From the IMG/VR virus record IMGVR_UViG_2872147552_000001: a stretch of 64,000 nt of DNA. One strand, written 5' to 3'. Shown piece after piece: positions 1 through 64,000 of this stretch. How positions within the stretch are numbered: the stretch's first letter is position 1; each line of letters starts with the position of its first letter. The position numbers were made by a program, and so were the translations under genes. Source of the DNA: a virus (Duplodnaviria > Heunggongvirae > Uroviricota > Caudoviricetes). The notes under the pieces were generated by a model, which saw nothing but the letters and a program-made list of their open reading frames with translations, searched no databases and was not told where the DNA came from.

Positions 1-374
1 CAGCCGGGCTACGTCGCCGCTTTTTAACCCAGTATAAACGACATAATTGAACAAAATGACGTAACAGGATGGGCGGTCAGTGGCTAAGAATCCGGGAGTC
101 ATATGGAGTTGAAAATATACCAACCGCCCATTCTGTTACTTCATCGGAGGGAACATGAATGTTCCCTCCTGCGTTCTGCAATCACACTCGCTCAGTGTGT
201 CCCATTTCGGTAACGAGGCTGGAAACTGACCTCGCTGGTGTTTGGCTTATTAGGCTACTGCCAGATAGACTTCTTCGTTTGCACTTGTATTTAAGTTCAA
301 ACAGTCGCGTCTCAACGAAAACAAAGTCATCTTATACATAAAAGATAAGTAAGTAAATACTTATCACCATGTTT

Positions 375-665
375 TTATTCGGTTGTGACTTTTTTGATCA
401 AGGCCACTCTACGACTAGGTGTTCTTGTGATGGTGGCAGTGAATCGTTTCGCTTGGATAGTAATGGTTTCGTTCTCCTTAAGTTGCCCGTAGCGAGTTTC
501 CACCAGGGTGCCAAGACGCCACAGACCATCATCGATACGTTTATGACTAGCAAATTTAATCAGCAACAGTTTTACGACTAACTGACCTACGTAAAAGGCG
601 AATGCGACTCCGGCCGCTAAGAAATAGGTGGCCAACCACCATTCCCAAGAAGTTAAATTGCTCAT
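375..665 (-). CDS. hypothetical small membrane protein (N-terminal TM helix)
   Basis: ORF with AAGGTG RBS about 6 nt upstream of ATG; hydrophobic N-terminus WWLATYFLAAGVAFAFYV; last gene of the minus-strand replication operon. Confidence 0.45.
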   Translation of the reverse strand: MSNLTSWEWWLATYFLAAGVAFAFYVGQLVVKLLLIKFASHKRIDDGLWRLGTLVETRYGQLKENETITIQAKRFTATITRTPSRRVALIKKVTTE

Positions 666-810
666 TTTTTCACCTTTGTTTCATGAACTACCCGATACAC
701 ACGCTTTCCGATGCACAGTGTTTTGGTTTTAAGTTCCTGCTTAATTAAATCACGACAGATGCCGAAGCCGATAAGGAAGCCACCCATAAAAGCTAATGAG
801 ATGTATGGAA

Positions 811-1026
811 TCATTTTAACACTCCTGATTCTACTAATTGCTGTAGCAATACTTTCCCTTTATCAGTTAACTGGTAGTTGGCCGAGCACCACGTTTCAGA
901 AACGTTTGCAACCAACCCTAAACGCTCTAACTTAGCTCGCGTTTTAGGCTTCCAGTACTCAGGGAACTCCGGCCACTTACTGATTTCATGAAGCGTTTCT
1001 TTCTCCCTTTTACTTAATACGATCAT
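811..1026 (-). CDS. hypothetical small protein
   Basis: Start overlaps ligase stop (ATGA coupling); overlapping plus-strand ORF 711..935 judged less likely. Confidence 0.4.
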   Translation of the reverse strand: MIVLSKREKETLHEISKWPEFPEYWKPKTRAKLERLGLVANVSETWCSANYQLTDKGKVLLQQLVESGVLK

Positions 1027-2345
1027 TCTTTATCTCCGATTCGATCTTCTGTATCGCGTAAGCAACGCGGCCATTTCAGTCGTGGGTGGCGTAAGCTGCC
1101 GTCCGGTGTTTTCTCGTGACAATGAACCTCGACAATACGACCACGGTACTTCTCTTTGTTGTTCCAGATCTCGTCCAGATATTTATGCTTAATGCCGCTC
1201 GCACGAACGATGACGCCGTTTTCAAGACGAATAACAATTTTTCCAAGTGTGTTGGCAAAACCAGAGTCCGGGTCGCCCGGCTCAAAGTCGATAATTTCAC
1301 CATCTTCTGAATCTTCGTCTTTTAACTTCCACCAGCTGCGGGTACGTTTAAACTCGTAAACAGAGTTCGGATCTTTGCCCATCTCCCCTTCTTCGTTATC
1401 GTCCAGGCGTTTCATGAAGCGTTCGATGAAGTCTTCGTGGCTATGGATGATGTAGAACGGATGTAGGTGAATGTCTTGCGCGTAGTCTTCACTGCGATCG
1501 TTTTTGAACAACGCCACGAGAATAGCCAGGCGCTCTTTCAGCTTCATACCTGTCTTTGCATACTCTTTGGATTTAGCCTGTGCTCGCCATTCCGGTAGGA
1601 AGAAGTCGAAAACATGATAAATAGCGCCAATTGCCTGCACGTTCTTTTTGCGCAATGCAGATACGGACTGGTTAAATGAACCGGCTGTTCCTTCACCATC
1701 GAAGAAGATGTGTTTGTGGCCTGAAAGTTTGCCTAATTCGAGCATGGCTGGCTTTAGGTGATCGAGAGACGTGATTGGATTACCAGTACGAGAAAGGAAG
1801 TTCACCTCTTCCTCGTCAACAATAACCTCACAAATTACTCGCAAACCATCGAGCTTAAGACTGCCAATCATCGGCCATTTTGCTTTAGGATTTGGCTTGA
1901 AGGGGTATTTGTCGCCTTTTTCTTTATACGGTGACGCCAGCTGCACCTCGAATTTCGGAATGGGATTTTCAAAAACCTTGTTGCATAGGCTAATCCCAAC
2001 ACCTGCTTTCGGGTCTTTTAAGAGGAAACGACGGAACACGTCCTGCCCATCGGCGCACATTGACGCCACGATAGACTCAACAGCTTCTATTGCTGCGTTC
2101 CCCGTCAGCTCGCGAGAGGCCAGCTTATTCAGTACATCAATGGCTTTTTCGTCACTTGGGACGGACTCACTAAGCGGCTCTGCCACTTTGTATTTCTTTA
2201 CCCCAAAACGGATGAAAGGGTTGAGCATCAATGAAACCATGCTTTGCTCGAAGTCATCCATGTTGGCCAATGCCTCTTTTTTTGCATTGGTTCCCATAGC
2301 TTTCATTTCGTCCAGCTTATGCTTAAGTGCGATCAACTTTTTCAT
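1023..2345 (-). CDS. ATP-dependent DNA ligase (T7-type)
   Basis: Adenylation motif KLDGLR (K-x-D-G-x-R), FDGEG and WWKLK motifs; 440 aa; translationally coupled to neighbours. Confidence 0.85.
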   Translation of the reverse strand: MKKLIALKHKLDEMKAMGTNAKKEALANMDDFEQSMVSLMLNPFIRFGVKKYKVAEPLSESVPSDEKAIDVLNKLASRELTGNAAIEAVESIVASMCADGQDVFRRFLLKDPKAGVGISLCNKVFENPIPKFEVQLASPYKEKGDKYPFKPNPKAKWPMIGSLKLDGLRVICEVIVDEEEVNFLSRTGNPITSLDHLKPAMLELGKLSGHKHIFFDGEGTAGSFNQSVSALRKKNVQAIGAIYHVFDFFLPEWRAQAKSKEYAKTGMKLKERLAILVALFKNDRSEDYAQDIHLHPFYIIHSHEDFIERFMKRLDDNEEGEMGKDPNSVYEFKRTRSWWKLKDEDSEDGEIIDFEPGDPDSGFANTLGKIVIRLENGVIVRASGIKHKYLDEIWNNKEKYRGRIVEVHCHEKTPDGSLRHPRLKWPRCLRDTEDRIGDKE

Positions 2346-2824
2346 TGTTGTTTTGCCTCCATATGTTGATCGATTTGCTCATGTGTTTCTTTTGTTGTTT
2401 CTTCAAGCAACGCCGCATACACGTCAGTGATCGCTGTTTGTGATGTGGTGCTCTTCTTAACCATGCTATTAATCGTTACACTGTCACGTTTTCGTTTTAT
2501 AGTTCTGGCTTGTTTATTCCGTTCTTCAACCTCCTTAATGAGCGCGGTCATATCTTCGAAATACAGAGATTCTCCTTTACGAATCTCTTCAACCATCATT
2601 TTTAACGCCTTGCATTTGCCTGCTTTAATAGCGGTTGCGCACGACTGGAAAGAAGTTCGAGGAAGACGGTTTTCTTTGAAGGCAAGAATGGTGTGCTGGC
2701 AAACGGAATAGCTGCAATATGCCGACTCACCGTTTATCTTTACTTCCTCACAACGAAGTGAATAACCGTTATTTCCTGAAATAGAAGGGATTTTTGACAA
2801 ATCAGCTTTCACAACTACCGCCAT
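2342..2824 (-). CDS. hypothetical Cys-rich protein in replication module
   Basis: 160-aa ORF, ATGA overlap with ligase start; several Cys pairs (possible Zn binding). Confidence 0.5.
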   Translation of the reverse strand: MAVVVKADLSKIPSISGNNGYSLRCEEVKINGESAYCSYSVCQHTILAFKENRLPRTSFQSCATAIKAGKCKALKMMVEEIRKGESLYFEDMTALIKEVEERNKQARTIKRKRDSVTINSMVKKSTTSQTAITDVYAALLEETTKETHEQIDQHMEAKQQ

Positions 2825-2879
2825 AAATAATCTTGTACTTACCTATCGTTATTTGCGTAAAAAACGACGCGCGGAGAGA

Positions 2880-3656
2880 TTACCAACTTCCCCAGCTAAC
2901 CATCTTGCGCTGATTGCTTTCTAAGCGATAGGGGACAAGAAGCTCTGTGACATGATTGGTGGCGTATGATTTGGCCTCTTGCTCTATCATCGGTAATTCG
3001 TTAGCAATCCTGACCACCTTCCAAGCAAATTCCGCCATTACGCCATCACATGCCTTCCCAGCATCAATAACGATATGCACCAGATCCAACTGGCTTTTGC
3101 ACATGTCGCAAAGAGACGCATACTCACTCTCTCTGATTACATTTACGGCATCATTAGCCCCTTTATTAAGCAAGACTTCCAACAGATTTTTCGGGGTAAC
3201 GAAATCTGCTTTCAGAGATAATGTCTTTTCACCACTTATCGAACGCAAGTACTCTTCGTAGTTATTCTTCATCAAACCGCTGCTGCGCATTGCTAGAACT
3301 GCTTCTTGAATGGCCGCTTCAATAGTTTCGTCGTTTGAAAGACAAAAAACGGTATTTGTGTAGATCACTTTTCCATCCATCCATGCACCAACCTGCACTT
3401 TAAGACTGAGCGGGTTTTCTTTGCTAATAAAAACAACTAATGCAGAACGCCGTGAACAAGAAGGTTCACCCCATACGTGTAACTCAACTTTCAGATAAGG
3501 TAGCCCTGGTAGCGGGATCTCGACCAAACGAGTGGCGATATGATCCATTGCTGTTTTTACGGCTTTTTCAATGATGTCTAGCCGATTGCTCTCGCTGATT
3601 TCTAAACCAGTTTTATCAATGATGTCGCAGGCTAATTTCTGAATTTCGTCTTTCAT
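2880..3656 (-). CDS. hypothetical protein (replication module)
   Basis: 258-aa ORF with AGGAG RBS; TAAGTA..TACTTA operator about 40 nt upstream. Confidence 0.55.
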   Translation of the reverse strand: MKDEIQKLACDIIDKTGLEISESNRLDIIEKAVKTAMDHIATRLVEIPLPGLPYLKVELHVWGEPSCSRRSALVVFISKENPLSLKVQVGAWMDGKVIYTNTVFCLSNDETIEAAIQEAVLAMRSSGLMKNNYEEYLRSISGEKTLSLKADFVTPKNLLEVLLNKGANDAVNVIRESEYASLCDMCKSQLDLVHIVIDAGKACDGVMAEFAWKVVRIANELPMIEQEAKSYATNHVTELLVPYRLESNQRKMVSWGSW

Positions 3657-3734
3657 ACCAACTCCTAGCTAACAGATGAAAGTATTCTCACAGAAAGATA
3701 AGTAATCATCTACTTATTTTAAAGGTGATTGTTA

Positions 3735-4913
3735 TCATAGAGCCTTAATGCCCAAAACCTTGCTTTGTAACTCCAACTGCTTGGTATACGGTTTTGCCCG
3801 ATAATAGGCTTTGATGATTTGCTCTGGCGTTGCATCGCCCGGGTCGAGTCCTTCCTCGCCCAAACACGCCACTTTGACATTAAGACCAATACTGGTCAGT
3901 CGCCTGGCTGCGGCCATAGTGTTGCGTATAGCTTGCTTTTCACTATCCCACATCATGATCACATTACGTAATCCACGCGCCTTGAGCGTCAGGAACGCGC
4001 CCAACTGATCTTCTGCATCCTGAGTGGTGTTACCAGATAGATGCATCCCGAACGTTCCTATCGGTTCCACGTAATCACGTAATGTTTCTTCATCAAAAAT
4101 AGCTCGTTTAACTCCCATAACATCGAACGCCCCCTCACAGACAACTACAGTCTGTTTGCCGACCGCATTATGGCCGTTGTAGAGAAACTTACCTGAAGCT
4201 GGAAGCTGCATAGGAAAGAGGTAGCGGCGTTCTGCTGTACCGGTAATGTCTCGCCCCTGAAATGTCTTCATTACCCCATCCAGATCGTAAACCGGTATCA
4301 GTATTCGCATATCGAATATCTGTCCTTTAACCTGATCTGTATACGGATCTACATAAGCGTGCTTGCCTTCGACGCAGTATCGTAGGTCAAAATACTTTGC
4401 CATTTCAGGCGATATGTTTCGTTCAACCAGATAGTCTGGAAGACGGCCATCTATAGGAAGTTCGTAATGACGAGGGAGTGCAAGTGGTCCCTCTAACTCG
4501 ACTGTGCTTGCAAGCACTATCTCTTCTTTCTTTGGTGCCCACCCCTGGGAAAGAAGGGCGTTCTGCACATATTCCTCGAACTGTCGTCGTGATTTGCCGC
4601 TGTAGTGCTTGAGGAAGACCAGCTTATTGAACTGAATCTCTTCGGGATGATCACCAGCGAAGCATTTACCGACGCCACTGGTCAGATTGAAATATACCTT
4701 CCAGTTGGAGCTGCCACATACCGGACACTCCTTGATATTCACTTCACGACCGCGAGTACTCACGCCTCCACGTCGATAAACGATACCTTCAGTATCCAAC
4801 CATTGTTCAAAATCTAATTCGGTAATTAGCTCTTTCAGCTCGCTCACGATAATTCCACTTTTAACAGGCAATATTGTGACCAACCTAAATGTTGATATAA
4901 CATAAAGGCTCAT
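3735..4913 (-). CDS. DNA primase (Zn-ribbon + TOPRIM)
   Basis: CPVCGSS...GKCFAGDH zinc-binding motif and TOPRIM-like VVVCEGAFDVMG / LGEEGLDPGD; track ORF extends to 4985 but a hairpin lies at 4967-4988, so start placed at Met25 (4913); start uncertain. Confidence 0.7.
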   Translation of the reverse strand: MSLYVISTFRLVTILPVKSGIIVSELKELITELDFEQWLDTEGIVYRRGGVSTRGREVNIKECPVCGSSNWKVYFNLTSGVGKCFAGDHPEEIQFNKLVFLKHYSGKSRRQFEEYVQNALLSQGWAPKKEEIVLASTVELEGPLALPRHYELPIDGRLPDYLVERNISPEMAKYFDLRYCVEGKHAYVDPYTDQVKGQIFDMRILIPVYDLDGVMKTFQGRDITGTAERRYLFPMQLPASGKFLYNGHNAVGKQTVVVCEGAFDVMGVKRAIFDEETLRDYVEPIGTFGMHLSGNTTQDAEDQLGAFLTLKARGLRNVIMMWDSEKQAIRNTMAAARRLTSIGLNVKVACLGEEGLDPGDATPEQIIKAYYRAKPYTKQLELQSKVLGIKAL

Positions 4914-4994
4914 GTGTTTTTCTTTTGTGGTTTGGCAAAAGAAAAGTTGTTTCACCAATGAATCAAGCGTGGAGGTGTTCTCCACGCTTATTTT

Positions 4995-6335
4995 TTAGGT
5001 AACGTCTAAGATTCGCTCAATGAAGCGCATTTGTTCGAGGTTTTGTTTAACGCGAATGCTGATCCCTCCCTGCTGGTTACGTGAACCAGCAAAGTAGAGA
5101 CGAGCCTCTCCTTTCGCTTCTTCTTCTTCGGTTTTGTTGATCGTTATTACCAGGTCAGCAATACGTACTTTTTCGATGTTGTCGGCAGCGTGCATCATTG
5201 TGGCAACTTCTGACGCGCCACCTTCACGGTTTGTCTGCGATGCCGTGATACCAGCAACGTTGTGTTTGTCATAAAGAGCACGTAAGTCGGTATAGATACT
5301 ACGTATGTTGGCGCGATCATCACGAAGGTCATAACTGGCACGCATCAAATCTGCATAGTCGACAACAACCATGTCAGGCACCATGCCATTGGCTTTCATG
5401 CTGTTAAGCATACGATCCAGATCTGCCGGTGACATACTTCCTGACGGACGCTCAACAACCCACAAACTACCAATCCCCTTCGTGGCTCCCAACTCTGCCA
5501 ACTTACGATGAACCTCATCGCGCCGTTCCACCAGCTTGGACATTTCTGTCTCCGACAATCTTGCATCAAAACGGTCGGATAAAATGGTGGTGTGAACCTC
5601 CAGCGAGAGATACAGAACATTGTAGCCAGCAAGCGTTGCGTTTATGGAAAACTCACCCATTGCGGTCGATTTACCGGATTTAGCGAACCCCATGAAGAGC
5701 ACCATTTCACGCTTCGCCCAGCCTTTTTGGTACAGCAACCTATCGAGCAGAGGGAGTCCAGTTGTAATGCTGTTTGGCACATACTCCTCTGAAGCCTCAT
5801 ATTCACGCGCCTTCAATCGCTCACTTGCGGAGGTGTAGTAGTCATAGATTCCGGTCGCTTCGTTCGATCCAATCTGCTGAACCTTGGCCATGATTGCCAT
5901 CGCCCCCTGAAAGTCGCCTTTCTCTTTCAGTTCAGCAGCCTTAATCAGAGCATCATCAAACGCTACACTTTTTGCGAAGGTTGATACCTGGTCAACCATG
6001 TACGAGGTATCAGACAATTTTTCTGCAAGGATGCGCTTAAACGCAGCAACAACATCGGCGAATAGTTCCTCACGGATAGTCTTATCGCGTTTCGCACGCT
6101 TAAGCATATCCAGAATCGCAGATGAAGAGGGCGCGCTCTTGTACATACGGTAATAGCCCGAAACCATATTAACCAATATGGCATTGGCCGCATTGGCAAA
6201 TTGGCTAGGTACAACCAGATCTCCAGCACGAGTAAGAAACTCGTGATCACGACAAAAATAGGCCGTCAATCTGTTCTGAAAATCTTCATCAAACTCTTCG
6301 GACAGCCCGCGTCCTGTATGGCAAAGTTCGGTCAT
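4995..6335 (-). CDS. replicative DNA helicase (DnaB / T7 gp4-helicase family)
   Basis: Walker A GFAKSGKST, Walker B VVVDYADLM, RecA-like C-terminal domain; 446 aa. Confidence 0.85.
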   Translation of the reverse strand: MTELCHTGRGLSEEFDEDFQNRLTAYFCRDHEFLTRAGDLVVPSQFANAANAILVNMVSGYYRMYKSAPSSSAILDMLKRAKRDKTIREELFADVVAAFKRILAEKLSDTSYMVDQVSTFAKSVAFDDALIKAAELKEKGDFQGAMAIMAKVQQIGSNEATGIYDYYTSASERLKAREYEASEEYVPNSITTGLPLLDRLLYQKGWAKREMVLFMGFAKSGKSTAMGEFSINATLAGYNVLYLSLEVHTTILSDRFDARLSETEMSKLVERRDEVHRKLAELGATKGIGSLWVVERPSGSMSPADLDRMLNSMKANGMVPDMVVVDYADLMRASYDLRDDRANIRSIYTDLRALYDKHNVAGITASQTNREGGASEVATMMHAADNIEKVRIADLVITINKTEEEEAKGEARLYFAGSRNQQGGISIRVKQNLEQMRFIERILDVT

Positions 6336-6378
6336 GTGCTTTCCTTTGTTTTTTAAACAAATTGTTTTCTAGTATTAG

Positions 6379-7128
6379 TTAATTAGATAGGGGATCAATA
6401 AACCGCCGTGCTTCTTCCAGTTCTTCTGGAAAGTGGGCGGAAATAAGGCGCTCTGGAACGATTTCCATTAGCCAGATAGCGGAGAAAATTGCGCGTATGC
6501 GCTTGCTGCGGGGGATGGTGCGTAAACGCTCCAGAATCCACTCAAAATAGCTTTCCTGAATCGGGTTGAACTGCATGTCCCCCATATGCTTAAAGCTAAC
6601 CAGAGAGTCATCCAGACGGGTTGTTGCGCGTCTGGCTAATTTCTCTTCGAATATCTCAATCAGTTCTTGCTGCCATAAATGCTGTGGGCGCGGCAGCTTG
6701 TCCCACAGCCGTCGTGCAGCTGCGGAAAGAACGGTGGAGATAAAGTAGTCGTATGAGCAGCAATAGCGATCCGCAAACTGGCGCGCTTTCCATAGCGACG
6801 TTTTATTGGCAGTCGACAACTCCTGATAAGGCAGGCGTTTTAACCCGGTGGTGAACGGAGCTGTTTCAAAGTGTTCGCGACCGTGCGTCAGCATGATATT
6901 TGAGTACTGACGTTTGTATGCCTCCGTAAAAAGACAGGTGGCCATGAGAGGATGCATGTCGCGGTAATCAAACCACTTCGTCTCGAAGAGTTCAGCCTCG
7001 TCTTTACAGCGCGACAAACCAATGTTTTCAGCGACCCACTTGTCCATAACAGCGGTATTCCACTCTGTCATGAAGTCGTACTGGTCGTTGTCGATGGTAT
7101 CGAAAAAGATCTGGCTCATGTGGCTCAC
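6379..7128 (-). CDS. hypothetical protein, first gene of replication operon
   Basis: 249-aa ORF with AGGTGAG RBS; operator motif immediately upstream. Confidence 0.55.
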   Translation of the reverse strand: MSHMSQIFFDTIDNDQYDFMTEWNTAVMDKWVAENIGLSRCKDEAELFETKWFDYRDMHPLMATCLFTEAYKRQYSNIMLTHGREHFETAPFTTGLKRLPYQELSTANKTSLWKARQFADRYCCSYDYFISTVLSAAARRLWDKLPRPQHLWQQELIEIFEEKLARRATTRLDDSLVSFKHMGDMQFNPIQESYFEWILERLRTIPRSKRIRAIFSAIWLMEIVPERLISAHFPEELEEARRFIDPLSN

Positions 7129-7233
7129 CTGGTAGGTAGTTACTTACTTATCACGATGAGCGGATGATAGCGACTGGTGGCAGTTTTTGGAAGTGGAAAC
7201 GGAAGGGAGTTGTTCTGGTGGTGTCTTTTAAAA

Positions 7234-7291
7234 GACCTGCTTCCGTATATATATTTAATAAGTTACTTATTATTTATATACAGAAACAGGT
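7234..7291. repeat. 58-bp AT-rich imperfect palindrome, copy 1 (second copy at 40272-40329)
   Basis: gacctgcttccgtatatatatttaataagttacttattatttatatacagaaacaggtc; about 95% identical to copy 2. Confidence 0.7.
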
Positions 7292-7491
7292 CAAGAAACC
7301 AACCCAACCTAGTTTTTAGTCTCATGGTATGCAACCTTAAGATCTACTTTAAAACAGCTGCACGCCAGACGGTTGCAACATTGTTAAGTGTAACAAATTA
7401 TTGTAGATTACTCAGGCACAGAATAGCGTCTACAACTTAAGAAACGTCCAGAAATAAACAATGTTCCAATCACGTAGAAAGGGAATTAAGA

Positions 7492-8169
7492 ATGAAGGCG
7501 AATAAGTCAGCGGCACTTTTAGTTTTATTATTAGCCGGTTGCGCGCAACAAAGTAACCCACAACAAAATGCCACTGTAAAACCAATCCTAACCCAAGAAA
7601 TATTGCCTTCCTCTAACGTAGAGTCAAAGGCGAAAATGGGTGACCTTGTCGTTTATAACACGTTTGTGTCCACGTTAAAAACCGACATGGTCACTCTTGG
7701 TAACGCTTCTGGTTCGATGTCTGAGATTAAAGCGGGCAACTACTGCCACGTTGGTGGTGGGGTCTACCGGAACTTTGAAGACTCAAAAGCTGTGGGCCTG
7801 AAGGCCATTACAGGGCAGGTAGTGAGCCACACTGATAACGTCAAGTATGACAAGGTCAAAAACACTATATCTCCTCCAAACACCACGACGTTCGACGCCT
7901 CCGAAATATCCATAAAATTCGCACAAAATGTCCCCTGCCATGTAGAGAAAAAGATTGTTCAGTCTATTTCTTATAATGGTAAAAGCGGCGAAGAACTTAA
8001 ATTTATTTATTCCGAAAGCTACCCATATTTAGATGAAACTAAGACTGAGTTTTCAGTGCCTCTTTCCGATGCAAAAACCAAAGTCGAATATAAAAACCTG
8101 GCATTCAGGGTTATTGAAATGGAGGGTACTACAATCCGCTACTATGTATTACCATCTGGCAATAAATAA
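7492..8169 (+). CDS. lipoprotein (signal peptide + lipobox LAGC)
   Basis: N-terminus MKANKSAALLVLLLAGCAQQ; GGAA RBS; sits between replication and partition modules. Confidence 0.7.
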   Translation: MKANKSAALLVLLLAGCAQQSNPQQNATVKPILTQEILPSSNVESKAKMGDLVVYNTFVSTLKTDMVTLGNASGSMSEIKAGNYCHVGGGVYRNFEDSKAVGLKAITGQVVSHTDNVKYDKVKNTISPPNTTTFDASEISIKFAQNVPCHVEKKIVQSISYNGKSGEELKFIYSESYPYLDETKTEFSVPLSDAKTKVEYKNLAFRVIEMEGTTIRYYVLPSGNK

Positions 8170-8184
8170 ACTGCTTTAAAATAT

Positions 8185-8202
8185 AGGCGCCATCTGGCGC
8201 CT
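8185..8202. terminator. bidirectional hairpin terminator
   Basis: aggcgccatctggcgcct stem-loop between convergent lipoprotein and parG-like genes, T-rich flank. Confidence 0.6.
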
Positions 8203-8207
8203 TATTC

Positions 8208-8567
8208 TTAACTCTTCTTCATTAACTCGCGTTTAATTTCATCGGTACGCATCGTGACATCGGCAGCAGTGATCGCCTCGTTCAGCTTCACGATGTCCTC
8301 GATTTCCTGCGGTGTCTTCTCCGCAAGATGGAAAATAGCAGCACGAATCACATCAGAGCGGGTGAATTTCTCAAAGCGAGGGATGAACTTCATCATCTCC
8401 AGCAGTTCGAAGTATTCGTCTTCCAGTGACATTGTGCGGCTTTTAATTTTCTCTTTGCCACGAGTCGGGCGTCCCTGTGGTCTGACTGGTTGGCGCAAAG
8501 GAGTTGTGTTCTTAGCCGGTGCATCAGGCTCTTTGCGCTTTGCTAGGTCACCCATTTTCATGGACAT
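8208..8567 (-). CDS. small partition protein (ParG/RHH-like centromere-binding partner of ParA)
   Basis: 119-aa basic N-terminus, immediately downstream of and overlapping parA stop. Confidence 0.55.
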   Translation of the reverse strand: MSMKMGDLAKRKEPDAPAKNTTPLRQPVRPQGRPTRGKEKIKSRTMSLEDEYFELLEMMKFIPRFEKFTRSDVIRAAIFHLAEKTPQEIEDIVKLNEAITAADVTMRTDEIKRELMKKS

Positions 8568-9235
8568 TATTCTTTTTCCTCCAGACTCAACAGATAATCT
8601 ACAAATTCTTCAAACTCGGCTTCCGCCTTTTTGTCGCGCTCGCTACCGGTCATTTCAAAGATAGAACGACCAGACTCTTCCGCATCATCATAGACGTTGC
8701 GGTTATATAGATTGACTGGCGCAGACTCGATGCCAAACGTCTCAACAATCTCTTTAGCCGCCAGAATGCGAGACACTTGTGATGGCAAAGCCGGACACTG
8801 GTTCATGACCGCGCGGACCTTCACTTTATCGTTTACATTACGAACATTGTCGATAATAGGATCGATATCACGCAGAGATTTCAAATCACGACGCTTAGGA
8901 CGAAGCGGGATAATGATAACGTCGGCCATCAGCATCGCTTGTCGCTGAATTTCGGAGTCAAAGCCACCAGCATCTACCACGACAAACTCAGCTCTACCCT
9001 GAAGCGATTTTAGGTGCTTAATGATGTCATCCTGAACGTATGCAAAAGGAATCAGCTCAAGGTCTTCGTTCTGTCGACGGTCTTCACACCAGCTCGTTGT
9101 CGTGCGCTGAATATCTATATCGGTAATATAAACCTTCTTCTTCTTTTTGACTTTCAGGCAAACGGCAATTTGCTGGGCAACGGTGGATTTGCCAGGCCCG
9201 CCCTTTGTGCCGCCAACCACAAAGATCTTGGTCAT
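8567..9235 (-). CDS. parA: ParA-family partition ATPase (small type Ib)
   Basis: Deviant Walker A GGTKGGPGKST, Walker B VVVDAGG; 222 aa. Confidence 0.85.
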   Translation of the reverse strand: MTKIFVVGGTKGGPGKSTVAQQIAVCLKVKKKKKVYITDIDIQRTTTSWCEDRRQNEDLELIPFAYVQDDIIKHLKSLQGRAEFVVVDAGGFDSEIQRQAMLMADVIIIPLRPKRRDLKSLRDIDPIIDNVRNVNDKVKVRAVMNQCPALPSQVSRILAAKEIVETFGIESAPVNLYNRNVYDDAEESGRSIFEMTGSERDKKAEAEFEEFVDYLLSLEEKE

Positions 9236-9553
9236 TGGAGAGTTCCCTTTGCGTATATAATTATCGTCTGAAACAACTTGTTTTCTTATATGTGATATAG
9301 CCTAAATGCCTACGGCTGCGGTGTAAAGGTTAAATGGTAGGTTGTGATTAACAATTGGCAATCATAGCTTGTATTTGTCTGTTGAAAAAAGTAACAATGA
9401 CCTCTATATTACAAGTACGGTGTTATGCCGTACACAATTTGATAATGCACACGTAATGGGCTATAGCCTTTTAAAGTAATTTTTGAGTCGAAAACTCAGT
9501 TTGAACAGAGGAGATTGATGGCCTTCCTACATCACGGCCATCAGGAGGAATAC

Positions 9554-9823
9554 ATGTCAGCACTAAAAAAGCAGCGCATCGATTTGAGATTAACCGATGA
9601 CGATAAAAGCATCATCGAGGAAGCTGCCGCAATGTCTAACCAGAGCATTACTCAGTTTATGGTTAGCAGTGCATCTGAACGTGCCGTGAAAGTTATAGAG
9701 CAACACCGTAGACTAGTTCTAAGTGAAGAGTCCTGGAATCTGGTTATGGATGCTATAAGCAATCCTCCGGCACCGAACGACAAGCTGAAACGAGCTGCCA
9801 ATCGTCTGAAAAGCATGGAGTAG
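9554..9823 (+). CDS. antitoxin of GNAT toxin (DUF1778, AtaR/TacA-like)
   Basis: Start placed at MSALKKQRIDLRLTDDDK with AGGAGG RBS (track ORF starts at TTG 9515); 8 nt before toxin gene. Confidence 0.75.
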   Translation: MSALKKQRIDLRLTDDDKSIIEEAAAMSNQSITQFMVSSASERAVKVIEQHRRLVLSEESWNLVMDAISNPPAPNDKLKRAANRLKSME

Positions 9824-9830
9824 TTTACTC

Positions 9831-10352
9831 GTGAGCAATACGACGATCGAGATTTTCTCTGGAGAGAACGATTATGATCTAAACGGTTTTGATTGCGGCG
9901 AAGAGTCACTAAACGCATTTTTGACCAACCACTTAAAAAGACAGCATGAAGGAAAAATTCTTCGCGCTTATGTGCTTTGCACTAAAGAAGAAATACCAAA
10001 GGTATTAGGTTATTACACTTTGTCAGGCAGCTGCTTTGAGAAAGAAACCTTACCTTCAAAGAGTCAGCAAAAGAAAGTGCCTTATCGGAATGTCCCAAGT
10101 ATCACTTTAGGCAGACTGGCTTTGGACAAATCTCTTCAAGGTCAGGGGCTTGGCTCAATGCTTGTAACTCACGCAATGCGTGTTGTGTACAATGCATCTC
10201 TTGCGGTAGGCATTCATGGGCTTTTCGTTGAGGCGTTGAACGATAAAGCCAGGGCGTTTTATAAAAGTTTGGGCTTTATCCAGCTGGTTGGTAACAACGA
10301 TCGTTCTTTGTTCTATCCAACAAAATCTATCGAAAAATTGTTCGAAGAATAA
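9831..10352 (+). CDS. GNAT-family acetyltransferase toxin (AtaT/ItaT/TacT-like)
   Basis: YDLNGFDCGEESLNAFL..., GNAT motif A LQGQGLGSML and motif B AFYKSLGF; 173 aa. Confidence 0.85.
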   Translation: MSNTTIEIFSGENDYDLNGFDCGEESLNAFLTNHLKRQHEGKILRAYVLCTKEEIPKVLGYYTLSGSCFEKETLPSKSQQKKVPYRNVPSITLGRLALDKSLQGQGLGSMLVTHAMRVVYNASLAVGIHGLFVEALNDKARAFYKSLGFIQLVGNNDRSLFYPTKSIEKLFEE

Positions 10353-10384
10353 TGTGTCCCCCTCATTTGAGGGGAACTTCGACA

Positions 10385-10600
10385 TCACCAACCGCAAACT
10401 CTCTCTCCCATCGTATTGTGAAAAAGGATTTGGCGTTCGGTTTCTTCGGTCATTACATCGTCATTGCTGATATAAATAGGTTCAGCGCCATCGCAGAACA
10501 ACACGCTAGTGGTTTGTGGCTTAATGACGCATCCACTTATCATGCAGCTCACGATGAATGGCAGAAGCATCTTTCTGACGTATTTCACTGTTCGTCTCAT
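10385..10600 (-). CDS. o-spanin (Rz1-like lipoprotein) overlapping i-spanin
   Basis: Lipobox MLLPFIVSCMISGC; out-of-frame overlap with the Rz-like gene end. Confidence 0.55.
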   Translation of the reverse strand: MRRTVKYVRKMLLPFIVSCMISGCVIKPQTTSVLFCDGAEPIYISNDDVMTEETERQILFHNTMGERVCGW

Positions 10601-10772
10601 TCACCACTTTCACTGTGTTTTGAAGTCGTTTTCTGTCTTCCTGTTTTGCCTTCTCTTCCATTGCTCGTCGCGCCGCATTCCCGCCCATCGTGTAAGCGCC
10701 GACAAGAACGAAAAGAACGGCAGCCAGCGTAATCAAAGCAACTTTTAGCTTTGTCATCAGGCTGCCTAGCAT
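10521..10772 (-). CDS. i-spanin (Rz-like)
   Basis: N-terminal TM helix then charged coiled-coil region; follows endolysin. Confidence 0.6.
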   Translation of the reverse strand: MLGSLMTKLKVALITLAAVLFVLVGAYTMGGNAARRAMEEKAKQEDRKRLQNTVKVVNETNSEIRQKDASAIHRELHDKWMRH

Positions 10773-10773
10773 A

Positions 10774-11466
10774 TTAGACCATCCCTTTCTGGTGTTTTCT
10801 TACCTGCGACCAGGCAATGAATCCTGCCACAACAATAGTGGCAATACCGAAGATGATGCGTACTGTATCCCCGCTAGAGATATGACCTTGTGCTTTATCC
10901 ATAGCAGCGGAAACCTGCGGCATAACATCGGCCAGCTGCGCCAGACCAATACCTGCTGTAACAGTTGCGCCTGCGGTTTCTTTAGTTACAGGAACAGCCT
11001 TCACGGTTTTCACCGGCTTAACAACGCCAGCTCGACGCAGACCTTCCTCAATAACTTCTGCCGCATACCAGGTGTTCAGCGTTTTTAGCGGGCCTCGGCC
11101 ATTCTCGTGGCGAATGATTGCCTCAACCAAAGGTCGAAGGATGTCGTAATCATGCAGATCGATGATCATGTCTGCGGTTACACCAACGGCTTTAGACACT
11201 TCATTAATGTAGGCGTCAGTATTGTTTTCATTCGGCGGTGCCCAGCGTTCAATAACTTCACGAATGGTATCGATACTTGTGCCGTCTTTTGCGCGACGTT
11301 TATCGTGGTAGGTAATTAGAGTCACCGCCAGCGCACGAATCCCCCAAACAGGGTCTTTAAACGTGCAAAAGCGCGGTTCGGCAGGGTTGTCGATTAGCCC
11401 CTGCCACGGCGAACCTTTGTCGAGGTTGCCAGGGTTGTTATTACGAATGCCTCTCGGAGTTTTCAT
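10774..11466 (-). CDS. endolysin-like peptidoglycan hydrolase with C-terminal hydrophobic segment
   Basis: Lysis-cassette position; MKTPRGIRNNNPGNL N-terminus; AGGAGA RBS at internal Met (track ORF to 11493, GTG); C-terminal IIFGIATIVVAGFIAW. Confidence 0.55.
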   Translation of the reverse strand: MKTPRGIRNNNPGNLDKGSPWQGLIDNPAEPRFCTFKDPVWGIRALAVTLITYHDKRRAKDGTSIDTIREVIERWAPPNENNTDAYINEVSKAVGVTADMIIDLHDYDILRPLVEAIIRHENGRGPLKTLNTWYAAEVIEEGLRRAGVVKPVKTVKAVPVTKETAGATVTAGIGLAQLADVMPQVSAAMDKAQGHISSGDTVRIIFGIATIVVAGFIAWSQVRKHQKGMV

Positions 11467-11479
11467 CCTTGATCTCCTG

Positions 11480-11815
11480 TTATTGCAGTCCACTTTTTAC
11501 GCCATACGCGGCTAACCCCAAAAGCAGTGCGGTAATAATGAACGACGTTATTTTAGAAACAATGCCGCCAAAGAACCCACTTGAGATGGAATCTAACCGG
11601 TTAAGGAGTTTGTCCAGATTGGAGTGTTGAATACTATGTTGCGCCGGGGTCATATCACCAAAGTAGGTTTTCAGCTGATCATTGACCTCCTGGCCAATTT
11701 CTTCACGTAGCTCTTTACCTAATTTGCCAACAACCTCCCGAGCAACGATCGCGGCAATACGCTCAACTTGCTCTGTTGTAACGCCCGCCATCTCGTTCGA
11801 CATGTTTTCCTCCAT
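11480..11815 (-). CDS. holin-like small membrane protein
   Basis: 111 aa, C-terminal TM ITSFIITALLLGLAAYGV; immediately upstream of endolysin. Confidence 0.45.
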   Translation of the reverse strand: MEENMSNEMAGVTTEQVERIAAIVAREVVGKLGKELREEIGQEVNDQLKTYFGDMTPAQHSIQHSNLDKLLNRLDSISSGFFGGIVSKITSFIITALLLGLAAYGVKSGLQ

Positions 11816-11877
11816 GAAAAGTCAAATCGGGATGGCGGTTTTATATCATAAAACGCCCACACTTGGTAGGTAAGTAC

Positions 11878-12717
11878 TTACACATGAGCGCCGTAAATTG
11901 CTCCAACTTTAGTCCAAGTTGGAGCATTACCAGTAACAGCTTTACCAGCTGCTCCGCCGTTATATTCTGTACCGTTACCTTGAGTATTACATCTTCCTCC
12001 AGCAGCACCGACATTACCACCCGAACCGCCTGTATATGCACTAAGAGACCCCTCACCAACAGATCCCTTACCAGGAGTGGAAATAGTACCAGCAGTTGCA
12101 CCGGAACTCATATGAGAGGAAGACCCACCAGCACCGAATGGGCACCCACCGCCACCACCAAATACTAGTCGACCCCTGTTACCGCCGCCACCGCCGCCAC
12201 CACCTCCAGCGATTGCACCATTATTCGTAATACGCAAGCGTGTACCGATGCCATTATTAATTGCGTTACCACCAGCAGCACCGGCAGCGTTACTACCACC
12301 ATTGCCACCGCGTCCATAGACAGTCACACCTGCGTTGATTACAAGGCTGATATAAGAGTTGGTAAGTGAACTCGGGAAATCTAAACATGGCACGCCGCTA
12401 CTGGACGACACCAGATCCCCTGTAATGGTAACAACGACTGGCGTCGCCCCCTGGGATTTTAAATAGTTGATCAGTGTGTCTTTGTTGTAGTTATGATTCG
12501 CACCGATGCTGTACTGAACTTCTTTAGATCGCCCGGCCATTTGAGACATTGAACCAGCCGCTGGCAGTTGCACCGCCGTTCGAGCCGCACTCATCCATCT
12601 CTGGCCTGTCACACTGACAGCCGAAGACCCAATCCAACCGGGAACACCGACAATTGGCACATCTAATCTCCTTTTTGATGTGAATATCCTGAATTGGTGA
12701 GGGTGGCCCCTCACCAT
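11878..12717 (-). CDS. glycine-rich tail fibre-associated protein
   Basis: Poly-Gly tracts (GGGGGGGGGNRG); directly downstream of the long tail fibre gene. Confidence 0.5.
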   Translation of the reverse strand: MVRGHPHQFRIFTSKRRLDVPIVGVPGWIGSSAVSVTGQRWMSAARTAVQLPAAGSMSQMAGRSKEVQYSIGANHNYNKDTLINYLKSQGATPVVVTITGDLVSSSSGVPCLDFPSSLTNSYISLVINAGVTVYGRGGNGGSNAAGAAGGNAINNGIGTRLRITNNGAIAGGGGGGGGGNRGRLVFGGGGGCPFGAGGSSSHMSSGATAGTISTPGKGSVGEGSLSAYTGGSGGNVGAAGGRCNTQGNGTEYNGGAAGKAVTGNAPTWTKVGAIYGAHV

Positions 12718-12726
12718 TCACCTTGA

Positions 12727-15700
12727 TTACATTTTTGCCTTCAGTTCGCGCACTTCCTCGCGCAACTCTTTGACAGCCTCAACCAACATGCCGATAACGC
12801 CGTTGTAGTTAAGACGCAGACGAGGCTCTCCTGACTGATCGTTATGGTCGACCGTTACCAGTTCAGGTTGAACATTCTGGACATCCTGAGCGATGAGGCC
12901 ACCAGACTGCTCATAACGGCCACAGACCTGAATCTCGTAGAGAACACCTTCGATCTGCTCCAGCTTGTCGAGCGCCCGGTCAATCTTGCGAATATTGCGC
13001 TTACTACGGCGGTCAGAACGGATATAAACGTCATTAAAGCTGCCATTACCGCCGCAAACCCAAGTACCGTCATTCTGGAGGTATGCGTTCGCATCCGTGC
13101 CGTTCGCGGTTCGTGACTTGTTAATCATGTAGAACCCGAACTGAGAGTTGCCTAAACCACCAACAAAATAATGACGATCGGCGTGCTCCTGACGAATAAT
13201 GGCCGATGCAGAGGAAGTGGCAACCGCAGAACTGTTAGACAGAGCGGCATTGTTTCTCATGTCGATCCAAGATGTACTCGACGTCGGGATTCGGATATTT
13301 CCGCTCGTGACATTTAAGCCACCGGCAAGCGACAACCCGTTCCCCATCGTAACCGCGCCTGAAGCGTTGTTAATGTACATTGGACGCAAAGCATTCCAGC
13401 TTCCGAACTTGTCGCCAGAAGCAGTCAGCATGAAGTAAGTTGTTCCGCCATCATTGCGAATAAAGAAGCCGTAATTCCCGTAAGCCACTCTAAGGCCATT
13501 CGCGCTAAGGGAAGTGATTTCACCTCTTGCTCGAACACCATAGCCAGTACTGATAGACAGTTCTTCTTGCGCATCTGTATTGCCGGTTGCCCAACGAAGG
13601 AGGCCGCCCTGAACCGTCTCATGCCAGATGGTGTCTGTGTTGCCGCCGCGGAATTTTCGAAGGTACGATTTACCACCAACTGTGCCGGCGTTAAGAGCAA
13701 CTTGATGGTAAGTACCCTGTGGAACTGAACTTTGATCTAATGAAGCGACAAGACCTAAGTTCCCATTGTTTGCGAACGTGAACTGCTTGCCCTTCGCATT
13801 AATACGCACATTACCATCAGCAGCCAACTCGATTCCGTTGGAACCGGTATAGTTCCAGAGCATCGCACTGTCTGATCCGTTGTTCGCCTTACCCACATAC
13901 CATGATGTAGCGCCGTCAGTCCTGTACCCCATAATGTACTGTCTGGTGTCAGAGCCTTGTCCCCGCAATTGAATATTTGGCGCGGTCATCGAGACGGCAA
14001 GAGAACCAGAAAGTGTTCCACCACCGCTCGGCAACGCACCGACATCAGCCGCAGTGGGTTTATGAGCAGTTGTGTAGATCTGCGCCCAGCCAGACCAGTT
14101 CGCTGTCGAAGTATCACGGCGTGAACGAACATAAACCGGTGCATGAGCACCATCCGTTCCGCTCCAGCCAATAAGCAACTCGCCCTCACCAGCAGCACTC
14201 GCACCTTTCATGTGCAATACGTTGCCATACGTGGTCGGGTAGCTATTGTTGTACGCCTCATACATTTGAATGCCAGCAGTGCCTTGAGTAGAGCCGCTTA
14301 ACGCCGTAACTCGGCCACGAGATACCAATGTATTAATATTGATATCGCCTGAACCATCAAACTTAACACCATTGATGTTTCTCGCTGTTTGCAACTTCGT
14401 AGCTGTTGAAGCATTACCGTTCAAACTACCATTGATGCCGCCAGTAACATTGAGTCCATTACCGATCGTAACAGCACCATTGGCATTGTTAATGATAAGC
14501 GGCCTTAAACTATTATAGGTTCCCAGGCTGTTACCCGAATCGGTCAACATGAAGTATGTGCTTGAACCATCGTTTCGGATAAAGAATCCGTAGTTTCCGT
14601 AGGCAATGCGCAGACCATTCGCCGATTTTGAAATAATCTCGCCAGCAGCAGTTAATCCGCCAGTTAACGCTCCTCCAGAAAGCGATAATGCTCCTACATC
14701 AGAAGCTGTTGGTTTGTTTCTAGTATTATAAGAACGACGCCAGCCTGGCGAGTAATCACTGCCATTGTACACATAAATAAATTCCGCATTATTAACGCCA
14801 CCATGACCCGATGTTGTTGTCGTTGTAACACGAATAGTGTAATTGCTTGTTGTCTTATTACTAAACACCTCAATCACGGAACCAGATAGATCGATCCTAC
14901 CGCAACCAGTGTCGTCTATATAATTATTGTTGGCGTAATACCATGAGCACCGTGCAATCCAATATTTGTTTGAAAATGCACCCTGATTATTTAGCCACGT
15001 TATAAACTGAGCAGTCGTAAATGCTGTTCCGTTACCACTATTTAACCATCCGTCGGCAGCGGTTGGTGCGTTTATATCAGCCGGCTGAGGTCTAAATCCA
15101 GTCGTGTAAACCTGCTCCCAACCACTTTCAAAACCATAGCCATCGCGAGATGAACGATAAAACAACCCGCCATTTTTATAGTGAGCCTTAATTTGAAGCG
15201 TACGGCAACTACCTACACCAGTATAAAAGTTGGCAAGAATATAACTGTCGCCCGTTCTAGTTACATTATAAGCACCAGATTCAGCATTCCACGGCACGCC
15301 GCCATCAGCATCAGCATATGACCCTGTTGCTCTTCTTGCGAAAGCGGCAACATGCGCGGCGGTTAAAGTGATATCAGTAGAGCCATCAAATGGAACACCG
15401 GATATTTTTCTTGCAGTCTGAAGTTTCGTAGCTGTATCAGAGTTCCCCTTAACCCCTTTTGGAGAATTAAGTGGTGTATTGATCGTCACTTCACCTGTTG
15501 CGTTATTTACTGCAAATGGTCGAAGACCGTTCCAGCCACCGTACTGGTCGCCTTTATCAGTCATGAGCAAGTAAGTATTTGCTCCATCATTTCGCCATAT
15601 GACACCGTAATCGCCAGCAATCATCCTTAACGCATTCTGACTACGGACAATAACTTCATCATTAGCGTAAACCTTATTACCACTAATATCCGCATTTGTG

Positions 15701-17784
15701 AGGAGTGCGTGCGAACTATAGAATCCTCTACCGTTGGAGAAATCAAGTATAGTATCAGCGTCCACGCATTCTGTTCTAGGGTCTGTAGCGCCCCATTTGT
15801 AAGTTGATTGCCCGATAACATAATCGGCAGATGGTACAACAACAGATAAGCCTTCTTCTACATATACAGCAATAGGAAACGCTTCACCTTCAACATAGAA
15901 CACAGAACACAGATCATCCGCTTTTCTACCCATCATGATAGAATGAATAGCACGCTCATTTGCGTGATAGATATGAAACATTCCATAAGCATAATGTCCC
16001 CTGTCAGTCCAACCGCCAGGCATGACAAAACCATTGAACTCACAGTTGTTCATCCTATCATTGGCAGTCTTTGAACTTGTACTTATCGTCACCCTGGATG
16101 CTAATTCACTGCTGAATCCAGAAGAACGACGAATAACCACAGGGTAAAACTTACCAGCTTCAACTCCTGCGGGCGCATTCACTGTTGAATACTTCATTCC
16201 TCGTTTAGCGGCCATATCAGTCTTGCTGGCAGCATTAATGTTGCTCAGGAAGCGGGCCTTGTCTGGTATATCCGCACCGTTCTGGTTCTTCGCCAATCGG
16301 CTATTCGCATTGTCATTGGCTGCTTTAACTGCTTTTGGCGTTGCGGCCAGCGTTTCAGATGTGCTGTTGGTTGCACTACTGAGCTGGACTATCCCCTTTT
16401 TCGTCGTGCTCGCATCCTCAAGCGCCACGGCGGATGCAATATCCTCTGCCCGTTTTGCCGCTGTCTCAGCGCGCGTTGCTGCGGATTCTGCCGTACTTTT
16501 GCTCTGTGCTGCCGCCGTCGCACTGCCAGCAGCCTCTGTTGCCTTCGTGGATGCCGTCGTGGCGCTGCCCTTCGCTGCTGACGCCTGTCTGGTCGCCTCA
16601 TCTTTTGAAGCAGACGCAGATGATGCCGATGACGCCGCCGAACTGGCGGACGATGCGGCAGCCGTTTTTGAGGATTCTGCGCTGGTTTCCGACGCTTTCG
16701 CGTTCGTTTCGGATGTCTTCGCTGCGGAAGCAGACCTCGCTGCTGCGCTGGCCTGTTCAGTGGCTTCGCCAGCCTTCGTTGTGGCTGTTGAAGCAGACGA
16801 TGCGGCACTTTCTGCCGATTTTCCGGCGGCGGTGGCACTGGCTGAGGCCTGCCCGGCACTTGTTGACGCGGCACTGGCAGACGACGCAGCCGCTGTTTTT
16901 GAGCCTGCCGCAGCTGAGGCGCTCTGTCCCGCTGCCGTCTCAGAAGACTTAGCGTTCGTCTCGGACGTTTTTGCCGCCTTCGCGGAATTTGCTGCCGCCG
17001 TTGCCGAGGAAGCTGCGCTACTGGCGCTCAAGGATGCGTTCGTTTCTGATGATTTCGCTGCCTCTTTTGAGGCCGCCGCATCCCGGGCTGAGGTGGCAGC
17101 TTCTGACGCTTTCGTGGTCGCGGTGGATGCAGAAGTGGCTGCTGATTGTTGTGACGCTGCGGCATTCGTTTCAGATTTTTTCGCAGCAGTTGCACTCGCA
17201 CTTGCGGCACTTTGTGAGGATGCCGCAGCGGATGCACTTTGAGACGCTTGAGAGGCTTTTTCTCCAGCGGTATTGGCGCTTTCTGCTGCTGCGGCAGCAC
17301 TGGCCGCCGCCTCACGAGCTTTGTCGCCAGCAGCATCAATCGCGTCAGTGTTATTTTTATACCACTCAACGTTTTCGTTGTGCTCGTTGACGATCTGCAT
17401 TAGCGGCTTAACGGTCACTTCTGTACCGTCTTCACGCTCGATTGTCACCTCATCCAGCGCAGTCAACCAACTGCGCATGGACTTGGAATCAGCCGACATA
17501 CGCGACATTAGCGCAGTAAAGCGCGCGCTAAACTGTGTTAAGTCGCCTTCATAGGTCGTAATGATTCGGCACGGAACTTCAGACTGAGTTTCGCCGGTAT
17601 AAGGTTCTGAGAGAACAATATTCGTATCGCTTATTACGCGCTTGATCTCATACAGCTTATTGTCGGGGCCAATGACGATCATCCCCGGCAACACACCATT
17701 AGCTGTTACGTTCCAGGCTGTCCCTGCCCCAACCAGAGTATTGCTACCCTGTGTAAATGTGATAGTACCTTCCCTGTACCACAT
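12727..17784 (-). CDS. side/L-shaped tail fibre with C-terminal intramolecular chaperone domain
   Basis: 1685 aa; Ala/Ser-rich low-complexity region; conserved fibre motif GIVQLSSATNSTSETLAATPKAVK; three tandem ~110-aa repeats; C-terminal S74-type motif SDRRSKRNI...GGLIAQDVQ. Confidence 0.85.
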   Translation of the reverse strand: MWYREGTITFTQGSNTLVGAGTAWNVTANGVLPGMIVIGPDNKLYEIKRVISDTNIVLSEPYTGETQSEVPCRIITTYEGDLTQFSARFTALMSRMSADSKSMRSWLTALDEVTIEREDGTEVTVKPLMQIVNEHNENVEWYKNNTDAIDAAGDKAREAAASAAAAAESANTAGEKASQASQSASAAASSQSAASASATAAKKSETNAAASQQSAATSASTATTKASEAATSARDAAASKEAAKSSETNASLSASSAASSATAAANSAKAAKTSETNAKSSETAAGQSASAAAGSKTAAASSASAASTSAGQASASATAAGKSAESAASSASTATTKAGEATEQASAAARSASAAKTSETNAKASETSAESSKTAAASSASSAASSASSASASKDEATRQASAAKGSATTASTKATEAAGSATAAAQSKSTAESAATRAETAAKRAEDIASAVALEDASTTKKGIVQLSSATNSTSETLAATPKAVKAANDNANSRLAKNQNGADIPDKARFLSNINAASKTDMAAKRGMKYSTVNAPAGVEAGKFYPVVIRRSSGFSSELASRVTISTSSKTANDRMNNCEFNGFVMPGGWTDRGHYAYGMFHIYHANERAIHSIMMGRKADDLCSVFYVEGEAFPIAVYVEEGLSVVVPSADYVIGQSTYKWGATDPRTECVDADTILDFSNGRGFYSSHALLTNADISGNKVYANDEVIVRSQNALRMIAGDYGVIWRNDGANTYLLMTDKGDQYGGWNGLRPFAVNNATGEVTINTPLNSPKGVKGNSDTATKLQTARKISGVPFDGSTDITLTAAHVAAFARRATGSYADADGGVPWNAESGAYNVTRTGDSYILANFYTGVGSCRTLQIKAHYKNGGLFYRSSRDGYGFESGWEQVYTTGFRPQPADINAPTAADGWLNSGNGTAFTTAQFITWLNNQGAFSNKYWIARCSWYYANNNYIDDTGCGRIDLSGSVIEVFSNKTTSNYTIRVTTTTTSGHGGVNNAEFIYVYNGSDYSPGWRRSYNTRNKPTASDVGALSLSGGALTGGLTAAGEIISKSANGLRIAYGNYGFFIRNDGSSTYFMLTDSGNSLGTYNSLRPLIINNANGAVTIGNGLNVTGGINGSLNGNASTATKLQTARNINGVKFDGSGDININTLVSRGRVTALSGSTQGTAGIQMYEAYNNSYPTTYGNVLHMKGASAAGEGELLIGWSGTDGAHAPVYVRSRRDTSTANWSGWAQIYTTAHKPTAADVGALPSGGGTLSGSLAVSMTAPNIQLRGQGSDTRQYIMGYRTDGATSWYVGKANNGSDSAMLWNYTGSNGIELAADGNVRINAKGKQFTFANNGNLGLVASLDQSSVPQGTYHQVALNAGTVGGKSYLRKFRGGNTDTIWHETVQGGLLRWATGNTDAQEELSISTGYGVRARGEITSLSANGLRVAYGNYGFFIRNDGGTTYFMLTASGDKFGSWNALRPMYINNASGAVTMGNGLSLAGGLNVTSGNIRIPTSSTSWIDMRNNAALSNSSAVATSSASAIIRQEHADRHYFVGGLGNSQFGFYMINKSRTANGTDANAYLQNDGTWVCGGNGSFNDVYIRSDRRSKRNIRKIDRALDKLEQIEGVLYEIQVCGRYEQSGGLIAQDVQNVQPELVTVDHNDQSGEPRLRLNYNGVIGMLVEAVKELREEVRELKAKM

Positions 17785-17877
17785 GTTGAATATGCTCCTT
17801 GATTTGGCGGGTTATCCTTGCCCGCCATTAAGTAAATACTTACCTATTTTTACCGATATAAAAATTTTTTTCCACCA

Positions 17878-20800
17878 TCACAGACGGCCAATTCTTACTC
17901 GTAGGACGTTGTTATCGTCATAAACGTCAATCCGCTGACCATTTATAACCAATCGCCCATTGCCGCCGCTATTACCGTTGATCTCAAGCGTTCCATTTTT
18001 GCCGAACCGCCATCCAGATCTACCGCTAACAAAATTGGTAGATTGCAGATCGCCTACTTTTGCATTGGTGATTGTGCCATCCTTGATATACGCTCCATTC
18101 ATATAGGCGATACTGTTTTCGATAACAAATGGCGTTGTGATCTTCCCGTTAACAGAGTTGACCAAACCAAACCTGTCCGCCTGAACCAAAAACTGAGATA
18201 GCCCAGTGGTGTCAATACCAAGCGCAATACCGGCAACATACTTCTGCCCTCCGCTCGTTGAAGTCTCCATTTTCAACGTCCACGCGGTTGATACTTTTTT
18301 GTTGGTATCAGCAATAGCTGTTGCCTGCTGTTGAATTGTCGCGGTATTTCCATCCACCTCTGCTTTCAGAGTATCGATTCGCCCACTCAGAGCATTATCT
18401 GCCTGCGTTCTCGCTGTCGTTTCAGTTGTTACCGCCGCGGAAATGTTGGCTGCCGTTTGAGACTCTAAGTTTGTGATTTGAGTCGCCAATGCAGCATCTT
18501 GCTCTGTACGCGTTTTCGTTTCGGTTGCTACAGCCGCTTTAATATCCTCTTTGTATTGAGAGGTCAGCTTGGTGATCTGAGACGACAACGCCGAGTCAGC
18601 ATCAGTTCGAGCCTGCGTTTCAACTGCAACGGCCGCACTAATATCTTTCGCTGTCTGTGCTTTTAAATTTGAAACCTCTTTTGTTAAAGCGGTATCACCA
18701 TCTGCACGAGCCGTTGTTTCTCTGGCAAGAGACGCCTCGAGATCATTAGCTTTTGCTGTAAGAGACGTAATCTGGGTAGACAATGCACTATCGGCATCAG
18801 TCCTTGCTTTTGTCTCTACAGCAACCGCTGCGGCAATATCAGTTCCGGTTTGTGCTCGCAGGCTGTTAATTTCTCGTGAGAGCGCCTGGTCAGCACTTGC
18901 TCTGGCCTCCTGCTCCTGAGTGATGGCAGCGGATATATCACCGTCAACCTTTGACTGAAGCTGGTTTATTTGTTTGGCTAACGCAGAGTCCCCGCTTGCT
19001 CGGGCCTCCTGCTCACTACGTATTGCAGCAGAAATATCATCATCAACCTTTGCCTGAAGTTGGGTGATCTGGCTTGCCAGAGCCGAATCTTCCGTTGCTC
19101 GGGCTTCTTGCTCTTCCTTAATAGCTGCGACGATATCGTTGCTTACTTTCGACTCAAGCTGAGTGATCTGTGTCGTCAGAGCTTCATCGGCAGATGTACG
19201 AGCCTCCTGCTCTGTACTAATCGCCGCGCTGATATCTCCTTCAAACTTAGATTGCAGCTGAGTGACACGCTTTGCTAACGCTTCATCGCCATCTGCACGC
19301 GCGGTGGACTCTTCCAGAATACTGGCCTTAATGTCTTCGCCAATTTCTACGCGAATTTCTTCAACCTTCGTAGCCATTGCAGACATATCATCAGCAAAGG
19401 TTTTCTGTGTTGTTGCGATCTTCGCGTTATTGACCATCTGCTTGTGCTGGTCTTCATCTTGACGAAGAGCCAGGTCAATATTTGTTTTGGCTAACGCCTC
19501 AATGTTCGTAGTCAGTTCTGCACTGGCACGATCGACCTCTGCAACCGTCTTTTTCATTTCTTCAACGGCAGCGGAGCTTTCCTCTACCGTTGACTGCAAC
19601 ACTTCCAGTTGTTTAGCGTTTGCAGCATCGCCTTCAACACGAGCCTCGCTTTCCTTAGCAATAAGAGCCGCCGCTTCATCTCTTGCAGCCTTTATTGCCT
19701 CGACTGTATTAGCGAGAGCTTTATCGTGTTCAGATACGGTGTTTTCGATTTCAACAATTGCAGCATCAGTAGCATCAATTTTTTCAAACGCTTCATTGAC
19801 CTTGTCGATCGTTGCCGAAACCTCACCTTTAAGCTCGGTTTGTGCGTTCTCCAAAGCATCGCTACGCTCGTTGAATTTTATTTCAAAATCCGCGAGGTTA
19901 TCGCTGAACTGCTTATCTAATTCAGCTATATCTTCCTTAACGTCGTTTACCGCCCCCTCCAAAGATTCGACGCTCTGGTTGATATGCTCATTTAACTCGT
20001 CAACTGCTTCTTGAGAGGCTTTGCTGTTGATGTCCTCAAGCAGAGCCTGACCAAGCTCGGAAGATGTAATTTTGCCAGTCAGGAACGACAGTACATCGCG
20101 AGTTGTCGCCTCTGTACCCAAGTTTGAGTTCGGAGGACTTAACATACCTCGCTTGTTCGATGCTCGAACCCAGTAATACCACGTTTCGCTATCCCCAAGA
20201 CCAGCATGTGTAAAGGTGGTGCTTGCAGACTCTGCGATCAGTTTCGCCGTATCCAGATTGTTGGTCTGGGATGCGTAAACATTAATGTGATCAAGGTCTA
20301 CCGAATCTGGATTAACCCAATTCAGTATCACATTACGATAGTCTCCAACGGCCGTTAATGACGTTGGTGCATCCGGCGGTGTCATTGTGCCCAGCACCTG
20401 ATAAACGGTACTGATAATTTCTGTTTTTTTACCGTTGAATGAAACCGCATACAGTTGGAAGTCGTAGCGTCCATTCTCCGCGACATTAACGATTTCGTAT
20501 TGCTCTTCGGTTACACGCGCCGATTGCCAGTTCGATACATTGTTTTCATCAGAACGTCGCCAACTGATCCAATACTCTGGAGATTTCCCTTCCCATGTTG
20601 CAGTCAGTTTTACTGACAGGTTGCCCGGGCTTGAGAGGTAAGTTCCTTCAGTGATTTGCAAATTAGACGGCTTGGAGTAAGTCGGGTCCAATACCGTCGT
20701 ATTCTGCGGAATCAGCGTTGCACCATTGTCGATTGCCTCATATTTAGACGGATTGTTCTCAACAGCGGTGATGTCAAAGCTACCCGGCGTTTCCCCCTGC

Positions 20801-22611
20801 GCGATGTTAACGATGCGAACGCGCATAGGTTCGAGGTCTGGTTCTGTAATAGTCCAGACGCCGTTCAAAACAGGCGTTTCAGCCGAAGACAGGGCTTTTG
20901 AAAACGTAACTTTTGTTATATTTTCGCCAGTTTCAAGAACATCGCGTTCAACGATTTTGCCTTCCTGATTCAGTATTCGAATAAAGCAGCCGCCTTTGGC
21001 TAACGACACAGGCGCATCGAGTGTGACGCTGTTTTTGGTAAACGCCACAATTCGACCTGAGTTACGTTTGCCTGCGCGATATTTGTTCTGAATCAGAACG
21101 GTTTCACCAGGCATCAGAAATGACGCGTCTAAGCCGGCAGTAAATGTAATTACATCCGACTCCATTCTGGCGGTATATAAAAGCCACAAACCAACTCGGT
21201 GAGCCTGCCCTCGGCTTGTACAGCCAAATGCTACGACTTCTGTTTTACGCTCACCATAACGGCGCATTGCGTCCTGATCTTCGACGTACTCGATGTTTTG
21301 CTTATAACCGTCCTCCTTGTTGTTATAGGTTACGAGCGCAACGGATGGGCGATCTTTACGCGCAGAACCTTTATAGGTAAACAATCCATCTTTGACGTTA
21401 GAGTTGGTAAACATCATTACCGGATCTGATGGGCTATCCTGCATGATGTTAACCATCCCACCAGCCCAAAACACCATGCCGCGGAATGCACCGGCAATAT
21501 CCTGAATTAGTCGGTATGCGTCCTGTCGACTGGTGATCTGCGTATTGATTGCAAAGCGTTTCTCTTTGCCACCAAAGCCATCATCGACTTCTTCGTCACA
21601 ATATCGACCAATCTGGTACAACTGGCCAAGGTCAATCATAGATTCCGACACATACTGACCAAGGCCATATCGAGCATTGGTAAGCAAATCAAAGAGAATC
21701 CACGCGGGGTTTGAAGAAGACAACAGCTTAAAAGTGCCATCCCATACACCATCATAAGTGTTGCTGGCCTCGTTGTAGTTTGACGGCACGCGAATTTTTA
21801 ATCCACGTACCAAATACGAACGAGATGGCATGGTGCTACCAAACTGCTCAGAATTAACCTTCAGACCCACCAGCACAGAGTTTGGGTAGTTCATCGGTGT
21901 ATCTACAATCTCACCTATTGAGTCCACCCATGTATCGTTATAGAGATACTGGCTGCTGTTATCATCGGTAATACGGACTACACGAACCTTGTACGCGCGT
22001 CCAGGCTTAGGCAGCTTCAGCTCATAGCTACGGTAATAAACACCTGTCTTCTTTGCTGTTAGCTTAATGCCAACGCTTTTTTCACCTTCTGCGACCACAT
22101 CTACAAATGTTGAGTCGCCATTTGCTATCTGGAACTTGTACTCAACGGTTGTACCGTTCGTGTCACCAGTTTTTTTATCTATGCTTCGCAAAGAAGGAAA
22201 CTTCATGATGACACGAACCCGATCAGCTTCATCGTTATCGATTGAAACCGTTACATAATGTGTTTTTTTTAACTGGATATTGACGGATTTAGGCGTTTCA
22301 ACGAAATCAAAGCCAGACATTGGAGTCTGGTCTTGCGAACCGTCGCGAAAATCCCATGTGATTCCGCTGAAGTTGGAGGAACCGTCTTCATTTACAATCG
22401 GCAGATCGTCGACAAAAATAGATCTTGCGCCATTTACCAAGCCGCCAATTACACCTTCCCCAAGAAGATCGAGGATAGCGGCCATTGCACGAGAATTTAC
22501 GGTATCGTCGGCTTCAACCGGTGTACGGCTAGAGCTTTTGCTGCTTTTTTTACCACCCGCACCTGCAATAAACAGCGGTAACTTTTTCTTCTTGAACTGT
22601 TCCATGTTCAA
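17878..22611 (-). CDS. tail tip / host specificity protein (lambda J-like) with C-terminal tandem coiled-coil repeats
   Basis: 1577 aa; lambda-J-like N-terminus; about 12 tandem ~25-aa repeats (DISAAI..EQEAR..DSALA.QI.QLQ.KV). Confidence 0.8.
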   Translation of the reverse strand: MNMEQFKKKKLPLFIAGAGGKKSSKSSSRTPVEADDTVNSRAMAAILDLLGEGVIGGLVNGARSIFVDDLPIVNEDGSSNFSGITWDFRDGSQDQTPMSGFDFVETPKSVNIQLKKTHYVTVSIDNDEADRVRVIMKFPSLRSIDKKTGDTNGTTVEYKFQIANGDSTFVDVVAEGEKSVGIKLTAKKTGVYYRSYELKLPKPGRAYKVRVVRITDDNSSQYLYNDTWVDSIGEIVDTPMNYPNSVLVGLKVNSEQFGSTMPSRSYLVRGLKIRVPSNYNEASNTYDGVWDGTFKLLSSSNPAWILFDLLTNARYGLGQYVSESMIDLGQLYQIGRYCDEEVDDGFGGKEKRFAINTQITSRQDAYRLIQDIAGAFRGMVFWAGGMVNIMQDSPSDPVMMFTNSNVKDGLFTYKGSARKDRPSVALVTYNNKEDGYKQNIEYVEDQDAMRRYGERKTEVVAFGCTSRGQAHRVGLWLLYTARMESDVITFTAGLDASFLMPGETVLIQNKYRAGKRNSGRIVAFTKNSVTLDAPVSLAKGGCFIRILNQEGKIVERDVLETGENITKVTFSKALSSAETPVLNGVWTITEPDLEPMRVRIVNIAQGETPGSFDITAVENNPSKYEAIDNGATLIPQNTTVLDPTYSKPSNLQITEGTYLSSPGNLSVKLTATWEGKSPEYWISWRRSDENNVSNWQSARVTEEQYEIVNVAENGRYDFQLYAVSFNGKKTEIISTVYQVLGTMTPPDAPTSLTAVGDYRNVILNWVNPDSVDLDHINVYASQTNNLDTAKLIAESASTTFTHAGLGDSETWYYWVRASNKRGMLSPPNSNLGTEATTRDVLSFLTGKITSSELGQALLEDINSKASQEAVDELNEHINQSVESLEGAVNDVKEDIAELDKQFSDNLADFEIKFNERSDALENAQTELKGEVSATIDKVNEAFEKIDATDAAIVEIENTVSEHDKALANTVEAIKAARDEAAALIAKESEARVEGDAANAKQLEVLQSTVEESSAAVEEMKKTVAEVDRASAELTTNIEALAKTNIDLALRQDEDQHKQMVNNAKIATTQKTFADDMSAMATKVEEIRVEIGEDIKASILEESTARADGDEALAKRVTQLQSKFEGDISAAISTEQEARTSADEALTTQITQLESKVSNDIVAAIKEEQEARATEDSALASQITQLQAKVDDDISAAIRSEQEARASGDSALAKQINQLQSKVDGDISAAITQEQEARASADQALSREINSLRAQTGTDIAAAVAVETKARTDADSALSTQITSLTAKANDLEASLARETTARADGDTALTKEVSNLKAQTAKDISAAVAVETQARTDADSALSSQITKLTSQYKEDIKAAVATETKTRTEQDAALATQITNLESQTAANISAAVTTETTARTQADNALSGRIDTLKAEVDGNTATIQQQATAIADTNKKVSTAWTLKMETSTSGGQKYVAGIALGIDTTGLSQFLVQADRFGLVNSVNGKITTPFVIENSIAYMNGAYIKDGTITNAKVGDLQSTNFVSGRSGWRFGKNGTLEINGNSGGNGRLVINGQRIDVYDDNNVLRVRIGRL

Positions 22612-22623
22612 AAAAATCCTTGT

Positions 22624-23217
22624 TTACATTAGCTGGTCAATCGTGATTGAAGAACTCACAACCTGTGAGCCAACCAGAATTTCCTCGCCATAGATAAGTT
22701 GTACTGGGTTGCCCTGGTTTTCTGTATTTTGAGGGCCGTCGAAATAATAAGAGTTCGAGTTATCTGCCTGTCTCACACTTTCGTTAGTGGCTTGCGGCGA
22801 TATGATTTGTGATATGCCGCCCATCATCAGTGACAAACCGAGAGGTGCTAAAGCAGGCATCACTACCGCCGATACAACCAACAAAGCGGCCCCTACTACC
22901 GTCTGAAACCACCCAAAAGCAGATCCACCGCTTCCTCGCGGAACAGGTGTAATGCGGATTTTGGCAATGTTGTCAGACTGCCCCATCATCTGATATTCAC
23001 TTTCGTCAACAGACCACTTGTGGCCCTGTTTATTGGTGATCTGGATGTGGTAACGGTCATAGGTTTTGATATTGCGCTTCATCCATGCTTTAAACCCAGG
23101 CTTGTTGGCCTCAATTAAATCCAGAGCCTGTTTTGTATTGCGCACCTTTAGATGCCAGTGGCGGCCAAAATGTTTGGCCATAGGGCCGCCAAGCTGCACA
23201 TGAACTAACTCAGACAC
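22624..23217 (-). CDS. tail assembly protein (lambda I-like)
   Basis: Position between K-like and J-like genes; 197 aa with C-terminal hydrophobic region. Confidence 0.65.
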   Translation of the reverse strand: MSELVHVQLGGPMAKHFGRHWHLKVRNTKQALDLIEANKPGFKAWMKRNIKTYDRYHIQITNKQGHKWSVDESEYQMMGQSDNIAKIRITPVPRGSGGSAFGWFQTVVGAALLVVSAVVMPALAPLGLSLMMGGISQIISPQATNESVRQADNSNSYYFDGPQNTENQGNPVQLIYGEEILVGSQVVSSSITIDQLM

Positions 23218-24029
23218 GTCTCATCTCCCTTGAGCAAGTCTCTGTGACGCAAGTGATGCGTCGTATGTTTCTGATACATTCCGCCGTAATAAGCACGACA
23301 ACTAAGACGGTCGATCTGGTGATGAAGAATCATTCCATCGCCGATATAAACCGCGCAGTGATCTGGCATTTTCCCGTATTGAATAAAGAAGACGTCCCCA
23401 CGTTGAGGCTCTGTTCCAGGCGCAAGCCGTACCAATCCCTCGTTTCGGTAGTTCTGGTCGAGAATGTCGTTATCGCCGGTGTACCACGATGGAATATGCA
23501 GGTGTGCGTTCGGGTTTAGTTCGACGTTAAACTCACGCTTCAAATAGTCCCGACACAACATCCAGCAATCGAATACGCCAAATACATACGGTCTGCCCAG
23601 GTATGGCATTTCGAAACCATCAGGTGTGATCACATTCATCTCGCTAAAATGGAAAGGGGCATCTCCCTCAACATTCTTGCGAATAGCCAGAATCATCCAC
23701 GGAACTTCCGTCGCTTCGCAGCCTGCACGATCGGCATCAGATGCTTCTGCTGATTCATCGGTATGTGAATGCCAGATTGCGATAACATCACCCGCATCCT
23801 CTGCCGCCATAATGTCGTCAACGTGCATTACAAAAGTGTTCTGCGGGTTCTCCGAAACATTCCGCGCTTCCATAAAGCGATATTTGTCGCCATTAGTTCT
23901 AACCAGAAAGCCACACGCTTCATTAGGGTAGCGATTTATGGCGCAGAGATAGATTTGCTGCATAACGTCAGAGCCAAGCTCAGGGATTGCTTTATTACCC
24001 ATACCGCGTAGCTCCAATAAATCCGCCAA
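23205..24029 (-). CDS. tail assembly protein (lambda K-like; JAB/MPN + NlpC/P60)
   Basis: HSHTDESAEASDADR metalloprotease-like motif; Cys-containing C-terminal domain; synteny. Confidence 0.7.
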   Translation of the reverse strand: MADLLELRGMGNKAIPELGSDVMQQIYLCAINRYPNEACGFLVRTNGDKYRFMEARNVSENPQNTFVMHVDDIMAAEDAGDVIAIWHSHTDESAEASDADRAGCEATEVPWMILAIRKNVEGDAPFHFSEMNVITPDGFEMPYLGRPYVFGVFDCWMLCRDYLKREFNVELNPNAHLHIPSWYTGDNDILDQNYRNEGLVRLAPGTEPQRGDVFFIQYGKMPDHCAVYIGDGMILHHQIDRLSCRAYYGGMYQKHTTHHLRHRDLLKGDETCLS

Positions 24030-24726
24030 AATGGATCACACCGTCGGCAAAATAATTCCGACGCGCATTACAGGCGTCATAACGTTTTGTGCAGTAATCC
24101 GCACCAGACATAGACGTCTGCTGGTTATTTTTGTCGAAATATGGACCGGTATAGCCGCATTCTGGCCCTCGGTATTTCCACGGGCAGGTGTTTTTAATGA
24201 TCTGACGATACGGCAGTTGCACCCCCATCAAATCGAACACACTGGACAATTCAAACTCGACAACCTGATGAGTTTCGAGAGTTTTCTGTTCGATAAACCA
24301 CATTTCATCCGGGAAATGTTGGTTTGGATCTGCTGTTGGGTTGCCGTCTTTAAAATTAACGGCATCGAGGAAGCGAGCCAGCGTCATCTTGCGAATAATG
24401 CGGCAGCCAACAAGATCGTCGTTTGCCTGAACTTCCGCAGAGACAGTTCCGGCAAAGTTCGATACCTGAATTTTTGGACGTGGCAACGTTCCCTGGCCAG
24501 TTTTGTCAAAGCCTGATGCTTTGATTGGCCACGGCTCGTATGTCACTCCTTGCCAGACGACCGGTTGCATCAGTTCGTTTGTTCCGGCGTGGAAGAATAA
24601 CTTCCCCCCTGAAGTTGTGTTCGACATATCCAGTACGAACAACTCAATGAGTGCAGAGGGAGATAAGCTCTGAATATCAGCTTTAATTCCCATTGTTTCA
24701 TCCTTGAAATAAGTAGGCGCTAACAT
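23995..24726 (-). CDS. minor tail protein (lambda L-like)
   Basis: C-terminal Cys cluster CTKRYDACNARRNYFADG typical of L-family Fe-S motif; synteny. Confidence 0.7.
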   Translation of the reverse strand: MLAPTYFKDETMGIKADIQSLSPSALIELFVLDMSNTTSGGKLFFHAGTNELMQPVVWQGVTYEPWPIKASGFDKTGQGTLPRPKIQVSNFAGTVSAEVQANDDLVGCRIIRKMTLARFLDAVNFKDGNPTADPNQHFPDEMWFIEQKTLETHQVVEFELSSVFDLMGVQLPYRQIIKNTCPWKYRGPECGYTGPYFDKNNQQTSMSGADYCTKRYDACNARRNYFADGVIHFGGFIGATRYG

Positions 24727-24775
24727 CCTGTCAGCGCCACAATGATAGTAAATTAGTACTTACTTATCCAGATAC

Positions 24776-25111
24776 TTAAGCCTCAAATACTTGTCTGAAT
24801 GTAGCAGTTAAGACACAGTACCCCTGATATCGCTTGACCGTATGACTGTCACATACAACTACAATCCGTTTTCCTCTTGGATTAACCCAATAGAACGACT
24901 CAACGCCTGCTCGCTCAGTCAGGAAGTCATCGATTGCATTAATTTCGTTGTATGATCTGGTAAAGGTTAACGACCATTCTTCTTTAATACGATTAAGACC
25001 TTGAGCCTGTCGCTGCTCGTAGTCATCACCAAAATTAAGTACCGTTACATTCGGTTTTACGCTCTTTTCAGATTCGTAATCTGGATACCAATTAAACGTT
25101 TGTCTTTCCAT
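24776..25111 (-). CDS. minor tail protein (lambda M-like)
   Basis: 111 aa; position between tape measure and L-like gene. Confidence 0.65.
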   Translation of the reverse strand: MERQTFNWYPDYESEKSVKPNVTVLNFGDDYEQRQAQGLNRIKEEWSLTFTRSYNEINAIDDFLTERAGVESFYWVNPRGKRIVVVCDSHTVKRYQGYCVLTATFRQVFEA

Positions 25112-25153
25112 CTCACATCCTTGTGAGACTGCCCCGGTCGGGGCAGTCGATAG

Positions 25154-28100
25154 TTAGTTACGTTGAGTGTTTGGGTTGAGTGATCCGCCAGGGCGTTTCT
25201 CTTGAGCGATAGTCTCAAGCGCGATTGCTTTCATCCGTTGAGCGGCATTGTTCCATATGCTTTCTGTATCGCCGGATTCAGTTGTGCTACCGTCACTATG
25301 GACGTTGATCTCAATTGATACCGGAGAAAGAACATTTCCTCCTCCACTCATACCATCGGTACTGAGCGTTACAGGGATTGTTCGACCATCAGGCAATGGA
25401 ACATACGCCTCATTCATATCGCCCTCCCCAAACAACGCCAATTGAGGTGAGTTGGCGATACCGCCTTTCTGGTATGCCCGGAGCGGGATCACGCCGTCTT
25501 TTCCGAATATGCCACCATTTGCAAACTTCGGAATTGCAGGAATACCATTCGTGCCATCGGCAGCAGAACTGGTCAGATTGTTGAACCCGGAAGTTGAGCC
25601 AGAAGAACCGGACATCAATCCATCGAATCCACCACCAGCCCATACTGAAACCAAACCAGATGCAACTGTCGCGCCGAAATTCAACCACTTATTACCAGAG
25701 CCGGAAGCATTAGCTCCAAGCATTGCAAACGCGGCAGACAGAGCGCCGGTAACAGAGCTGAGGTTCTGCATCGAGAAGATGGAGTCCTTCACTGCTTTTG
25801 TCTCAGCATCTTTGGCTTCGGTGCTATTAAATAGCCCTGATACCCAGCTACCAATCGCATTTGTTGCTGTGCCAATTGCGCTGGTGGTCTGCTGTGTCGT
25901 TTGCCCCAATCCAGTTACCGAACTGGACGTCTCCTTCGTGGCTTCTCCTACCGACTTGTCGCCATTAACAGTGTTGCTTATGCGCACACCTTGATTGGCA
26001 ACTGCGGAAGCAACCCCGGTGAGCAAATTACCACTCTGTGAACTACCAGCTGCGGTGGTTCCCATCCCCAACATGTTCATTAGAGGCAGCGTGATCTGCG
26101 ACTTCACGACCATATTGGTGATATCTTTCAAAATGGACTGAGATAGGCTGGAGAAGCTCATCTTCCCGTTAATAACGAAATCAGTCAGGACATCAGTTAA
26201 GCCACTAAACAAATCAGTCCAGGTGCTTTCGATCTGCTCTGCCAGATTTTCGTATTCCAGTGCCAACTTCTGCGTCGCAGTCCCCGTCTCTTTAATAAGC
26301 GCGGTATTGCCAGCAGCAATCAGTTGATTGATTTTCTTTGTATAAAGCGCCACAACTTTAGGATCAGACGCCTTATCACGAAGTTCTATCAACGCTTTGA
26401 GATTGCGGTTGTAGGTGTCTTCGAAATCAGCAACTTTCTCTTCGCGAGACGGCGTATAGCCAGCACTAATAATGGAATCCGCCTCCGGTGCCCAAGTGGA
26501 GATCATCTGCTCAACATTGCGGCGATTAAACATCTCGCGATATTCAGGTGTCGCATTTTTGAGGTCTTCAAGACGTTTTTTCGCCTTGTCGATCATCTCT
26601 TGAGTGATGAACTCGTTAGGAACCGCATTAGCCAAATCTGTCAGCGATTTCGTTGTATCGCGAAGAGACTGATCAAACGATACCGTAGCCTTAGAGCTTT
26701 CACCCATTTGCCCCATAAGCTGATCGGCTTTGTCCAGAGCCTTCTGGTATCCGGCTGCCAGTTTCTGTTGCGCTGCCTGTTCCTTCTTGGCCGCACGCTG
26801 CGAGGCGTTAGCTGATCGTTGGGCTGCTTTCTCGGCAGCTGCTGCATCCTGTTCACGAGCTTTAGTAAGTGCGGCAATGGCTGCGGCACGCTCTTCATCG
26901 CTCATTTTCTCCAGAGAGCTGGCGCTGGATGCTTTCTGCAAATTAAGCTGCGTCTTGAGTTGTTTAGGCCCAATAATCGGCTTACCTTCGAAGTCCATCA
27001 TCGGAGTGCCGTCAGGCAAAGTACGCTGATAAGTCGCAGAATCCATCTGGTTTCGCATATATTGCGCCAACGCCTTCTGAGCAGCTTTATCAGTTGTACC
27101 TAACCCAAGAACAGTCCCCTGGTTTGACATTACGCCCTTACCAGTTTTGGCCGCGTTATCTCTCTCGAACTCTGCCTGAGTCAGCTCCTGAGCAACGGCT
27201 TCCAAATGCTCCTGATAACCACGAATACTGCCTTGCAGTTTCTGGATCTGCTCGGTATTTCCATCCTTTTTGGCTTTTTCAAGCTGATCATTAAGAGTCG
27301 CAATTTGCTTCTCGGTCGCATTCTTACGAGAAGAAAGTGAATCAACCAGTTTTTGCGCAGGCTCCAGATAGCTTTTGTTTACCGTTTCACGTAACGGTGC
27401 CAATAGCTTGTTCTTTTCGTCATCTGAAAGTGAACCGTCATCATTGATTTTCTGGATCTTATCCAGAGCCTCTTGCCGGGCTTTCACGAATGTTGCCGCG
27501 AAAATCTGGTTTTCCGCTCGAATTTTCTCAATCTGAGATTCGGCAGCCTCTTTAGCCAAACGCTTTGCTACAGCGCCGTCACCAAGAGCTATCGTGCCGG
27601 TTATCTTTTGATACTCTTCCTGATTTTTTTTCAGGCGTGCTTCGATGTCAGCCTTCGACTCTTTGTGAGTAATAACACCGGCAGAGTTAGATACGTAATT
27701 AACACCCTCACCAGTTTTTAATGCTCGTTGATCAGCAAGAATCTGCTTTTCGAGCTTTTCTGCGCGGTCGGCCATTTGTGCACGTTTGGCCGCCGTCATC
27801 GCCTCTGGTATTTTCCTAATCTCGTCAACGACCTTTGAAGTTTCGCTGCGGAGCATGGTCATGTACGTGATTAGGCCAGCAACAGCTACAGTGGCAACTG
27901 TAAATGCTGCCCCTATAGGGTTTGCTGCAATGAACGCCGTTAATCCAGCAAAAGCGCCTTTAAGCCCCGTAATCGCCCCACGGATGGCGAAAATAAGAGA
28001 GGGGATCGGAGCCAGCCCCATACGTGCCGCACGATTGAATCGGGTTACTGCTGTAGCGCCGAGGTTAAATGGAGTCTGTATGGCGGTCGCCATCGTGGCA

Positions 28101-29746
28101 AAGGTGCTAACCATCTGGCTGCCTGCGCCAACTACCCCCATGATCCCTGCTCGCATCAGTTTGAACGCAACCATCGCGGCCACGACCTTACCGAGATTAA
28201 TTACCAGCTCTTGGTTCTTTGCTAACCATTGAGCAAGCTGACGCAACCCATCGATTGCCGTCGTTAACCCCGAGCCTAAAGAATTGGCAAACGAAATCCC
28301 TTCGGCGCTATTCATGATTGAAGCCAGTTCTTTCATCCCCTTCGATAGAGAATCCAGATATCCGGCCTGACCAACCCGATCAGCAAATAACGTGAATGAC
28401 GTCTGAAGTTGCGCCAGCGCACCTGTGTAGGTTTGCATCATGTCTTTCGCTGCGTTCTCATTCTCCGCACGCAGACCAACAAACATCAGAGACAACGCCT
28501 GTTTTGCCTCAACCGTACCGCTGGCAACGGCTTTAGTCAGTTCCCCCATAGTGATGCCTGCGGCGTCTGCCATTGCCTGCATCGCGTTAGGAACGGCTTC
28601 ACCTAATTGCTGACGTAGCTCTTCCATTGACACAACGCCCTTACCGGACATCTGCTGAACGGCCACAGCCGCACGTTTCAACAGCTCACTATCACCACCA
28701 AAACGAGCAACGGAGTCCACCAGCGCCTTCAGAGAACCATCGGTTGGATCTAAGCCAGCAGAACGAAACTTCACGAAGGAATCTGTTAACGCCTGCATCG
28801 CGAACGGCGCATTTTGCGCCATGTCTACGATGTACTTCATATCATCAGCGGCAGCCTGGCCCGGGTTGGACTTCTCCTTATTCAACCCTCGAAGCATCAC
28901 CCGCATACGTTCCATTTCGGCCGCAGCTTCAACAATAGGCTTCTGCCACCCAAACATGATGTCAGTAACCGTTCTGGCTGCATCTCCGATCTCGCCAAGC
29001 AGGAAAATGTTGCCACGAAGGCCAGAGAACATACCTCCTTCGTTACTTTTACCGCTATGGCCAGAAGCGCCGCTACGCCGCCCGCTACCACCATCGCCAC
29101 TTCCAGATGTACGAACGCGTACCGGCTTGCTAATCAGTTGCTGACGTCCGATAACTTCGTCCATCTGCTCACGAACCTTTTTCAGTCCCTCGGCAGCCTG
29201 ACTCGTTGTGACACCCCAATTACTGAGTCGCTTCGTCGTGGTATTAAGGCGCGTATTCATGCCACTCACGGACGCAGAGGCTTCTTTGACCTCCGTACCA
29301 AAGCGGCTTGCGCTTTTGCTTGCATAGGTCGCCCAATCAGAGAAATCATTTAGCTCTGATTGCACTTTACGTAATGACGCGGTGAGTTTATCTACTGAAG
29401 AAGTTGTCGTATCGACGCGCTCAATCAGGGCTTTAAGACCAGAATTGAGGCTGGTGATGTTGCCACGCATTTTACGCGTAGCATCTGAAGCAAGCTCAAA
29501 ACCGGCAGCTACATCCTGTAGTTTATCTGCCGTAGAATCGAGCTTGCTTTCCAGAACGCCAATGATACGGGCGACCGAACCCAAAGAGCGTTCAAAGGTT
29601 TGGATTTTTTGAGCAGGCTTTGTTACCTGCTCACCAAATCGAGTAAGCAGTTTCCCCGCACGATCGATTGACGCTGTAAACTGTTTGTCTTCCAGCGACA
29701 GGATAAACTCTACGTTTTGTGACATTCCCTTGTCATCCTCTGCCAA
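25154..29746 (-). CDS. tail tape measure protein
   Basis: 1530 aa, helical/coiled-coil rich with Gly-rich hydrophobic stretches; lambda H position. Confidence 0.85.
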   Translation of the reverse strand: MAEDDKGMSQNVEFILSLEDKQFTASIDRAGKLLTRFGEQVTKPAQKIQTFERSLGSVARIIGVLESKLDSTADKLQDVAAGFELASDATRKMRGNITSLNSGLKALIERVDTTTSSVDKLTASLRKVQSELNDFSDWATYASKSASRFGTEVKEASASVSGMNTRLNTTTKRLSNWGVTTSQAAEGLKKVREQMDEVIGRQQLISKPVRVRTSGSGDGGSGRRSGASGHSGKSNEGGMFSGLRGNIFLLGEIGDAARTVTDIMFGWQKPIVEAAAEMERMRVMLRGLNKEKSNPGQAAADDMKYIVDMAQNAPFAMQALTDSFVKFRSAGLDPTDGSLKALVDSVARFGGDSELLKRAAVAVQQMSGKGVVSMEELRQQLGEAVPNAMQAMADAAGITMGELTKAVASGTVEAKQALSLMFVGLRAENENAAKDMMQTYTGALAQLQTSFTLFADRVGQAGYLDSLSKGMKELASIMNSAEGISFANSLGSGLTTAIDGLRQLAQWLAKNQELVINLGKVVAAMVAFKLMRAGIMGVVGAGSQMVSTFATMATAIQTPFNLGATAVTRFNRAARMGLAPIPSLIFAIRGAITGLKGAFAGLTAFIAANPIGAAFTVATVAVAGLITYMTMLRSETSKVVDEIRKIPEAMTAAKRAQMADRAEKLEKQILADQRALKTGEGVNYVSNSAGVITHKESKADIEARLKKNQEEYQKITGTIALGDGAVAKRLAKEAAESQIEKIRAENQIFAATFVKARQEALDKIQKINDDGSLSDDEKNKLLAPLRETVNKSYLEPAQKLVDSLSSRKNATEKQIATLNDQLEKAKKDGNTEQIQKLQGSIRGYQEHLEAVAQELTQAEFERDNAAKTGKGVMSNQGTVLGLGTTDKAAQKALAQYMRNQMDSATYQRTLPDGTPMMDFEGKPIIGPKQLKTQLNLQKASSASSLEKMSDEERAAAIAALTKAREQDAAAAEKAAQRSANASQRAAKKEQAAQQKLAAGYQKALDKADQLMGQMGESSKATVSFDQSLRDTTKSLTDLANAVPNEFITQEMIDKAKKRLEDLKNATPEYREMFNRRNVEQMISTWAPEADSIISAGYTPSREEKVADFEDTYNRNLKALIELRDKASDPKVVALYTKKINQLIAAGNTALIKETGTATQKLALEYENLAEQIESTWTDLFSGLTDVLTDFVINGKMSFSSLSQSILKDITNMVVKSQITLPLMNMLGMGTTAAGSSQSGNLLTGVASAVANQGVRISNTVNGDKSVGEATKETSSSVTGLGQTTQQTTSAIGTATNAIGSWVSGLFNSTEAKDAETKAVKDSIFSMQNLSSVTGALSAAFAMLGANASGSGNKWLNFGATVASGLVSVWAGGGFDGLMSGSSGSTSGFNNLTSSAADGTNGIPAIPKFANGGIFGKDGVIPLRAYQKGGIANSPQLALFGEGDMNEAYVPLPDGRTIPVTLSTDGMSGGGNVLSPVSIEINVHSDGSTTESGDTESIWNNAAQRMKAIALETIAQEKRPGGSLNPNTQRN

Positions 29747-30002
29747 ATATTTGCATCAGTTGCTCTTTGGCGTCAGGGTCTGCCTTATCCTGGCTTGGAT
29801 CGTAGACTTTATCTGTTACGACTGGTCTTCCAATCCTGAGTTGCAAACCCTCCATGAACGCCTTCACAGCCTCGCCATCCGCCTGGGACGCACGAGCGAC
29901 TTGTAAGTTGCGGACATCCTCTTCCGCACGCAGACGGTCTATATTGCGACTGAGCATCCAGAACATCGTGAGAGGAACGTTCAGTAGCTCTAATGGCGAC
30001 AC
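29733..30002 (-). CDS. T-like extension of tail assembly chaperone (putative -1 frameshift product segment)
   Basis: -1 frame relative to G-like gene; that frame stays open across the G stop (30083) up to at least 30120. Confidence 0.4.
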   Translation of the reverse strand: MSPLELLNVPLTMFWMLSRNIDRLRAEEDVRNLQVARASQADGEAVKAFMEGLQLRIGRPVVTDKVYDPSQDKADPDAKEQLMQIFGRG

Positions 30003-30082
30003 GGCGTAGTGAGCAACTACACGACTGAAATAGAATCCGAGATCTATTGAGACGGTCCTTGTCCCGGATTCATCGCGGGAAA

Positions 30083-30400
30083 TTACTTTGCCCCTTCGCC
30101 AGCCGCTTTTTCGTTTTCTTCATCAATCACTTCCATAGCGAAGGTGAAGATCTGCTGGAGTTGCGGAACAGTCAGTTTTTCAAGAACTTCGTCAGGTACT
30201 GAAGGGATAACCTTACGAACCAGATCTGCATAAGCTGTCACTTGCTCAACAGGAGACATGTTCATGAGATCTTTGCCTTCCATCTGCTTGATGGAAACGA
30301 ACAGACCTACCGTCATTTCAACGATGGGATATTCCTGACCGCCAAATTTGATGCTTTTCTTCGGAGGCAGAATGGAATCGAGATCGAGTAATTTGGTCAT
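30083..30400 (-). CDS. tail assembly chaperone (lambda G-like)
   Basis: 105-aa acidic protein between major tail protein and tape measure. Confidence 0.65.
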   Translation of the reverse strand: MTKLLDLDSILPPKKSIKFGGQEYPIVEMTVGLFVSIKQMEGKDLMNMSPVEQVTAYADLVRKVIPSVPDEVLEKLTVPQLQQIFTFAMEVIDEENEKAAGEGAK

Positions 30401-30455
30401 TGGTTAAAATCCTTTTAAAAGAGAGGCCCATCCTGAGCCTCTGCTTAATTACTGA

Positions 30456-31202
30456 TTAATCTGCGGGGTTAATCGTTACTGACTTAGTTGCCTTCTTACC
30501 ACCGCTATTGCTGGTGAAGGAGATATTTGTAGAACCCTGCGCCACACCACGTACCAGACCCGTTTGATCTACCGTGGCCTTTTCCTGGTCTTCGGATTCC
30601 CAAACACCGGTTTTGTCTGCGGCATCAGCTGGAGTGATTTCGGCTGTCAGTTGCACAGTTTCTCCAGCTTTTACGGTTGGAGATTCCGGTGAGATCGACA
30701 CAGTTTTTACCGGTTTAGGACCGCTCATTTTGCCCAGAACGCCTTCATCATCCGGGTATGCGCTGAACTGAACAGAGAACACACGAACATCATCAGACTG
30801 GTAAGTCATGGTGAAGTTGCCCGCGGTTGCCGCTTTCGGGATGGTCAACACATAGTCGGTGGTGTCCTGCGGAGTCAGAACCAGCTCCTTCGCCACATCA
30901 ATCAGGTTAACGCCCTGTGCAGATGTGATCGTGACAGAGCTGTCATCTTCGCTCAGAGTAGAACCAGGCATCAGGTCAACCATGTTTTGGAGTACAGACT
31001 CAGCCAGAGGCGCGGTGATGGTAATGTTGCGCCCCTGAACTAATTCGGAAATTACGGTCTGCCCCAACTGATCGACGGTGACTTTCAGCGTTTCAGTGGC
31101 TACTTCAACCTGAACACCACCTTTGGTGTAACCCAAATCCACACCACCAAACGACACCTTACAGGCACCAAGTTTGATGTTTTTTACATGGGTATTAGAC
31201 AT
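30456..31202 (-). CDS. major tail protein with C-terminal Ig-like (BIG2-type) domain
   Basis: AAAGGAG RBS before MSNTHVKNIKLG (track ORF to 31238); C-terminal Ig-like repeat (TVQLTAEITPADAADKTGVWESEDQEKATVD...). Confidence 0.75.
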   Translation of the reverse strand: MSNTHVKNIKLGACKVSFGGVDLGYTKGGVQVEVATETLKVTVDQLGQTVISELVQGRNITITAPLAESVLQNMVDLMPGSTLSEDDSSVTITSAQGVNLIDVAKELVLTPQDTTDYVLTIPKAATAGNFTMTYQSDDVRVFSVQFSAYPDDEGVLGKMSGPKPVKTVSISPESPTVKAGETVQLTAEITPADAADKTGVWESEDQEKATVDQTGLVRGVAQGSTNISFTSNSGGKKATKSVTINPAD

Positions 31203-31276
31203 TGATGGAAAACTCCTTTTTCCGTTAATTCTACGCATTCATTGCGCTAATAGTAAGTATATACTTACCAATTGAG

Positions 31277-31633
31277 TTAATTCAATAAATAGCCAGCAAA
31301 TTCAACAGGAATGCCTGCTTCTATTAATGCCCCATCATTTTTGGGATAAATGATTGGCATCGCCATCGGTCGTACAAGTCGAAAATAAACACCACCAGAT
31401 TCCGTTTCCTCTACTGGAAACATCTCAATGATTTTATTGGCTTTCTCAACCGTCGTAGTAATTGACGAACCACGCACAATGATTGTGAATGATTCGTGAT
31501 AAAAGCCCTGTAGCTCATGATCGATGCTGATACCGGTATTTGGGTTAATAAGCAGGACGCCAGATTTCACATTGGCAGGCAAGTAGTGACAGAAAATGTC
31601 AGTCCCGACCGTGCCAATCTTTGCCTTCTGCAT
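31277..31633 (-). CDS. tail terminator / tail completion protein (U-like position)
   Basis: Track ORF 31277..31783 overlaps upstream gene; start placed at internal Met51; function from synteny only. Confidence 0.45.
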   Translation of the reverse strand: MQKAKIGTVGTDIFCHYLPANVKSGVLLINPNTGISIDHELQGFYHESFTIIVRGSSITTTVEKANKIIEMFPVEETESGGVYFRLVRPMAMPIIYPKNDGALIEAGIPVEFAGYLLN

Positions 31634-31661
31634 CAAACTTGCAAACGCTTCGATAAACACA

Positions 31662-32135
31662 TTAACCTCTCGTAAAACCGGCTTTTCTTGCAGCCTCAAG
31701 AATCGCTTCTGAGAACTGCTTCTCGCTAATTTCCACCGCTCTTTCCAGAAAGTGTGGCCCAACACGAGGTTTAACACCGGCAATTGGTGGGTTTGTCACG
31801 TTCTTCATTCGAGAAAGATAACCGAGTCGGTATTTACCCAGCTCCATGTACTTAGCATAGTCACCGACTTCTACGCCCGGATGCCCCTGACGTGGTTTTG
31901 CTCCAGACACAGAAAGCTCAATACGCAGCCCTGAATAACCTTCTTTAATCACCCTGGCAAAGATGGCTGTCTCCAGAGATCCGGTTTCCAGCGGGGCCAT
32001 TGCACGGCTGAGACGCTCAACCAAACGCGCCAGCTTTTCCATGTCCCGAATAAGATATCGCTTAAATGCTTTCTGGCTGTTATTGAGTCTATTCCCCGCA
32101 CGTTTGAACTGATGCGCATCGTATTTCAGACCCAT
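31662..32135 (-). CDS. head-tail connector / neck protein
   Basis: 157-aa ORF in head-tail joining block; translationally coupled. Confidence 0.5.
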   Translation of the reverse strand: MGLKYDAHQFKRAGNRLNNSQKAFKRYLIRDMEKLARLVERLSRAMAPLETGSLETAIFARVIKEGYSGLRIELSVSGAKPRQGHPGVEVGDYAKYMELGKYRLGYLSRMKNVTNPPIAGVKPRVGPHFLERAVEISEKQFSEAILEAARKAGFTRG

Positions 32136-32566
32136 ATATTCGCCCCCACTTCAAGATGCCCAGGTCTTCCTCGTAGCCCCCAGCGGCGATGAACACTGGA
32201 CACCTTTAATTTTTGACCTTCAAGGATCAGCACATCATCAAGTTGTACAGCCGCTTCTAAAGGGACAACTAACACAGCATCAAACAGCTCCAGACTCGCC
32301 TTACCACGACTACCAGAGCTATCAGCACGAACTGACGATTTCTCATTACTCTGTTCGAACTTAACCACGCCGACATTCGTCTTCCTGACGAATTGTAATT
32401 GCGCCTCACCGTAAACGTTCTTTGCGCCAAAGCGGTAGATCGCAATTTCTGTTTGCCATGAAATATTCATGCTCTCTCCCTGTTGTTGTCGGTCGCTCTC
32501 ATTACTGGCCAAAAAACCTTTCGACCAAAAGTAAATAATGCGACTGGCGTTACGCACGGCGAACAA
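32126..32566 (-). CDS. head-tail connector / neck protein
   Basis: 146-aa ORF overlapping neighbours in operon. Confidence 0.5.
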   Translation of the reverse strand: MFAVRNASRIIYFWSKGFLASNESDRQQQGESMNISWQTEIAIYRFGAKNVYGEAQLQFVRKTNVGVVKFEQSNEKSSVRADSSGSRGKASLELFDAVLVVPLEAAVQLDDVLILEGQKLKVSSVHRRWGLRGRPGHLEVGANIWV

Positions 32567-33383
32567 TCATACGGTTGTTGATGTAACTGACCAGCAAGCG
32601 CCAGGTACTACGAGCCACATGCACGTTTGCAGCTTTACCGGTACGGTACATGTTGGTTGTTTCACCGATGGACTCTGACAAAATGCCATCCTCTCGTGCT
32701 GCGGCTACATCATTGCCATTTGCGATCTCACACGCTTCGTTGACAACGGCAAGCATCAACGCTTCTTTGAAGTAGTCAGGGAACTCTTCAAACTTCTCCT
32801 GCGTCATCTTTTCCCAATCGACTAAATCATGCCGGTACGCTCCATCTGCTCCCCACGGAATGTCATACACATTCAGCATATTTTGAGGGCGATCGTATCG
32901 GTCAAAGTCGATACGTAGAATTTTGCGGATTGAGAACGGTAAAGTTTTAATTCGTCTGGTAGCCTCAATGAGACGCTTGCGCATTAAGCCTTCACCATCC
33001 GACAGCAAAGTGTCCCCATTCAGCATATCGATCGCCTGCATTTGAGCATCAGCGACAGTTGCAAACGACTGTTCTGGTATCGACAGTTCAAAACTATTCA
33101 GCAGAACATACATTTGCCGCTCTTCATGCGTCAGACCCGATGCAACAGCCTTCACAATGACGTACCGCAGATCGCGTTCTTTCTCAGAGAGCTGGTTATA
33201 TTCAGCCGACACGACAACCGGAATCGACATTTGACCGCTGGTAATTTCTAGCGGCTCGCCATCAACGAGAATAGCCCCGGTGCTGTCCTTTACTGTGTAG
33301 GTAGCAGATTCGATATCCAGCACGTTGAAGGCAAATGAAAGGGAAACAGCTTCACCGCTACGATACGAGTCGATCTGCGCCAT
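32550..33383 (-). CDS. head-tail adaptor / head completion protein
   Basis: 277-aa ORF; synteny downstream of capsid genes. Confidence 0.5.
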   Translation of the reverse strand: MAQIDSYRSGEAVSLSFAFNVLDIESATYTVKDSTGAILVDGEPLEITSGQMSIPVVVSAEYNQLSEKERDLRYVIVKAVASGLTHEERQMYVLLNSFELSIPEQSFATVADAQMQAIDMLNGDTLLSDGEGLMRKRLIEATRRIKTLPFSIRKILRIDFDRYDRPQNMLNVYDIPWGADGAYRHDLVDWEKMTQEKFEEFPDYFKEALMLAVVNEACEIANGNDVAAAREDGILSESIGETTNMYRTGKAANVHVARSTWRLLVSYINNRMIVRRA

Positions 33384-33817
33384 TACTCACCGCCTTGTGC
33401 TTTCAGGATGCCTTCAATCATCTCGACAATTCCTTTCGCTTTGACACCAACCTGATTACCAATCACACGTAGACCGGCAATGCCTTCATTGTCTGCAATT
33501 GACTCCAACTCTTCTCGTGTGAAAGTCTGGATCTGTTTGGCCGGTTCATCTGGTGTCCCACGTTTCATTGGCACAATGTCAGGTGCTGCTGGCTCGGTAA
33601 TCAGGTCTGCGGTCAACTCGCCACGATCACTGTATGCGGCAGACGGAGAAACATTTTTGCCCTCGACTGTTGATGCTCGCATTGAGGCACAAATCCTTTG
33701 CTGATCGATAAAAGGCAACTCCGCTACGGACACCCCGTTCTCGAACTGAACGCCGCACAACATTCCCGAATAACCGGAAAATTGCGGTTCTAATAAAACA
33801 ATTTTTGCTGGTTTCAT
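33383..33817 (-). CDS. hypothetical virion protein
   Basis: 144-aa ORF coupled to downstream gene. Confidence 0.45.
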   Translation of the reverse strand: MKPAKIVLLEPQFSGYSGMLCGVQFENGVSVAELPFIDQQRICASMRASTVEGKNVSPSAAYSDRGELTADLITEPAAPDIVPMKRGTPDEPAKQIQTFTREELESIADNEGIAGLRVIGNQVGVKAKGIVEMIEGILKAQGGE

Positions 33818-33861
33818 AACGCATTCTCTCTACATGGGCGGCTTTCGCCGCCCAATATTGA

Positions 33862-34782
33862 TTATTCCTGTGCAGCAGTGACTTCTACGGTCGCTGTCGC
33901 TTTGTGGCTACCATCTTGGGTAGTAACCTCGATTGTGGCAGTACCAGCCGCAACGCCAGTTACAACACCGGTTTCGCTATCCACCGTTGCAAATTCGGTA
34001 TTTTTGGATTCCCAAGTAACGGTTTTATTTGTTGCTCCTGCCGGCTCGACATTTGCGGTCAGCTGAACAGTTTTGTTTGCCTCAACGTTTGTGCTATTTG
34101 GGTCGATTTCGACGCCGGTAACAGCCACAACAGGCGCAGTTACTTCCACCGTTGCAGTTCCCTTTTTGCTGCCATCTTGGGAAACGATCTCAATCGTCGC
34201 AGTGCCAACTTCTACACCAGTAACGTTCCCGCTCTGGTCTACCGTTGCCTTATCTTCATTTTTGGAAGACCAGGTAACAGCCTTATTCGTCGCATTTGAC
34301 GGCTGAACATTCGCTTTCAGACTGACTGATTTCCCTTTCTCAACAGACGTTGATTCTGGCGTTACCGTTACGGATTGAACGGCTACCGGATTTACGGTGA
34401 CTTCCACTGAAGCGGAAAGCTGGGTTTCCTGATCAGTTGCAGTAATTTTTACTTTGCCTGGTGCTACGCCAGTTACTAATCCAGTGCCGTTAACGGTTGC
34501 AATTTGGTCATTGGCTGACTTCCAGGTGAATGAACTGGCACTCTTACCCATAGTAATACCTGCACTAAGTTGAACAGTTTTCCCAACCAAAACTGACGGT
34601 GAAGCCGGGGTTATGTTTACGGATTGGGAGAAGGGAACCGCCTGCAAACAAGCAGATAGCTGACTTTGTTGTCGCTCGGTTAAAGGTTCATCGGAGATAG
34701 AATTGGTAAATCCGGCACGGCACATATGCCCCGTAAAATCCGAAAATGTCTCTTCCGTAATCTTCATCTTTTGTTCTGGCAT
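33862..34782 (-). CDS. Ig-like (BIG2) repeat protein, probable capsid decoration / head fibre
   Basis: Three tandem Ig-like repeats (TVQLSAGIT.., SVSLKANVQPSNATNKAVTWSS.., TVQLTANVEPAGATNKTVTWES..); follows major capsid gene. Confidence 0.7.
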   Translation of the reverse strand: MPEQKMKITEETFSDFTGHMCRAGFTNSISDEPLTERQQSQLSACLQAVPFSQSVNITPASPSVLVGKTVQLSAGITMGKSASSFTWKSANDQIATVNGTGLVTGVAPGKVKITATDQETQLSASVEVTVNPVAVQSVTVTPESTSVEKGKSVSLKANVQPSNATNKAVTWSSKNEDKATVDQSGNVTGVEVGTATIEIVSQDGSKKGTATVEVTAPVVAVTGVEIDPNSTNVEANKTVQLTANVEPAGATNKTVTWESKNTEFATVDSETGVVTGVAAGTATIEVTTQDGSHKATATVEVTAAQE

Positions 34783-34855
34783 TTCTCGCTCCTACAAAAA
34801 GGGTGGGCGTATAGCCCACCCTTTAACATAGATAATTACTTATCTACTTCACTGA

Positions 34856-35731
34856 TTAAATTTTTACATTGGTCAGTGCAGCGATAGCCTTATCGTGCTT
34901 ATTCGCCAGAGAGCAGTACCACTTCACACGGGTACGTACTGCGTCTTTGTTCTGTACAGTACCAATGTTTTCAACAACGATACCTGCGTTGTCGCCGCCA
35001 TACAGACCAGTAACGCCGTTCTCTTCTGACAGATGCAGGCAGTAGATGCTTGCTTTGCCAGAATCGGTCGGGATGAAGTCGTTGATGATGAACGGAACGC
35101 CGTTATGACACAGCATCGGACGACCGAAGTTCTCCATCATGATTTCAGACGGACCTACGTTTACTGTACGCAGCAGCGCACGGTAAGCACGCAGGTGCTC
35201 TGAACGCATCATGATGCAGTCAGCACCAAGATCTTTCACCGCATCGACCAGTTCGTCGAACATAGAGAAAGTCATAGATGCACCGGCGATATCGATCTTC
35301 TGATCTGCGTGCATCAGGCGTGGAATGCCGTCAAACGCCTTGTTGTTGGAGCTGGAGTCACCCAAAATCAGGTTGCGACGGAACGCACGAGCCAGACCTT
35401 TAACTTTCTGACGAACCTGAATAGCCAACTGGTTGTTGGTGTCGGCCATAGTGGTCGCCAGGAATTTATCAACGTCTACGTCACCAGCCAGAATACGCAG
35501 TTTCGCAACGCATTCTTCGAAGGTTGCTGCACCTTCAGGGATGGTGTCGTTAACGTCGATGAAGGTAGCTTCACTCAGCGTTTTTTCACGGTTGTACAGA
35601 TATGCCTTTGAATTAATTTTCATAAAAGGCAGGATGGCAAACAGGTCATCGCGATCGATGATAGTTTCGATCACACCCTGTTCAAGTTCGTTGTTAGACA
35701 GCTTTTCAGCTTCTTCACGCAGTAATGGCAT
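34856..35731 (-). CDS. major capsid protein
   Basis: 291 aa; follows scaffold and portal in T7-like order. Confidence 0.75.
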   Translation of the reverse strand: MPLLREEAEKLSNNELEQGVIETIIDRDDLFAILPFMKINSKAYLYNREKTLSEATFIDVNDTIPEGAATFEECVAKLRILAGDVDVDKFLATTMADTNNQLAIQVRQKVKGLARAFRRNLILGDSSSNNKAFDGIPRLMHADQKIDIAGASMTFSMFDELVDAVKDLGADCIMMRSEHLRAYRALLRTVNVGPSEIMMENFGRPMLCHNGVPFIINDFIPTDSGKASIYCLHLSEENGVTGLYGGDNAGIVVENIGTVQNKDAVRTRVKWYCSLANKHDKAIAALTNVKI

Positions 35732-35756
35732 CTATCAATTCCCTTTGATTTAGATG

Positions 35757-36644
35757 TTACTTAAGTCCAATTTTCCCCAGACCGGAGGCCAACTTATCCA
35801 TAGTCGACTTGTTCTTCGGTTGGGATATTGTGTAGGTCGATTTGGAATGTGAGCCTACACCCTGCTTGGCTTCGCTACGCATCAATGCGTCAGCTTCCGG
35901 ATCTGCCCGCACAATGCGTTCAATCGCGGATTCAAACGGCAACGGCTTACCTTCACCGTCAACCAGAACAGCTCGTTCTTTGTGACCTGCCGGTTTGTCA
36001 TAACCCACTACGCTACCGTCTTCACCAACTTCAAAATGAGAACCGTAGATCACGCGGGCTTTTGCCGGGGTCATCAGAACTTTGTCACGTAGGAAGAGAG
36101 AGTTACTGAAGGAAGCGCCCACGGTCATCTCGACTAATTGAGATTTCAGTGATGCGTTTTCACTTTCCAGTGCTGCATAACGTTCGTCACGCTGTGCCAG
36201 CTCTGCCTGGTGTGCTTCGATCATCTGTTTTTTAACAGCATCGAACTCACCACGACGCTCCAGTTCAGCTTGCTCCGCCTCACGACGTGCGTTTTCTGCG
36301 GCCTGTTCAGCTTCTAAAAGCTGGCGAGCACGAGCCGGATCGATATCACCGTACTGAGCAAGCTGATCGGCCAATGTGCGCTCTTTCTCTTTGCGCTTCA
36401 TGTTCTCCTTCAGCAGTTCAGCACCAGCTTTCTTGGTTTTACGAAGTTCGGCCAGTAACTCTTCCTGAGTCATGCCAGCGTATTCGTCATCGCCCTTCGG
36501 CTGCTCTTTTTGTTCACCCTGTTTGTCAGGATCTTGTGTACTCTGCTCATTATCAGCAGCTACACCGCCAGCGCCTCCACGCTCATGCGCTTCAGCGACA
36601 TCCATCAGACCACGACGGGCCAAAAGCATTTGCCACAGATTCAT
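35757..36644 (-). CDS. capsid scaffolding protein
   Basis: Acidic coiled-coil-rich 295 aa between portal and capsid. Confidence 0.65.
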   Translation of the reverse strand: MNLWQMLLARRGLMDVAEAHERGGAGGVAADNEQSTQDPDKQGEQKEQPKGDDEYAGMTQEELLAELRKTKKAGAELLKENMKRKEKERTLADQLAQYGDIDPARARQLLEAEQAAENARREAEQAELERRGEFDAVKKQMIEAHQAELAQRDERYAALESENASLKSQLVEMTVGASFSNSLFLRDKVLMTPAKARVIYGSHFEVGEDGSVVGYDKPAGHKERAVLVDGEGKPLPFESAIERIVRADPEADALMRSEAKQGVGSHSKSTYTISQPKNKSTMDKLASGLGKIGLK

Positions 36645-36665
36645 AAAAATTCCTTTTGTTACTTA

Positions 36666-38240
36666 TCACTCGTTCTCTTGAGTAGATGAGTCCCCATTCC
36701 CTCGGGGTTGATCTTGCCCGCTTTCTTGGGCTGCACCACGATCATAAGTAAGTACTGACTTATTTTCAAGGGTATTTAGATCATTTTTTGGAGGAAAATT
36801 CAAGAGATCTTTATCAAATTCCTTTTTCATCGCCTCAGTAATGTTCGGGAAAATCTTCTCAATAAGCATTTCCATCTGGTGACGACGTACAGAGTCCGGT
36901 GCCTGAAGTAATGACAGTTTCTCGGCAACAGAAAATTCATCAGTAAGGCCACGAATATCGAAACTTTCTGGATACGCAATTAAAGAGTGGTCTTCGTCCA
37001 GATCTACCCCCATCCATTTCGCAACCAGTAGCATGATTTGGCGTTCAGCCCTTTCCAGACGCTCTGCTTTTGTGACAAGCAAGCTATTTACACGCTGGAA
37101 GTCATACATTTTTGCGGCACCAGATGAATTATCGATTCCCTGTGCGTTGTCCTGCTTCGTTCGCTCACCAGCTACACCAACTGAATGGTAGATTTCGTTA
37201 ATCACCGTCTTAATCGTAGTGATGATCATCTGAGCTTGTTTCGGGTCTGGTGACAGATAAAACGGCTGGTTTCCACCTTCAGAATCGTAGGTGAAGACTC
37301 GCTTTGTGCCCATTTCAAGCACTTTAGTGTGGTTTTCATCACCAGGTAAAAGCGACTGTACCGGTATAGCCAACTGGCTAAATGTCTGATCCTGAATAAT
37401 GGCATCAAGGTTTGACAGATAGTTTGCAACCGCACGATCAAGATAAGCGATATCATCGATCAACGATGGGCTGAAATACGGTGATTCACTTTCTCCAATA
37501 CAATCAACAGGAAACACAGGAACTACGCCGAGATTATGCTCACCGCTATCCTCTAAAATAACTTTTGCCTGACGGCGACCTGCTCCACCAGCGCCCTTCT
37601 TCACTTCCTCACGGAACAGATACCACTCGTTTTGTGTCCACAGACGATAACGTTGGTATTCCTGACCTGTAGAAGTAAAAGGATCTGCGTCATCACGAGC
37701 GACTTCCACAATTAACGCCCACAACATATTCCCGTCGTCGTCCCATGCCACATCCAGCATTTGCTGAGGTGAAATCCAGTAGGCGTAGGCGCGAGCATCT
37801 TTCTTTTTCTCGTCAGCTACTGACTCAACATCACCACTCATCGTGCTATCGACAACAACCCATATGCGACCGTAAATAGACGACTGCAAATCAATAGCGG
37901 CCATAAATGAGTCAATAGAGGCATTCTGGCGAGTCGCACGTTTCCAGAAATTGCGGATCTGCTCTGGTGCCTCTTCGATATTTCTATGAATGTCTTCTTT
38001 AAAGAGATATTTGTTGATGAGGTTTACCACCTCACGAGTGTGGTTGAAGCGATAAGCACGTTCAACTCGCTCCTTAAACTCCTGATCTCCCTCTTTAAAG
38101 TAACGAAAGATATTGTCTGTAAACCAACCACGCCCGCCAGCGTAAGTGCTGGCGAGGAAGTCCCAATGTTCTTTTTTCTTTTCGTATTCCGGGTGGCGTC
38201 GCGCCACCAGATCCTTAATTTGTTTGTCGTTCAATTCCAT
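36666..38240 (-). CDS. portal protein
   Basis: 524 aa immediately downstream of terminase large subunit. Confidence 0.75.
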   Translation of the reverse strand: MELNDKQIKDLVARRHPEYEKKKEHWDFLASTYAGGRGWFTDNIFRYFKEGDQEFKERVERAYRFNHTREVVNLINKYLFKEDIHRNIEEAPEQIRNFWKRATRQNASIDSFMAAIDLQSSIYGRIWVVVDSTMSGDVESVADEKKKDARAYAYWISPQQMLDVAWDDDGNMLWALIVEVARDDADPFTSTGQEYQRYRLWTQNEWYLFREEVKKGAGGAGRRQAKVILEDSGEHNLGVVPVFPVDCIGESESPYFSPSLIDDIAYLDRAVANYLSNLDAIIQDQTFSQLAIPVQSLLPGDENHTKVLEMGTKRVFTYDSEGGNQPFYLSPDPKQAQMIITTIKTVINEIYHSVGVAGERTKQDNAQGIDNSSGAAKMYDFQRVNSLLVTKAERLERAERQIMLLVAKWMGVDLDEDHSLIAYPESFDIRGLTDEFSVAEKLSLLQAPDSVRRHQMEMLIEKIFPNITEAMKKEFDKDLLNFPPKNDLNTLENKSVLTYDRGAAQESGQDQPRGNGDSSTQENE

Positions 38241-38266
38241 TTGAATAACCTTAGATAATTACTTAC

Positions 38267-39523
38267 CTATCGAGAACCACCAAGAATAACACGGTTTTTG
38301 ACTGGATACCTACGATGTACTGGATAGCCCAATGCGTCTGCACTATGCTCAATGCCACCTGTCTTATCCATATCTCGTGTTCCAGGCTTGTAGATGACTT
38401 TTTCCAGTGAATCAATCAAATGCTTGCACTTCGGATCGATATACAGCCGGATATCTCCAGATGCGGTCATCAGCATTCGGTTAACAGCATTAACACGATC
38501 CGCAATTGGCGGGTGCTTTTTCGAATAATCGACACGTAAGAATCCCTTCTCTTTGAATATGTCGACGTCAGACTCCCCGCGAGCATGTTGGCGATAAGCA
38601 CCTGCCGGATCTGGAAATACCGTTATCTGTGATTTCCAGCGCCAGAAGCGTCTCTCAAGCTCATCACAAACCTCTGCCGTGTTAGAGGAAAAGAGCACCA
38701 ATTCATCAATTGCCCATAGCTCACCATTTGGCTGAGGTTGCAAAATTACTGAAGACATCGGGTCAATGTTGAAGTCCTGCCCTACCCATATAGGCAACCG
38801 AGGGTTGAACTGAAGCGGTTTTACATGCACGTTACGATCGAACGGGTAGTAAACGCGCCCGGACATGTTCTCAAAGCTCGCCAGGTACTCCTGAGCGAAC
38901 GATTTCGGGTCCATATCGTTCTTAGCAGCTTCAATTTCCGCCGTAGGTACAAACGGAGAATCGGCAGTTACAAACTGCCAGCTCTTCCACTGTCCCTTTC
39001 TTTGCAGCTCTACGTTCTGGCCTATAGTCCACAGTTTGTGAAATTCCGAGAAGCCTTTTGGCGTACCAATGATCAGTGCACCGCCGCGTGTCGATGAAAG
39101 AGTAGGTCGTAACACCTTGTACCAGGTGTCAGCCTTCATATCCTGAAATTCATCAAGCACTACAAAATGCAACGCTACGCCGCGCAGAGTGTCAGGCTTA
39201 TCAGCACCTTTGAGGGCGATCTCCGAACCGTTCTTCAACACGATTGTCATCGTGGTGTCGTTCTTTTTCCTAACCCACTTACGAGGCAGAACTTCCTGTA
39301 GATCGTCCCACAAAATCTGGCGAGCCATCTGGTAAGTAGGAGCGACATACCAGACCCTTTGCTTTTTTTCCTTTGCCGCCGCACGAATAATAGTGGAGAT
39401 CGACAACCGGGATTTTCCCCAGCGTCGACCAGCACAAACAACTTTAAATCGATGCGGAGACTGGAAGACTTTCATCTGTCCAGAATGCAGTTGCACAAGA
39501 CTGAGCGAGGACGGGATTGCCAT
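38267..39523 (-). CDS. terminase large subunit
   Basis: Walker A CAGRRWGKS, Walker B VVLDEF, C-terminal nuclease-like domain; overlaps TerS stop. Confidence 0.9.
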   Translation of the reverse strand: MAIPSSLSLVQLHSGQMKVFQSPHRFKVVCAGRRWGKSRLSISTIIRAAAKEKKQRVWYVAPTYQMARQILWDDLQEVLPRKWVRKKNDTTMTIVLKNGSEIALKGADKPDTLRGVALHFVVLDEFQDMKADTWYKVLRPTLSSTRGGALIIGTPKGFSEFHKLWTIGQNVELQRKGQWKSWQFVTADSPFVPTAEIEAAKNDMDPKSFAQEYLASFENMSGRVYYPFDRNVHVKPLQFNPRLPIWVGQDFNIDPMSSVILQPQPNGELWAIDELVLFSSNTAEVCDELERRFWRWKSQITVFPDPAGAYRQHARGESDVDIFKEKGFLRVDYSKKHPPIADRVNAVNRMLMTASGDIRLYIDPKCKHLIDSLEKVIYKPGTRDMDKTGGIEHSADALGYPVHRRYPVKNRVILGGSR

Positions 39524-40155
39524 TATTCGTCCTCCCCTTTACTTCCATCATCTGTCGCATCAAATTCGCTTAGAGCTTCTTCTTCTAACGTCTCAAGCAA
39601 TTCGTCATCGATGATTTCAGGCTCGTCGTCTTCCTGACGTAATTTCGCCACCTGGGAAGGCGTAAGCTCACCAAATACCAGGTTCGGAATTTCTTCCTCG
39701 TCATTTTCCGCATGATCCATGCCCAATGCTTTGGACGAAACTTCAAAGCATTTTGCAAGGGTATTACTGGCTCTCTGTAAGCTCTTGAGAGAATCCTCAA
39801 TCGCCCCTAAAGGCTTACCCTCACGTTTGGCCGTAGTGACTTCGACCATCACCATCTGCCCCAACGCATACGCCCAGCCGTCATAACGTGTACGACGTTC
39901 TTCTATCTTTTCCGCACGGGCTTTAGCGCGAAGCTCTGCGTCAGATTTAAGAGACTCACGAACCATCTTCCCAACAGAGTCCGCGCCTTTCTCTAATCCT
40001 CGCTTTTTGAAATGTCTGGAGAGTGTTTCACGACGAATGCCGTACTCTTCCTCCAGCTTTGAGAGTGTATATTCGCCTGACGTCCATTTGGCTTCAGCTT
40101 CGGCCCACTCCGCTGGTGTCAGGCGAGTTTTTACCTCGTCTTTTTCGACCGTCAT
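39523..40155 (-). CDS. terminase small subunit
   Basis: 210 aa, N-terminal HTH-like region, acidic C-terminus; directly upstream of TerL. Confidence 0.7.
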   Translation of the reverse strand: MTVEKDEVKTRLTPAEWAEAEAKWTSGEYTLSKLEEEYGIRRETLSRHFKKRGLEKGADSVGKMVRESLKSDAELRAKARAEKIEERRTRYDGWAYALGQMVMVEVTTAKREGKPLGAIEDSLKSLQRASNTLAKCFEVSSKALGMDHAENDEEEIPNLVFGELTPSQVAKLRQEDDEPEIIDDELLETLEEEALSEFDATDDGSKGEDE

Positions 40156-40271
40156 AGATCCCTCTAAAACACACAGAGCGCGTCCATGCGCTCTAAAACA
40201 ACTTGTTTACTGAATCTGCTAACCAACTTGTTTTCTGGGGTGTTTAATTAGGTCTGGGCATGTCTTATTAA

Positions 40272-40329
40272 GCCTGCTTCCGTATATATTTAATAAGTTA
40301 CTTATTATTTATATATACAGAAGCAGGTC
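40272..40329. repeat. 58-bp AT-rich imperfect palindrome, copy 2, flanked by GGTCTGGG / CCCAGACC inverted repeat
   Basis: gcctgcttccgtatatatttaataagttacttattatttatatatacagaagcaggtc; upstream of terminase operon; two GAAAACAA.TTGTTTTC-type sites lie at about 40190-40240. Confidence 0.7.
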
Positions 40330-40351
40330 TTTAAATAAGCTCCCAGACCGG

Positions 40352-40618
40352 TTACATCACCAGTAACTTCGCTTTGGCTCGACCTAAAGTGGTTAACCCA
40401 AGAGTTCGGCGGTGATAGCGATTGTCACTGCGTTGGCGCGTATGCCCTTTCTCCACCAGCCCCTTTTTTATCAGAGCGCGAATTGAGAACTGGATACTTT
40501 GCTTGGTTGTCTTGTACGGCAAAACTTCAAGCAATTCGTCCAGATCAAGTAAATGACCTCGCTCATAACCGAGGTTGAGCGTTTTGATGATGTCCTTTTG
40601 TTTATCGGTTAACGTCAT
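40352..40618 (-). CDS. small winged-helix DNA-binding protein (putative regulator)
   Basis: 88 aa with LEVLPYKTTKQSIQFSIRALIKKGLVEK helix-turn-helix-like segment. Confidence 0.45.
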   Translation of the reverse strand: MTLTDKQKDIIKTLNLGYERGHLLDLDELLEVLPYKTTKQSIQFSIRALIKKGLVEKGHTRQRSDNRYHRRTLGLTTLGRAKAKLLVM

Positions 40619-40627
40619 GGCAAATCC

Positions 40628-41527
40628 TTATGCCGGTAAAGCAATTTCTAACGGTTTATCCAAAGGTTGTTTGTCGAATGCCAGCAGTGGCAGCGTGTCA
40701 GGCAGCCGACGACCAAAGTCAGGGTTTCGGTACACACCATACAACGGAGACGTAAAGCTCAGGTTGTGAATGTCCTTGAGCAGCTTCACAATGCTGGCCT
40801 CGTCCACCAGACTGTCGGCAATGTCCTGAATCGTCGTGCCACGATTCCGCCCAGCTTTTGCCAGGGAACTGTTCTTGTGGTAGTCCGCTACCAGATCACG
40901 CAGTGCACGGCGACGACGAGACTCGCTCATTGCGAACAACTCTTTGACGATCGCCTCGTTATCACCCGGGTCGGAACGGAAATGGCGCTGGAATACACGC
41001 AGTGCACTTTCATAGCTCTTCGGTCGCTCAGGGCGGATGAACTTAAACCCTGCTTTCATGGCGAAGGGATTGTATTTGCTCATCGAGGACTGGATCTCAA
41101 TGATTGGCCGGTCGTGCATCCTGCTAACCAGGTTAATCATTCGATAGGAGACGCCGACACCGCGGTACTGAGTGTCCACAACGGAACGGCTGATCACCGC
41201 AAAGTTGTTGTTCACGTACCGCCCCCAATACTGGTTGGCCACGGTGGTATTGGTGGTTGGCTTCAGCTTAGGAAACATGCGATGGCGAGGCGCCAGCAGC
41301 AGTTTCGGGTAAGCCATAACCACGACGCCCACCAGCCGGTCGTCCAGTTCGCAGCGATAATACGTTGGCGCAAACGGCTTACCATCCGTCTTGTAGTGCA
41401 GCGACTTCAGCGCGTGCCAGTCTTCAACCGTGCCTTTGGTAACGGTCATACGCTCCAGAAAGTCCAGATGACGCGGGAACTCTTCCGGGCGGTAGCGTTT
41501 GATGATGATGCCTGTCATGTCGATCAC
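40628..41527 (-). CDS. GNAT-fold acetyltransferase domain fused to helical C-terminal domain
   Basis: GNAT motif A QYRGVGVSYRMI and motif B NPFAMKAGFKFI in N-terminal ~170 aa; 299 aa. Confidence 0.5.
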   Translation of the reverse strand: MIDMTGIIIKRYRPEEFPRHLDFLERMTVTKGTVEDWHALKSLHYKTDGKPFAPTYYRCELDDRLVGVVVMAYPKLLLAPRHRMFPKLKPTTNTTVANQYWGRYVNNNFAVISRSVVDTQYRGVGVSYRMINLVSRMHDRPIIEIQSSMSKYNPFAMKAGFKFIRPERPKSYESALRVFQRHFRSDPGDNEAIVKELFAMSESRRRRALRDLVADYHKNSSLAKAGRNRGTTIQDIADSLVDEASIVKLLKDIHNLSFTSPLYGVYRNPDFGRRLPDTLPLLAFDKQPLDKPLEIALPA

Positions 41528-41778
41528 CTACGCTCGATATTGGCATTGATGAAGTCCAGGCGAAGCGATTCCATCGCCCCAACCATGACGTATGGACGCC
41601 CACCGTTATGCCAGCAATCCAGCACACTGCCGTCGTTGTTGATCATCAGCAGTGCCAGGCTCTGGCTTTTGCCTTCTCTGGCGTACTGGAGTGCTTCTTC
41701 CAGCAGGCGGATGACTTCAACGTTGTTGTTGTCAGCCTCTTTCGATGGCTTCAGCTCTACGATCTTCAAATCAGGCAT
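41524..41778 (-). CDS. hypothetical small protein
   Basis: 84-aa ORF translationally coupled between ABC ATPase and GNAT genes. Confidence 0.45.
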   Translation of the reverse strand: MPDLKIVELKPSKEADNNNVEVIRLLEEALQYAREGKSQSLALLMINNDGSVLDCWHNGGRPYVMVGAMESLRLDFINANIERR

Positions 41779-42409
41779 ATTCCACCTTCACGCGTTCTTT
41801 GTAGTGCTTGGTGATCTGCATATCCGGGCGCAGCGCGTTCTTCAGGTCTTCGTGAGTCGTCGCCACCATTACCGTCGCACCAACCTTTCGAGCGGCACGC
41901 TGGAGGTTAGATGCCACAACCTGAGCGGTTACACGGTCTAGAACAGCCCCGAACTCGTCAGCAGCCCACACTTTAGCGCCTGACTCAATCAGTTTGGCAA
42001 TCTTGAGACGATATTTCTGGCCGTCTGACATTTCAGAAGGCTTGCGAACAAACAGATATGCATCGTTCAGACCAGCCATAGATAACAACCCAAGCGCATC
42101 ACTGGTCGTTTTGCCCAACTGATCGATGACGTTAACCTCATTATCGAAGGTAAAATCATCGATGGAGGCTACAGACAGCCCTTCATCCTTCATCTGTCGT
42201 TGCAACTCGCGCAGCACAACGGATTTGCCGGATCCGGATTGGCCGGTGATGTACACCACATCGCCCTGCTTCACTTCCAGCTCCAGATTGTCGTAAAGCG
42301 TCCACTCTTTTTCGTCCAGACCAAGCCCGAACGACTCAGCGATTTCCAACGTGCGCGTGGTTTTATTTACGCGTGTCTGAAACGATACGTTGATGATGTA
42401 TTTGCTCAT
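41771..42409 (-). CDS. compact ABC-type ATPase (nucleotide-binding domain only)
   Basis: Walker A GQSGSGKS, ABC signature SDGQKYRL, Walker B VWAADEF, H-loop TTHE; 212 aa, no membrane domain. Confidence 0.75.
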   Translation of the reverse strand: MSKYIINVSFQTRVNKTTRTLEIAESFGLGLDEKEWTLYDNLELEVKQGDVVYITGQSGSGKSVVLRELQRQMKDEGLSVASIDDFTFDNEVNVIDQLGKTTSDALGLLSMAGLNDAYLFVRKPSEMSDGQKYRLKIAKLIESGAKVWAADEFGAVLDRVTAQVVASNLQRAARKVGATVMVATTHEDLKNALRPDMQITKHYKERVKVEYA

Positions 42410-43074
42410 GCAGCCATCTCCCCGGAAGAGATCTTCTCCGCATATGCCACAAATGCGTCTACCCCGCTTTCTCCTGTCATTTCTTCCATGTGGGCAAGCA
42501 AATCACCAACAACAATGGCAGAGCCAGCAGGGAGCGTTTTAAAGCCCAATACGTCGACAACACGTACTTCTTCCGCTGCAACTTCACGACTGATCTCGGT
42601 GTGTTCATCCTTCTGTCGTTTAGTTTCTTCGCCAAGATCGATAACTAGCGAGTCGGTGTCCATTTCTTCTGTCATACTGCCAACGAGAACATTCAACTCA
42701 CGCTCTTCAAAGCCGAAAACCTCGATATCGTCCAGAACAAGCGACTCAAGCTCTTTCTGTAGCTTAATTGCATCGTAATCAATGCTGGCTAGTCGGTTAT
42801 CTTCAAGGCGCTTCGCACGAACCTCGTCATCACTCAGATCATCGCGAACAATAACCGGCACGCGCTCAAGTCCAGCAAAAATTGCAGCCTCACGGCGGCC
42901 GTGGCCAGTAATAATTACGTCGTTCTTATCGACCGTAATTGGCTGGTCAAATCCTCGCTTTTTAATGGCTGCGGCCAGATCTCGGATCTGCTGTTCATCA
43001 TGCTTTTTGGCATTCATCTCATAGGGAATAAGATCTGCCGGGTCGCGATATACGATTTCAAACTTTTTGGTCAT
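42406..43074 (-). CDS. ParB/Srx-like nuclease-domain protein 2
   Basis: LIPYEMNAKKH...ITVDKNDVIITGHGRREAAIFAGLERVPVIV ParB N-domain signature; start placed at Met12 overlapping upstream stop (track to 43107). Confidence 0.65.
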   Translation of the reverse strand: MTKKFEIVYRDPADLIPYEMNAKKHDEQQIRDLAAAIKKRGFDQPITVDKNDVIITGHGRREAAIFAGLERVPVIVRDDLSDDEVRAKRLEDNRLASIDYDAIKLQKELESLVLDDIEVFGFEERELNVLVGSMTEEMDTDSLVIDLGEETKRQKDEHTEISREVAAEEVRVVDVLGFKTLPAGSAIVVGDLLAHMEEMTGESGVDAFVAYAEKISSGEMAA

Positions 43075-43772
43075 TACATACGCTCCTTGTAGTAGTCGAC
43101 CAGCCACACCAGAGCCTCACCAGCGTTCTCCATTTCATTACCGGTGTTAATAGCCTGCTCTTTGATGATGTTTTTTATGGTTTCTGCAACACGATCTGAC
43201 GCATCGAAAGTTACTTTGAAGCGCATGGTCTGATGTTCCGCCCCCACACGTTCGGTTTTCTCTCGTTTGTCGGTATCGACAGGCTCATCACTACCACGAG
43301 ACAACGCCTCCAGTGCTTCAAGGTCGATTGCCGCCTCTTTTGCTAAAACCATCGAGATTTCGTCGTCATACGGGGCGATTTCAGACAGTTGATAGTCAAG
43401 TTCTGACTGAATTTCTTCAATGAAGCGTTGCAATGCGATTTGGTCGTCTTCACCGTATCGCTCGTTGTCCACCAGTGACATCTGTTTAGCTACGACATCG
43501 CTAATTTTGCCCACAGAAAGCACCGGAACCGTTGAAATTCCTTGCTCAATAGCAGCACGCCAGCGATGTTCGCCGCCGAGGATTTCAAAAAATCCATCTT
43601 CAAGTTCACGAGCCAAAATTGGCTTAAAAAAGCCCAATTTTTCGATAGAACCTTTCAGTTTTTCAAAATTCTGCGCACCAACCGAATTGGTGTTCCAGGT
43701 ATTCGGGCGAAGGTTGGCAACATCAACCTGCAAAATCGTGATTTTTACATCCATTTTATTGCTACAATCCAC
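43074..43772 (-). CDS. ParB/Srx-like nuclease-domain protein 1
   Basis: LRPNTWNTN...ILGGEHRWRAAIEQGISTVPVLSV ParB N-domain signature; 232 aa; first gene after the divergent promoter. Confidence 0.65.
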   Translation of the reverse strand: MDCSNKMDVKITILQVDVANLRPNTWNTNSVGAQNFEKLKGSIEKLGFFKPILARELEDGFFEILGGEHRWRAAIEQGISTVPVLSVGKISDVVAKQMSLVDNERYGEDDQIALQRFIEEIQSELDYQLSEIAPYDDEISMVLAKEAAIDLEALEALSRGSDEPVDTDKREKTERVGAEHQTMRFKVTFDASDRVAETIKNIIKEQAINTGNEMENAGEALVWLVDYYKERM

Positions 43773-43797
43773 TAAGTAATCACTTACTTATTATAAT
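43773..43797 (+). promoter_or_regulatory. divergent promoter/operator region (TAAGTA-NN-CACTTA operator overlapping TATAAT -10)
   Basis: taagtaatcacttacttattataat between divergently transcribed ParB-like and helicase genes. Confidence 0.5.
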
Positions 43798-43836
43798 AGC
43801 CAAATAACATACAAAAGGCACTAAGGAAAGAGGTTT

Positions 43837-45396
43837 ATGACTGTTCGGATTGTATCTAACGCAGTAAATGCGCTTATTTCTGGCGCAGATGACAAGGTAA
43901 AGCAACTGGTGCAGCAAATGTTGAGCTACGAAGTCGAGACTGGCGACTGGAAGGGCACAAGCACGATGTTCAACTGGAGTAAAAACTCGTTCCCTGCTGG
44001 CTTTGCCAAGCCTGTAGCGGCGAACTTGAACAAGGCGGGCATCAAATGTGTTCATATCCGCAAAGACAAAGCCCCGGCGCTTGGTAAACCAAATCCTGCG
44101 GTTAACCCATTCCCATACAATCCTGATTATGCGTATCAGGATCAGACTGTGGAAACACTGGTTCGAGAGGGAATGATGATTGCGCAGATCGCTACTGGTG
44201 GCGGGAAATCTAACGTTGCCTGCAAAGCAGCTGCACGTATCGGTCGAATGACATTATTTTTAACAACCCGCTCTGTTCTGATGTTTCAAATGGCCGAAAA
44301 CTTCCAGAGATCCATCGACTACCGCGCCGAAAATGGTGAACCGTGGTTAAAAGACCAAAAGGTTGGAGTCATTGGCTCGGGTGAGTTCCAGGTATCACGA
44401 CATATCAACGTCGCTACAGTTCAAACTCTTGCAAGTTTCCTCGAAGAACCACCACGCGATGCAACACCAGATAAGAAAAGCTACCACCTCAAACGTCGGG
44501 AGTTGGTGAAACGCTTCCTTTCAAGTGTCTCTCTTCTTATTCTGGAAGAGGCGCATGAGTCTTCAGGCTCAAATTTCTATGACATCGCCAGATTATGTGT
44601 GAACGCAGACTATCGTCTGGCGCTTACAGCCACGCCGTTCATGAAGGATTCGACGGAAGCCAACATGCGCCTGATGGCGGTGGCCGGGCGAATTGAAATT
44701 AAAGTCACAGAAAAGTACCTGATTGATCGAGGCATTCTGGCAAAGCCGTACTTCCTTTATCATAAAGTTGCCTACAAGCCAGACGAGGCCAGAATCAAGG
44801 CCGAACTTGCCAACAAACACCTCAATTTTAGAGTTGGTATGAGCACCGCCTACCAAAAGGCTTATCAGTTGGGGATCGTGTATAATTTGGGACGTAACGA
44901 GGCCATAGTGCGCGAGGCATTGCTTTATAAGCAACATTCACTCAACTGCATGACTCTGGTTCGTCTTAAACGCCACGGGCAAATCCTGATGGAGATGATG
45001 AAGGAGTCAGGTCTTAAAGTTGATTTCATCTATGGGGAATCTAACCAGACGACAAGGCAAGCAAAGCTGAATAGTTTAGCGTCTGGTGAAATAGATGTTT
45101 TAATAGGCTCGACTATTCTGGATGTTGGTGTTGATGTGCCAAGCGTTGGTGCGGTCATTCTTGCTGGTGGTGGGAAAGCAGAAGTTGAAATGAGACAGCG
45201 TGTCGGTCGTGGCTTACGAGCCAAAAAAAATCAGGCAAACGTGTGTTTTATCACTGATTTCATTGACATTAGCAACAAATACCTGTTGTCTCACTCTTAT
45301 GAGCGAAAACACATCATCGACACCACACCTGGCTTTGCAGAAGGTGTATTGCCTATTGATGGAGCATTCGATTTTGGAGTTCTGAAACGAGATTAG
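43837..45396 (+). CDS. SF2 helicase (DEAD/DEAH-box, ResIII-like)
   Basis: Motif I ATGGGKS, motif II LEEAHE, motif III TATP, motif VI QRVGRGLR; 519 aa. Confidence 0.8.
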   Translation: MTVRIVSNAVNALISGADDKVKQLVQQMLSYEVETGDWKGTSTMFNWSKNSFPAGFAKPVAANLNKAGIKCVHIRKDKAPALGKPNPAVNPFPYNPDYAYQDQTVETLVREGMMIAQIATGGGKSNVACKAAARIGRMTLFLTTRSVLMFQMAENFQRSIDYRAENGEPWLKDQKVGVIGSGEFQVSRHINVATVQTLASFLEEPPRDATPDKKSYHLKRRELVKRFLSSVSLLILEEAHESSGSNFYDIARLCVNADYRLALTATPFMKDSTEANMRLMAVAGRIEIKVTEKYLIDRGILAKPYFLYHKVAYKPDEARIKAELANKHLNFRVGMSTAYQKAYQLGIVYNLGRNEAIVREALLYKQHSLNCMTLVRLKRHGQILMEMMKESGLKVDFIYGESNQTTRQAKLNSLASGEIDVLIGSTILDVGVDVPSVGAVILAGGGKAEVEMRQRVGRGLRAKKNQANVCFITDFIDISNKYLLSHSYERKHIIDTTPGFAEGVLPIDGAFDFGVLKRD

Positions 45397-45398
45397 TT

Positions 45399-45677
45399 AT
45401 GAGTGAAAAGAAAACAACTTACTGTCAGGTAGCATTGTCTGATAAGGCCAATGACAAACTTGGAAAGTTTCAAGTGAAACTAAAAGAAAAAAATATCAAA
45501 ATGTCTAAGGCTGAAGTCATAAATACCATTCTGGAACAATTGACAATGGCCGACTTTGACAAGGTTATATCTTCTGTCGGGGCTTCCGCTAAGACTCGTG
45601 AGAAAATCATGCGTATCTATGAGAACTCTAATATGACAAAGGAAGATCTCGAAACGCTATTAAGCAGATTAAAATAA
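45399..45677 (+). CDS. small putative RHH-type DNA-binding protein
   Basis: 92 aa, coupled to helicase stop; KFQVKLKEKNIKMSKAEVINTILEQ resembles ribbon-helix-helix. Confidence 0.45.
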   Translation: MSEKKTTYCQVALSDKANDKLGKFQVKLKEKNIKMSKAEVINTILEQLTMADFDKVISSVGASAKTREKIMRIYENSNMTKEDLETLLSRLK

Positions 45678-45745
45678 TCACGCTATCAATTAGGGAGACA
45701 AAGATGAAGTCTCCCATACTGTTCACTTTCTGTTCTAAAACTATC

Positions 45746-46168
45746 ATGAAATACTCGCTTCTCCCTCTACTAACGTTACCAGTGTTGATGCTTACCGCGT
45801 GCCAATCACGCCCAATATCAATCCATGACGCCAAACCAGCACCGCAGGCCAAAGTGTTCAAGTATCAAAGCGCAGCGCCAGCTACGTTGGTGGTAATGAG
45901 AGACACAGGTTTTGTAGGAGCTGGATGTGATGCTTCCATTTTCATCAACGGCGAAACTGTCGCAAAACTGGCTACAGGCGAAAAAGCGACTTTCCATTTA
46001 AATGCCGGAGAATTAATTGTGGGTGCATCTCTTGAAGGTGCAGGTTTATGTGCTCTAAACCCCGCTCGTCAAGAGCGAGAAACGACTCTGAAGAATGGAG
46101 ACACAAAAGCATTCAGGGTGTTCACCAGCAATTCTGGTGACATCGACATTCTGCCAACAACTCTGTGA
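45746..46168 (+). CDS. lipoprotein
   Basis: Start placed at MKYSLLPLLTLPVLMLTACQS (lipobox LTAC); track ORF from 45704. Confidence 0.6.
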   Translation: MKYSLLPLLTLPVLMLTACQSRPISIHDAKPAPQAKVFKYQSAAPATLVVMRDTGFVGAGCDASIFINGETVAKLATGEKATFHLNAGELIVGASLEGAGLCALNPARQERETTLKNGDTKAFRVFTSNSGDIDILPTTL

Positions 46169-46172
46169 TGAC

Positions 46173-46697
46173 ATGACAACCAAAGATATTACCTACGGTA
46201 TCCAAGCTGAACTCTGGCCGCGAGATTACACTAACGTTGAAAAACTACTGATGTTCTGGCGCAGAGAACAAATTCCTGTAAGGGTCACTCTCGAAGATGG
46301 CCAGGCGTTTTGCATGTACGTTTATGGCCTCATGCCATCTCGTAACAAAGTTGACCTTTGCCCAGCCCCTTTTGACAAAGAAAATCGTATAAGGCTCCCA
46401 CTTGAACGCATTAGTACAATTGAATCAGGTGTGGTTGACAGTATCGCTCACGATTTCAAAGGTCGACTAACAGTTCACCCTGATTATGTCGATAATCGGC
46501 CATCACGCCGCGATTTTTTTGCAATTTGCAACCAAGCCTACAAAGCAAACAAATCTATAAGGGTGTACATGGCGGATGGCCGTGAAATTGAGGGGGTGTC
46601 AGCAGGCGCAGATGCTTGTCAGGTTACACTACGTGTCGAGAACGGTAGAAAAATAGTTGTTTTGTTCGATTGGGTTGAACGAATTTTGCCTTTTTGA
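46173..46697 (+). CDS. hypothetical protein with internal duplicated beta-rich motif
   Basis: Start placed at first Met after upstream stop (track from 46095); repeated IPVRVTLEDG / IRVYMADG segments. Confidence 0.5.
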   Translation: MTTKDITYGIQAELWPRDYTNVEKLLMFWRREQIPVRVTLEDGQAFCMYVYGLMPSRNKVDLCPAPFDKENRIRLPLERISTIESGVVDSIAHDFKGRLTVHPDYVDNRPSRRDFFAICNQAYKANKSIRVYMADGREIEGVSAGADACQVTLRVENGRKIVVLFDWVERILPF

Positions 46698-46700
46698 GTT

Positions 46701-47009
46701 ATGAAATCGATATTGTTACCACCATTATTTTTACTTTGCTCAGTTGCGGCAAATGCAATGGACTATAAGCCTGTCATTCAATCGCTGATGAATGATGTGT
46801 GCTCAACGTCTCAGAATGTATCAGTTTGCATGTATCAATTTTCGGCAGCCGTAAAAGCAGGAAAAGCGATAGGTGAGAATGTGGAACTGTGTAAGAAAGT
46901 GGCAAATGAAGAACGGGCAATGTTGGATTGCGAATCTAGCGAGTCATCGGCACAGTTCGTTGATGCGCTATTTGACACCAATCGTAAGGCTGTAGAGTCT
47001 GTTCAATAA
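46701..47009 (+). CDS. secreted Cys-containing small protein
   Basis: Signal peptide MKSILLPPLFLLCSVAANA; 102 aa. Confidence 0.6.
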   Translation: MKSILLPPLFLLCSVAANAMDYKPVIQSLMNDVCSTSQNVSVCMYQFSAAVKAGKAIGENVELCKKVANEERAMLDCESSESSAQFVDALFDTNRKAVESVQ

Positions 47010-47021
47010 ATCTATAAGGTT

Positions 47022-47052
47022 AATAACCGGCTAAGTCCGGTTATTATTTTTC
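47022..47052 (+). terminator. rho-independent terminator
   Basis: aataaccggctaagtccggttatt hairpin followed by T-run. Confidence 0.65.
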
Positions 47053-47199
47053 ACATCACTTCTTTATATCTATAAATCAAATAACCTAAATATATATAAG
47101 GTCTAAAGCCGGAATCGATTATTTATTTAGGGAACACCTTCGACGATCTCGCTTTTATTTCTAGGACTTTCATCCCTGCAAAAAAATTTAAAAAAACAC

Positions 47200-47228
47200 T
47201 TGCAATCTTTTTTCGCATATCGATAATT
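47200..47228 (+). promoter_or_regulatory. sigma70-like promoter of AT-rich moron cassette
   Basis: TTGCAA, 16-17 bp spacer, GATAAT; about 60 nt upstream of 47293 start. Confidence 0.5.
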
Positions 47229-47292
47229 GAACTCGTCGAAAGCGAAGACGCTAACGACAATAAATTTTAAATTTACATAAGGAAAAATTATC

Positions 47293-47943
47293 ATGGCTAA
47301 CATTATCATTTCTAAAAAATCCATCATTGAAGCTGCTTCCATTGTATCCGATGAACTGCGCGAAAAAGCAGATCTGGCAACTCAAACATATAACGAACAT
47401 TATAAAAATGGTACGCACACTAAAGCAGACAAAGCAAATATGCAAGCTGCGACCACTAAACTTGCTTACTTCATCAACAACGTTGTAAACGCTGTAGAAG
47501 ACGAAAAATTATGCTCTGTTTTCTACTATGCGATCAAAGCAAGCAAACAAGCGCCAGAAGTTTTTTTCCGTGATGCAATGACTAACAGTTATTCTCTGGA
47601 AAAACTGGTTTATCTGGTCAAATCAATTAAATCTGGTAAATGCGTTTATTCCGTCGCTGATATGTCAGGATCTCGTGTATTTGCTTTAATCGATATGATT
47701 AACGACGAGATCGACACGTTCACCAATGGCGCTGTTTTCGATTTAATGAATGAAGCTAAAAAAGCGTGCGAAATTAAATTGGACGCTGGCTATACTCAAG
47801 CCAACCAGTTGATCAATCTTTGCGAACGTCTCGGACTTGTTGAAAAAGTCAAAGGAGCTGGGAGCGCGAAAGCTGGTACTCAGCAATATCGCTTCGTTAA
47901 AAATGATTTTTATAACTATCTGGCTGATGCTTTTAAAGCGTAA
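47293..47943 (+). CDS. hypothetical protein (AT-rich moron gene 1)
   Basis: 216-aa ORF with AAGGAAAAA RBS; AT-rich composition distinct from flanking phage genes. Confidence 0.6.
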   Translation: MANIIISKKSIIEAASIVSDELREKADLATQTYNEHYKNGTHTKADKANMQAATTKLAYFINNVVNAVEDEKLCSVFYYAIKASKQAPEVFFRDAMTNSYSLEKLVYLVKSIKSGKCVYSVADMSGSRVFALIDMINDEIDTFTNGAVFDLMNEAKKACEIKLDAGYTQANQLINLCERLGLVEKVKGAGSAKAGTQQYRFVKNDFYNYLADAFKA

Positions 47944-47991
47944 TTAATGGAATCAAGCGCCCACTATGGGCGCTTTAAAGGAGCTTTAAAA

Positions 47992-48195
47992 ATGGTCAGC
48001 TATGACAAGATCCGCGCGGAATATCGCGCAAAGTATCGCGCTTATAAACTGGAATTAATCGATGATTTGATCGCGCAACGCGACCAATTAAATTTTACGT
48101 TTTCTGATTTGCTCAACAGCAAGCGAGATTGCAAGCGCAAACGTGAATACTTACGTTTAAGCGCATTAATCGGAAAACTTCAAAATTCTATTTAA
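47992..48195 (+). CDS. hypothetical small basic protein (moron gene 2)
   Basis: Start at MVSYDKIRAEY with AAAGGAG RBS; track ORF from 47947 would include hairpin gcgcccactatgggcgc (47957-47973). Confidence 0.5.
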   Translation: MVSYDKIRAEYRAKYRAYKLELIDDLIAQRDQLNFTFSDLLNSKRDCKRKREYLRLSALIGKLQNSI

Positions 48196-48216
48196 TTTTT
48201 TTTAAGGAGCTTTATC

Positions 48217-48447
48217 ATGTTTGTTCTTATCGCTGGCGTTAACGTGCGCAATGAATATTTTGTTAATCGCATCGCTGGGATCGCTGGTTACGCTGGGCGC
48301 TCAGTCGAGTTTATCGATGAAACAACGCGTAAAATTGATTTATTGAGCGACCAGGAGCGAAAAAAAGCAGACGTGAACGACGCTGATATATTTTTAATGT
48401 TAAAAGCGTTTGTAGAAATGGGATTTAAAATCAGTTTACACAAATAA
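48217..48447 (+). CDS. hypothetical small protein (moron gene 3)
   Basis: 76 aa with TAAGGAG RBS (same RBS context as gene 2). Confidence 0.55.
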   Translation: MFVLIAGVNVRNEYFVNRIAGIAGYAGRSVEFIDETTRKIDLLSDQERKKADVNDADIFLMLKAFVEMGFKISLHK

Positions 48448-48453
48448 AATCGA

Positions 48454-48477
48454 GCGCCCATAGTGGGCGCTTTTTTC
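48454..48477 (+). terminator. rho-independent terminator
   Basis: gcgcccatagtgggcgc hairpin + TTTTTT. Confidence 0.7.
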
Positions 48478-48498
48478 GTTTCCAATACTCCCACCATA

Positions 48499-48524
48499 GC
48501 GCGCCATCATTGGCGCGTTTTTTA
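48499..48524 (+). terminator. second tandem rho-independent terminator
   Basis: gcgcgccatcattggcgcg hairpin + TTTTTT. Confidence 0.65.
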
Positions 48525-48935
48525 TTGTCTTTAACTCACTCCAACAACATAAAAATAAGCGCCAAAATAACGCCATAGACGCGCTTTTATATCCTTACCA
48601 GTACATACCCATTACTTAGCACATTAACGCGCTTAAAATGCGTTATATTGCGCTATAACGTATGGCTAATCATTGGCTTTTATTCTTGCTATGTGATCCG
48701 CGTTTATTTGTCGGCGCGGATCGGCATTTTGTGTTGTTCTGTATCCGCTCGCGTATTATGTGCGCGTGATTTTTCACATAATCACACCACTTAATCACGT
48801 ATGTGATTACGCTACGAAAGAAATCTGGATGTCTCAGGCGACGAAAGTCATCATAATTTTCCCCGCTCGCCTGTCCGACAACCGCTGGTTGGATTCCACC
48901 AGCTTCCCGATGTTTTTTTCTACATAAAGGCGAAT

Positions 48936-49055
48936 GCAGCCGTTTCCCGAAAAAATCCTGGCCGTTTCCCGTCGGCTCATGAATACGTTCCTCGCCGTTT
49001 CTGAAAATTTCCCTGCGGCAGCTGGTGGCTATAGAGAAAGGGCCGTTTCTGGCCC
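48936..49055. repeat. iteron-like direct repeats (GCCGTTTCCCGAAAA family), cluster A
   Basis: Four copies of gccgtttc(c)c(g/t)gaaaa-like units at about 48938, 48961, 48994, 49042. Confidence 0.55.
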
Positions 49056-49064
49056 TCTTCTCAG

Positions 49065-49547
49065 TTACACGCCATCAAGGATGTGGATGCGGTTGCTTGC
49101 GTATACATTCAGCATAAAGTTAGCGCAAAACAGTTTCCATGTATCAACGCCAGCGGTATACGTAATGTTTTTGCATTTAATCGCATTGTTGGCGATCCGC
49201 ATCCCCTGCGATACTGCTTCATCGTCGGAAAATTTGAACGACGATTGAGTTTTAATCCAGACAGAAATCTGCGTAGCGAACTCAATCAGCTTGGACTGGC
49301 AGAATCGCCCGGAGCGCACCGGAAAGACGAACGTTCCGAATCCAGAATTTACCACATACGCTTTCTCAAATACCCGCGAGTAACGACGATTGCCAATGAT
49401 GTCGCGTGCAATAATGCATTTTTCTTGTGCTGACAGTTCTACCGTCTCATTGTCGCGCCATGCACCAAGTACTCGTTTTTCAATGTCAGAGAACGTTACA
49501 GCGATATTGCCATGTGCGGGTGCGTTTACAGTAGCGATAAAATTCAT
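49065..49547 (-). CDS. hypothetical protein
   Basis: 160-aa ORF with AAGGA RBS; GAAAACAA.TTGTTTTC-type operator upstream. Confidence 0.55.
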   Translation of the reverse strand: MNFIATVNAPAHGNIAVTFSDIEKRVLGAWRDNETVELSAQEKCIIARDIIGNRRYSRVFEKAYVVNSGFGTFVFPVRSGRFCQSKLIEFATQISVWIKTQSSFKFSDDEAVSQGMRIANNAIKCKNITYTAGVDTWKLFCANFMLNVYASNRIHILDGV

Positions 49548-49724
49548 GATTAATTCCTTATCGTAAATAACAAATTGTTTTCTTGTTGGTGTTAATTATC
49601 GTTGTACGAATAAGGCGTCAAAGTGGAAAGTTGCGGTAGCCGGACGGGAACAGGTGGGTTTGTCGGTTGCCTGGAGGTAAGAGGTTGGTGTTTTTAGCCT
49701 GCGGGAAACAGGATGGTCATTTAA

Positions 49725-49744
49725 GGCCACCAGCATTGGTGGCC
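49725..49744. terminator. hairpin terminator (ggccaccagcattggtggcc)
   Basis: Perfect 8-bp stem immediately downstream of the 49752 gene stop; related hairpins at about 50196-50216, 51821-51839, 58827-58847, 63100-63120. Confidence 0.55.
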
Positions 49745-49751
49745 TTAATCT

Positions 49752-50039
49752 TTAGTGGAGCAGACCGATGTCGATGGTATCCCCTGAATCATCCACACGG
49801 ATCATCAGCATGGCGAAGGCGTTTAGTGGATAACTGGCGTGCCATTCAGGGAAGCGGTCATCTCGCATGAAGTCGGCAATGTCGTAAACGCATCCCTCAA
49901 AGTGGAAGAATCGCGTGCTTACCTGCTCGTCATATTCCACATGATCCATTTCTTGCTGTTCTGTTTCCGGCAAGTCCAGCCATGATTCAAGGAATACATT
50001 TTGTGCTTTAGGGGTAATGGTGAAATCAGTCATGAGCAT
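49752..50039 (-). CDS. small acidic protein
   Basis: Start at MLMTDFTITPK with GAGGA RBS (track ORF to 50165 would cover the upstream operator); strongly acidic. Confidence 0.55.
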   Translation of the reverse strand: MLMTDFTITPKAQNVFLESWLDLPETEQQEMDHVEYDEQVSTRFFHFEGCVYDIADFMRDDRFPEWHASYPLNAFAMLMIRVDDSGDTIDIGLLH

Positions 50040-50368
50040 ATCCTCACTGCGTAAACATGTTGTTTTCTTGTTGGTGTAATTATCGCAGTGTAGATAAGGC
50101 ATAAAAGAAGTTAATACAGGCTGAATACACAAGAAAGGTTCTGGAAGTTGATAGCCAGGTTTCAAACTAACCTTCGGTTATTAAAAGTCATTTAAGACCA
50201 CCAATGCTGGTGGCCTTAATAATTATCGACCGATTACGCTAAGGATCTTTTCCTCAACTGATTTGTTGTTGCGACTAAACTGCCTTGCGTATCTGATGAC
50301 AGAAGAGGCGTTTTGCTTTCTGACCATCTCGGCTCTTTCCTTCAGGCGTTTCTTGAAATCGCCCATAT

Positions 50369-50743
50369 TTACCACCAGGCGCAGAAGGTCAGTCTGTTAT
50401 TGTGAAAGTCGTGGTTCTTAATCAGATCTTCCACAATCTCTTTCAACTCCCCCACATCATGCCAGTAACCTTCATCGTACTCCTGACTGCCGAAGAAAAA
50501 ACCTTCCCGGGTAGGCAAGTACTCTTCGCAATTACTTTCGTTTATGTGCATCAAATGAGCCTTCAGAAAACAAATGTCATTCATCGTTAATTCTAAAAGC
50601 TCACAATTTTCGACTTCACCTACGTTGCGCTCCATCCACCCAACGAGCGCATTGAACTTACGGAAGTAAGCAACCTGCTTTCTGGATGCCTCGTTATTCA
50701 GATCGTTTTTAGGCTGTGTCTCGATATAGATATCAAGTCCCAT
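50369..50743 (-). CDS. small acidic protein
   Basis: Start at MGLDIYIETQ with AAGGAAA RBS (track to 50785). Confidence 0.55.
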   Translation of the reverse strand: MGLDIYIETQPKNDLNNEASRKQVAYFRKFNALVGWMERNVGEVENCELLELTMNDICFLKAHLMHINESNCEEYLPTREGFFFGSQEYDEGYWHDVGELKEIVEDLIKNHDFHNNRLTFCAWW

Positions 50744-50860
50744 GATGGTTTCCTTATTAAGTTGCTTCAGTGAAATCATTTTCACAAATCAGATAAGGCA
50801 GAAAACAAATTGTTATCGGGCATAAGAAAATGGCGCGGTTTACGCGCCATTTAAAGAGGA

Positions 50861-51256
50861 TTAAGCGAATACGCTTTCAGGGATTAAGGTGTCGGCAGGA
50901 ATGCCAGAGGTAATGCGCAGGCCGTACTGACCAATCCAGGCAGTGTTGGTATTCAGGTTGGAGGCGAATACGGTGTCAACCATATTCATCATTGGTTCAA
51001 ACACCTCTTCATCAACCTGGCGGAAGTAGTTCTCGATTTTCAGCAGCAGCGGGTCAGTTGCATCGAAAATAGACTGGTATTGAATCGCGTACTCGCCGCC
51101 GGAGGCATCACCTTTACGCACGATCGTACTGGCCTGGACTTCGGCACCAGTTTCGGTGTTGTACGTAACAACGGTGATTTTTGCCACATTCTTACCTTCG
51201 GCGGTTTCAGAGGCATAGTAAACATCAACTGTCAGTTTTTCGCGTTTAACGGTCAT
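50861..51256 (-). CDS. hypothetical protein
   Basis: Start at MTVKREKLTVDVYY with GGAGAG RBS (track to 51322); TAAGTA-TG-TACTTA operator at about 51301-51316. Confidence 0.55.
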   Translation of the reverse strand: MTVKREKLTVDVYYASETAEGKNVAKITVVTYNTETGAEVQASTIVRKGDASGGEYAIQYQSIFDATDPLLLKIENYFRQVDEEVFEPMMNMVDTVFASNLNTNTAWIGQYGLRITSGIPADTLIPESVFA

Positions 51257-51326
51257 TTCACTCTCCGTAGTGTATTGGTTATTTTTATATTCTATGATCG
51301 TAAGTATGTACTTACAATACAAAAAA

Positions 51327-51347
51327 GCCCCGTAAGGATGGCGGGGC
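51327..51347 (-). terminator. rho-independent terminator
   Basis: gccccgtaaggatggcggggc hairpin followed on minus strand by TTTTTTG. Confidence 0.7.
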
Positions 51348-51382
51348 TGTCGTACTGTCGACTAATTACCACTTGCACATTA

Positions 51383-51694
51383 TCAGGCTATTGCCATCAC
51401 TGATGCTCTCTGAATTTCTTGCTGGGCCACGCGGTTAACTTCCATCAAAGCCAGTTCGAGCTGATGTTCCGGCCACATTCTTTGAAATGCCATCCAGCCT
51501 TTTCCACGCTGGCGACGAACATTCATTACATAACGAGTAAAGGTGTTTTTATCGAAAGACACCGCTGTTTCACGGAACAGACGAATAGAGGTTCCATTGG
51601 CAACGATGTCCAGCAAAGTTAATTGAGCAACCAGCGCAGGCTTCTCTTTTCTCTTCTGGTCTTTGTCCAGACCAAGAACCAATGATTTTTTCAT
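51383..51694 (-). CDS. hypothetical small basic protein
   Basis: Start at MKKSLVLGLDK with ACGGAG RBS (track to 51724). Confidence 0.5.
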   Translation of the reverse strand: MKKSLVLGLDKDQKRKEKPALVAQLTLLDIVANGTSIRLFRETAVSFDKNTFTRYVMNVRRQRGKGWMAFQRMWPEHQLELALMEVNRVAQQEIQRASVMAIA

Positions 51695-51848
51695 CACAAC
51701 TCCGTAAACAACTTGTTTTCTCAATGGCGTAAATAATACCAGTAAGAAAACGGCTACAAAGCATAATGATCAGGTGCATGATCGATATGCAGGTTCTTCC
51801 CTGCGGCTACATATTAAGTTAAGCCAGCAATGCTGGCTTTGGTTGGGG

Positions 51849-52178
51849 TTACTCGAATACTTCAAGAAACTCCTGAACGTCCCAATGCTGGACGAGGTGA
51901 AGATAGACCTTAGAAATCACGTCATTTTCGCTATCGCATGTGAAGTAGTACTTCTGGCTGCGGTTGTATGTGTCCACACAAAATTCGCTCATATCCATAA
52001 AGTCAGCATCTTCACCCATGTCGCAAATCATCAAAGCAGGTGCGTCATCACGAGTCATCAGCTCAAGCACCCACCGCGAATTGATCAGAGTGGAAGACCA
52101 ACCTTCTAACTCATAAAACTGATCAAACTCTTTTTGAGTTAATTTCTTGATTTGGTTGATGTCGATATTTGCAAACAT
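51849..52178 (-). CDS. small acidic protein
   Basis: Start at MFANIDINQIKKL with AAGGA RBS (track to 52196); net charge about -17. Confidence 0.55.
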   Translation of the reverse strand: MFANIDINQIKKLTQKEFDQFYELEGWSSTLINSRWVLELMTRDDAPALMICDMGEDADFMDMSEFCVDTYNRSQKYYFTCDSENDVISKVYLHLVQHWDVQEFLEVFE

Positions 52179-52537
52179 AAAGCAATCCTTAAACAACTTG
52201 TTTTCTTGATGGTGTTATTATCGCAATAACGCACAGGCGAAAAAGGATTTTATTCCGGTGAATGTGGTTTTGGCAGTGAGTTTTCAGGTTCAGTACCGAG
52301 TACACTTTTTACATTATTCTGATTTAGTGGCCGAAGGTGGCTGGTGGGCAGAATAATCATCTCCCCGAAAACCTACTGAAATCGATTGTGACCCGTTGGC
52401 TGTCTGGCACAATTACGCTGTAGCTGGGCATTCAGAGGGAGTCCAACGGTAAGTTAGTCCGCCTGCACGTGAGCGCCTCTCTTCTTCCCGCACATTACAG
52501 GTGGGTAGCCGCAACTCTCCCTCACGCTATACCGGTA

Positions 52538-52680
52538 CGCCGCCGTTCCTGAACCGGCATCGAGCCTTTTCCCGAAATCCACACAGGCAACTCGACCGTT
52601 TCCCTGAAAACCTCCAGCCGTTCCCCGAAGGCAACCCAGCCGTTTCTGTAGCGGGATGCAGCTTTTTCCCTGTATGGACC
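52538..52680. repeat. iteron-like direct repeats (GCCGTTTCCCGAAAA family), cluster B
   Basis: About six units spaced 22-31 bp (gccgttcctgaa, gccttttcccgaaa, accgtttccctgaaaa, gccgttccccgaagg, gccgtttctgtag, gctttttccctgta). Confidence 0.55.
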
Positions 52681-53731
52681 GAAGGCTGACCGTAGGGGTG
52701 TTACGGGGGATAAAATCAGGAGTTGAATAAATACGAAAAAGGAGGCGACACCCCTCCTTCCCTCCCCACTTATACATACCTGGCTTCTTCGCTATACATG
52801 TTGTGTTTTATTCGTGTTTTATCTGTCTCAACCTCTCTATGGACGTTAACACTCACTCCTTCCAGAACGTTCTATACGGCGACTAATTCTGTTGGTGAAT
52901 TGGGTGTGTTGTTCTCTCTGTCGGTGTATGTGGTTTCGTTCGTTTTGCGGTGGTTCTTCTATGGGGTGTTCTCGTCGTTTTGGTGATTGTTCTTCTCCGT
53001 GTATGGAGTAATGGCAGGTGGGCGATTCCTTTCGTTGTTGTGTTTGAGTTGTTTGTCTGGAGTGTGAAAGGCTTTTGTAGTTATTCGTGTATTGGGTAAT
53101 GGCGTTTCCCGTGATTGTTCTGTTTCGTGTCTTTTGGGATTGAGAGAAGCCTTGCGGTTACAGGCTTCGTTGGGGGTTCAGTGATTCTGGTGTTTCTTCG
53201 CTGTTTGGGTAATGGCGTGTCGTGGGTATCGCGCGTATGAATGTTTTCGGATTGCCTGTGAAAGTTAGGTTGGTTGTCCGGTAGCCTGGGGAGAAGAGGT
53301 GGGTCTTTTCGGTAGCCTGCCATAAAGAGGTTGGTTGTTTTTGGAAATGGCATATGTGTTATTTAGTTGTTTTGTTATGCCTGAAAATAAGTTGTTTATA
53401 TGGTTATGTAACGCAACGGGAACGATTTTGAGCGTGTGTTTTTGTTGGTAGTGTGTTGGGTCGTCTGTGGTGAAAATTGGACGCTGTGGCGCTGTCTGCT
53501 GCGTAGAATTACGGGTATAAGCAGTGATGTGTGAAAACGTCAATTTTTTAGACCAAATAGGGTGAAAGCGTTGATGTTTCGTTGATCTGTTATTTAGTTG
53601 TTTTCTTGTTTGTATAAACAACTATAACCTATTGATATTTAAGGATGTGATTGCGGGTATGGAAGGGGAGTAGTGGCGATCAACGGATTCTTATAGAAAA
53701 GAATCAAATTGTGACCGCCATTATCAATGTT

Positions 53732-54466
53732 TTACTTAGTTTTGTTTAGCAGAGAGAGAATTTCATCACTAATTTCACTCGCCTGTTTGATAGCCAATGC
53801 AGTTACCTCTTCTATGGTTGGTGACTGTTGATGCTCATGTTTGGTTTCAGTTATGACAATGTGTTCTTCACCTGAATTTGCGCATAGTGCCGCATTGACT
53901 ATAAGGTTTGAGTAAGAATTTAGCAGAGCACTGTTGATAAACGCTTTCACGGTATTACTGTCTGCACCAAATACATCTTTTCTGACCGCTTCAGCCTCAC
54001 AGCGAACCCCTGCAGCAACATCGTGAAGAACATGTATGGCCTTGGAGCTTGTTTGTTCACAGTACTCAATCATTATTGTCGAATTGTTCTGTTCAACAAA
54101 TGATCTGATGCCTGACGATTCACCCATAGCATCGAAGGCAGCGTGACCCGCACTAGTAGAGATATCTTCGTAGAGTTCTTCATCGCTATCTTTTTCTTCA
54201 GGTGTCGAGGTGTCTTCATCGTCGTAATAGATATTGCCTTTAATCAGTGTTTTGGATACTTGATATAAACAATAAGAGACGAGATTTAAGCATTGGATTT
54301 TAGCTGTATTGTCCTTTGTCGCCTCGCTCTTCAGTTCTTTCGCTTCTTCAGTAAGGCTGTTGATAAGACTTTGTATTTTTTCCAACGCGTTAGGTGCACA
54401 CTCCGCGTTGTCCATAAAGAATTTATAACCAGTTCCAGGGATTTCTAAACTTTTCAACTTTTTCAT
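53732..54466 (-). CDS. hypothetical acidic protein
   Basis: 244-aa ORF, first gene left of the metG-proximal operator pair. Confidence 0.55.
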   Translation of the reverse strand: MKKLKSLEIPGTGYKFFMDNAECAPNALEKIQSLINSLTEEAKELKSEATKDNTAKIQCLNLVSYCLYQVSKTLIKGNIYYDDEDTSTPEEKDSDEELYEDISTSAGHAAFDAMGESSGIRSFVEQNNSTIMIEYCEQTSSKAIHVLHDVAAGVRCEAEAVRKDVFGADSNTVKAFINSALLNSYSNLIVNAALCANSGEEHIVITETKHEHQQSPTIEEVTALAIKQASEISDEILSLLNKTK

Positions 54467-54511
54467 TTCTTTGATAATCCTAAAAACAAACTACCAATGC
54501 TTTAATATCTG

Positions 54512-54811
54512 TTACCAGTTCCAGCACTCAAGCCCTTCAACGACCGGTGCACCACAATCAAAATGTACAGAGTCAAAGCCTACATCAAGTACTTTCTGAA
54601 TGTTAGCAATCGCGCCTTCGGATATACCATATCGACGCAAGTCCTCTTTCCAGACATCATCCTGTAACCCGGCGTGGACAATACAACCGCCGTCAATTTG
54701 CGAAACCCAATCCAGCTCATTGCTTGCGATCATGAATCGGCGAGCATCTTCCTCTGATGTATGAGATGAACTGATCAATGCCACCTGGTAGGCTTGGGTA
54801 ATGTTCAACAT
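54512..54811 (-). CDS. small acidic protein
   Basis: About 99 aa; two GAAAACAA.TTGTTTTC-type operators at 54823-54885 immediately upstream. Confidence 0.5.
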   Translation of the reverse strand: MLNITQAYQVALISSSHTSEEDARRFMIASNELDWVSQIDGGCIVHAGLQDDVWKEDLRRYGISEGAIANIQKVLDVGFDSVHFDCGAPVVEGLECWNW

Positions 54812-54931
54812 TTCAACCACTCCGAAACAATTTGTTTTCTTATGTGGTTTATTATCTCCATCAACAAAAGGCAGAAAACAAATTGTTTTAGGTACTGTGT
54901 AAATCAGAAGGGATTGTGTCTATATGAAAAT

Positions 54932-54950
54932 GCCCGGCGTGTTGCCGGGC
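54932..54950 (-). terminator. metG rho-independent terminator
   Basis: gcccggcgtgttgccgggc hairpin followed on minus strand by ATTTTCAT, 20 nt after metG stop. Confidence 0.75.
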
Positions 54951-54972
54951 ATTGCGAAGAGAGGTTGTTTAA

Positions 54973-57006
54973 TTACTTAACCTGGTGGCCAGGTTTAGCA
55001 CCAGCATCCGGGCTTAACAGGAAGATATCTTTCCCGCCGGGGCCAGCAGCCATCACCATGCCTTCAGAGATACCGAAGCGCATTTTACGTGGTGCCAGGT
55101 TAGCCACCATAATGGTGTGACGACCAATCAGTGCCTGTGGATCTGGATAAGCGGAACGGATGCCTGAGAAGACATTACGCTTTTCACCACCGAGATCCAG
55201 CGTCAGGCGAAGCAGTTTGTCAGAACCTTCTACAAACTCTGCGTTTTCAATCAGCGCCACGCGCAGGTCAACTTTGGCGAAGTCGTCAAAGGTGATAGTT
55301 TCCTGAATCGGGTCGTCAGCCAGTGGGCCAGTTACCGGTGCGGCTGTGGCTTTCACTTCTTCTTTGGATGCTTCCACCAGTGCTTCAACCTGCTTCATAT
55401 CGATGCGGTTATACAGTGCCTTGAACGGATTTACTTTATGGCCCAGCAGCGGTTGCTGGATACCATCCCAGGTCAGTTCTGTATTCAGGAATGCTTCTGC
55501 ACGTTCAGTCAGTTTCGGCAGTACCGGCTTCAGGTACGTCATCAGCACGCGGAACAGGTTAATGCCCATAGAGCAAATCGCCTGCAGATCGGCATCGCGA
55601 CCTTCCTGCTTCGCCACCACCCACGGAGCCTGTTCATCGACATAGCGGTTAGCCAGGTCAGCCAATGCCATGATTTCACGGATAGCTTTACCAAATTCGC
55701 GGCTTTCCCATGCTTCGCCAATCACTTCAGCGGCATCAGTAAAGGTTTTGTACAGTTGCGGGTCAGCCAGTTCGCTTGCCAGCACGCCGTCAAAACGCTT
55801 GTTTATAAAGCCTGCATTACGGGAGGCCAGGTTAACCACTTTGTTCACGATATCGGCATTCACGCGCTGAACGAAATCCTCCAGGTTGAGATCGATATCA
55901 TCAATGCGCGAAGAGAGTTTCGCAGTGTAGTAGTAACGCAGGCTGTCGGCGTCAAAATGATTCAGCCAGGTGCTGGCTTTAATAAAGGTGCCGCGAGACT
56001 TGGACATCTTCGCGCCGTTCACCGTCACATAGCCGTGAACAAACAGGTTGGTCGGCTTGCGGAAGTTGCTGCCTTCCAGCATGGCAGGCCAGAACAGGCT
56101 GTGGAAGTAAACAATATCTTTACCGATGAAGTGGTACAGCTCGGCGGTGGAGTCTTTCTTCCAGTATTCATCGAAGCTGGTGGTATCGCCGCGCTTGTCG
56201 CACAGATTCTTGAAGGAACCCATGTAGCCAATCGGCGCGTCCAGCCAGACGTAGAAATATTTGCCCGGCGCGTCCGGAATTTCAAAACCGAAGTAAGGCG
56301 CATCGCGGGAGATATCCCACTGTTGCAGGCCGGATTCAAACCATTCCTGCATTTTGTTCGCCACCTGCTCCTGCAACGCGCCGCTGCGGGTCCATGCCTG
56401 CAACATTTCGCTGAAAGAAGGCAGATCAAAGAAGAAGTGTTCGGAATCACGCATTACCGGGGTAGCGCCAGAAACCACCGATTTCGGCTCGATCAATTCA
56501 GTCGGGCTATATGTTGCGCCGCAGACTTCACAGTTATCGCCGTATTGATCTGGCGCTTTACATTTCGGGCAGGTGCCTTTTACAAAACGATCCGGCAGGA
56601 ACATGCCTTTTTCCGGGTCGTACAACTGAGAGATAGTGCGGTTTTTAATAAAACCGTTCTCTTTCAGGCGAGTATAGATAAGCTCAGACAACTGACGGTT
56701 CTCTTCGCTGTGCGTCGAGTGATAGTTGTCATAGCTGATGTTAAAGCCTGCGAAATCAGTCTGGTGTTCCTGACTCATTTCGCCAATCATCTGCTCCGGT
56801 GTGATACCAAGCTGCTGCGCTTTCAGCATGATCGGCGTACCGTGGGCATCGTCGGCACAGATGAAATTAACCTCGTGGCCGCGCATTCGCTGGTAACGAA
56901 CCCAGACATCAGCCTGGATGTGCTCCAGCATATGGCCGAGGTGGATTGAGCCGTTAGCGTACGGCAGCGCGCACGTCACCAGAATTTTCTTCGCGACTTG
57001 GGTCAT
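54973..57006 (-). CDS. metG: methionine--tRNA ligase
   Basis: 677-aa product starting [37 protein letters not shown] and KMSKS motifs, Zn knuckle CPKC...CEVC; recalled from memory as near-identical to E. coli MetG; track ORF has a 43-codon spurious N-terminal extension. Confidence 0.97.
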
Positions 57007-57163
57007 AGTAGGCATTACTTCTTTGTAGTGAAAAGGGGCTTGATAGTAACAAAATGGCCTTATGTCTGCCATGTGATAACAGCATTTCTCATAAATGATT
57101 AAATGTCGTAGCTGGAGTACACTACAAGGCGACAATTGCGCAAATTAAAATAAAGGAGACGGG

Positions 57164-58264
57164 ATGAGCGAGTCCAAATCGCCGGATGCCCTGAGAGCAA
57201 TGGTAGCCGGTACGCTGGCTAATTTTCAGCACCCAACCCTGAAACACAACCTGACTACGCTTAAAGCGTTACACCATGTTGCGTTGATGGATGACACACT
57301 GCATGTCGAACTAATCATGCCTTTCGTGTGGAATAAGCCTTTTGAAGACCTGAAAGAGCAATGTAGTGGTGATCTGCTCCGTATCACTGGCGCAAAGGCT
57401 ATTGACTGGAAGCTGTCGTACAACATTGCCACGCTTAAGCGCGTCAAAAACCAACCAGGCATTAATGGCGTTAAGAACATTATCGCCGTCAGCTCAGGCA
57501 AGGGCGGCGTGGGTAAATCCTCCACGGCGGTAAACCTGGCACTGGCGTTGGCTGCTGAAGGTGCGAAAGTTGGTATTTTGGATGCCGATATCTATGGTCC
57601 ATCAATTCCAACCATGCTGGGTGCGGAAAACCAACGTCCAACCTCACCTGACGGTACTCACATGGCACCTATCATGTCTCATGGCCTGGCAACCAACTCT
57701 ATTGGTTATCTGGTCACCGACGACAATGCAATGGTGTGGCGTGGACCGATGGCCAGCAAGGCGCTGATGCAGATGTTGCAGGAAACTCTATGGCCTGATC
57801 TGGACTATCTCGTTCTCGATATGCCGCCGGGCACTGGTGATATTCAGTTGACGCTGGCGCAGAACATTCCTGTAACTGGTGCGGTTGTGGTAACTACGCC
57901 GCAAGACATCGCGCTGATCGATGCGAAGAAAGGCATTGTGATGTTCGAAAAAGTCGAAGTGCCGGTACTGGGTATCGTCGAAAACATGAGTGTGCATATT
58001 TGCAGTAACTGCGGTCATCACGAGCCAATTTTTGGCACCGGTGGCGCACAGAAACTGGCCGAGAAATACAACACGCAGTTGTTAGGCCAAATGCCACTTC
58101 ATATCTCTCTTCGTGAAGATCTGGATAACGGAACACCAACCGTTATTAGTCGTCCAGATAGCGAATTTACGGCTATTTATCGTGACCTCGCAGATCGCGT
58201 TGCCGCCCAAATGTATTGGCAAGGTGAAGTAATACCTGGCGAAATCGCATTCCGCGCAGTGTGA
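57164..58264 (+). CDS. apbC: Fe-S cluster carrier ATPase Mrp/ApbC
   Basis: P-loop SGKGGVGKSST, CxxC motif ICSNCGHH; 366 aa; divergent from metG as in the E. coli chromosome. Confidence 0.95.
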   Translation: MSESKSPDALRAMVAGTLANFQHPTLKHNLTTLKALHHVALMDDTLHVELIMPFVWNKPFEDLKEQCSGDLLRITGAKAIDWKLSYNIATLKRVKNQPGINGVKNIIAVSSGKGGVGKSSTAVNLALALAAEGAKVGILDADIYGPSIPTMLGAENQRPTSPDGTHMAPIMSHGLATNSIGYLVTDDNAMVWRGPMASKALMQMLQETLWPDLDYLVLDMPPGTGDIQLTLAQNIPVTGAVVVTTPQDIALIDAKKGIVMFEKVEVPVLGIVENMSVHICSNCGHHEPIFGTGGAQKLAEKYNTQLLGQMPLHISLREDLDNGTPTVISRPDSEFTAIYRDLADRVAAQMYWQGEVIPGEIAFRAV

Positions 58265-58270
58265 TAAAAA

Positions 58271-58289
58271 GGCGGTGCATTGCACCGCC
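58271..58289. terminator. bidirectional terminator between apbC and UmuD'-like gene
   Basis: ggcggtgcattgcaccgcc hairpin flanked by A-run / T-run. Confidence 0.65.
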
Positions 58290-58301
58290 TAATCAGTTCT
58301 C

Positions 58302-58691
58302 CTACATCACGGGACAATCATCAAACTCGCCACTTCTTGCGTCGTTGATAATGTGAGTGATCACACCAAACACGGCATTGCTGCCCGTGCATCCATCGTC
58401 ATCCTTTGGCAATGCTTCCTTCTTACCGGTTCTTAAATCCTCCAGATGCTGACGTGGGTACTTCCGGTATCTTTTTACGCGATATTCCCCATCCAGAGCG
58501 CATACAAGCAGAGAACCATCAACCGGGGTAAGCGAGGAATCGACCACCAGCAATGCACCCTGTAATATTCCCTCACGATGATGACTATCAGCTGCCCTCA
58601 TGAAGTAGGTCGCTGAAGGATGTCTAATTATCTGCTGATCAAGAGAAATACGGCTCTCAGCATAATCCGCCGCAGGAGAAGGGAAGCCCAT
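58302..58691 (-). CDS. UmuD'-like S24 peptidase (lacks N-terminal arm)
   Basis: Begins MGFPSPAADYAE (equivalent to the UmuD cleavage-site region), retains Ser (DSH) and Lys (RVKRYRK) of the catalytic dyad; 129 aa. Confidence 0.75.
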   Translation of the reverse strand: MGFPSPAADYAESRISLDQQIIRHPSATYFMRAADSHHREGILQGALLVVDSSLTPVDGSLLVCALDGEYRVKRYRKYPRQHLEDLRTGKKEALPKDDDGCTGSNAVFGVITHIINDARSGEFDDCPVM

Positions 58692-58863
58692 AGCGTTTTG
58701 CCCTCAATACTGTTCATTTATACAGTATACATGAAAGAAGCTCACTCAGTGCAACTGATCGGTACATAGCACCAGACAAAGGAACGTTATTTTCTCGAAC
58801 AAGAAAAGGTAGAAAACAAATTGTTTAAGGCCACAACTAGTGGCCTTAATGGAGAAGGGATGC

Positions 58864-59388
58864 TTATTGGCTATGGCTAAAAATCAAATGAGACACTTCA
58901 TTTGGTTGTAGCTCGTCAAGATCCGGGGCCACAAAACCTTTTCCAAAAGACTTCACAAGTGATTCACCAGCCGCATCATTGTCACCTATTACGCGAAAGT
59001 CATACGGCAGCATTGCCAGTTGACGACGTAATCCTGCTGAGAAAGTCGAACCTAACAGCGCCCACGAATTTCCGCCCGCGTTGTGCACTGCTGCACTTTT
59101 AAAAATCGACTCAGTTATCCATATCGGTCCATCTTTTAAAGGAAGATAGGTTCCCCATAGTAGCTGTCTGCCGTTCGCTCGTGTGAAATACCGGGCCATC
59201 TTCGGATTGCTATGCTGCTTAGGAGCGCCTGGTCTGTATGTCTGATACCCGGCCAACATCCCATCAAACCTGTATAGAGGGAACGTAACAACTCCTTCGC
59301 TTTCATCGATCCACTGTCTATATGGATGCACATCATGGCGGTAGTTACGAGTTAGCAAATGAGCTTCCAGCTTTCCATATTTGGTCAT
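58864..59388 (-). CDS. small TOPRIM-like domain protein
   Basis: DFRVIGDNDAAGE (DxD-type TOPRIM motif); start at internal Met after upstream stop (track to 59427). Confidence 0.45.
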   Translation of the reverse strand: MTKYGKLEAHLLTRNYRHDVHPYRQWIDESEGVVTFPLYRFDGMLAGYQTYRPGAPKQHSNPKMARYFTRANGRQLLWGTYLPLKDGPIWITESIFKSAAVHNAGGNSWALLGSTFSAGLRRQLAMLPYDFRVIGDNDAAGESLVKSFGKGFVAPDLDELQPNEVSHLIFSHSQ

Positions 59389-59401
59389 AACTTCGCATCC
59401 C

Positions 59402-60217
59402 TCATAACACTTCCCATTTATCACCATATTTCTCCATAGCTCTTAGCCAGTAAACATGGCCACTAGGCATAGTGATGTGAGGCTCGCCAAACTCTTCTCC
59501 ATGCACATCAAAGATGTCCCCAACAGAGAATTGGGGGATTTCTACGCCGTTTTCACCTATATGCGTAATTCGTATACGTTTCGGTTGAGATTCTCCCCCT
59601 TTGAGCGAGTTGTTCACTGCTCTGGCAATCTTCTCCCGCAATTGCTGCGTTCCGTGGTACTGAACCGCAATATCCCTCAACTCATTCACCAGTTCTCGAA
59701 TCTGGTGATCTTTAAGCTCATTATTTGAGTGATGGGTAACAACTCTGGTTAATTCACCCTTGTCTTTTGCTCTTACGTATGCAGCTCTTGTGCATTCGAC
59801 CCATGTATTACCGCCTACATTAACTTCGTAGATTAGGCTGGACTTATCTGTCAATTCGGAACAAATACGGGCCGTGGTCTGGCAACTAGAGCATTCGCAG
59901 TTATCGCGGAAACCGTGATCTACCGGTCGAGAAAGAGGTTTAACTTTTTCATCCAACTTCATCACAGCATCGTGATAAGCGTTCCAGCCGTCATCTTTAC
60001 CAAGTTGATAAATCTCTGAAGGCTCCATGTAGTCTATATCGCAACCTTCTTCATCCGATCTATCTGGTCGCTTCCCTGGTAATCGCTCATAAAAACGATT
60101 TCTGTCTCGACGTTCGGCTCTCAGTGCTAACGCAAGAAGTTGCTCAAGCGAGGTATTTGCACCAGCAATAATTTCATTGAGAATATCTTCTGTGAGATCT
60201 TTCGCTACCGTGCTCAT
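59402..60217 (-). CDS. hypothetical protein
   Basis: 271-aa ORF in coupled minus-strand operon; Cys cluster CECSSC. Confidence 0.5.
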   Translation of the reverse strand: MSTVAKDLTEDILNEIIAGANTSLEQLLALALRAERRDRNRFYERLPGKRPDRSDEEGCDIDYMEPSEIYQLGKDDGWNAYHDAVMKLDEKVKPLSRPVDHGFRDNCECSSCQTTARICSELTDKSSLIYEVNVGGNTWVECTRAAYVRAKDKGELTRVVTHHSNNELKDHQIRELVNELRDIAVQYHGTQQLREKIARAVNNSLKGGESQPKRIRITHIGENGVEIPQFSVGDIFDVHGEEFGEPHITMPSGHVYWLRAMEKYGDKWEVL

Positions 60218-60597
60218 TTATCTCTCTCAGTATGTTGCGATGGCGTAAATTTGACGACATCAAATATTTTGGATGGCATCAACTTTATCCGCGAGCTTAG
60301 TTCGGCTCTTCTCTGTAATGCGGTTAATAATGTTTTCGTTCTGACGCCTTCGTGTATCCTCATCCCTGGCACAAGAACTACATCGCAGGGGAGATGCTCA
60401 GGTGACAAATCATTTTGGGCATCGCTAATCAGTCGTGTAATCTCTCTTTCAAGCCGACCGCCTAGCTCTGTTTTAGTGCAATGTTCTGACCAATCACCAG
60501 CCTCAAGCAGCGCGAGAATGCTTAAAATATCGTCCAATAGATCAGTGGTATTATCGACTTCCTTCTGAAGCTCACCGGCTACTGATTTATGCATCAT
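60214..60597 (-). CDS. hypothetical protein
   Basis: 127-aa ORF, ATGA-type overlap with neighbours. Confidence 0.45.
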   Translation of the reverse strand: MMHKSVAGELQKEVDNTTDLLDDILSILALLEAGDWSEHCTKTELGGRLEREITRLISDAQNDLSPEHLPCDVVLVPGMRIHEGVRTKTLLTALQRRAELSSRIKLMPSKIFDVVKFTPSQHTERDK

Positions 60598-61247
60598 TCG
60601 TCATCCTCATCCGAGTCATCCTCATCACAGGATGAGAGTAGTGGGTTAGTCATTCGCCCTACTTGAGTGGCGTAGCCACGCCGACAGAGATTGCGCAGCA
60701 CACTGTATATTTCGAACATCTCGGTTCGTTCATCGCCAACATCAAGCTCAGATGCTATAGCGTGGCATTCAGTCGCGAGAGCCGATATTTTCTGAAATAA
60801 CTCTGCATTATTCACTGTTCGACTCCTGCGGCGTTCTGGTAGTGACATCCAGTGTGTGACATTGCTAATCAGACCATATTCATTAGTTTGAGGATGGTTG
60901 CCGTTAGCGTCTCCGTATTTAAGACTCTCCATAAAGCCATAATGCCTATCACCATTAACGCTCACAAAGCCGTAATAAGCAGGTATAACGCCGATCTCAC
61001 ACGTAACCAGTAAAGGAAAACTAGTTCTCCAATTTAGCTCGCCAATTACAGGCATTCGCTCACTACAGCTTATCCAACCATCCTTAGATGCGGCTGTATT
61101 GGCATAGGCCTTACGGTGCTTCTGTAACTCTGCTGCAATCGCTCTCACGACTTCAACTGGTGCCCTTGCAGCAAACTCAATGTTGGTGATCAGCTCATTA
61201 AGATATTTCTCGCTTGGGTAGCATTTCTTATTGTTAACGGTGGTCAT
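60594..61247 (-). CDS. hypothetical protein with poly-acidic C-terminus
   Basis: 217 aa ending SSCDEDDSDEDDE. Confidence 0.5.
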   Translation of the reverse strand: MTTVNNKKCYPSEKYLNELITNIEFAARAPVEVVRAIAAELQKHRKAYANTAASKDGWISCSERMPVIGELNWRTSFPLLVTCEIGVIPAYYGFVSVNGDRHYGFMESLKYGDANGNHPQTNEYGLISNVTHWMSLPERRRSRTVNNAELFQKISALATECHAIASELDVGDERTEMFEIYSVLRNLCRRGYATQVGRMTNPLLSSCDEDDSDEDDE

Positions 61248-61432
61248 TAGGCAGCTCTCTCAACAACAAGCAATTCGTCGTAGTCATAATCAGTTTCGGA
61301 ACCATCCGTACCGAACAGAGTCACTTTGTCATTTTCCATCCAAAAAGATTTAACCGCACATTGTTGACCTTTAGATGTTATGAGCACATCACCAGGGATT
61401 ACGTCTTCAGCGCGAACCTCTAGTGTTCTCAT
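61247..61432 (-). CDS. hypothetical small protein
   Basis: 61-aa ORF coupled in operon. Confidence 0.35.
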   Translation of the reverse strand: MRTLEVRAEDVIPGDVLITSKGQQCAVKSFWMENDKVTLFGTDGSETDYDYDELLVVERAA

Positions 61433-61851
61433 CGTGCTGCCCCCTCTTTGGTGAAAATGCCTGCTGCAATGCTGTTTATGATGCTGTCAGTGCATGGAGT
61501 AGAAAGCTGGGCATCTCCAGCAATTTTCATGACCTCAACATCCGCATATCGAATACCGAGGTGTATCAGACCGGCTATACCTGACTTAAGTCGAACATTT
61601 TCCATAAACAGATCCTTTTCCCGCTGTTTAACGGTCTCCAGCTCAACACGCAACTTCTCAATTTCGGCAGCCATGTAGTAACCAACCATAGCGAAAGTGG
61701 CGAAAGGGTAGTCCGAATCATCAGGAGATACGGAGGCCATTAGCAGACCATCGTGCATGTTCTGGCTTCCATCAGTGATAGATACCGCATAAGAATCGCT
61801 GGTTTCCCGCTTATACAATACGACGACCGGGTTCTTGATTTTCTCTCTCAT
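61429..61851 (-). CDS. hypothetical protein
   Basis: 140-aa ORF coupled in operon. Confidence 0.45.
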   Translation of the reverse strand: MREKIKNPVVVLYKRETSDSYAVSITDGSQNMHDGLLMASVSPDDSDYPFATFAMVGYYMAAEIEKLRVELETVKQREKDLFMENVRLKSGIAGLIHLGIRYADVEVMKIAGDAQLSTPCTDSIINSIAAGIFTKEGAAR

Positions 61852-62405
61852 TACGATGCCTCTAACTTGTCTAACTCTTTCAGCCCTTCACGTACCGCGT
61901 TCACAATGCGTTCCAGATACTGGTATTTCGGGTTTGGTACCGTTGGCCAGTCGGCATACCACGGATCATCACCAAAGAGATTCAGTAGTTTGTTACCGAC
62001 GCCGAAACAGCAGCAGCTTTCTTTTACGTCATCGGCGTTTTCCGCCTCGTCCCACATTTCGCGAGCCAGTACGGCGTCTATTTCTCTCTCTCTTCGTAAC
62101 TTTATGATTTCTGACTTCACGAAAAGCAGATTTGCATCGTTGTCATCGTCGACCGTGCTTCGCAGTTGAGGGTCGAAATAGCCGATTAGATACTCGTTGC
62201 TGACCCGCTTAATGAACGTCTGCACATCATCACCGCCCATAGCAAACCAAGCCGCAGTCCACGCTTTTCCGTAGCAGGTGATGGTGATTCTTCCCTTACC
62301 AGGTTCGTAGTTTTCAATCATCACTCGAACCGGATCGAGGCGTTCCAGATCCGTCAGCACAAAGGAAAGAACATCTATTTTTTCGATCTTCATGCAGCCT
62401 CCCAC
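61851..62405 (-). CDS. hypothetical protein
   Basis: 184-aa ORF coupled in operon. Confidence 0.45.
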   Translation of the reverse strand: MGGCMKIEKIDVLSFVLTDLERLDPVRVMIENYEPGKGRITITCYGKAWTAAWFAMGGDDVQTFIKRVSNEYLIGYFDPQLRSTVDDDNDANLLFVKSEIIKLRREREIDAVLAREMWDEAENADDVKESCCCFGVGNKLLNLFGDDPWYADWPTVPNPKYQYLERIVNAVREGLKELDKLEAS

Positions 62406-63031
62406 GCGCTCCAGATCAGCGATTTGTGTTTTTCATAACGTTTGATGTGTACCGGTTTCAGAAGCGCAATACCTTCAGTGACTTTCGCCATTGCGCTTAA
62501 TAACAACGGGTGTTCTATACCTATCCTCTCCATGTACTCGACAACATCAGCGTTGGCACCAATCTCCTTCCCGTTAAAAAGTACGTCCAGCATCAGCTCT
62601 TTCTCTGCAAGGTAGATAGCTGAAAACTCAGGATCGCGACTCACGATAGAAGAGGTATTGTCGAGCAGGTCAGCCAGCTTGATCATGCGCGTCTGCATGT
62701 CGAGATTTTGCTCCAGCTCCCGGACATTGATGATGAAACGCTGTATTCGATTGCCGTCTTCTGGCCTTGCAATGTTGGTCAGAGCCTGAACCATTTCAGC
62801 TACGCGCTCACCGAAGTGATCACGAACCATCTCTATGGTTACATGGGTGTCTTCGACCACATCATGCAGAAGCGCCGCGATTTGCATCTCCACGGTTCCG
62901 TCATGCAATGCAACAATCTCTCGGACAGCAACCGGGTGGTTGATGTAGTCTTCGCCGGTATATTTTCTTTTCTGACCAACGCCACCATGAGCGCCAGCGG
63001 CGAACATATGAGCTTCGGAAATACTAGACAT
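62390..63031 (-). CDS. HD-domain phosphohydrolase
   Basis: H...HD signature (IAALLHDVVEDT) and downstream His/Asp; 213 aa. Confidence 0.65.
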   Translation of the reverse strand: MSSISEAHMFAAGAHGGVGQKRKYTGEDYINHPVAVREIVALHDGTVEMQIAALLHDVVEDTHVTIEMVRDHFGERVAEMVQALTNIARPEDGNRIQRFIINVRELEQNLDMQTRMIKLADLLDNTSSIVSRDPEFSAIYLAEKELMLDVLFNGKEIGANADVVEYMERIGIEHPLLLSAMAKVTEGIALLKPVHIKRYEKHKSLIWSAWEAA

Positions 63032-63150
63032 TCTTAACTCCGTTGTTTTCTAGTTGTGGTTATTTTCACAAATAAGAAAAGGTAGAAAACAATTTATTTA
63101 AGGCCACAACTTATGGCCTTTATTTATTCATGCCGAAGGATTTGTAGCGT

Positions 63151-63531
63151 CTAATTGCCGGATAAAATGGGGTGAGGTGCTTGCCAGTAGGCTCCACCGG
63201 TCCATGTGAACCCCATGCGAATAAGAGTGTTTATTGCGGCTTTGGTAGACTCCGATTCGACACTGGCTTTTCGAAACTCTTGAACCTCTTTCGCCAACTT
63301 GTATGTAATTGTGCAGGGGACGATTGCAGCCCAGCCTTTCTCATGACTGTTAATGACCATCTGGATGTGACCATCCAGAATAGGTTGATTAGGCATGTTA
63401 TTGAAAATGTCTGCCTGTTTTTGAATGTGAAGAAAAAGCCTTGCCAGCTCCATTTGCTCACTACGAGACAAGGGATTATCAAGAGGGCTTTTTGCAAAAG
63501 CGGCTATACGCTGTGCGTCAATGCCAAACAT
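63151..63531 (-). CDS. hypothetical protein
   Basis: 126-aa ORF; operator + hairpin at 63060-63120 downstream. Confidence 0.45.
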   Translation of the reverse strand: MFGIDAQRIAAFAKSPLDNPLSRSEQMELARLFLHIQKQADIFNNMPNQPILDGHIQMVINSHEKGWAAIVPCTITYKLAKEVQEFRKASVESESTKAAINTLIRMGFTWTGGAYWQAPHPILSGN

Positions 63532-63998
63532 CAGCGCACCTCACCATCTTTATGGCTGGAGTTAACTTCCGCCATTAAATGTCTGACGTAATCGACAAGA
63601 GAGCCGCCTGGTGGAATCTGGCATTCCTCAACTAACTGGAAGTAGATATCCGCTGCATTACGTGTATTGCTACCCGCGCATATTCTTTCTTCCCGAAGTG
63701 CATGAAGCTCGTTGATCAAACGGTCACACTCTCCGTTACGCTGATCCACAACGGCCTCAAGCTCTGCGACGCGTTCACCTGGCGTCTTACCTTCTTTGCG
63801 TTGGATGGTAACGACGAAATCGCCAATTGCAGGGACGTTGTAATCCAGCTCAAGGTAGTTTTTGGCACCGCTGCGGACGAACTCACCCGCGAACATGGTG
63901 GCGAACATCGCAGAGGCCACTTCGCCGTTGAAAAGTGACTCCAGATCTAACGGAGTCCCGGCATCAAGAGCCTCTTTTGCTGTATCCATTGCATCCAT
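63531..63998 (-). CDS. hypothetical protein (start close to window edge)
   Basis: 155-aa ORF, ATGA-type overlap with downstream gene. Confidence 0.45.
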   Translation of the reverse strand: MDAMDTAKEALDAGTPLDLESLFNGEVASAMFATMFAGEFVRSGAKNYLELDYNVPAIGDFVVTIQRKEGKTPGERVAELEAVVDQRNGECDRLINELHALREERICAGSNTRNAADIYFQLVEECQIPPGGSLVDYVRHLMAEVNSSHKDGEVR

Positions 63999-64000
63999 GA

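Follow-up and report, generated by a model that had tools for sequence, protein, structure and literature searches.

The palindrome under study lies in a 64-bp divergent region, flanked by a DEAD-box helicase gene on the plus strand and by the operon of two ParB_N proteins on the minus strand. The whole stretch of 64,000 nucleotides that was analyzed (hereafter, the window) is an SSU5/Cyrano-like phage-plasmid. The 14-mer TAAGTA-NN-TACTTA, which an earlier note had singled out, is the core of a longer palindrome of 22–24 bp, composed of the halves (T)GATARGTAAGT and ACTTAYCTATC(A); in ideal form these are GATAGGTAAGT and ACTTACCTATC. The true register is an 18-mer, TARGT-N8-ACYTA, nested within the 22–24 bp, with TARGT arms 8 bp apart. 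The pooled matrix of sites is symmetric with A/T flanks, and the two half-sites vary independently of each other.

Putative promoter elements occur on both sides of the focal palindrome. The extended -10-like element on the ParB_N side puts the palindrome center at approximately -30.5, and a TATAAT hexamer on the helicase side puts it at approximately -22.5. The hexamer shares the last base of the 22-mer and begins 2 nt past 43773–43790; in reading the sequence, no -35 element was found for this putative helicase-direction promoter. The probable true start of ParB_N protein 1 is a conserved ATG ~17 nt downstream of the palindrome. Features of the window are collected in the table.

Table. Copies of the palindrome, putative promoter elements, and genes for candidate binding proteins in the window.
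Feature	Coordinates	Strand	Remarks
Palindrome copy	344..365	.	GATAAGTAAGTAAATACTTATC
Palindrome copy	2826..2847	.	Overlooked previously; sense strand GATAGGTAAGTACAAGATTATT; abuts start codon of ORF 2342-2824
Palindrome copy	3697..3718	.	Followed in the sense direction by N4 and TGTGAGAAT (3684-3692, minus strand)
Palindrome copy	7131..7152	.	2 nt upstream of the start of ORF 6379-7128
Palindrome copy	11865..11886	.	Upstream of lysis cassette; TGATATAAA 16 nt downstream in the sense direction
Palindrome copy	17827..17848	.	Between two large tail genes; GC hairpin after
Palindrome copy	24747..24768	.	Followed in the sense direction by a terminator-like hairpin with a 10-bp stem (24738-24716)
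Palindrome copy	31252..31273	.	Between head/tail genes
Palindrome copy	34827..34848	.	Just past the major capsid gene; then a terminator-like hairpin (34821-34805)
Palindrome copy	36743..36764	.	Sole intragenic copy, 3' end of portal gene
Palindrome copy	38250..38271	.	Terminase/portal junction; overlaps TerL stop codon, ends 9 nt before portal ATG
88-aa MarR-like winged-helix protein	40352..40618	-	Best candidate for the binder; between ATPase genes and terS
ParB_N protein 2	42406..43107	-	Pfam ParB_N E = 1.5e-8; no other domain
ParB_N protein 1	43074..43772	-	Pfam ParB_N E = 3e-13; box-II-like motif GGEHRWRAA
Extended -10-like element, TGTAGCAAT	43758..43766	-	4 nt downstream of the palindrome, ParB_N operon direction; putative promoter
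Focal palindrome	43771..43792	.	Sense (minus) strand AATAAGTAAGTGATTACTTAGT; previously read as 43773-43790
Perfect TATAAT hexamer	43792..43797	+	Helicase direction; putative promoter
Palindrome copy	51299..51320	.	Directly after a terminator-like GC hairpin and T-run (by eye)

The window contains 13 good copies of the palindrome, as compared to ~1 expected. Fifteen positions carry at least 15 of the 22 ideal bases (1.1 expected), and the 18-mer rule is matched 16 times (4.2 expected). The exact pattern TAAGTA-NN-TACTTA occurs four times (350, 17829, 31254, and 51301) and not once in 100 dinucleotide shuffles; a version with a 6-nt spacer occurs three times, 43773–43790 being one of these. TAAGTA is also the most over-represented sense-strand hexamer in the window. 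The motif search with its shuffled-sequence control therefore upholds the family proposed in the earlier note, as its frequency exceeds expectation. That observation was, if anything, understated. Full replicons carry 25–32 copies: 27 positions in SSU5 (1.2 expected; ~25 well-conserved sites), 32 in CMS-2020a (1.5 expected), and 28 in Klebsiella pJN2-26, the last being a raw count without shuffle control. All 12 places listed in that note do bear the motif, but several have only one good half, and the copy assigned to 34843–34858 has 34827–34848 as its correct coordinates.

Twelve of the 13 sites are intergenic, in a window that is 8.4% noncoding (binomial P = 1.5e-12), and nearly all of these intergenic sites are within blocks transcribed in the main (lytic) direction. 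The plasmid-maintenance/accessory block is largely free of sites. The copy at 51299–51320 is the only good one of the 44–64 kb block, and SSU5 has 24 sites in the 8.6 kb of intergenic DNA of its main-direction blocks versus 1 in the 3.2 kb of its accessory block. This distribution, along with the fixed spacing of some sites to promoter elements, gives no indication of the centromere or marking role that had been suggested for the family. The sites had also been described as lying just upstream of many genes; they are indeed at gene junctions, but with the next start codon anywhere between overlapping and >100 nt away.

At the heads of operons, the focal site among them, the palindrome and putative promoters overlap at fixed spacing, and the arrangement motif-N4 (3–6 nt)-TGTnnnAAT recurs at paralogous operon-start sites in SSU5, CMS-2020a, and the Klebsiella relative. 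Elsewhere, palindromes adjoin stop codons, start codons, or terminator hairpins. As placed by -10 elements, the palindrome center is variously at -22.5, -30.5, or -42.5, or there is no -10 element at all, and many copies have no recognizable promoter adjoining them. Several sites directly follow a terminator-like GC hairpin and T-run (by eye). As terminator-like hairpins occur ≤10 nt after some copies (24747 and 34827) and start codons are abutted by others (2826 and 7131), the geometry with respect to transcription signals is not uniform. The order of capsid gene, palindrome, and hairpin at 34827–34848 is kept in distant relatives. The portal-internal copy occupies the spacer of TTGAAA-N17-TATGAT (36769–36741, minus strand), which is the best sigma70-like match of its 20-kb region, a region depleted in such matches (10 found versus 21.6 expected). 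This copy is conserved in SSU5, Klebsiella, Morganella, Xenorhabdus, and Photobacterium. The palindromes were also considered as intrinsic terminators and rejected as such: their stems are A-U-rich and mostly lack a T-run, and the terminator-like hairpins are adjacent to them rather than inside.

Placement at gene junctions, often over stop codons and sometimes beside terminator hairpins, resembles that of REP elements, and a role at the RNA level had been allowed for in the earlier note. The palindromes would then be hairpins in polycistronic mRNAs, acting in processing or stability or in a REP-like manner. However, the conservation is of sequence and not of structure. The mirrored variable positions 5 and 18 (R5/Y18) do not covary, with A-C combinations as frequent as expected, and there is no sense-strand excess of G-U (117 wobble-compatible mismatches in sense versus 91 in antisense). 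The predicted hairpins consist of 6–7 A-U-rich pairs (-3.6 to -9 kcal/mol, z = -0.8 to -1.9), Rfam yielded no match, and copies occur in divergent promoter regions that are not transcribed (43771 and 3697). We consequently regard this explanation as extremely improbable. The independence of the half-sites, the weakness of the RNA folds, and the lack of strand bias point instead to duplex DNA bound by a dimer.

The motif is conserved well beyond the enteric members. The form TAAGT[C/A]A-N4-T[G/T]ACTTA is present at the same junctions in Morganella, Xenorhabdus, Photobacterium, Halomonas, and beta- and alpha-proteobacterial relatives (for the latter two groups, within ±10 kb of TerL), and the motif is found at these junctions across 42 IMG/VR lineages. 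Most relatives examined, including alpha-proteobacterial ones, have a copy in the same helicase/ParB_N divergent region (degenerate in a few), and most relatives have one at the terminase/portal junction. The center of the site varies among lineages. Alpha-proteobacterial relatives keep TAAGTCA..TGACTTA, and the Faunimonas form is CTATGATAAGT-N8-ACTTATCATAG. Morganella and Xenorhabdus sites have lost the enteric center AAGTACTT in favor of ATTTAAAT and kept the arms, and Castellaniella has three copies of a non-palindromic, co-oriented version ending in TACAAT. Presence of the motif in other phage families was considered and dismissed: a scan of IMG/VR with TARGTAAGTACTTAYCTA matched almost only SSU5-like contigs, and the remaining matches were single chance matches in low-GC contigs. 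Because related palindromes occupy the same gene junctions in alpha-, beta-, and gamma-proteobacterial relatives, the palindrome is, as judged by sequence comparison, an old and element-specific cis-element.

The enteric form of the motif invites comparison with the late promoters of phage P1, which are annotated in NC_005856 as AAGT[G/T]ACTT followed by 4 nt and TAnnAT (e.g., LPs, AAGTTACTTATCTTACAAT). By analogy, an intrinsic promoter that is directed toward the gene and depends on an Lpa-like activator would have its '-22 box' in the AAGTACTT center and its -10 element in the TATCAT arm. The enteric sequence AAGTACTT is followed by 3 nt and TATCAT, the focal site has TATAAT with the center at -22.5, and the co-oriented Castellaniella copies with their TACAAT ends fit as well. 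The enteric center is 8 bp long, and the inverted repeat of P1, AAGTnACTT, 9 bp. The sites of Morganella and Xenorhabdus, however, keep their arms with no such center. A fixed 4-nt spacing to a gene-side -10 hexamer was not found; the spacing to recognizable -10 elements varies. Directionality is likewise missing: of 89 sites, 35 have TAnnnT at the arm on the sense side and 26 have it on the antisense side (P = 0.2), and the pooled matrix is symmetric. No Lpa homolog was detected by tblastn of P1 Lpa against the window, CMS-2020a, SSU5, and pJN2-26 (E > 1), and hhalign of the winged-helix alignment against Lpa gave a probability of 0.1%. Sites also precede early-type genes, and some would start transcripts within or right before terminator hairpins. 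Hence, despite the shared core, a promoter of the Lpa type was rejected for want of directionality and of an Lpa homolog, and we consider it decidedly unlikely.

The enteric core also resembles binding sites of the host nucleoid-occlusion protein SlmA. The 12-bp core of the SlmA site, GTRAGYRCTYAC, requires G1, T2, A4, and G5, and a G-to-A substitution at position 3 still permits a Kd of ~60 nM (PMC3020112). The palindrome core GTAAGTACTTAC fits this rule (G1, T2, R3, A4, G5, and Y6), and the outer TAAGT arms match the 20-bp SlmA ChIP consensus GTAAGTGAGCGCTCACTTAC and SBS17 (PMC4423959). Palindromes in E. coli, Salmonella, and Klebsiella members might thus recruit host SlmA and couple plasmid or replicating phage DNA to FtsZ inhibition. 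Matches with at most one mismatch number 8 in the window (1.4 expected) and 14–18 per replicon, as compared to a chromosome with only ~50 SlmA sites (52 ChIP-seq peaks); no SlmA homolog is encoded by the element, as an SlmA sequence used as a tblastn query had no match in the elements. On the other hand, the strict rule is satisfied by only one window site (11865–11886, with GTAAGTACTTAC at 11870; 0.07 expected) and by 2–6 sites per replicon, although natural SBS17 and SBS12 also depart from it. G is never used where chromosomal SlmA sites prefer G. SlmA is to be expected in the hosts of the Morganella and Xenorhabdus relatives, yet the ATTTAAAT center of these relatives breaks the required A4/G5. 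The motif is also retained in alpha-proteobacterial relatives. To our knowledge, alpha-proteobacteria have no SlmA. With centers incompatible with SlmA binding and with the motif in alpha-proteobacteria, SlmA cannot explain the family; the sequence match is striking, but the explanation failed the comparative test and is very unlikely to hold.

A narrower scenario has a slim chance of being correct. In the branch of E. coli, Salmonella, Klebsiella, and Yersinia, the center of an ancestral element-specific operator, TAAGTCA..TGACTTA, may have drifted to AAGTACTT, making many copies bindable by SlmA, and the element could thereby delay or block division by means of its DNA alone. If SlmA does bind, a plasmid at ~5 copies would add more SlmA sites than the chromosome has, and lytic replication would add hundreds to thousands more. 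Septation would then be delayed over unsegregated plasmids, or division blocked in the lytic cycle, simply through DNA sequence.

A single family of dimer-type sites that is element-wide, far above chance, and conserved implies a single sequence-specific binder, as for KorB operators or P1 C1 operators. To this extent the results agree with the earlier proposal of one DNA-binding protein controlling or marking the whole element, although they give no indication of the centromere or marking part. The two ParB-like proteins had been put forward as its natural candidates. On this view, the palindromes would be loading sites of the KorB/ParB/Noc type for one of the two ParB_N proteins, which would form a nucleotide-dependent clamp there and so regulate or organize the whole element. 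The dispersed intergenic palindromes resemble KorB operator (OB) sites, of which there are 12 on plasmid RK2, and the family-wide inner core TCAC..GTGA recalls parS. In addition, the ParB_N operon is directly downstream of the focal site, the ParB_N pair is syntenic in every motif-bearing relative, and ParB_N protein 1, with its box-II-like GGEHRWRAA, matches structures of Spo0J, ParB, and Noc at E = 1e-9 to 1e-5. Nevertheless, ParB_N is the sole domain detected in either protein. ParB_N protein 1 aligns to Spo0J (1vz0), but the segment aligned to the helix-turn-helix (HTH) is acidic (…YDDEISMVLAKE…) and degenerate and lacks basic recognition residues. The sites, at 22–24 bp with arms 8 bp apart, are longer than the 13–16 bp sites of the ParB family and are scarce in the plasmid-maintenance block, and the real partition ParA is encoded elsewhere (8567–9235). 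The ParB-like proteins are accordingly weak candidates, and loading of such a clamp is improbable.

A lysogeny repressor was weighed as well. The Xre-type HTH protein CYRAN_45 of Cyrano, which is encoded outside the window, would in this case occupy the dispersed palindromes and keep all lytic operons shut off while the element is a plasmid, in the way that P1 C1 acts from its own dispersed operators. CYRAN_45 is an annotated repressor and is expressed ~10-fold over background in lysogens (PMC9928086). A motif copy, CTCTGGTAAGTGCTTACCGATA, is found ~25 nt upstream of the repressor start in the divergent repressor/cro-like region of Cyrano and of the Klebsiella relative. Several putative promoters share their -35 or spacer region with a palindrome, and the maintenance block is avoided by sites. 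However, the putative immunity region has one motif copy only, and SSU5, which retains its ~25 well-conserved sites, has no detectable CYRAN_45 homolog (tblastn E > 1). This absence weakens the case for CYRAN_45 as the binder, which we consider unlikely.

We tentatively propose that one element-encoded DNA-binding protein docks at the palindromes and coordinates the lytic genes, and that the likeliest binder is the 88-amino acid MarR-like winged-helix protein; judging from sequence and predicted structure, this is a real possibility, if short of probable. Of 113 related loci, 100 encode the protein in the same place, and its putative recognition helix, TTKQSxQFSxRAL, is conserved. Its AlphaFold2 model (pLDDT 82) has an H1-S1-H2-H3-wing topology, and Foldseek matched the model to MepR, MarR, ZitR, AdcR, and MftR-DNA (probability 1.0, TM 0.7–0.76). 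The resemblance extends to APE_0880a, AF1382, and SSV1 F-93, which are small winged-helix proteins from archaea and viruses (Foldseek). No Pfam family was matched at E ≤ 0.01. Short helices only flank the winged-helix core of the model, without the long dimerization helices of true MarR proteins. Comparison of the recognition helix with the variable center of the site across 42 lineages revealed a weak trend that is confounded by phylogeny: lineages with H, R, or L at helix position 7 all have C8, and those with Q have either A8 or C8.

The gene for the winged-helix protein is in a late-looking operon, which is an odd home for a regulator of the replication and nucleotide-metabolism genes that also bear sites.

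In the proposed mechanism, each monomer would read one TGATARGT arm in the major groove, with the arms 8 bp apart as in MarR-type operators and the wings touching the A/T-rich flanks. At operon starts, the palindrome would take the place of the missing -35 element, its center lying at ~-30.5, upstream of an extended -10, or at ~-22.5, beside TATAAT, and its occupancy would decide whether RNA polymerase uses the promoter. A single palindrome could serve both divergent promoters at the focal site; as it would control the operon encoding the candidate binder, autoregulation would follow. The junction copies inside the long late operon may provide additional points of entry or holding. Neither CYRAN_123 (the winged-helix protein) nor CYRAN_119 and CYRAN_120 (the ParB_N proteins) are among the genes that Cyrano lysogens are reported to express (PMC9928086). 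Because the candidate binders are not among these genes, we lean slightly toward binding that activates rather than represses, that is, toward the palindrome as a 'lytic promoter box'.

SSU5-like phage-plasmids are widespread and carry resistance genes. They include pHCM2 of S. Typhi, pMT1-related plasmids of Y. pestis, Cyrano of E. coli LF82, and many Klebsiella plasmids. We found no account of how they switch ~80 kb of lytic genes, and a search of one library of papers on the motif, on SSU5 or pHCM2 promoters, and on SlmA in phage-plasmids returned nothing relevant. One conserved cis-element marking almost every lytic transcription unit offers a handle on this switching, to which a few candidate binders and one divergent control region (43758–43797) can be added. 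Its conservation in alpha-, beta-, and gamma-proteobacterial relatives makes the motif usable as a signature for finding and orienting family members in metagenomes.

Dispersed phage and plasmid operators are a known kind of system, of which the present family is a new instance. The late promoters of P1 also belong to an enterobacterial phage-plasmid and have a short palindromic box with an AAGT..ACTT core in about a dozen or more dispersed copies. The P1 box is just upstream of a -10 element with no -35, and the focal site has the same geometry on its plus strand. The family described here differs in its 22–24 bp with conserved outer TGATARGT arms, its non-uniform -10 spacing, and its sites beyond the late genes. 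With SlmA-binding sequences of E. coli, the enteric variants share a 12-bp core and TAAGT arms that fit the published requirements, although few sites meet the strict rule. Operators of the MarR family (e.g., UrtR, PecS, and MftR) are likewise built from a pair of short conserved elements with 8 bp between them, and have A/T-rich flanks that wings could contact, as in the UrtR operators, TnnCT-N8-AGnnA (PMC11602129). The candidate protein shares the winged-helix fold of this family, but at 88 amino acids has no dimerization domain, ligand pocket, or Pfam MarR match, and the usual range of a MarR protein is a single local promoter or a few of them, not ~30 dispersed sites. A comparable layout is that of the IncP KorB OB and KorA OA operators and the P1 C1 operators. 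In these systems, 10–20 or more repeats of one palindromic or fixed sequence are intergenic in a large mobile element. Promoters are overlapped by some of the copies and are distant from others, and the regulator is autoregulated from one site. The same dispersed layout is seen here (for P1, the operators are visible in the annotation), but sequences and site lengths differ, the ParB_N proteins lack a convincing HTH and the best candidate is instead a winged-helix protein, and the 25–32 sites per element are kept across three proteobacterial classes.

The palindrome at 43771–43792, between the genes of a DEAD-box helicase (+) and a ParB_N operon (−), belongs to a real family of dispersed operators, about 30 per replicon, for a candidate dimeric DNA-binding protein encoded by the element. 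The window derives from an SSU5-like phage-plasmid, as judged by megablast: its identity is 97–98% to Escherichia phage CMS-2020a over two compared stretches, 97–99% to Cyrano (an E. coli LF82 plasmid) over the shared parts, ~81% to Salmonella phage SSU5, and ~79% to Klebsiella phage-plasmids. The minus strand carries most genes (replication, lysis, tail, head, and terminase, then the operon with two ParB_N genes), and maintenance and accessory genes in plus-strand and mixed orientation occupy ~44 kb to 64 kb. At 57164–58691, a MinD/ParA-like gene (366 aa, +) adjoins an S24 peptidase gene (129 aa, UmuD/LexA-like, −); the Cyrano counterparts are CYRAN_99, for which expression in lysogens has been reported (PMC9928086), and CYRAN_98.

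Exact copies of TAAGTA-NN-TACTTA number four in the window and zero in 100 shuffles, and a six-base-spacer version of the TAAGTA/TACTTA pattern occurs three times, including at the focal site. From every TAAGTA/TACTTA occurrence in the window and SSU5, a longer motif was derived, ideally a 22-mer with the halves GATAGGTAAGT and ACTTACCTATC, its ends often extended by A/T runs (e.g., AAAATGATA…TATCATTTT). Positions matching at least 15 of the 22 ideal bases number 15 in the window (1.1 expected), 27 in SSU5 (1.2 expected), 32 in CMS-2020a (1.5 expected), and 28 in Klebsiella pJN2-26, the last a count without shuffle control. The shuffle control proposed in the earlier note upholds the family for exact and relaxed matches alike. 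The 14-bp palindrome described in that note is genuine as a family and is only the core of the longer sequence; all 12 places listed there hold the motif, one displaced by 16 bases, and a copy at 2826–2847 was overlooked.

Non-coding DNA makes up 8.4% of the window yet holds 12 of the 13 good copies (P = 1.5e-12). This intergenic bias is partly explained by stop codons in the motif's other frames: the sole coding copy, at the portal gene's 3′ end, reads in the one frame that has none. Intergenic DNA of SSU5 totals 8.6 kb in the main-direction blocks, with 24 sites, and 3.2 kb in the accessory/maintenance block, with one; the window is similarly skewed, having a single good copy in 44–64 kb. 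The operators are tied to lytic transcription units.

In the pooled matrix from three genomes, both halves and the A/T flanks are symmetric. We rejected an RNA-level role, the earlier note's alternative, because the sequence is conserved rather than the pairing. R5/Y18, the sole freely variable mirrored pair, shows no covariation, with A-C combinations at chance frequency; the sense strand has no excess of wobble-compatible mismatches (117 versus 91 antisense); predicted hairpins have 6–7 A-U-rich pairs and scarcely exceed shuffles (z = −0.8 to −1.9); and Rfam gave no match anywhere in the window. Such conservation is characteristic of duplex DNA recognized by a symmetric protein.

Relative to transcription signals, at least two classes of site occur. 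In divergent regions and at operon starts, an extended −10, TGTnnnAAT, lies 4 nt (3–6 nt) past the palindrome in the gene direction, which puts the palindrome center at about −30.5, the position of the absent −35 hexamer. On the other strand of the focal site, a perfect TATAAT starts two bases past the palindrome as first delimited (43773–43790; center −22.5), which would place one palindrome within both divergent promoters. We infer that operators at operon starts are built into promoters. The portal-internal copy, conserved from E. coli to Photobacterium, occupies the 17-bp spacer of TTGAAA…TATGAT, which scores highest among the sigma70-like matches in 24001–44000 of the window. This 20-kb region contains 10 such matches, less than half the 21.6 in shuffles, and three of the 10, the best included, coincide with the motif. 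Terminator-like GC hairpins with a T-run, as judged by eye, directly precede several sites. Junction copies without a visible −10 lie at terminase/portal, after the capsid gene, between tail genes, and elsewhere; some abut start codons, and some have a terminator-like hairpin within 10 nt after them. With these mixed classes, site geometry is not uniform. Several genes start 0–10 nt after the palindrome; if TAnnnT in the arm serves as a −10, their mRNAs would have little or no leader.

The motif core is the same as that of phage P1 late promoters, annotated as AAGT[G/T]ACTT + 4 nt + TAnnAT (NC_005856) and activated by Lpa. A late promoter of this type was rejected, as the −10-like hexamers of the arms lack directionality (35/89 sense versus 26/89 antisense), tblastn and hhalign detected no Lpa homologue, and early-type genes are preceded by sites as well.

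Motif forms and site positions (window coordinates unless another genome is named)
Feature	Genome or lineage	Position	Sequence
Palindrome with TGTnnnAAT	window	3697, 43771	
Palindrome with TGTnnnAAT	SSU5	38177, 84177, 63079	
Palindrome with TGTnnnAAT	Klebsiella	342, 20934, 79843	
Gene start 0–10 nt past palindrome	window	38240-38271, 2824-2847	
Gene start 0–10 nt past palindrome	SSU5	39086, 33599	
ATG immediately after TATC	SSU5	58073, 77650	
Sigma70-like match on motif	window	36769-36741, 31285-31256, 24770-24742	
Motif form	enterics		TARGT-AAGTACTT-ACYTA
Motif form	Morganella, Xenorhabdus		TAGGT-ATTTAAAT-ACCTA
Motif form	most other relatives		TAAGTCA-N4-TGACTTA
Helicase/ParB_N copy	Faunimonas		CTATGATAAGT-AAGCGCTG-ACTTATCATAG
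Non-palindromic 18-mer	Castellaniella	10901, 14584, 17550	T[AT]AGTTACCACTTAC[TC][TA]A
Perfect SlmA 12-bp rule match	window	11870-11881	
Perfect SlmA 12-bp rule match	Cyrano	~12605-12618	
~54-bp palindrome	window	7237-7293, 40273-40327	CTGCTTCCGTATATAT(AT)TTAATAAGT-T-ACTTATTATTTATATA(TA)CAGAAGCAG
~54-bp palindrome, related copy	SSU5	near 78328	
Winged-helix gene (−)	window	40352-40618	
Helicase-to-terS/terL module	window	39523-45396	

Nearly all contigs returned from IMG/VR by the strict enteric motif are SSU5-like. A large-terminase search of bacterial genomes gave 20 loci spanning Kluyvera, Y. pestis, Morganella, Xenorhabdus, Photobacterium, Halomonas, and three beta- and three alpha-proteobacteria. 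Related palindromes occur at the same gene junctions, with constant arms and a lineage-specific center; the divergent helicase/ParB_N region has a copy in most relatives, degenerate in a few. Across ninety-odd more IMG/VR loci (42 lineages), TAAGT[C/A]A is the universal half-site. These shared junctions and arms argue that the motif is ancient, host-independent, and specific to the SSU5-like family, which points to an element-encoded binder, in keeping with the single element-wide protein envisaged in the earlier note. In Castellaniella (beta-proteobacterial locus L106), three co-oriented 18-mers preceded by TTG replace the motif, one continuing into TACAAT with ATG 7 nt further; the 18-mer is apparently a directional version of the family motif.

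In enterics, the core GTAAGTACTTAC fits the published requirements of E. coli SlmA, whose 20-bp consensus also agrees with the outer TAAGT arms (PMC3020112, PMC4423959). Only one window site obeys the strict rule, the pooled matrix never has the G preferred by chromosomal SlmA sites, the Morganella/Xenorhabdus centers destroy required bases, and alpha-proteobacterial relatives retain the motif. Judged on these sequences, SlmA cannot explain the existence of the family; host SlmA may bind some enteric copies, as a candidate co-recognizer of enteric variants. Perfect 12-bp rule matches amount to a few copies overall, among them the Cyrano copy upstream of the repressor gene (GGTAAGTGCTTACC).

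Every relative examined has a syntenic module, in which the helicase is divergent from ParB_N-1, ParB_N-2, an ABC-type ATPase, a 299-aa protein, a small protein, terS, terL, and portal. The module adjoins packaging genes and shows 34–98% identity to alpha-, beta-, and gamma-proteobacterial relatives; in Cyrano, the 299-aa protein is annotated as an ATPase carrying a fused acetyltransferase domain. The ParB_N proteins, named in the earlier note as natural candidates, are weak ones: an N-terminal ParB domain is their sole domain match, and ParB_N-1, which has a box-II-like GGEHRWRAA, is acidic and devoid of basic recognition residues in the stretch aligned with the Spo0J HTH. Most likely, the binder is the MarR-like winged-helix protein adjoining terS. 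This 88-aa candidate is modeled as a canonical winged helix (pLDDT 82), its best structural matches being MarR-family repressors and small archaeal/viral winged-helix proteins (TM 0.7–0.76). Of 113 related loci, 100 encode it at the equivalent place, and its putative recognition helix, TTKQSxQFSxRAL, is conserved; the helix shows a weak covariation trend with the variable site center, confounded by phylogeny. The motif's layout, with 8 bp between two short elements, is also that of MarR-type UrtR operators (PMC11602129). A single motif copy lies upstream of the gene for the Xre-type Cyrano repressor CYRAN_45, which is from outside the window; SSU5 has no detectable homologue of this repressor, though it retains ~25 sites. 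The genes reported as expressed in Cyrano lysogens (PMC9928086) include neither the winged-helix gene nor those for the ParB_N proteins, so a lytic-cycle factor fits better than a lysogeny repressor. We lean slightly toward activation rather than repression as the predicted mode of regulation.

A second, A/T-rich, near-perfect palindrome of ~54 bp has the center AATAAGT-T-ACTTATT, equivalent to the dispersed motif's arms minus the 8-bp spacer. Of its two copies in the window, the one at 40273–40327 falls within the 196 bp that separate the winged-helix gene from terS, the point at which the linear maps of SSU5 and Cyrano start. Its possible roles are in packaging, as an origin, or as a bidirectional terminator.

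Systems of this kind are already well known, as in the P1 C1 operators, Lpa boxes, and KorA/KorB operators. From the literature searched, the novelty appears to lie in this particular motif, in how widely it occurs across Proteobacteria, and in the candidate regulator.

What the first reader, a model, noticed from the sequence alone, without database searches (positions are those of the whole stretch)
48690..49060. Repeat-rich non-coding region: GATC-containing inverted repeats, TGTGAT/ATCACA palindromes and GCCGTTTCCCGAAAA iterons (candidate origin or centromere)
About 600 bp without a convincing ORF contains a perfect inverted repeat GATCCGCG..CGCGGATC (about 48694-48723), palindromes such as aatcacgtatgtgatt (about 48793-48810), and four direct repeats of a GCCGTTTCCCGAAAA-like unit. 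A second iteron cluster of about six units lies at 52538-52680. Direct-repeat iterons with Dam sites and AT-rich palindromes are what plasmid and phage origins or incompatibility loci look like.
Basis: partly seen in the sequence, partly recalled or inferred. Interest (0 to 1): 0.5.

Follow-up and report, generated by a model that had tools for sequence, protein, structure and literature searches.

The report
Phased protein-binding repeats in phage-plasmid
Two clusters of a short repeated DNA word (GCCGTTTCCC), spaced two helical turns apart, are conserved in all SSU5/pHCM2/pMT1-type phage-plasmids; they look like docking arrays for an unknown protein, are not the plasmid's known replication origin, and may mark the phage-mode origin.

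Summary
The window is an E. coli SSU5-like phage-plasmid (about 96% identical to phage Cyrano). The direct repeats are real and far beyond chance. The core is AGCCGTTTCCC, always on the + strand. There are 3 units plus a fourth in a terminator loop at 48939-49051, and 6 units at 52543-52668. Spacing is 22 bp, sometimes 31-34 bp. In a complete 110.9-kb relative, strong matches occur only in these two clusters. Core and spacing are kept in more than 700 plasmids and phages of Escherichia, Klebsiella, Salmonella (pHCM2, SSU5), Enterobacter and Citrobacter; Yersinia pMT1 keeps cluster 1 only.

The GATC inverted repeat and the AATCAC/GTGATT palindrome exist but are lineage-specific. GATC is not enriched.

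The plasmid-origin reading fails in its specific form. repA, its unrelated iterons, DnaA boxes and GATC repeats lie about 73 kb away, outside the window. Near these repeats there is no DnaA box, no IHF site and no AT-rich unwinding element. A centromere is unlikely, because the partition type differs between relatives while the repeats do not.

Best guess (confidence 0.33): arrays for an unidentified conserved protein, acting in phage-mode replication. Cluster 2 and its conserved 0.9-kb strand-skewed non-coding flank would be the origin; cluster 1 would be auxiliary. A regulatory looping array is nearly as likely.

The parts
48939..49004 (+). Cluster 1: three phased units with core GCCGTTTC(C/T) starting at 48939, 48961 and 48994 (spacing 22 and 33 bp)
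   Evidence: conserved at 75-80% identity in 765 plasmids and in 50 distinct IMG/VR and plasmid sequences
49039..49056 (-). Terminator hairpin of the 160-aa gene (AGGGCC-GTTTCT-GGCCCT). Its loop carries a fourth copy of the core (49042-49049).
   Evidence: Stem GGGCC/GGCCC in the window versus GGGGC/GCCCC in relatives (compensatory change), followed on the - strand by TTTCTTTT in relatives.
49021..49028 (+). Chi site GCTGGTGG inside the conserved block TTCCCTGCGGCAGCTGGTGG, next to unit 3. A reverse Chi at 48896-48903 is specific to the window's lineage.
   Evidence: Chi is present in 10 of 12 BLAST-derived relatives and absent in divergent relative L176.
52543..52672 (+). Cluster 2: six phased units with cores at 52543, 52565, 52596, 52618, 52640 and 52662 (spacing 22, 31, 22, 22, 22 bp)
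   Evidence: present in 710 plasmids, none from Yersinia
52690..52790 (.). Conserved block right of cluster 2 (GTTACGGGGGAT-AAAAT..TTGAAT..). It holds a hairpin plus T-run on the - strand (52762..52736) and the invariant CACTTATAC.
52850..53750 (.). About 0.9 kb of non-coding DNA with extreme strand asymmetry (+ strand rich in G and T: GC skew +0.3 to +0.6, AT skew -0.2 to -0.6). The composition is conserved in all relatives examined.
   Evidence: PGAP calls no gene here in relatives; at background expression in the LF82 lysogen
48448..48938 (.). Rest of the conserved 617-bp gap between convergent genes. It holds + strand terminators at 48452-48472 and 48498-48519, a - strand terminator-like hairpin at 48574..48558, the invariant block GTACATACCCATTAC (48601-48615), three tandem 10-bp units GCG(C)TTAWAWY (48620-48649), and two GTGATC/GGATC words (48695, 48719).
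49065..52196 (-). Operon of about eight small genes of unknown function, bracketed by the two clusters. Most of its genes are preceded by a GATAAT box and the palindrome GAAAACAAnTTGTTT.

Best explanation
The GCCGTTTCCC units are binding sites for one sequence-specific protein, still unidentified, that is conserved in all SSU5/pHCM2/pMT1-type phage-plasmids. Several copies of the protein would sit on one face of the helix, 22 bp (two turns) or about 32 bp (three turns) apart. They would build a nucleoprotein complex at two places 3.6 kb apart.

The most likely job of that complex is cis-control of phage-mode (lytic) DNA replication. The six-unit cluster 2, with its conserved flank and the 0.9-kb strand-asymmetric non-coding stretch, would be the origin proper. 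The three-unit cluster 1 would be an auxiliary site. This resembles ori plus crr of satellite phage P4, oriL plus oriR of SPP1, and incC plus incA of P1.

Shown: the existence, phasing, orientation, exclusivity and deep conservation of the arrays; that they are not the RepA replicon; that they do not follow the partition type. Inferred: that the ligand is a protein acting on duplex DNA, and that the function is replication. Unknown: which protein binds.
For: 1. Non-random, phased, same-strand arrays found only at two non-coding sites of a 110.9-kb genome.
2. The 10-bp core is invariant and the spacers vary, even in a relative whose neighbouring 160-aa protein is only 51% identical. This is the footprint of a protein site.
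3. The units are not hairpins: 18 of 122 have a 4-bp partner, against a null of 9.3 +/- 2.9. There is no consensus RNA structure or covariation on either strand and no Rfam match.
4. The arrays are independent of the plasmid functions. RepA and its iterons are elsewhere. The partition type differs between pMT1 and this element.
5. All 55 Yersinia pMT1 records keep cluster 1 but lack cluster 2. From established knowledge, pMT1 is maintained as a plasmid and is not known to be an inducible phage. Cluster 2 is therefore not needed for plasmid maintenance.
6. The element encodes its own replisome: DnaB-like helicase, DnaG-like primase, Pol III alpha, ligase and a UvsW-like helicase. No lytic origin or initiator is annotated.
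7. Cluster 2 sits in a 1.5-kb gene-free region whose 0.9-kb G+T skew is conserved in composition across genera.
8. An unrelated high-GC viral contig (L181) has at least five CCGTTTCCC copies in a 130-bp intergenic region beside an AAA_25 (RepA/DnaB-like) helicase gene.
Against: No AT-rich unwinding element, DnaA box or IHF site lies next to either cluster. No initiator gene overlaps or adjoins the arrays. The helicase and primase genes are about 43 kb away. Cluster 1 lies between convergent terminators, an unusual place for an origin. GC skew and Chi polarity over the whole plasmid give no clear origin signal. The L181 parallel could be coincidence, since a shared 9-mer core among the many arrays in nature is not improbable. 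No papers on replication of this family were found. No experimental datum was available.
Confidence: 0.33

Rival explanations
1. Regulatory or insulator arrays. A small DNA-binding protein, possibly encoded in the bracketed operon, binds both clusters and loops the 3.6-kb segment. This silences or insulates the early-type operon, as lambda CI does between OL and OR, or as ribbon-helix-helix repressors do on tandem direct repeats.
For: The two clusters bracket one conserved - strand operon exactly. Cluster 2 lies 290-480 bp upstream of its first promoter-like unit, and cluster 1 lies just past its terminator. Cluster 2 follows a - strand hairpin plus T-run, and the C+A-rich (on the - strand) 0.9 kb looks like a transcription barrier. 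Arrays of 3 and 6 sites with roughly 22-bp phasing resemble operator arrays.
Against: A different, palindromic motif (GAAAACAAnTTGTTT; 30 matches against 3.2 expected) already occupies the promoter-leader position of these genes. It is the better operator candidate. The repeats are asymmetric and do not overlap recognisable promoters. No operon product matches a DNA-binding family. pMT1 keeps cluster 1 after losing cluster 2 and most of the operon.
Confidence: 0.24
2. RNA-level repeats. The - strand transcript carries GGGAAACGG words that are bound by the neighbouring FljA-family protein, a tandem Hfq/Sm-like RNA binder. They act as a leader, 3' UTR control element or sponge.
Against: A weight matrix of the repeat core finds no significant match in 18 enterobacterial fliC leaders; the best p is about 0.05. 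The 12-nt match lies in the variable spacer of one lineage. The promoter units of the operon lie downstream of cluster 2, and cluster 1 lies beyond a terminator. Expression over cluster 2 and the skewed region is low or at floor in the lysogen. Strict helical phasing is not expected for an RNA ligand. The leader palindromes resemble the Salmonella/Citrobacter-type fliC leader better (CAAGTTGT..AAGGA) and are the likelier targets of the FljA-like protein.
Confidence: 0.12
3. Partition centromere(s) of the plasmid prophage, placed away from the par genes as in phage N15.
For: Arrays of direct repeats in two clusters are typical of type Ib, II and III centromeres. No obvious repeat array lies next to the type Ib parA/parB-like pair at 8208-9235.
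Against: The repeats are identical in elements with different partition systems: type Ia in pMT1, type Ib here. They lie 40 kb from the par genes. Cluster 2 is dispensable in pMT1. No NTPase is encoded between the clusters.
Confidence: 0.07
4. Packaging recognition site (pac or cos) bound by the small terminase subunit or by the ParB-N-domain proteins.
For: Small terminase rings bind phased repeats. Two or three GTGATC words recur in the same intergenic region across relatives, a faint echo of the TGATCA/G hexamers of P1 pac. Loss of cluster 2 in the non-phage plasmid pMT1 fits a phage-only function.
Against: The terminase genes are about 9 kb away (38267-40155). The two clusters are 3.6 kb apart rather than flanking one cut site. 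GATC is not enriched. No data on virion ends were found.
Confidence: 0.07

Closest known systems
Iteron arrays of theta-replicating plasmids and P1-type prophages (oriR/incC plus incA; F, R6K, RK2, pSC101)
   Same: Same-orientation direct repeats with a conserved core of about 10 bp, a period of about 22 bp, two separate clusters, and non-coding location.
   Different: There is no rep gene between or beside the clusters. The sequence is unrelated to the iterons of the element's own RepA. There is no DnaA box, no AT-rich 13-mer region and no GATC cluster. One cluster is dispensable for plasmid maintenance in pMT1.
Satellite phage P4 ori plus crr, and SPP1 oriL plus oriR (phage origins built from repeated initiator-binding sites at two distant places)
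   Same: Two clusters of one short repeated word, several kb apart, in a phage that brings its own helicase and primase.
   Different: In P4 and SPP1 the binding protein is known and an origin lies in or next to its gene. Here no initiator is identified and the clusters bracket an operon of small unknown genes.
Lambda OL/OR operator triplets with CI-mediated looping
   Same: Arrays of three or more sites with a period of about 23 bp at two loci a few kb apart, bracketing a gene block.
   Different: Lambda operators are palindromic and overlap promoters. These units are asymmetric direct repeats away from the promoter-like units, and a separate palindromic operator-like motif exists in this genome.
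Centromeres made of direct repeats (R1 parC, pB171 parC1/parC2, pBtoxis tubC)
   Same: Clusters of short direct repeats, sometimes at both ends of an operon.
   Different: They are not adjacent to any par genes, they do not vary with the partition type, and the bracketed operon encodes no NTPase.

Membership tests
Iteron-regulated plasmid origin / incompatibility locus of the resident RepA (P1/RepFIB type) | Direct repeats of about 17-22 bp period in one orientation | tested here: met
   Spacing is 22 bp in 158 of about 270 intervals, and all units are on the + strand
Iteron-regulated plasmid origin / incompatibility locus of the resident RepA (P1/RepFIB type) | Repeats match the iterons that flank the element's rep gene | tested here: not met
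   The repA-flanking iterons are ATCCACTATAGAGAG-like, in NZ_AP025215.1 at 110131-1546. The weight matrix finds no GCCGTTTCCC unit there.
Iteron-regulated plasmid origin / incompatibility locus of the resident RepA (P1/RepFIB type) | Adjacent rep gene, DnaA box(es), AT-rich unwinding element, GATC cluster | tested here: not met
   repA lies about 73 kb away. No DnaA box with at most 1 mismatch and no IHF consensus beside either cluster; one IHF-like match at 53637 in the skewed flank, about 1 kb from cluster 2. No window of at least 70% A+T beside the units, and 2 GATC against 2.55 expected.
Iteron-regulated plasmid origin / incompatibility locus of the resident RepA (P1/RepFIB type) | Autonomous replication or incompatibility of the cloned region | not testable with these tools
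   Needs cloning into an ori-less or conditional vector
Phage lytic origin with initiator-binding repeats (lambda, P4, SPP1 type) | Cluster(s) of repeated binding sites in the phage genome | tested here: met
Phage lytic origin with initiator-binding repeats (lambda, P4, SPP1 type) | Identified initiator whose gene contains or adjoins the origin | tested here: inconclusive
   Neighbouring proteins have no known family or fold. Helicase and primase are 43 kb away.
Phage lytic origin with initiator-binding repeats (lambda, P4, SPP1 type) | Copy-number maximum at the site during lytic growth | not testable with these tools
   Needs marker-frequency sequencing of induced cells
Plasmid partition centromere | Site specificity follows the cognate centromere-binding protein and par type | tested here: not met
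   Same repeats with type Ia ParA (401 aa) / ParB (323 aa) in pMT1 and with type Ib ParA (222 aa) + 119-aa partner here
Plasmid partition centromere | Location beside the par operon | tested here: not met
   The par genes are at 8208-9235, about 40 kb away
Structured non-coding RNA (any Rfam family) | Match to a covariance model, or a conserved structure with covariation | tested here: not met
   No Rfam hit at gathering score or at E<=5 in the repeats. RNAalifold on both strands finds 0-1 covarying pairs. Unit hairpins are barely above null.
P1-type pac site | Clusters of TGATCA/G hexamers (Dam sites) flanking a cleavage region near the terminase genes | tested here: not met
   Two GATC in 617 bp; terminase genes are 9 kb away

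The most novel reading that the evidence does not exclude
SSU5/pHCM2/pMT1-type phage-plasmids carry a second replication system that has not been described and is separate from RepA/oriR. It would be a phage-mode origin built from two arrays of GCCGTTTCCC sites plus a 0.9-kb strand-asymmetric non-coding module. That module might act as an R-loop or helicase-loading zone, in an element that also encodes a UvsW-like helicase. An initiator of unknown fold would recognise the arrays. The switch between plasmid and phage replication would then be a switch between two physically separate origins.
Probability: 0.25. Interest if true: 0.65.

Novelty: new variant of a known kind. Interest (0 to 1): 0.45.

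Why it matters
This family is very common in clinical Enterobacterales. More than 700 plasmids in PLSDB carry the repeats, including Salmonella Typhi pHCM2, Yersinia pestis pMT1, and many Klebsiella and E. coli plasmids. How these elements replicate and switch between plasmid and phage life is largely unknown.

The finding gives a sharply defined cis element: nine sites with a 10-bp core at two loci. Such an element can be deleted, cloned, used as bait for its binding protein, and checked by marker-frequency sequencing. If it is the lytic origin, or a copy-control or regulatory hub, it would explain how the prophage is amplified on induction. It would also give a handle for curing or tracking these plasmids. 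If it is only a local regulator, it is of interest mainly to specialists.

Tried and rejected
1. RepA iterons or plasmid oriR. Rejected: repA and its unrelated iterons are elsewhere.
2. Protein-coding explanation for either region. Rejected: the ORFs are not conserved, match no Pfam, PHROG or NCBIfam family, and are not called by PGAP.
3. Known RNA families. None found.
4. Consensus RNA structure on either strand. Not supported. Per-unit hairpins are barely above null. The apparent GCCG/CGGC to CCCG/CGGG compensatory change in unit 3 is contradicted by several sequences with a G-G mismatch.
6. Mimicry of the fliC leader for the FljA-like protein. There is a 12-nt identity with E. coli fliC, but the core weight matrix is not significant in 18 fliC leaders. 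Kept only as a weak rival.
7. Chi polarity and cumulative GC skew as origin markers. No clean switch over the complete plasmid.
8. Repeats near parA/parB that would account for a separate centromere. Nothing convincing.
9. Literature on origins, iterons or packaging of SSU5, pHCM2 or pMT1. Nothing relevant found. One 2026 preprint that mentions the origin could not be opened, and Yamamoto and Kutsukake 2006 on FljA is not held.
10. Host-factor sites. No DnaA box at either cluster or its flank, and no IHF site beside the repeats.

Full report
**Identity of the window.** The region is 96% identical to Escherichia phages Cyrano, PhiR41_1 and CMS-2020a, and 99.8% identical to E. coli plasmid NZ_AP025215.1. 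These are SSU5-like phage-plasmids of about 108-111 kb. The same architecture is found in Salmonella phage SSU5, S. Typhi pHCM2, Y. pestis pMT1 and many Klebsiella, Enterobacter and Citrobacter plasmids.

**Anatomy of the flagged region.** Positions 48448-49064 form a 617-bp gap between convergent genes. The + strand operon ends at 48447. It runs from a UvsW-like helicase through a FljA-family gene and a 216-aa gene to small genes, and is followed by two intrinsic terminators (48452-48472 and 48498-48519). The - strand 160-aa gene ends at 49065 and is followed by its own terminator hairpin at 49039-49056. Three units with the core GCCGTTTC(C/T) start at 48939, 48961 and 48994. A fourth copy is the loop of that terminator hairpin.

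**The observation.**
- A weight matrix built from the units scores at least 15 bits only in these two clusters of the complete 110.9-kb relative.
- Cluster 2 has six units, at 52543, 52565, 52596, 52618, 52640 and 52662.
- Across 50 distinct cluster-1 and 35 distinct cluster-2 sequences, the interval is 22 bp in 158 of about 270 cases. Most of the rest are 31-34 bp, or 44 and 66 bp where a degenerate unit is skipped. This is phasing by whole helical turns.
- The GATC-containing inverted repeat (48695-48702 / 48715-48722) and AATCACGTATGTGATT (48793-48808) exist but are replaced by other sequence in relatives.
- GATC is not enriched: 2 found, 2.55 expected.

**Conservation.** BLAST at low stringency finds the cluster-1 block (48916-49058) at 75-80% identity in 765 plasmids, including 55 Yersinia records. 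It finds cluster 2 in 710 plasmids, none from Yersinia. In pMT1 an IS1541 insertion and a deletion follow the second gene of the operon. In a 64-sequence alignment of the intergenic region (60-99% identical to the window), the best-kept blocks are the terminators, GTACATACCCATTAC, and the repeat block with TTCCCTGCGGCAGCTGGTGG. That set was fetched with a pattern from this last block, so its conservation is partly by ascertainment. Within units the 10-bp core is nearly invariant, while the other 12 bp vary freely. A divergent relative (L176; 160-aa protein 51% identical) still has CCGTTTCCC in both clusters.

**Not the plasmid replicon.** In NZ_AP025215.1, repA is at 1-1056, about 73 kb from cluster 1 and outside the window. 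It is flanked by ATCCACTATAGAGAG-type iterons, TTATCCACA boxes and AAGATCC repeats. Neither cluster nor its flank has a DnaA box with at most one mismatch, and neither cluster has an IHF consensus or a stretch of at least 70% A+T beside its units.

**Not the centromere of the annotated par systems.** This element has a type Ib ParA of 222 aa with a 119-aa partner at 8208-9235. pMT1 has a 401-aa ParA with a 323-aa ParB. The repeats are the same in both.

**RNA or DNA?**
- There is no Rfam match at gathering score or at relaxed E-value.
- RNAalifold on either strand finds essentially no covariation. The one clean compensatory change is in the terminator stem.
- Only 18 of 122 distinct units have a 4-bp Watson-Crick partner downstream, against a null of 9.3 +/- 2.9. 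The units are therefore linear words, not hairpins.
- In the LF82 lysogen, the annotated CDS over cluster 2 is low and the one over the skewed region is at floor (supplement of PMC9928086).
- Strict helical phasing points to a duplex-DNA ligand.

**The surroundings of cluster 2.** It lies in a region of about 1.5 kb (52197-53731) in which PGAP calls no conserved gene in any relative. To its right come a conserved block with a - strand hairpin plus T-run (52762..52736), and then about 0.9 kb with GC skew +0.3 to +0.6 and AT skew -0.2 to -0.6. The same compositional skew, but not the sequence, recurs in SSU5, pHCM2, Klebsiella, Citrobacter and Enterobacter elements, with no conserved reading frame.

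**Candidate binding proteins.**
- The 160-aa protein next to cluster 1 is confined to this family. It folds confidently (pLDDT 85) but matches no known fold.
- The operon proteins match only PHROGs of unknown function.
- A 12-nt identity between the - strand of unit 2 and the E. coli fliC leader looked promising. However, the core matrix is not significant in 18 fliC leaders, and the match lies in a variable spacer.

**A separate motif.** The palindrome GAAAACAAnTTGTTT gives 30 matches against 3.2 expected. It sits between a GATAAT box and the ribosome-binding site of most genes of the bracketed operon and of the parA, terS-side and dnaB-like genes. It resembles the CAAGTTGT..AAGGA part of the Salmonella/Citrobacter-type fliC leader. 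It is the likelier operator of the phage repressor or of the FljA-like protein, which leaves the GCCGTTTCCC units to another ligand.

**Interpretation.** The data establish two phased arrays of sites for one conserved ligand. The arrays are unrelated to RepA and to the par systems, are present only in non-coding DNA, and bracket an early-type operon. One array is dispensable for plasmid life in pMT1.

I rank the explanations as follows:
1. A role in phage-mode replication, with cluster 2 plus the skewed module as origin and cluster 1 as auxiliary site (0.33).
2. A looping or insulating regulatory array (0.24).
3. An RNA-level target (0.12).
4. A centromere (0.07).
5. A packaging site (0.07).

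An unrelated high-GC viral contig has at least five CCGTTTCCC copies beside an AAA_25 helicase gene. This is a lead towards replication, but it may be coincidence. None of these readings can be proved from sequence; the experiments listed would separate them.

**Novelty.** No paper found in the searchable library describes these repeats. They are iteron-like, which is a known kind, but in an unusual setting: no adjacent initiator, no unwinding element, paired across an operon, and next to a long strand-asymmetric module.

Noticed in passing
window 6355, 9271, 40196, 40221, 49568, 50053, 50803, 51706, 52191, 54825, 54876, 58812, 63085 (15-mers): The palindrome GAAAACAAnTTGTTT gives 30 matches against 3.2 expected. 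It sits 8-12 nt after a GATAAT (-10-like) box and just before the ribosome-binding site of many genes: each gene of the 49-52 kb operon, parA, the terS side and the dnaB-like gene. It looks like a genome-wide operator in transcribed leaders. The Salmonella/Citrobacter-type fliC leader has CAAGTTGT..AAGGA at the same position, so it may be the target of the FljA-like protein.
   Followed up: partly
[not shown]
   Followed up: partly
window, whole; notably 48896(-), 49021(+), 49727(-), 50206(+), 52340(+): Chi (GCTGGTGG) occurs 21 times against 1.6 expected. Several sites are intergenic. Two lie inside a pair of 28-bp palindromic hairpins (TTAAGGCCACCAGCATTGGTGGCCTTAA at 49721-49748 and 50192-50219) that flank ORF 49752..50165. 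In the complete relative, 7 of 30 Chi sites fall within 73.6-77.4 kb.
   Followed up: partly
window 52850-53750: About 0.9 kb of gene-free DNA has extreme G+T (+ strand) skew. The composition, but not the sequence, is conserved in SSU5, pHCM2, Klebsiella, Citrobacter, Enterobacter and L176 relatives. Cyrano CDSs CYRAN_103 and CYRAN_104 and window ORF 52454..52777 here are probably not genes.
   Followed up: partly
L181:1530-1670 (IMGVR_UViG_3300046714_000194, 50.7-kb contig): An unrelated high-GC viral contig has at least five copies of (C)CGTTTCCC, one pair as the palindrome GCGTTTCCCGGGAAACGG, in a 130-bp intergenic region. The region lies just downstream of an AAA_25 (RepA/DnaB-like) helicase gene and upstream of a dATP/dGTP diphosphohydrolase gene.
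   Followed up: partly
window 48620-48649; L176:7735-7800: Three tandem 10-bp units GCG(C)TTAWAWY lie in the window's intergenic region. In the divergent relative L176 the same place holds about eight tandem 8-bp units TTTAGCCA/TTTAGCAG, next to three GATC-containing GTGATC words.
   Followed up: no
window 7234-7292: An AT-rich near-perfect palindrome (GACCTGCTTCCGTATATATAT ... ATTTATATACAGAAACAGGTC) lies in the gap upstream of the 249-aa / DnaB-like helicase / primase operon. It is another place a phage origin could be.
   Followed up: no
[not shown]
   Followed up: yes
window 48962-48985 (- strand) versus E. coli K-12 fliC leader (L095): There is a 12-nt identity, TGAGCCGACGGG followed by GAAAC, between the - strand of repeat unit 2 with its spacer and the fliC 5' leader. 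It is not supported by a weight-matrix test on 18 fliC leaders and is probably coincidental.
   Followed up: yes
window 8208-9235 (-) and 8176-8211: A type Ib ParA (222 aa) has a 119-aa partner, and no repeat array is visible upstream. A 17-bp-arm palindrome (TTAAAATATAGGCGCCA/TGGCGCCTTATTCTTAA) lies just downstream of the partner gene. The centromere of this system is not identified.
   Followed up: no

Follow-up and report, generated by a model that had tools for sequence, protein, structure and literature searches.

A probable island of recombining, commonly regulated gene cassettes in an SSU5-type phage-plasmid of Escherichia coli

Ocr, a DNA-mimic anti-restriction protein, has a net charge per residue of about -0.24, and in Salmonella the target of FljA is the leader of the fliC mRNA. 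Members of the DUF5983 family adjoin cbtA in chromosomal CP4-44-type elements. PeSL elements have been described in T4-type phages (PMC2839356). RNA-seq data are available for phage Cyrano in strain LF82 (PMC9928086, Table 1 and S1 Table), and reflect a stressed lysogen rather than a synchronised infection.

The window analysed here, a 64,000-nucleotide stretch of DNA, belongs to an E. coli phage-plasmid of the SSU5 type and shows 98.5% identity to phage Cyrano/pLF82. An identity search of the element returned matches in 245 E. coli genomes, all plasmid-only. The island under study consists of nine ORFs (g1 to g9), all on the minus strand and organised in at least seven self-contained units. 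ORFs reported by the earlier note are all present at their positions, on the minus strand. Our favoured reading, which we hold to be probable though far from certain, is that the interval is a hyperplastic accessory-gene island of the phage-plasmid, made of self-contained, recombining and commonly regulated cassettes with mixed early host-modifying or counter-defence products. The left part of the island contains the following features:

48930-49060, minus strand: repeat cluster 1, (C)AGGGAAACGGC in about four copies, immediately 3' of g1 (family D6).
49038-49057, minus strand: g1 terminator hairpin, GGGCC..GGCCC then TTTCTCT (3' region, -22.4 kcal/mol).
49065-49547, minus strand: g1, 160 aa, basic, pI 9.16, phrog_1641 (family of unknown function).
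49566-49625, minus strand: g1 promoter-operator cassette, class A, GATAAT, 14 nt, operator 49568-49580 (families D1 and D4).
49721-49748, no strand: 28-nt symmetric hairpin after g2, TTAAGGCCACC..GGTGGCCTTAA, -25 kcal/mol (D9, I1).
49752-50039, minus strand: g2, 93-95 aa, acidic, net charge -15, phrog_1845.
50045-50120, minus strand: g2 promoter-operator cassette, class A, TGcGATAAT, 13 nt, operator 50053-50065 (family D2).
50192-50219, no strand: second copy of the 28-nt hairpin, after g3, -21.5 kcal/mol.
50223-50366, minus strand: g3, putative CDS, 47 aa, basic, pI 11, its start overlapping the g4 stop.
50369-50743, minus strand: g4, 124 aa, acidic.
50778-50815, minus strand: promoter-operator cassette of the g4-g3 unit, class B, inverted operator 50803-50815, 19 nt, GAAAAT (family D5).

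The remaining genes and their signals are as follows:

50828-50852, minus strand: g5 intrinsic terminator, AAATGGCGCG..CGCGCCATTTTCTT, -17.3 kcal/mol.
50861-51256, minus strand: g5, 131 aa, acidic, pI 4.41, phrog_2473.
51289-51317, minus strand: g5 promoter, TTGTAA-17-TAGAAT.
51326-51348, minus strand: g6 intrinsic terminator, CAGCCCCG..CGGGGCTTTTTT, -23.7 kcal/mol.
51383-51694, minus strand: g6, 103 aa, basic, pI 10.5, phrog_5125, kept across the supergroup.
51706-51761, minus strand: g6 promoter-operator cassette, class A, TGgTATTAT, 14 nt, operator 51706-51718 (family D1).
51821-51839, minus strand: g7 hairpin, AAGCCAGC..GCTGGCTT, -21.9 kcal/mol.
51849-52178, minus strand: g7, 109 aa, acidic, net charge -14, phrog_7645.
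52183-52258, minus strand: g7 promoter-operator cassette, class A, TGcGATAAT, 13 nt, operator 52191-52203 (family D2).
53675-53720, minus strand: nested hairpin directly 3' of g8, -19.1 kcal/mol, kept in all relatives.
53732-54466, minus strand: g8, 244 aa, acidic, pI 4.69, phrog_20845.
54512-54811, minus strand: g9, 99 aa, acidic, DUF5983 C-terminal domain.
54825-54888, minus strand: g9 promoter with two operators around the -10 element (54876-54888, GATAAT, 54825-54837).

The acidity of the four ORFs singled out by the earlier note was confirmed (pI 4.13 for g2, 4.69 for g4, 4.21 for g7 and 4.35 for g9). Its picture of an array of small acidic proteins fits six ORFs (pI 4.1-4.7) but not g1, g3 and g6, which are basic (pI 9.2-11). 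A pI below 4.7 is found in 6 of the 8 annotated CDS of the island, versus 12 of 112 elsewhere on the same plasmid. Eight of the nine ORFs match PHROG families over their full length, the exception being g3, which has no PHROG family; it is annotated in Cyrano (CYRAN_109) and PhiR41_1, and is absent from the RefSeq annotation. Searches of the nine proteins with Pfam, NCBIfam and PADLOC models gave no match save that of g9 to DUF5983 (PF19419; E 7.1e-11, 42.7 bits, cut-off 27), and none of the nine matches a solved DNA mimic in sequence. Neither g1 nor g6 has a match in PDB.

The gene families vary in breadth. The most widely conserved gene of the island is g1, which, along with the adjoining repeat cluster 1, is kept in pHCM2, pMT1 and Klebsiella plasmids, and g5 is kept across the SSU5 supergroup, with orthologues in SSU5 (SSU5_114), Enterobacter, Citrobacter and Klebsiella. 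The g2 family, 35 clusters, is exclusive to SSU5-like enterobacterial plasmids, and the g7 family, only 10 clusters, is restricted to E. coli. The g4 protein belongs to a very large unnamed family (consensus MGLDMYL..YWRK.N..GFFFG..Y..AWW), the members of which have a median pI of 4.57, 85% of them lying below 5; its near-invariant residues are M1, G2, L3, D4, Y26, R28, K29, N31, P77, GFFFG, Y89, Y93 and W124. The g4 structure model is confident and weakly resembles YfbM and the DNA mimic DMP12. The g8 product corresponds to CYRAN_102, annotated in Cyrano as having coiled-coil segments.

The operator shared by most units has as its core the palindrome AAACAA-N-TTGTTT (AGAAAACAA-N-TTGTTT), 13-16 bp in length. 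On both strands of the window, GAAAACAANTTGTTT has 26 matches versus 1.17 expected, and the core palindrome occurs at 19 sites on the whole 108-kb plasmid versus 0.73 in simulations. Eight of the 19 sites fall inside the island, which is 5% of the plasmid, and about 11 further copies lie ahead of replication, nucleotide-metabolism and terminase genes, preceding the helicase, nrdB, cobT, terS, ParA-like and UmuD-like genes. Promoter and operator form a block that recurs as a 55-76-nt repeat family. In class A blocks, the operator lies 13-14 nt downstream of the -10 element, and would thus cover roughly +1 to +20; in class B blocks, an inverted copy has its end exactly 19 nt upstream of the -10 element, and would thus cover the -35 region. 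The g9 promoter combines both placements, its operators being centred 51 bp apart (I8, 16-nt arms, 100% complementary). Relatives from Salmonella, Klebsiella, Enterobacter and Citrobacter have operators and repeat clusters at these same positions. The island promoters are consensus-level predictions; a generic sigma-70 scan gave 7 sites versus 11.8 in shuffled sequence, i.e., fewer than chance.

Every unit ends in a hairpin, and those after g1, g2, g3, g5, g6, g7 and g8 range from -17 to -25 kcal/mol. The proposal that each gene has its own operator, promoter and hairpin thus holds for most units, which feature a sigma-70 -10 element, a palindromic operator and a stable hairpin, but g9-g8 and g4-g3 lack an intervening hairpin, and the g5 promoter has a different motif: it lacks a AAACAANTTGTTT operator and overlaps, at 51303-51316, a palindrome belonging to a second family of motifs (GGTAAGTAnTTACC-like). 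The putative master repressor (CYRAN_45 type) has a divergent control region in which GGTAAGCACTTACC occurs and the island operator does not; with a different palindrome of its own, this repressor is probably not the proposed common operator-binding regulator. The similar array that the earlier note placed to the right of apbC turned out to be a single operon of eight overlapping genes (58864-63031), with one operator-hairpin element at either end.

Related plasmids gain and lose genes exactly at the repeated regulatory elements. Recurrent breakpoints coincide with the hairpin pair around g2 (49749/50187), the operator of the g7 promoter (52190-52206) and the g8 slot (53727/54512). The first two are each used in two or three of five E. 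coli relatives, and the third in all five compared, the hairpin at 53675-53720 being the left edge of the slot. The hairpin at 49721-49748, one arm of the repeat pair bracketing the g2 cassette, is the recombination joint in relatives L008 and L014, and the g7 promoter cassette is a recurrent insertion joint, at which L008, L015 and L016 carry an extra acidic ORF of 71-72 aa. In relatives, the g8 slot is either empty or filled by a 61-aa ORF, which in some cases is joined by a 186-189-aa ORF. The hydrophobic stretches of the latter, judged by eye, give it the look of a membrane protein. Products of the alternative cassettes are again small and acidic. Since relatives differ at the repeated elements, cassettes appear to be gained, lost and replaced by recombination between them. 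The adjoining cargo comprises metG and apbC in E. coli and a GIY-YIG nuclease in some relatives; in Klebsiella relatives, the adjoining slot holds a type I restriction-modification subunit and a DUF262 protein, which suggests an arms-race neighbourhood.

In LB lysogens, island genes are expressed near the prophage background except g8 (CYRAN_102) and g3 (CYRAN_109), which are about 6-fold above it and are listed as morons (PMC9928086). In the same data set, all nine genes are up by 1-4 log2 units in macrophages versus LB. Between macrophages and medium at 1 h, the median change is +1.26 across the island genes and +0.52 across the others (p = 0.011); the rise of structural genes comes mainly at 6 h (PMC9928086). 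The strongest induction in macrophages is that of g7 (3.3 to 7.6 log2 units), and g5 (CYRAN_107) is still rising at 6 h, like capsid and tail genes. Silence in the lysogen followed by early induction under stress is the pattern expected of host-takeover or counter-defence genes. Genes sharing the island operator are not expressed uniformly, the helicase CYRAN_32 being flat and the ParA-like and UmuD-like genes well expressed in lysogens, so simple common repression stays a proposal.

Between g7 and g8, the interval, described by the earlier note as an array of small genes, contains 1.5 kb of conserved non-coding DNA that had been overlooked:

52210-53730, minus strand: conserved non-coding element, about 1.5 kb, with nucleotide conservation and no conserved ORF.
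52540-52690, minus strand: repeat cluster 2, about six (C)AGGGAAACGGCTGG units 22, 31 or 33 bp apart (families D6 and D8).
52736-52762, minus strand: terminator-like hairpin, GGGAAGGAGGGG..CCTCCTTTTT, kept with substitutions in relatives.
52790-53500, minus strand: A/C-rich, G-poor tract (A 40%, C 31%, G 14%, T 15%; families D3 and D7).
53515-53617, minus strand: promoter-like block, TTGACG-N17/18-TTATAC(C), with an operator half-site cassette at 53597-53617 (D4 copy).

The element is 68-74% identical in nucleotide sequence to Salmonella SSU5 and Klebsiella phages. Indels between relatives are not multiples of three, and no ORF is conserved in place or frame among the relatives compared; the pseudo-ORFs CYRAN_103 and CYRAN_104 show little expression. 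The element has no match in Rfam and no excess of RNA folding energy. The A/C-rich tract includes three to four GCCATTACCCAATACACGGAGAAGAA repeats, two CAGGCTACCG repeats and one operator-like site (53385-53397), and the columns of the promoter-like block are invariant in a four-genome alignment. On the whole plasmid, the repeat motif is confined to clusters 1 and 2, and the position of cluster 1 is kept in Salmonella, Klebsiella, Enterobacter and Citrobacter relatives.

This confinement of the phased GGGAAACGGC repeats to two clusters raises the possibility of a replication, partition or incompatibility locus in part of the interval, the repeats and the non-coding element serving as a lytic origin or copy control and g1 and g6 as DNA-binding factors. 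The spacing of the repeats approximates two or three helical turns, their position is conserved across five genera, and cluster 1 and g1, the most widely conserved parts, extend to pMT1-sized Yersinia plasmids (~101 kb) and pHCM2-sized Salmonella plasmids (~107 kb). The non-coding element is conserved where its flanking genes are not, shows no sign of a stable RNA fold and is little transcribed, and g1 and g6 are basic. However, the plasmid repA is about 35 kb away and lacks these repeats, neither an AT-rich unwinding element nor DnaA boxes were identified, no DNA-binding domain is detectable in g1 or g6, the A/C-rich tract is atypical of an origin, and the acidic genes are left unexplained; we regard this reading as doubtful. 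Translational control by the palindrome, acting as an RNA operator bound by an RNA-binding repressor, is suggested by the position of the operator inside the 5' leader, as class A motifs lie 3-25 nt before the Shine-Dalgarno sequence within the predicted leader. A candidate repressor is encoded 3 kb away, at 46095-46697, by a full-length FljA homologue (Flag1_repress, E 2.5e-84) conserved in SSU5-like plasmids. Yet class B copies, inverted and upstream of the -10 element at a fixed 19 nt, fit recognition of DNA and not RNA, the possible RNA hairpin has merely 5-6 A-U pairs, and nothing links FljA-like proteins to the operator sequence, which makes this account very improbable.

For the proteins themselves, g2, g4, g7 and g9 might be DNA mimics of the Ocr or ArdA type, made on entry to block the DNA-binding sites of host nucleases. 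Such a role would agree with their pI of 4.1-4.7 and net charge of -10 to -15 in 93-124 residues, the enrichment of the island in acidic proteins, the conserved acidity of the g4 family, early induction, the restriction genes in the neighbouring slot of a Klebsiella relative and a gene turnover as quick as an arms race predicts. It is nonetheless unlikely, as no Pfam model (g9 DUF5983 aside) or solved structure is matched by sequence, the near-invariant residues of the g4 family are for the most part not of the acidic surface kind, Ocr is far more densely charged, and the AlphaFold2 model of g2 (pLDDT 55.7) is too poor to use. The autonomy of the transcription units, the lysogenic expression of g8 and g3, the adjoining cargo genes and the membrane-like alternative in the g8 slot would all suit morons, i.e., host-benefit cargo expressed in lysogeny (for example, superinfection exclusion or defence) in place of lytic or early functions. 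However, seven of the nine genes are at or near the prophage background in LB lysogens, the operator is common to the helicase, nrdB and terS promoters, and no PADLOC defence model matches any of the nine, so that morons are a distinctly unlikely description of the whole set.

According to the accessory-island reading that we favour, a cassette would combine a small ORF with a stem-loop terminator and a sigma-70 promoter in which a dimer-type operator is embedded. One DNA-binding dimer would repress the island promoters and about 11 others on the element, keeping island genes low in the plasmid-prophage state and releasing them early upon derepression or infection, and cassettes would be exchanged by recombination between the repeated regulatory elements. 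The island is functionally mixed, since g8 and g3 are expressed in lysogens, g5 has a late-gene motif and g1 and g6 are basic and near phased repeats. Most likely, it encodes a varied group of early host-modifying or counter-defence factors, mostly small, acidic and lineage-restricted; among its genes are the lysogeny-expressed g8 and g3 and the probable late-class gene g5, and the g1 and g6 products may act on the adjacent repeats. The idea of an anti-defence or host-takeover island thus survives in part. Accessory, fast-turning-over genes for small, mostly acidic proteins, mostly silent in the lysogen and induced early by stress, make an anti-defence role plausible, but the set is mixed and matches neither Ocr, ArdA nor any other named anti-defence family.

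The earlier note likened the charge profile of these proteins to that of Ocr or ArdA; their charge density is lower than that of Ocr, at -0.10 to -0.16 net charges per residue versus about -0.24. In their exchange among relatives, the island units resemble the PeSL cassettes of T4-type phages, which are similarly gained, lost and replaced via repeated regulatory elements.

The segment 49000-54900 aligns over its full length, at 98.5% identity, with Escherichia phage Cyrano (pLF82), the SSU5-type phage-plasmid of E. coli strain LF82. Matches to the island, which spans about 49065-54820, were found in 245 of 5426 complete E. coli genomes, all on plasmids of ~105-120 kb and none on chromosomes. 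In the remainder of the window, one side is taken up by tail, capsid, portal and terminase genes, the other by accessory genes of the Ea22/DUF551 type. We rejected the possibility that the window is a chromosome in which two prophages surround metG and apbC: the whole window is a single phage-plasmid, and metG-apbC is cargo. Both genes are carried by the element itself, as annotated in Cyrano and in plasmid NZ_CP061531. They form a divergent pair (54973-58264), as on the chromosome, share ~90% identity with the pair on the E. coli chromosome and are present in 223 plasmid records. In the Cyrano lysogen, apbC is expressed ~9-fold over background, and metG is near background.

The island consists of nine ORFs, termed g1 to g9, and a non-coding element.

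Features of the island (coordinates, strand, description)
49065-49547, minus strand: g1, 160 residues, pI 9.2
49752-50039, minus strand: g2, 93-95 residues, pI 4.13
50223-50366, minus strand: g3, 47 residues, pI 11
50369-50743, minus strand: g4, 124 residues, pI 4.69
50861-51256, minus strand: g5, 131 residues, pI 4.41
51383-51694, minus strand: g6, 103 residues, pI 10.5
51849-52178, minus strand: g7, 109 residues, pI 4.21
52210-53730, minus strand: non-coding element, no credible gene, best nucleotide conservation of the island (68-74% identity across genera)
53732-54466, minus strand: g8, 244 residues, pI 4.69
54512-54811, minus strand: g9, 99 residues, pI 4.35

Proteins with a pI <4.7 are encoded by 15% of all CDSs on the reference plasmid, and by 6 of the 8 annotated CDSs in the island versus 12 of 112 elsewhere. 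The acidic bias of the island is real but moderate. The small acidic products described in the earlier note are thereby borne out, the four ORFs it named (g2, g4, g7 and g9) having pI values of 4.13-4.69. It also likened their charge profile to that of DNA mimics such as Ocr and ArdA. The candidates have pI 4.1-4.7 and a net charge of -10 to -15, with a charge density of -0.10 to -0.16 per residue. Ocr is more extreme, with a net charge per residue of roughly -0.24.

The operators noted upstream of the island genes are genuine. Allowing up to 2 mismatches, the motif GAAAACAANTTGTTT has 26 matches on both strands of the window, versus 1.17 expected. The core palindrome AAACAA-N-TTGTTT, with up to 1 mismatch, occurs at 19 sites on the complete 108,197-bp plasmid, versus 0.73 expected from first-order Markov simulations, in which the maximum was 3 sites. 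All 19 sites are intergenic and located upstream of gene starts, and 8 of them fall within the 5.3-kb island. Outside the island, the palindrome precedes a DUF7238 gene, cobT, and genes encoding a DnaB-like helicase and a ParA/MipZ-like ATPase, as well as terS, a UmuD-like S24 peptidase gene, the Ea/HD operon, a TerB-like gene, a hypothetical gene and nrdB. Sites at equivalent positions precede the orthologous island genes in Salmonella phage SSU5 and in Klebsiella, Enterobacter and Citrobacter plasmids.

Two arrangements of the operator were identified. In class A (g1, g2, g6, g7 and the proximal site of g9), a -10 element of the form (TGn)GATAAT or TATTAT is followed after 13-14 nt by AGAAAACAANTTGTTT, and 3-25 nt separate the latter from the Shine-Dalgarno sequence and start codon. 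In class B (the g4-g3 unit, the distal site of g9, the UmuD-like gene with its site at 58814-58826, and the HD gene with its site at 63087-63099), the site is inverted and is followed after exactly 19 nt by GA(A/T)AAT. The g9 promoter combines both classes, with centres 51 bp apart that form a perfect 16-nt inverted repeat (family I8). The promoter-operator blocks correspond to direct-repeat families of 55-76 nt (D1, D2, D4 and D5). The promoter of g5 is of another kind: it is devoid of the palindrome, and its predicted sequence, TTGTAA-17-TAGAAT, overlaps a palindrome unlike that of the operator. Past the stop codons of g1, g2, g3, g5, g6, g7 and g8 lie stable hairpins (-17 to -25 kcal/mol), and none is found between g9 and g8 or between g4 and g3. 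The predicted units are accordingly [g9(-g8)], [g8], [non-coding], [g7], [g6], [g5], [g4-g3], [g2] and [g1]. The earlier note had given each of seven or more small genes its own operator, promoter and terminator, which is true of most units; the exceptions are g5, without the operator, and the pairs g9-g8 and g4-g3, without an intervening hairpin.

Operator-bearing loci also lie elsewhere in the window. Upstream of terS (39523-40155), the 40190-40290 region contains two tandem operators followed by a strong terminator-like hairpin (AGAGCGCATGGACGCGCTCT, then GTGTGTTTT), a layout that suggests antitermination control of the structural operon. The UmuD-like S24 peptidase (58302-58691, minus strand) has no DNA-binding domain and is encoded behind the class B operator. 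Its Cyrano orthologue, CYRAN_98, is among the most expressed genes and increases from ~7 to 12 log2 units in macrophages.

The block to the right of apbC is organized differently. It had been described as a similar array of individually promoted genes; instead, the 58864-63031 region contains eight overlapping genes that form a single operon, with one operator-hairpin element at each end. The HD hydrolase and the acidic-tailed protein reported there were both confirmed, as an HD_4 domain and a DUF551 protein with an acidic tail, respectively. The 'toprim' label in this block comes from RefSeq annotation only.

RNA-seq values for every Cyrano gene in LF82 are available (PMC9928086, Table 1 and S1 Table). 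After overnight growth in LB, the island genes stay close to the prophage background, with a median log2(5+FPKM) of 3.5 versus 3.2 for the other Cyrano genes. Only CYRAN_102 (g8) and CYRAN_109 (g3) stand out, each ~6-fold above background and both classed as morons by the authors (PMC9928086). In macrophages, all nine island genes rise by 1-4 log2 units relative to LB; for instance, g7 rises from 3.3 to 7.6, and g2 from 2.7 to 5.8-6.0. When macrophages are compared with medium at 1 h, the median change is +1.26 for the island and +0.52 for other genes (Mann-Whitney p = 0.011). Structural genes rise chiefly at 6 h, and g5 tracks these late genes, showing the largest 6-h increase within the island. 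The data fit an island that is mostly repressed in the lysogen and released early, the cells being a stressed lysogen and not a synchronised infection. Other operator-bearing genes behave unevenly: the helicase gene has a flat profile, and good expression is seen for the ParA-like and UmuD-like genes. The top Cyrano transcript, 723-fold above background, is CYRAN_43 (OV696614 40268-40822, outside the window), annotated as a 184-residue 'hypothetical protein' adjoining the integrase. It has no match in Pfam, and the corresponding position in NZ_CP061531 carries an ISKox3 insertion; the transcript could be a non-coding RNA or encode an unrecognised lysogeny factor.

Class A sites cover the start-site region and class B sites cover the -35 region. 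Because both placements overlap the core promoter, the operator has the appearance of a repressor site, from which we infer a dimeric DNA-binding repressor. Alternatively, the palindrome might act at the RNA level, in the 5' leader, for instance via the FljA-like protein encoded at 46095-46697. We consider this quite improbable, as the fixed, inverted class B copies lie upstream of the promoter and point to recognition of DNA. The putative DNA-binding repressor is probably not the master repressor of the phage. The LF82 study proposed CYRAN_45, a 128-residue protein with an XRE-type HTH that adjoins the integrase gene, as the putative lysogeny repressor (PMC9928086). The divergent control region of CYRAN_45 contains a perfect GGTAAGCACTTACC, and the AAACAANTTGTTT site is absent from it. 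The island operator was consequently rejected as the master repressor's site, and it probably belongs to a second regulator.

The FljA-like protein (46095-46697, plus strand) is a full-length homologue of the phase-1 flagellin repressor (Pfam Flag1_repress, E 2.5e-84). It is kept in SSU5-like plasmids of several genera, in which it is annotated as a 'transcriptional regulator'. Its gene in Cyrano, CYRAN_114, is moderately expressed in lysogens and is induced in medium and in macrophages; the protein might silence host flagellin. A second motif, with the coding-strand consensus ATA-GGTAAGTAnTTACyTA, has 10 matches in the window versus 1.2 expected, with starts that include 352, 7135, 11869, 17831, 31256, 34831, 36747, 38254 and 51303. 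Its orientation is the same throughout, and most copies lie within ~75 nt upstream of the start codons of structural or late genes, one being in the g5 promoter. The perfect GGTAAGCACTTACC in the control region of the putative master repressor is outside the window. This motif may be a late-promoter element or the operator of the master repressor.

The window was compared with five E. coli relatives, namely PhiR41_1 and four plasmids. Differences concentrate at three recurrent joints. The first (49749/50187) is marked by two 28-nt hairpin copies, TTAAGGCCACC..GGTGGCCTTAA, that flank g2. The hairpin pair corresponds to 39-nt direct repeats 471 bp apart; g2 is absent in two of the five relatives, and the alignment overlap at the joint of this loss is the hairpin repeat itself. 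The second joint (52190-52206) falls within the g7 promoter's operator, where an additional unit is present in three relatives: a promoter-operator of its own, an acidic ORF of 71-72 residues (pI 4.1-4.5) and a hairpin. This cassette insertion is resolved base by base in the alignment. The third joint (53727/54512), which extends from a nested hairpin to the g9 stop codon, differs in all five relatives. There, the g8 slot is empty, or contains a 61-residue ORF, or contains the same ORF together with one of 186-189 residues that has the look of a membrane protein.

On a broader scale, 728 plasmid records from Klebsiella, Escherichia, Enterobacter, Yersinia, Salmonella, Citrobacter and Cronobacter match parts of the island. 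Among the records listed, the complete nine-gene island is found only in those of the Escherichia type, and 72 records cover at least 80% of it. The core shared across genera comprises g1, g2, g5, g6, two ORFs of ~70 residues and the non-coding element. Beyond the non-coding element lies a hotspot for cargo and defence genes, a slot that in E. coli is occupied by g8, g9, metG and apbC. In the same slot, the Klebsiella plasmid CP034055.1 encodes a DUF262 protein and the M subunit of a type I restriction-modification system (8930-11794), and an Enterobacter relative encodes a GIY-YIG nuclease (9067-9903).

The non-coding element has a modular organization. Read 5' to 3' on the minus strand, it starts with a conserved nested hairpin, a cassette with an operator half-site and an invariant TTGACG-N17/18-TTATAC(C). 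These are followed by ~700 nt composed of 40% A, 31% C, 14% G and 15% T, in which three to four GCCATTACCCAATACACGGAGAAGAA repeats, two CAGGCTACCG repeats and one more operator-like site are found. A terminator-like hairpin comes next, and then about six (C)AGGGAAACGGCTGG repeats spaced by 22, 31 or 33 bp. Four further copies of (C)AGGGAAACGGCTGG are located just downstream of g1 (48930-49060), 3.6 kb away. The repeats are direct repeats in helical phase, as in iteron-type loci, arranged in two clusters and maintained across genera. The element also features internal repeat families in addition to the phased GGGAAACGGC repeats.

Three other readings of this element were considered. The ORFs that Cyrano and SSU5 annotations place in it were judged spurious: indels across genera are not multiples of three, and the many open frames simply reflect a strand rich in A and C and short of T and G, and none is conserved in position. 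A structured RNA or a CsrA-type sponge was set aside in favour of an element that works at the DNA level, as Rfam searches of the element returned nothing, its folding z-scores (+0.32 and -0.54) are no better than those of shuffled sequence, and the overlapping pseudo-ORFs show little expression in Cyrano. The repeats were also considered as RepA iterons; this reading was rejected because repA lies elsewhere on the plasmid and the (C)AGGGAAACGGCTGG repeat is absent from its vicinity, as from the rest of the plasmid. Read as a cis element that acts at the DNA level, it could be a candidate lytic origin or a locus for copy control or silencing, and g1 and g6, both basic, perhaps serve it.

The earlier note had proposed that the acidic products are DNA-mimic anti-defence proteins of the Ocr/ArdA type, a claim to which sequence and structure tests lend no support. 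Searches of the nine proteins against all Pfam-A (E ≤0.1) matched only g9, which is a C-terminal domain of DUF5983 (PF19419; E 7.1e-11, 42.7 bits versus a cut-off of 27, model positions 3-90 of 90). DUF5983 is a domain of unknown function, encoded next to cbtA/cbeA in chromosomal elements of the CP4-44 type. NCBIfam and PADLOC searches yielded nothing significant, and no protein matched Ocr, ArdA, ArdB-KlcA, T7 gp5.9 or other named anti-restriction families in Pfam-A, NCBIfam or PADLOC. End-to-end PHROG families were found for all proteins except g3, and every one of these families is of unknown function. Sequence and profile searches of the PDB gave no credible match to a solved structure. 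Two marginal matches were discarded: that of g7 to multicystatin (E 1e-4, although no individual segment passed the threshold) was taken as chance, and that of the 61-residue ORF of the relatives to the T7 gp5.9 model (16.9 bits versus a cut-off of 24.5, over 17 residues) is not significant. Since they match no named anti-defence model or structure, the genes have no entry in present anti-defence catalogues. In a published screen with DefenseFinder, SSU5-like phage-plasmids proved almost devoid of known anti-defence genes. The DNA-mimic idea, which is based on charge and one weak fold resemblance, is a reasonable hypothesis.

The proteins differ widely in distribution. Homologues of g2 (35 clusters) and g7 (10 clusters) all come from SSU5-like enterobacterial plasmids, and the g2 model, obtained from a shallow alignment, is too poor for use at a pLDDT of 55.7. 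In contrast, the g4 family comprises 2479 representative clusters (E ≤1e-3) and at least 7979 clusters at 90% identity; its members, which number in the thousands and occur in phages and bacteria, share the consensus MGLDMYL..YWRK.N..GFFFG..AWW. None of them matched a relevant Pfam model, and the family is a candidate new domain family. The AlphaFold2 model of g4, the only confident one for the island and based on a 66-sequence alignment, has a pLDDT of 96.5 and a pTM of 0.88. Foldseek retrieved nothing significant from the PDB and, from BFVD, only uncharacterised phage proteins, including those of jumbo phages (best E 6e-11). Members are consistently acidic (median pI 4.57). Near-invariant residues are M1, G2, L3, D4, Y26, R28, K29, N31, P77, the GFFFG motif, Y89, Y93 and W124, and the acidic patch at positions 88-96 is moderately conserved. 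A defined binding or active site fits this conservation pattern at least as well as a DNA mimic would. Distant g4 homologues are found in arrays of small ORFans on phage contigs and, in one case, as a lone chromosomal gene, and their genomic context gave no clue to function.

Taken as an observation, the array reported in the earlier note is largely correct and lies far beyond chance. It is possible, if somewhat doubtful, that the SSU5-type lineage (pHCM2, pMT1, pLF82) has an undescribed two-tier control, in which a dimeric regulator of the second tier, other than the master repressor, would gate ~19 individually promoted early units, nearly half of them in the island, via AAACAA-N-TTGTTT, and GGTAAGTAnTTACC would mark late genes. 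On the same tentative reading, the 1.5-kb element, with its phased repeats and 700-nt A/C-rich tract, would be a new cis locus (a lytic origin, or a copy-control or silencing site), and the swappable cassettes would be a reservoir of new counter-defence proteins, including the g4 family.

Phage-plasmids of the SSU5 type occur commonly in clinical E. coli, Klebsiella, Salmonella Typhi, Shigella and Yersinia pestis, and how they are regulated is essentially uncharted. Should the cassette model prove right, it offers a defined operator through which to trace both the regulator and the set of early genes, ~10-15 interchangeable small proteins whose counter-defence or host-takeover activity can be screened, and, in the conserved non-coding element, a candidate for a lytic origin or a control locus. 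The model would moreover extend to temperate phage-plasmids the PeSL (promoter-early stem-loop) idea of regulatory cassettes as recombination handles that shuffle ORFans. With a confident model and no Pfam entry, the g4 family is a ready target for naming and experiments. The anatomy of the island is clean, testable and widespread in clinical plasmids; any function of its products is putative.

The island can be compared with several known systems. The DNA mimics Ocr, ArdA, gp5.9 and DMP12 (PMC3643605) have no sequence relationship to the island proteins, which have a lower charge density; most residues conserved in the g4 family are non-acidic, and the similarity is no stronger than that to unrelated domains. 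In the case of DUF5983, g9 is a lone gene on a phage-plasmid, controlled by a promoter with two operators, and no CbtA/CbeA pair is encoded close by. The island resembles lambdoid morons and nin/ea regions in having autonomous promoter-gene-terminator units between core genes, and Ea22-like, Eaa-like and DUF551 genes, which are typical of such regions, are found to the right of apbC. As in morons, g8 and g3 are transcribed in the lysogen; in contrast, the other seven genes sit near background there, and the units have a common operator. Phage P1 uses an asymmetric 17-mer as the operator for its master repressor C1, and many copies of it are scattered, each at its own promoter, in place of one or two master operators. 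The island operator is similarly present in many copies across a phage-plasmid, at individual lytic and accessory promoters, but it is a 13-bp palindrome and is absent from the control region of the putative master repressor.

The likeness is greatest to the PeSL cassettes that T4-type phages carry in their hyperplastic regions (Arbiol et al. 2010, PMC2839356; Comeau et al. 2014, PMC4122927). In both cases, repeated composites of a sigma-70-type promoter and a stem-loop surround small ORFans, and relatives differ at cassettes, implying recombination. In the island, the composites belong to families D1, D2, D4, D5 and D9, with predicted promoters, and they flank small ORFs in a variable region with junctions at the cassettes. 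In contrast to the virulent myoviruses, the host here is a temperate siphovirus-type phage-plasmid, and the cassette adds a palindromic operator common to core-gene promoters. On account of the AAACAANTTGTTT palindrome and the unrelated host phages, the cassette sequence is presumably unrelated to PeSL. Because of the other phage type and the added operator, PeSL is the closest analogue of the island rather than a class to which it belongs. The best-supported interpretation is that of a PeSL-like, operator-gated cassette island of an SSU5-type phage-plasmid, functionally mixed and equipped with a conserved non-coding element.
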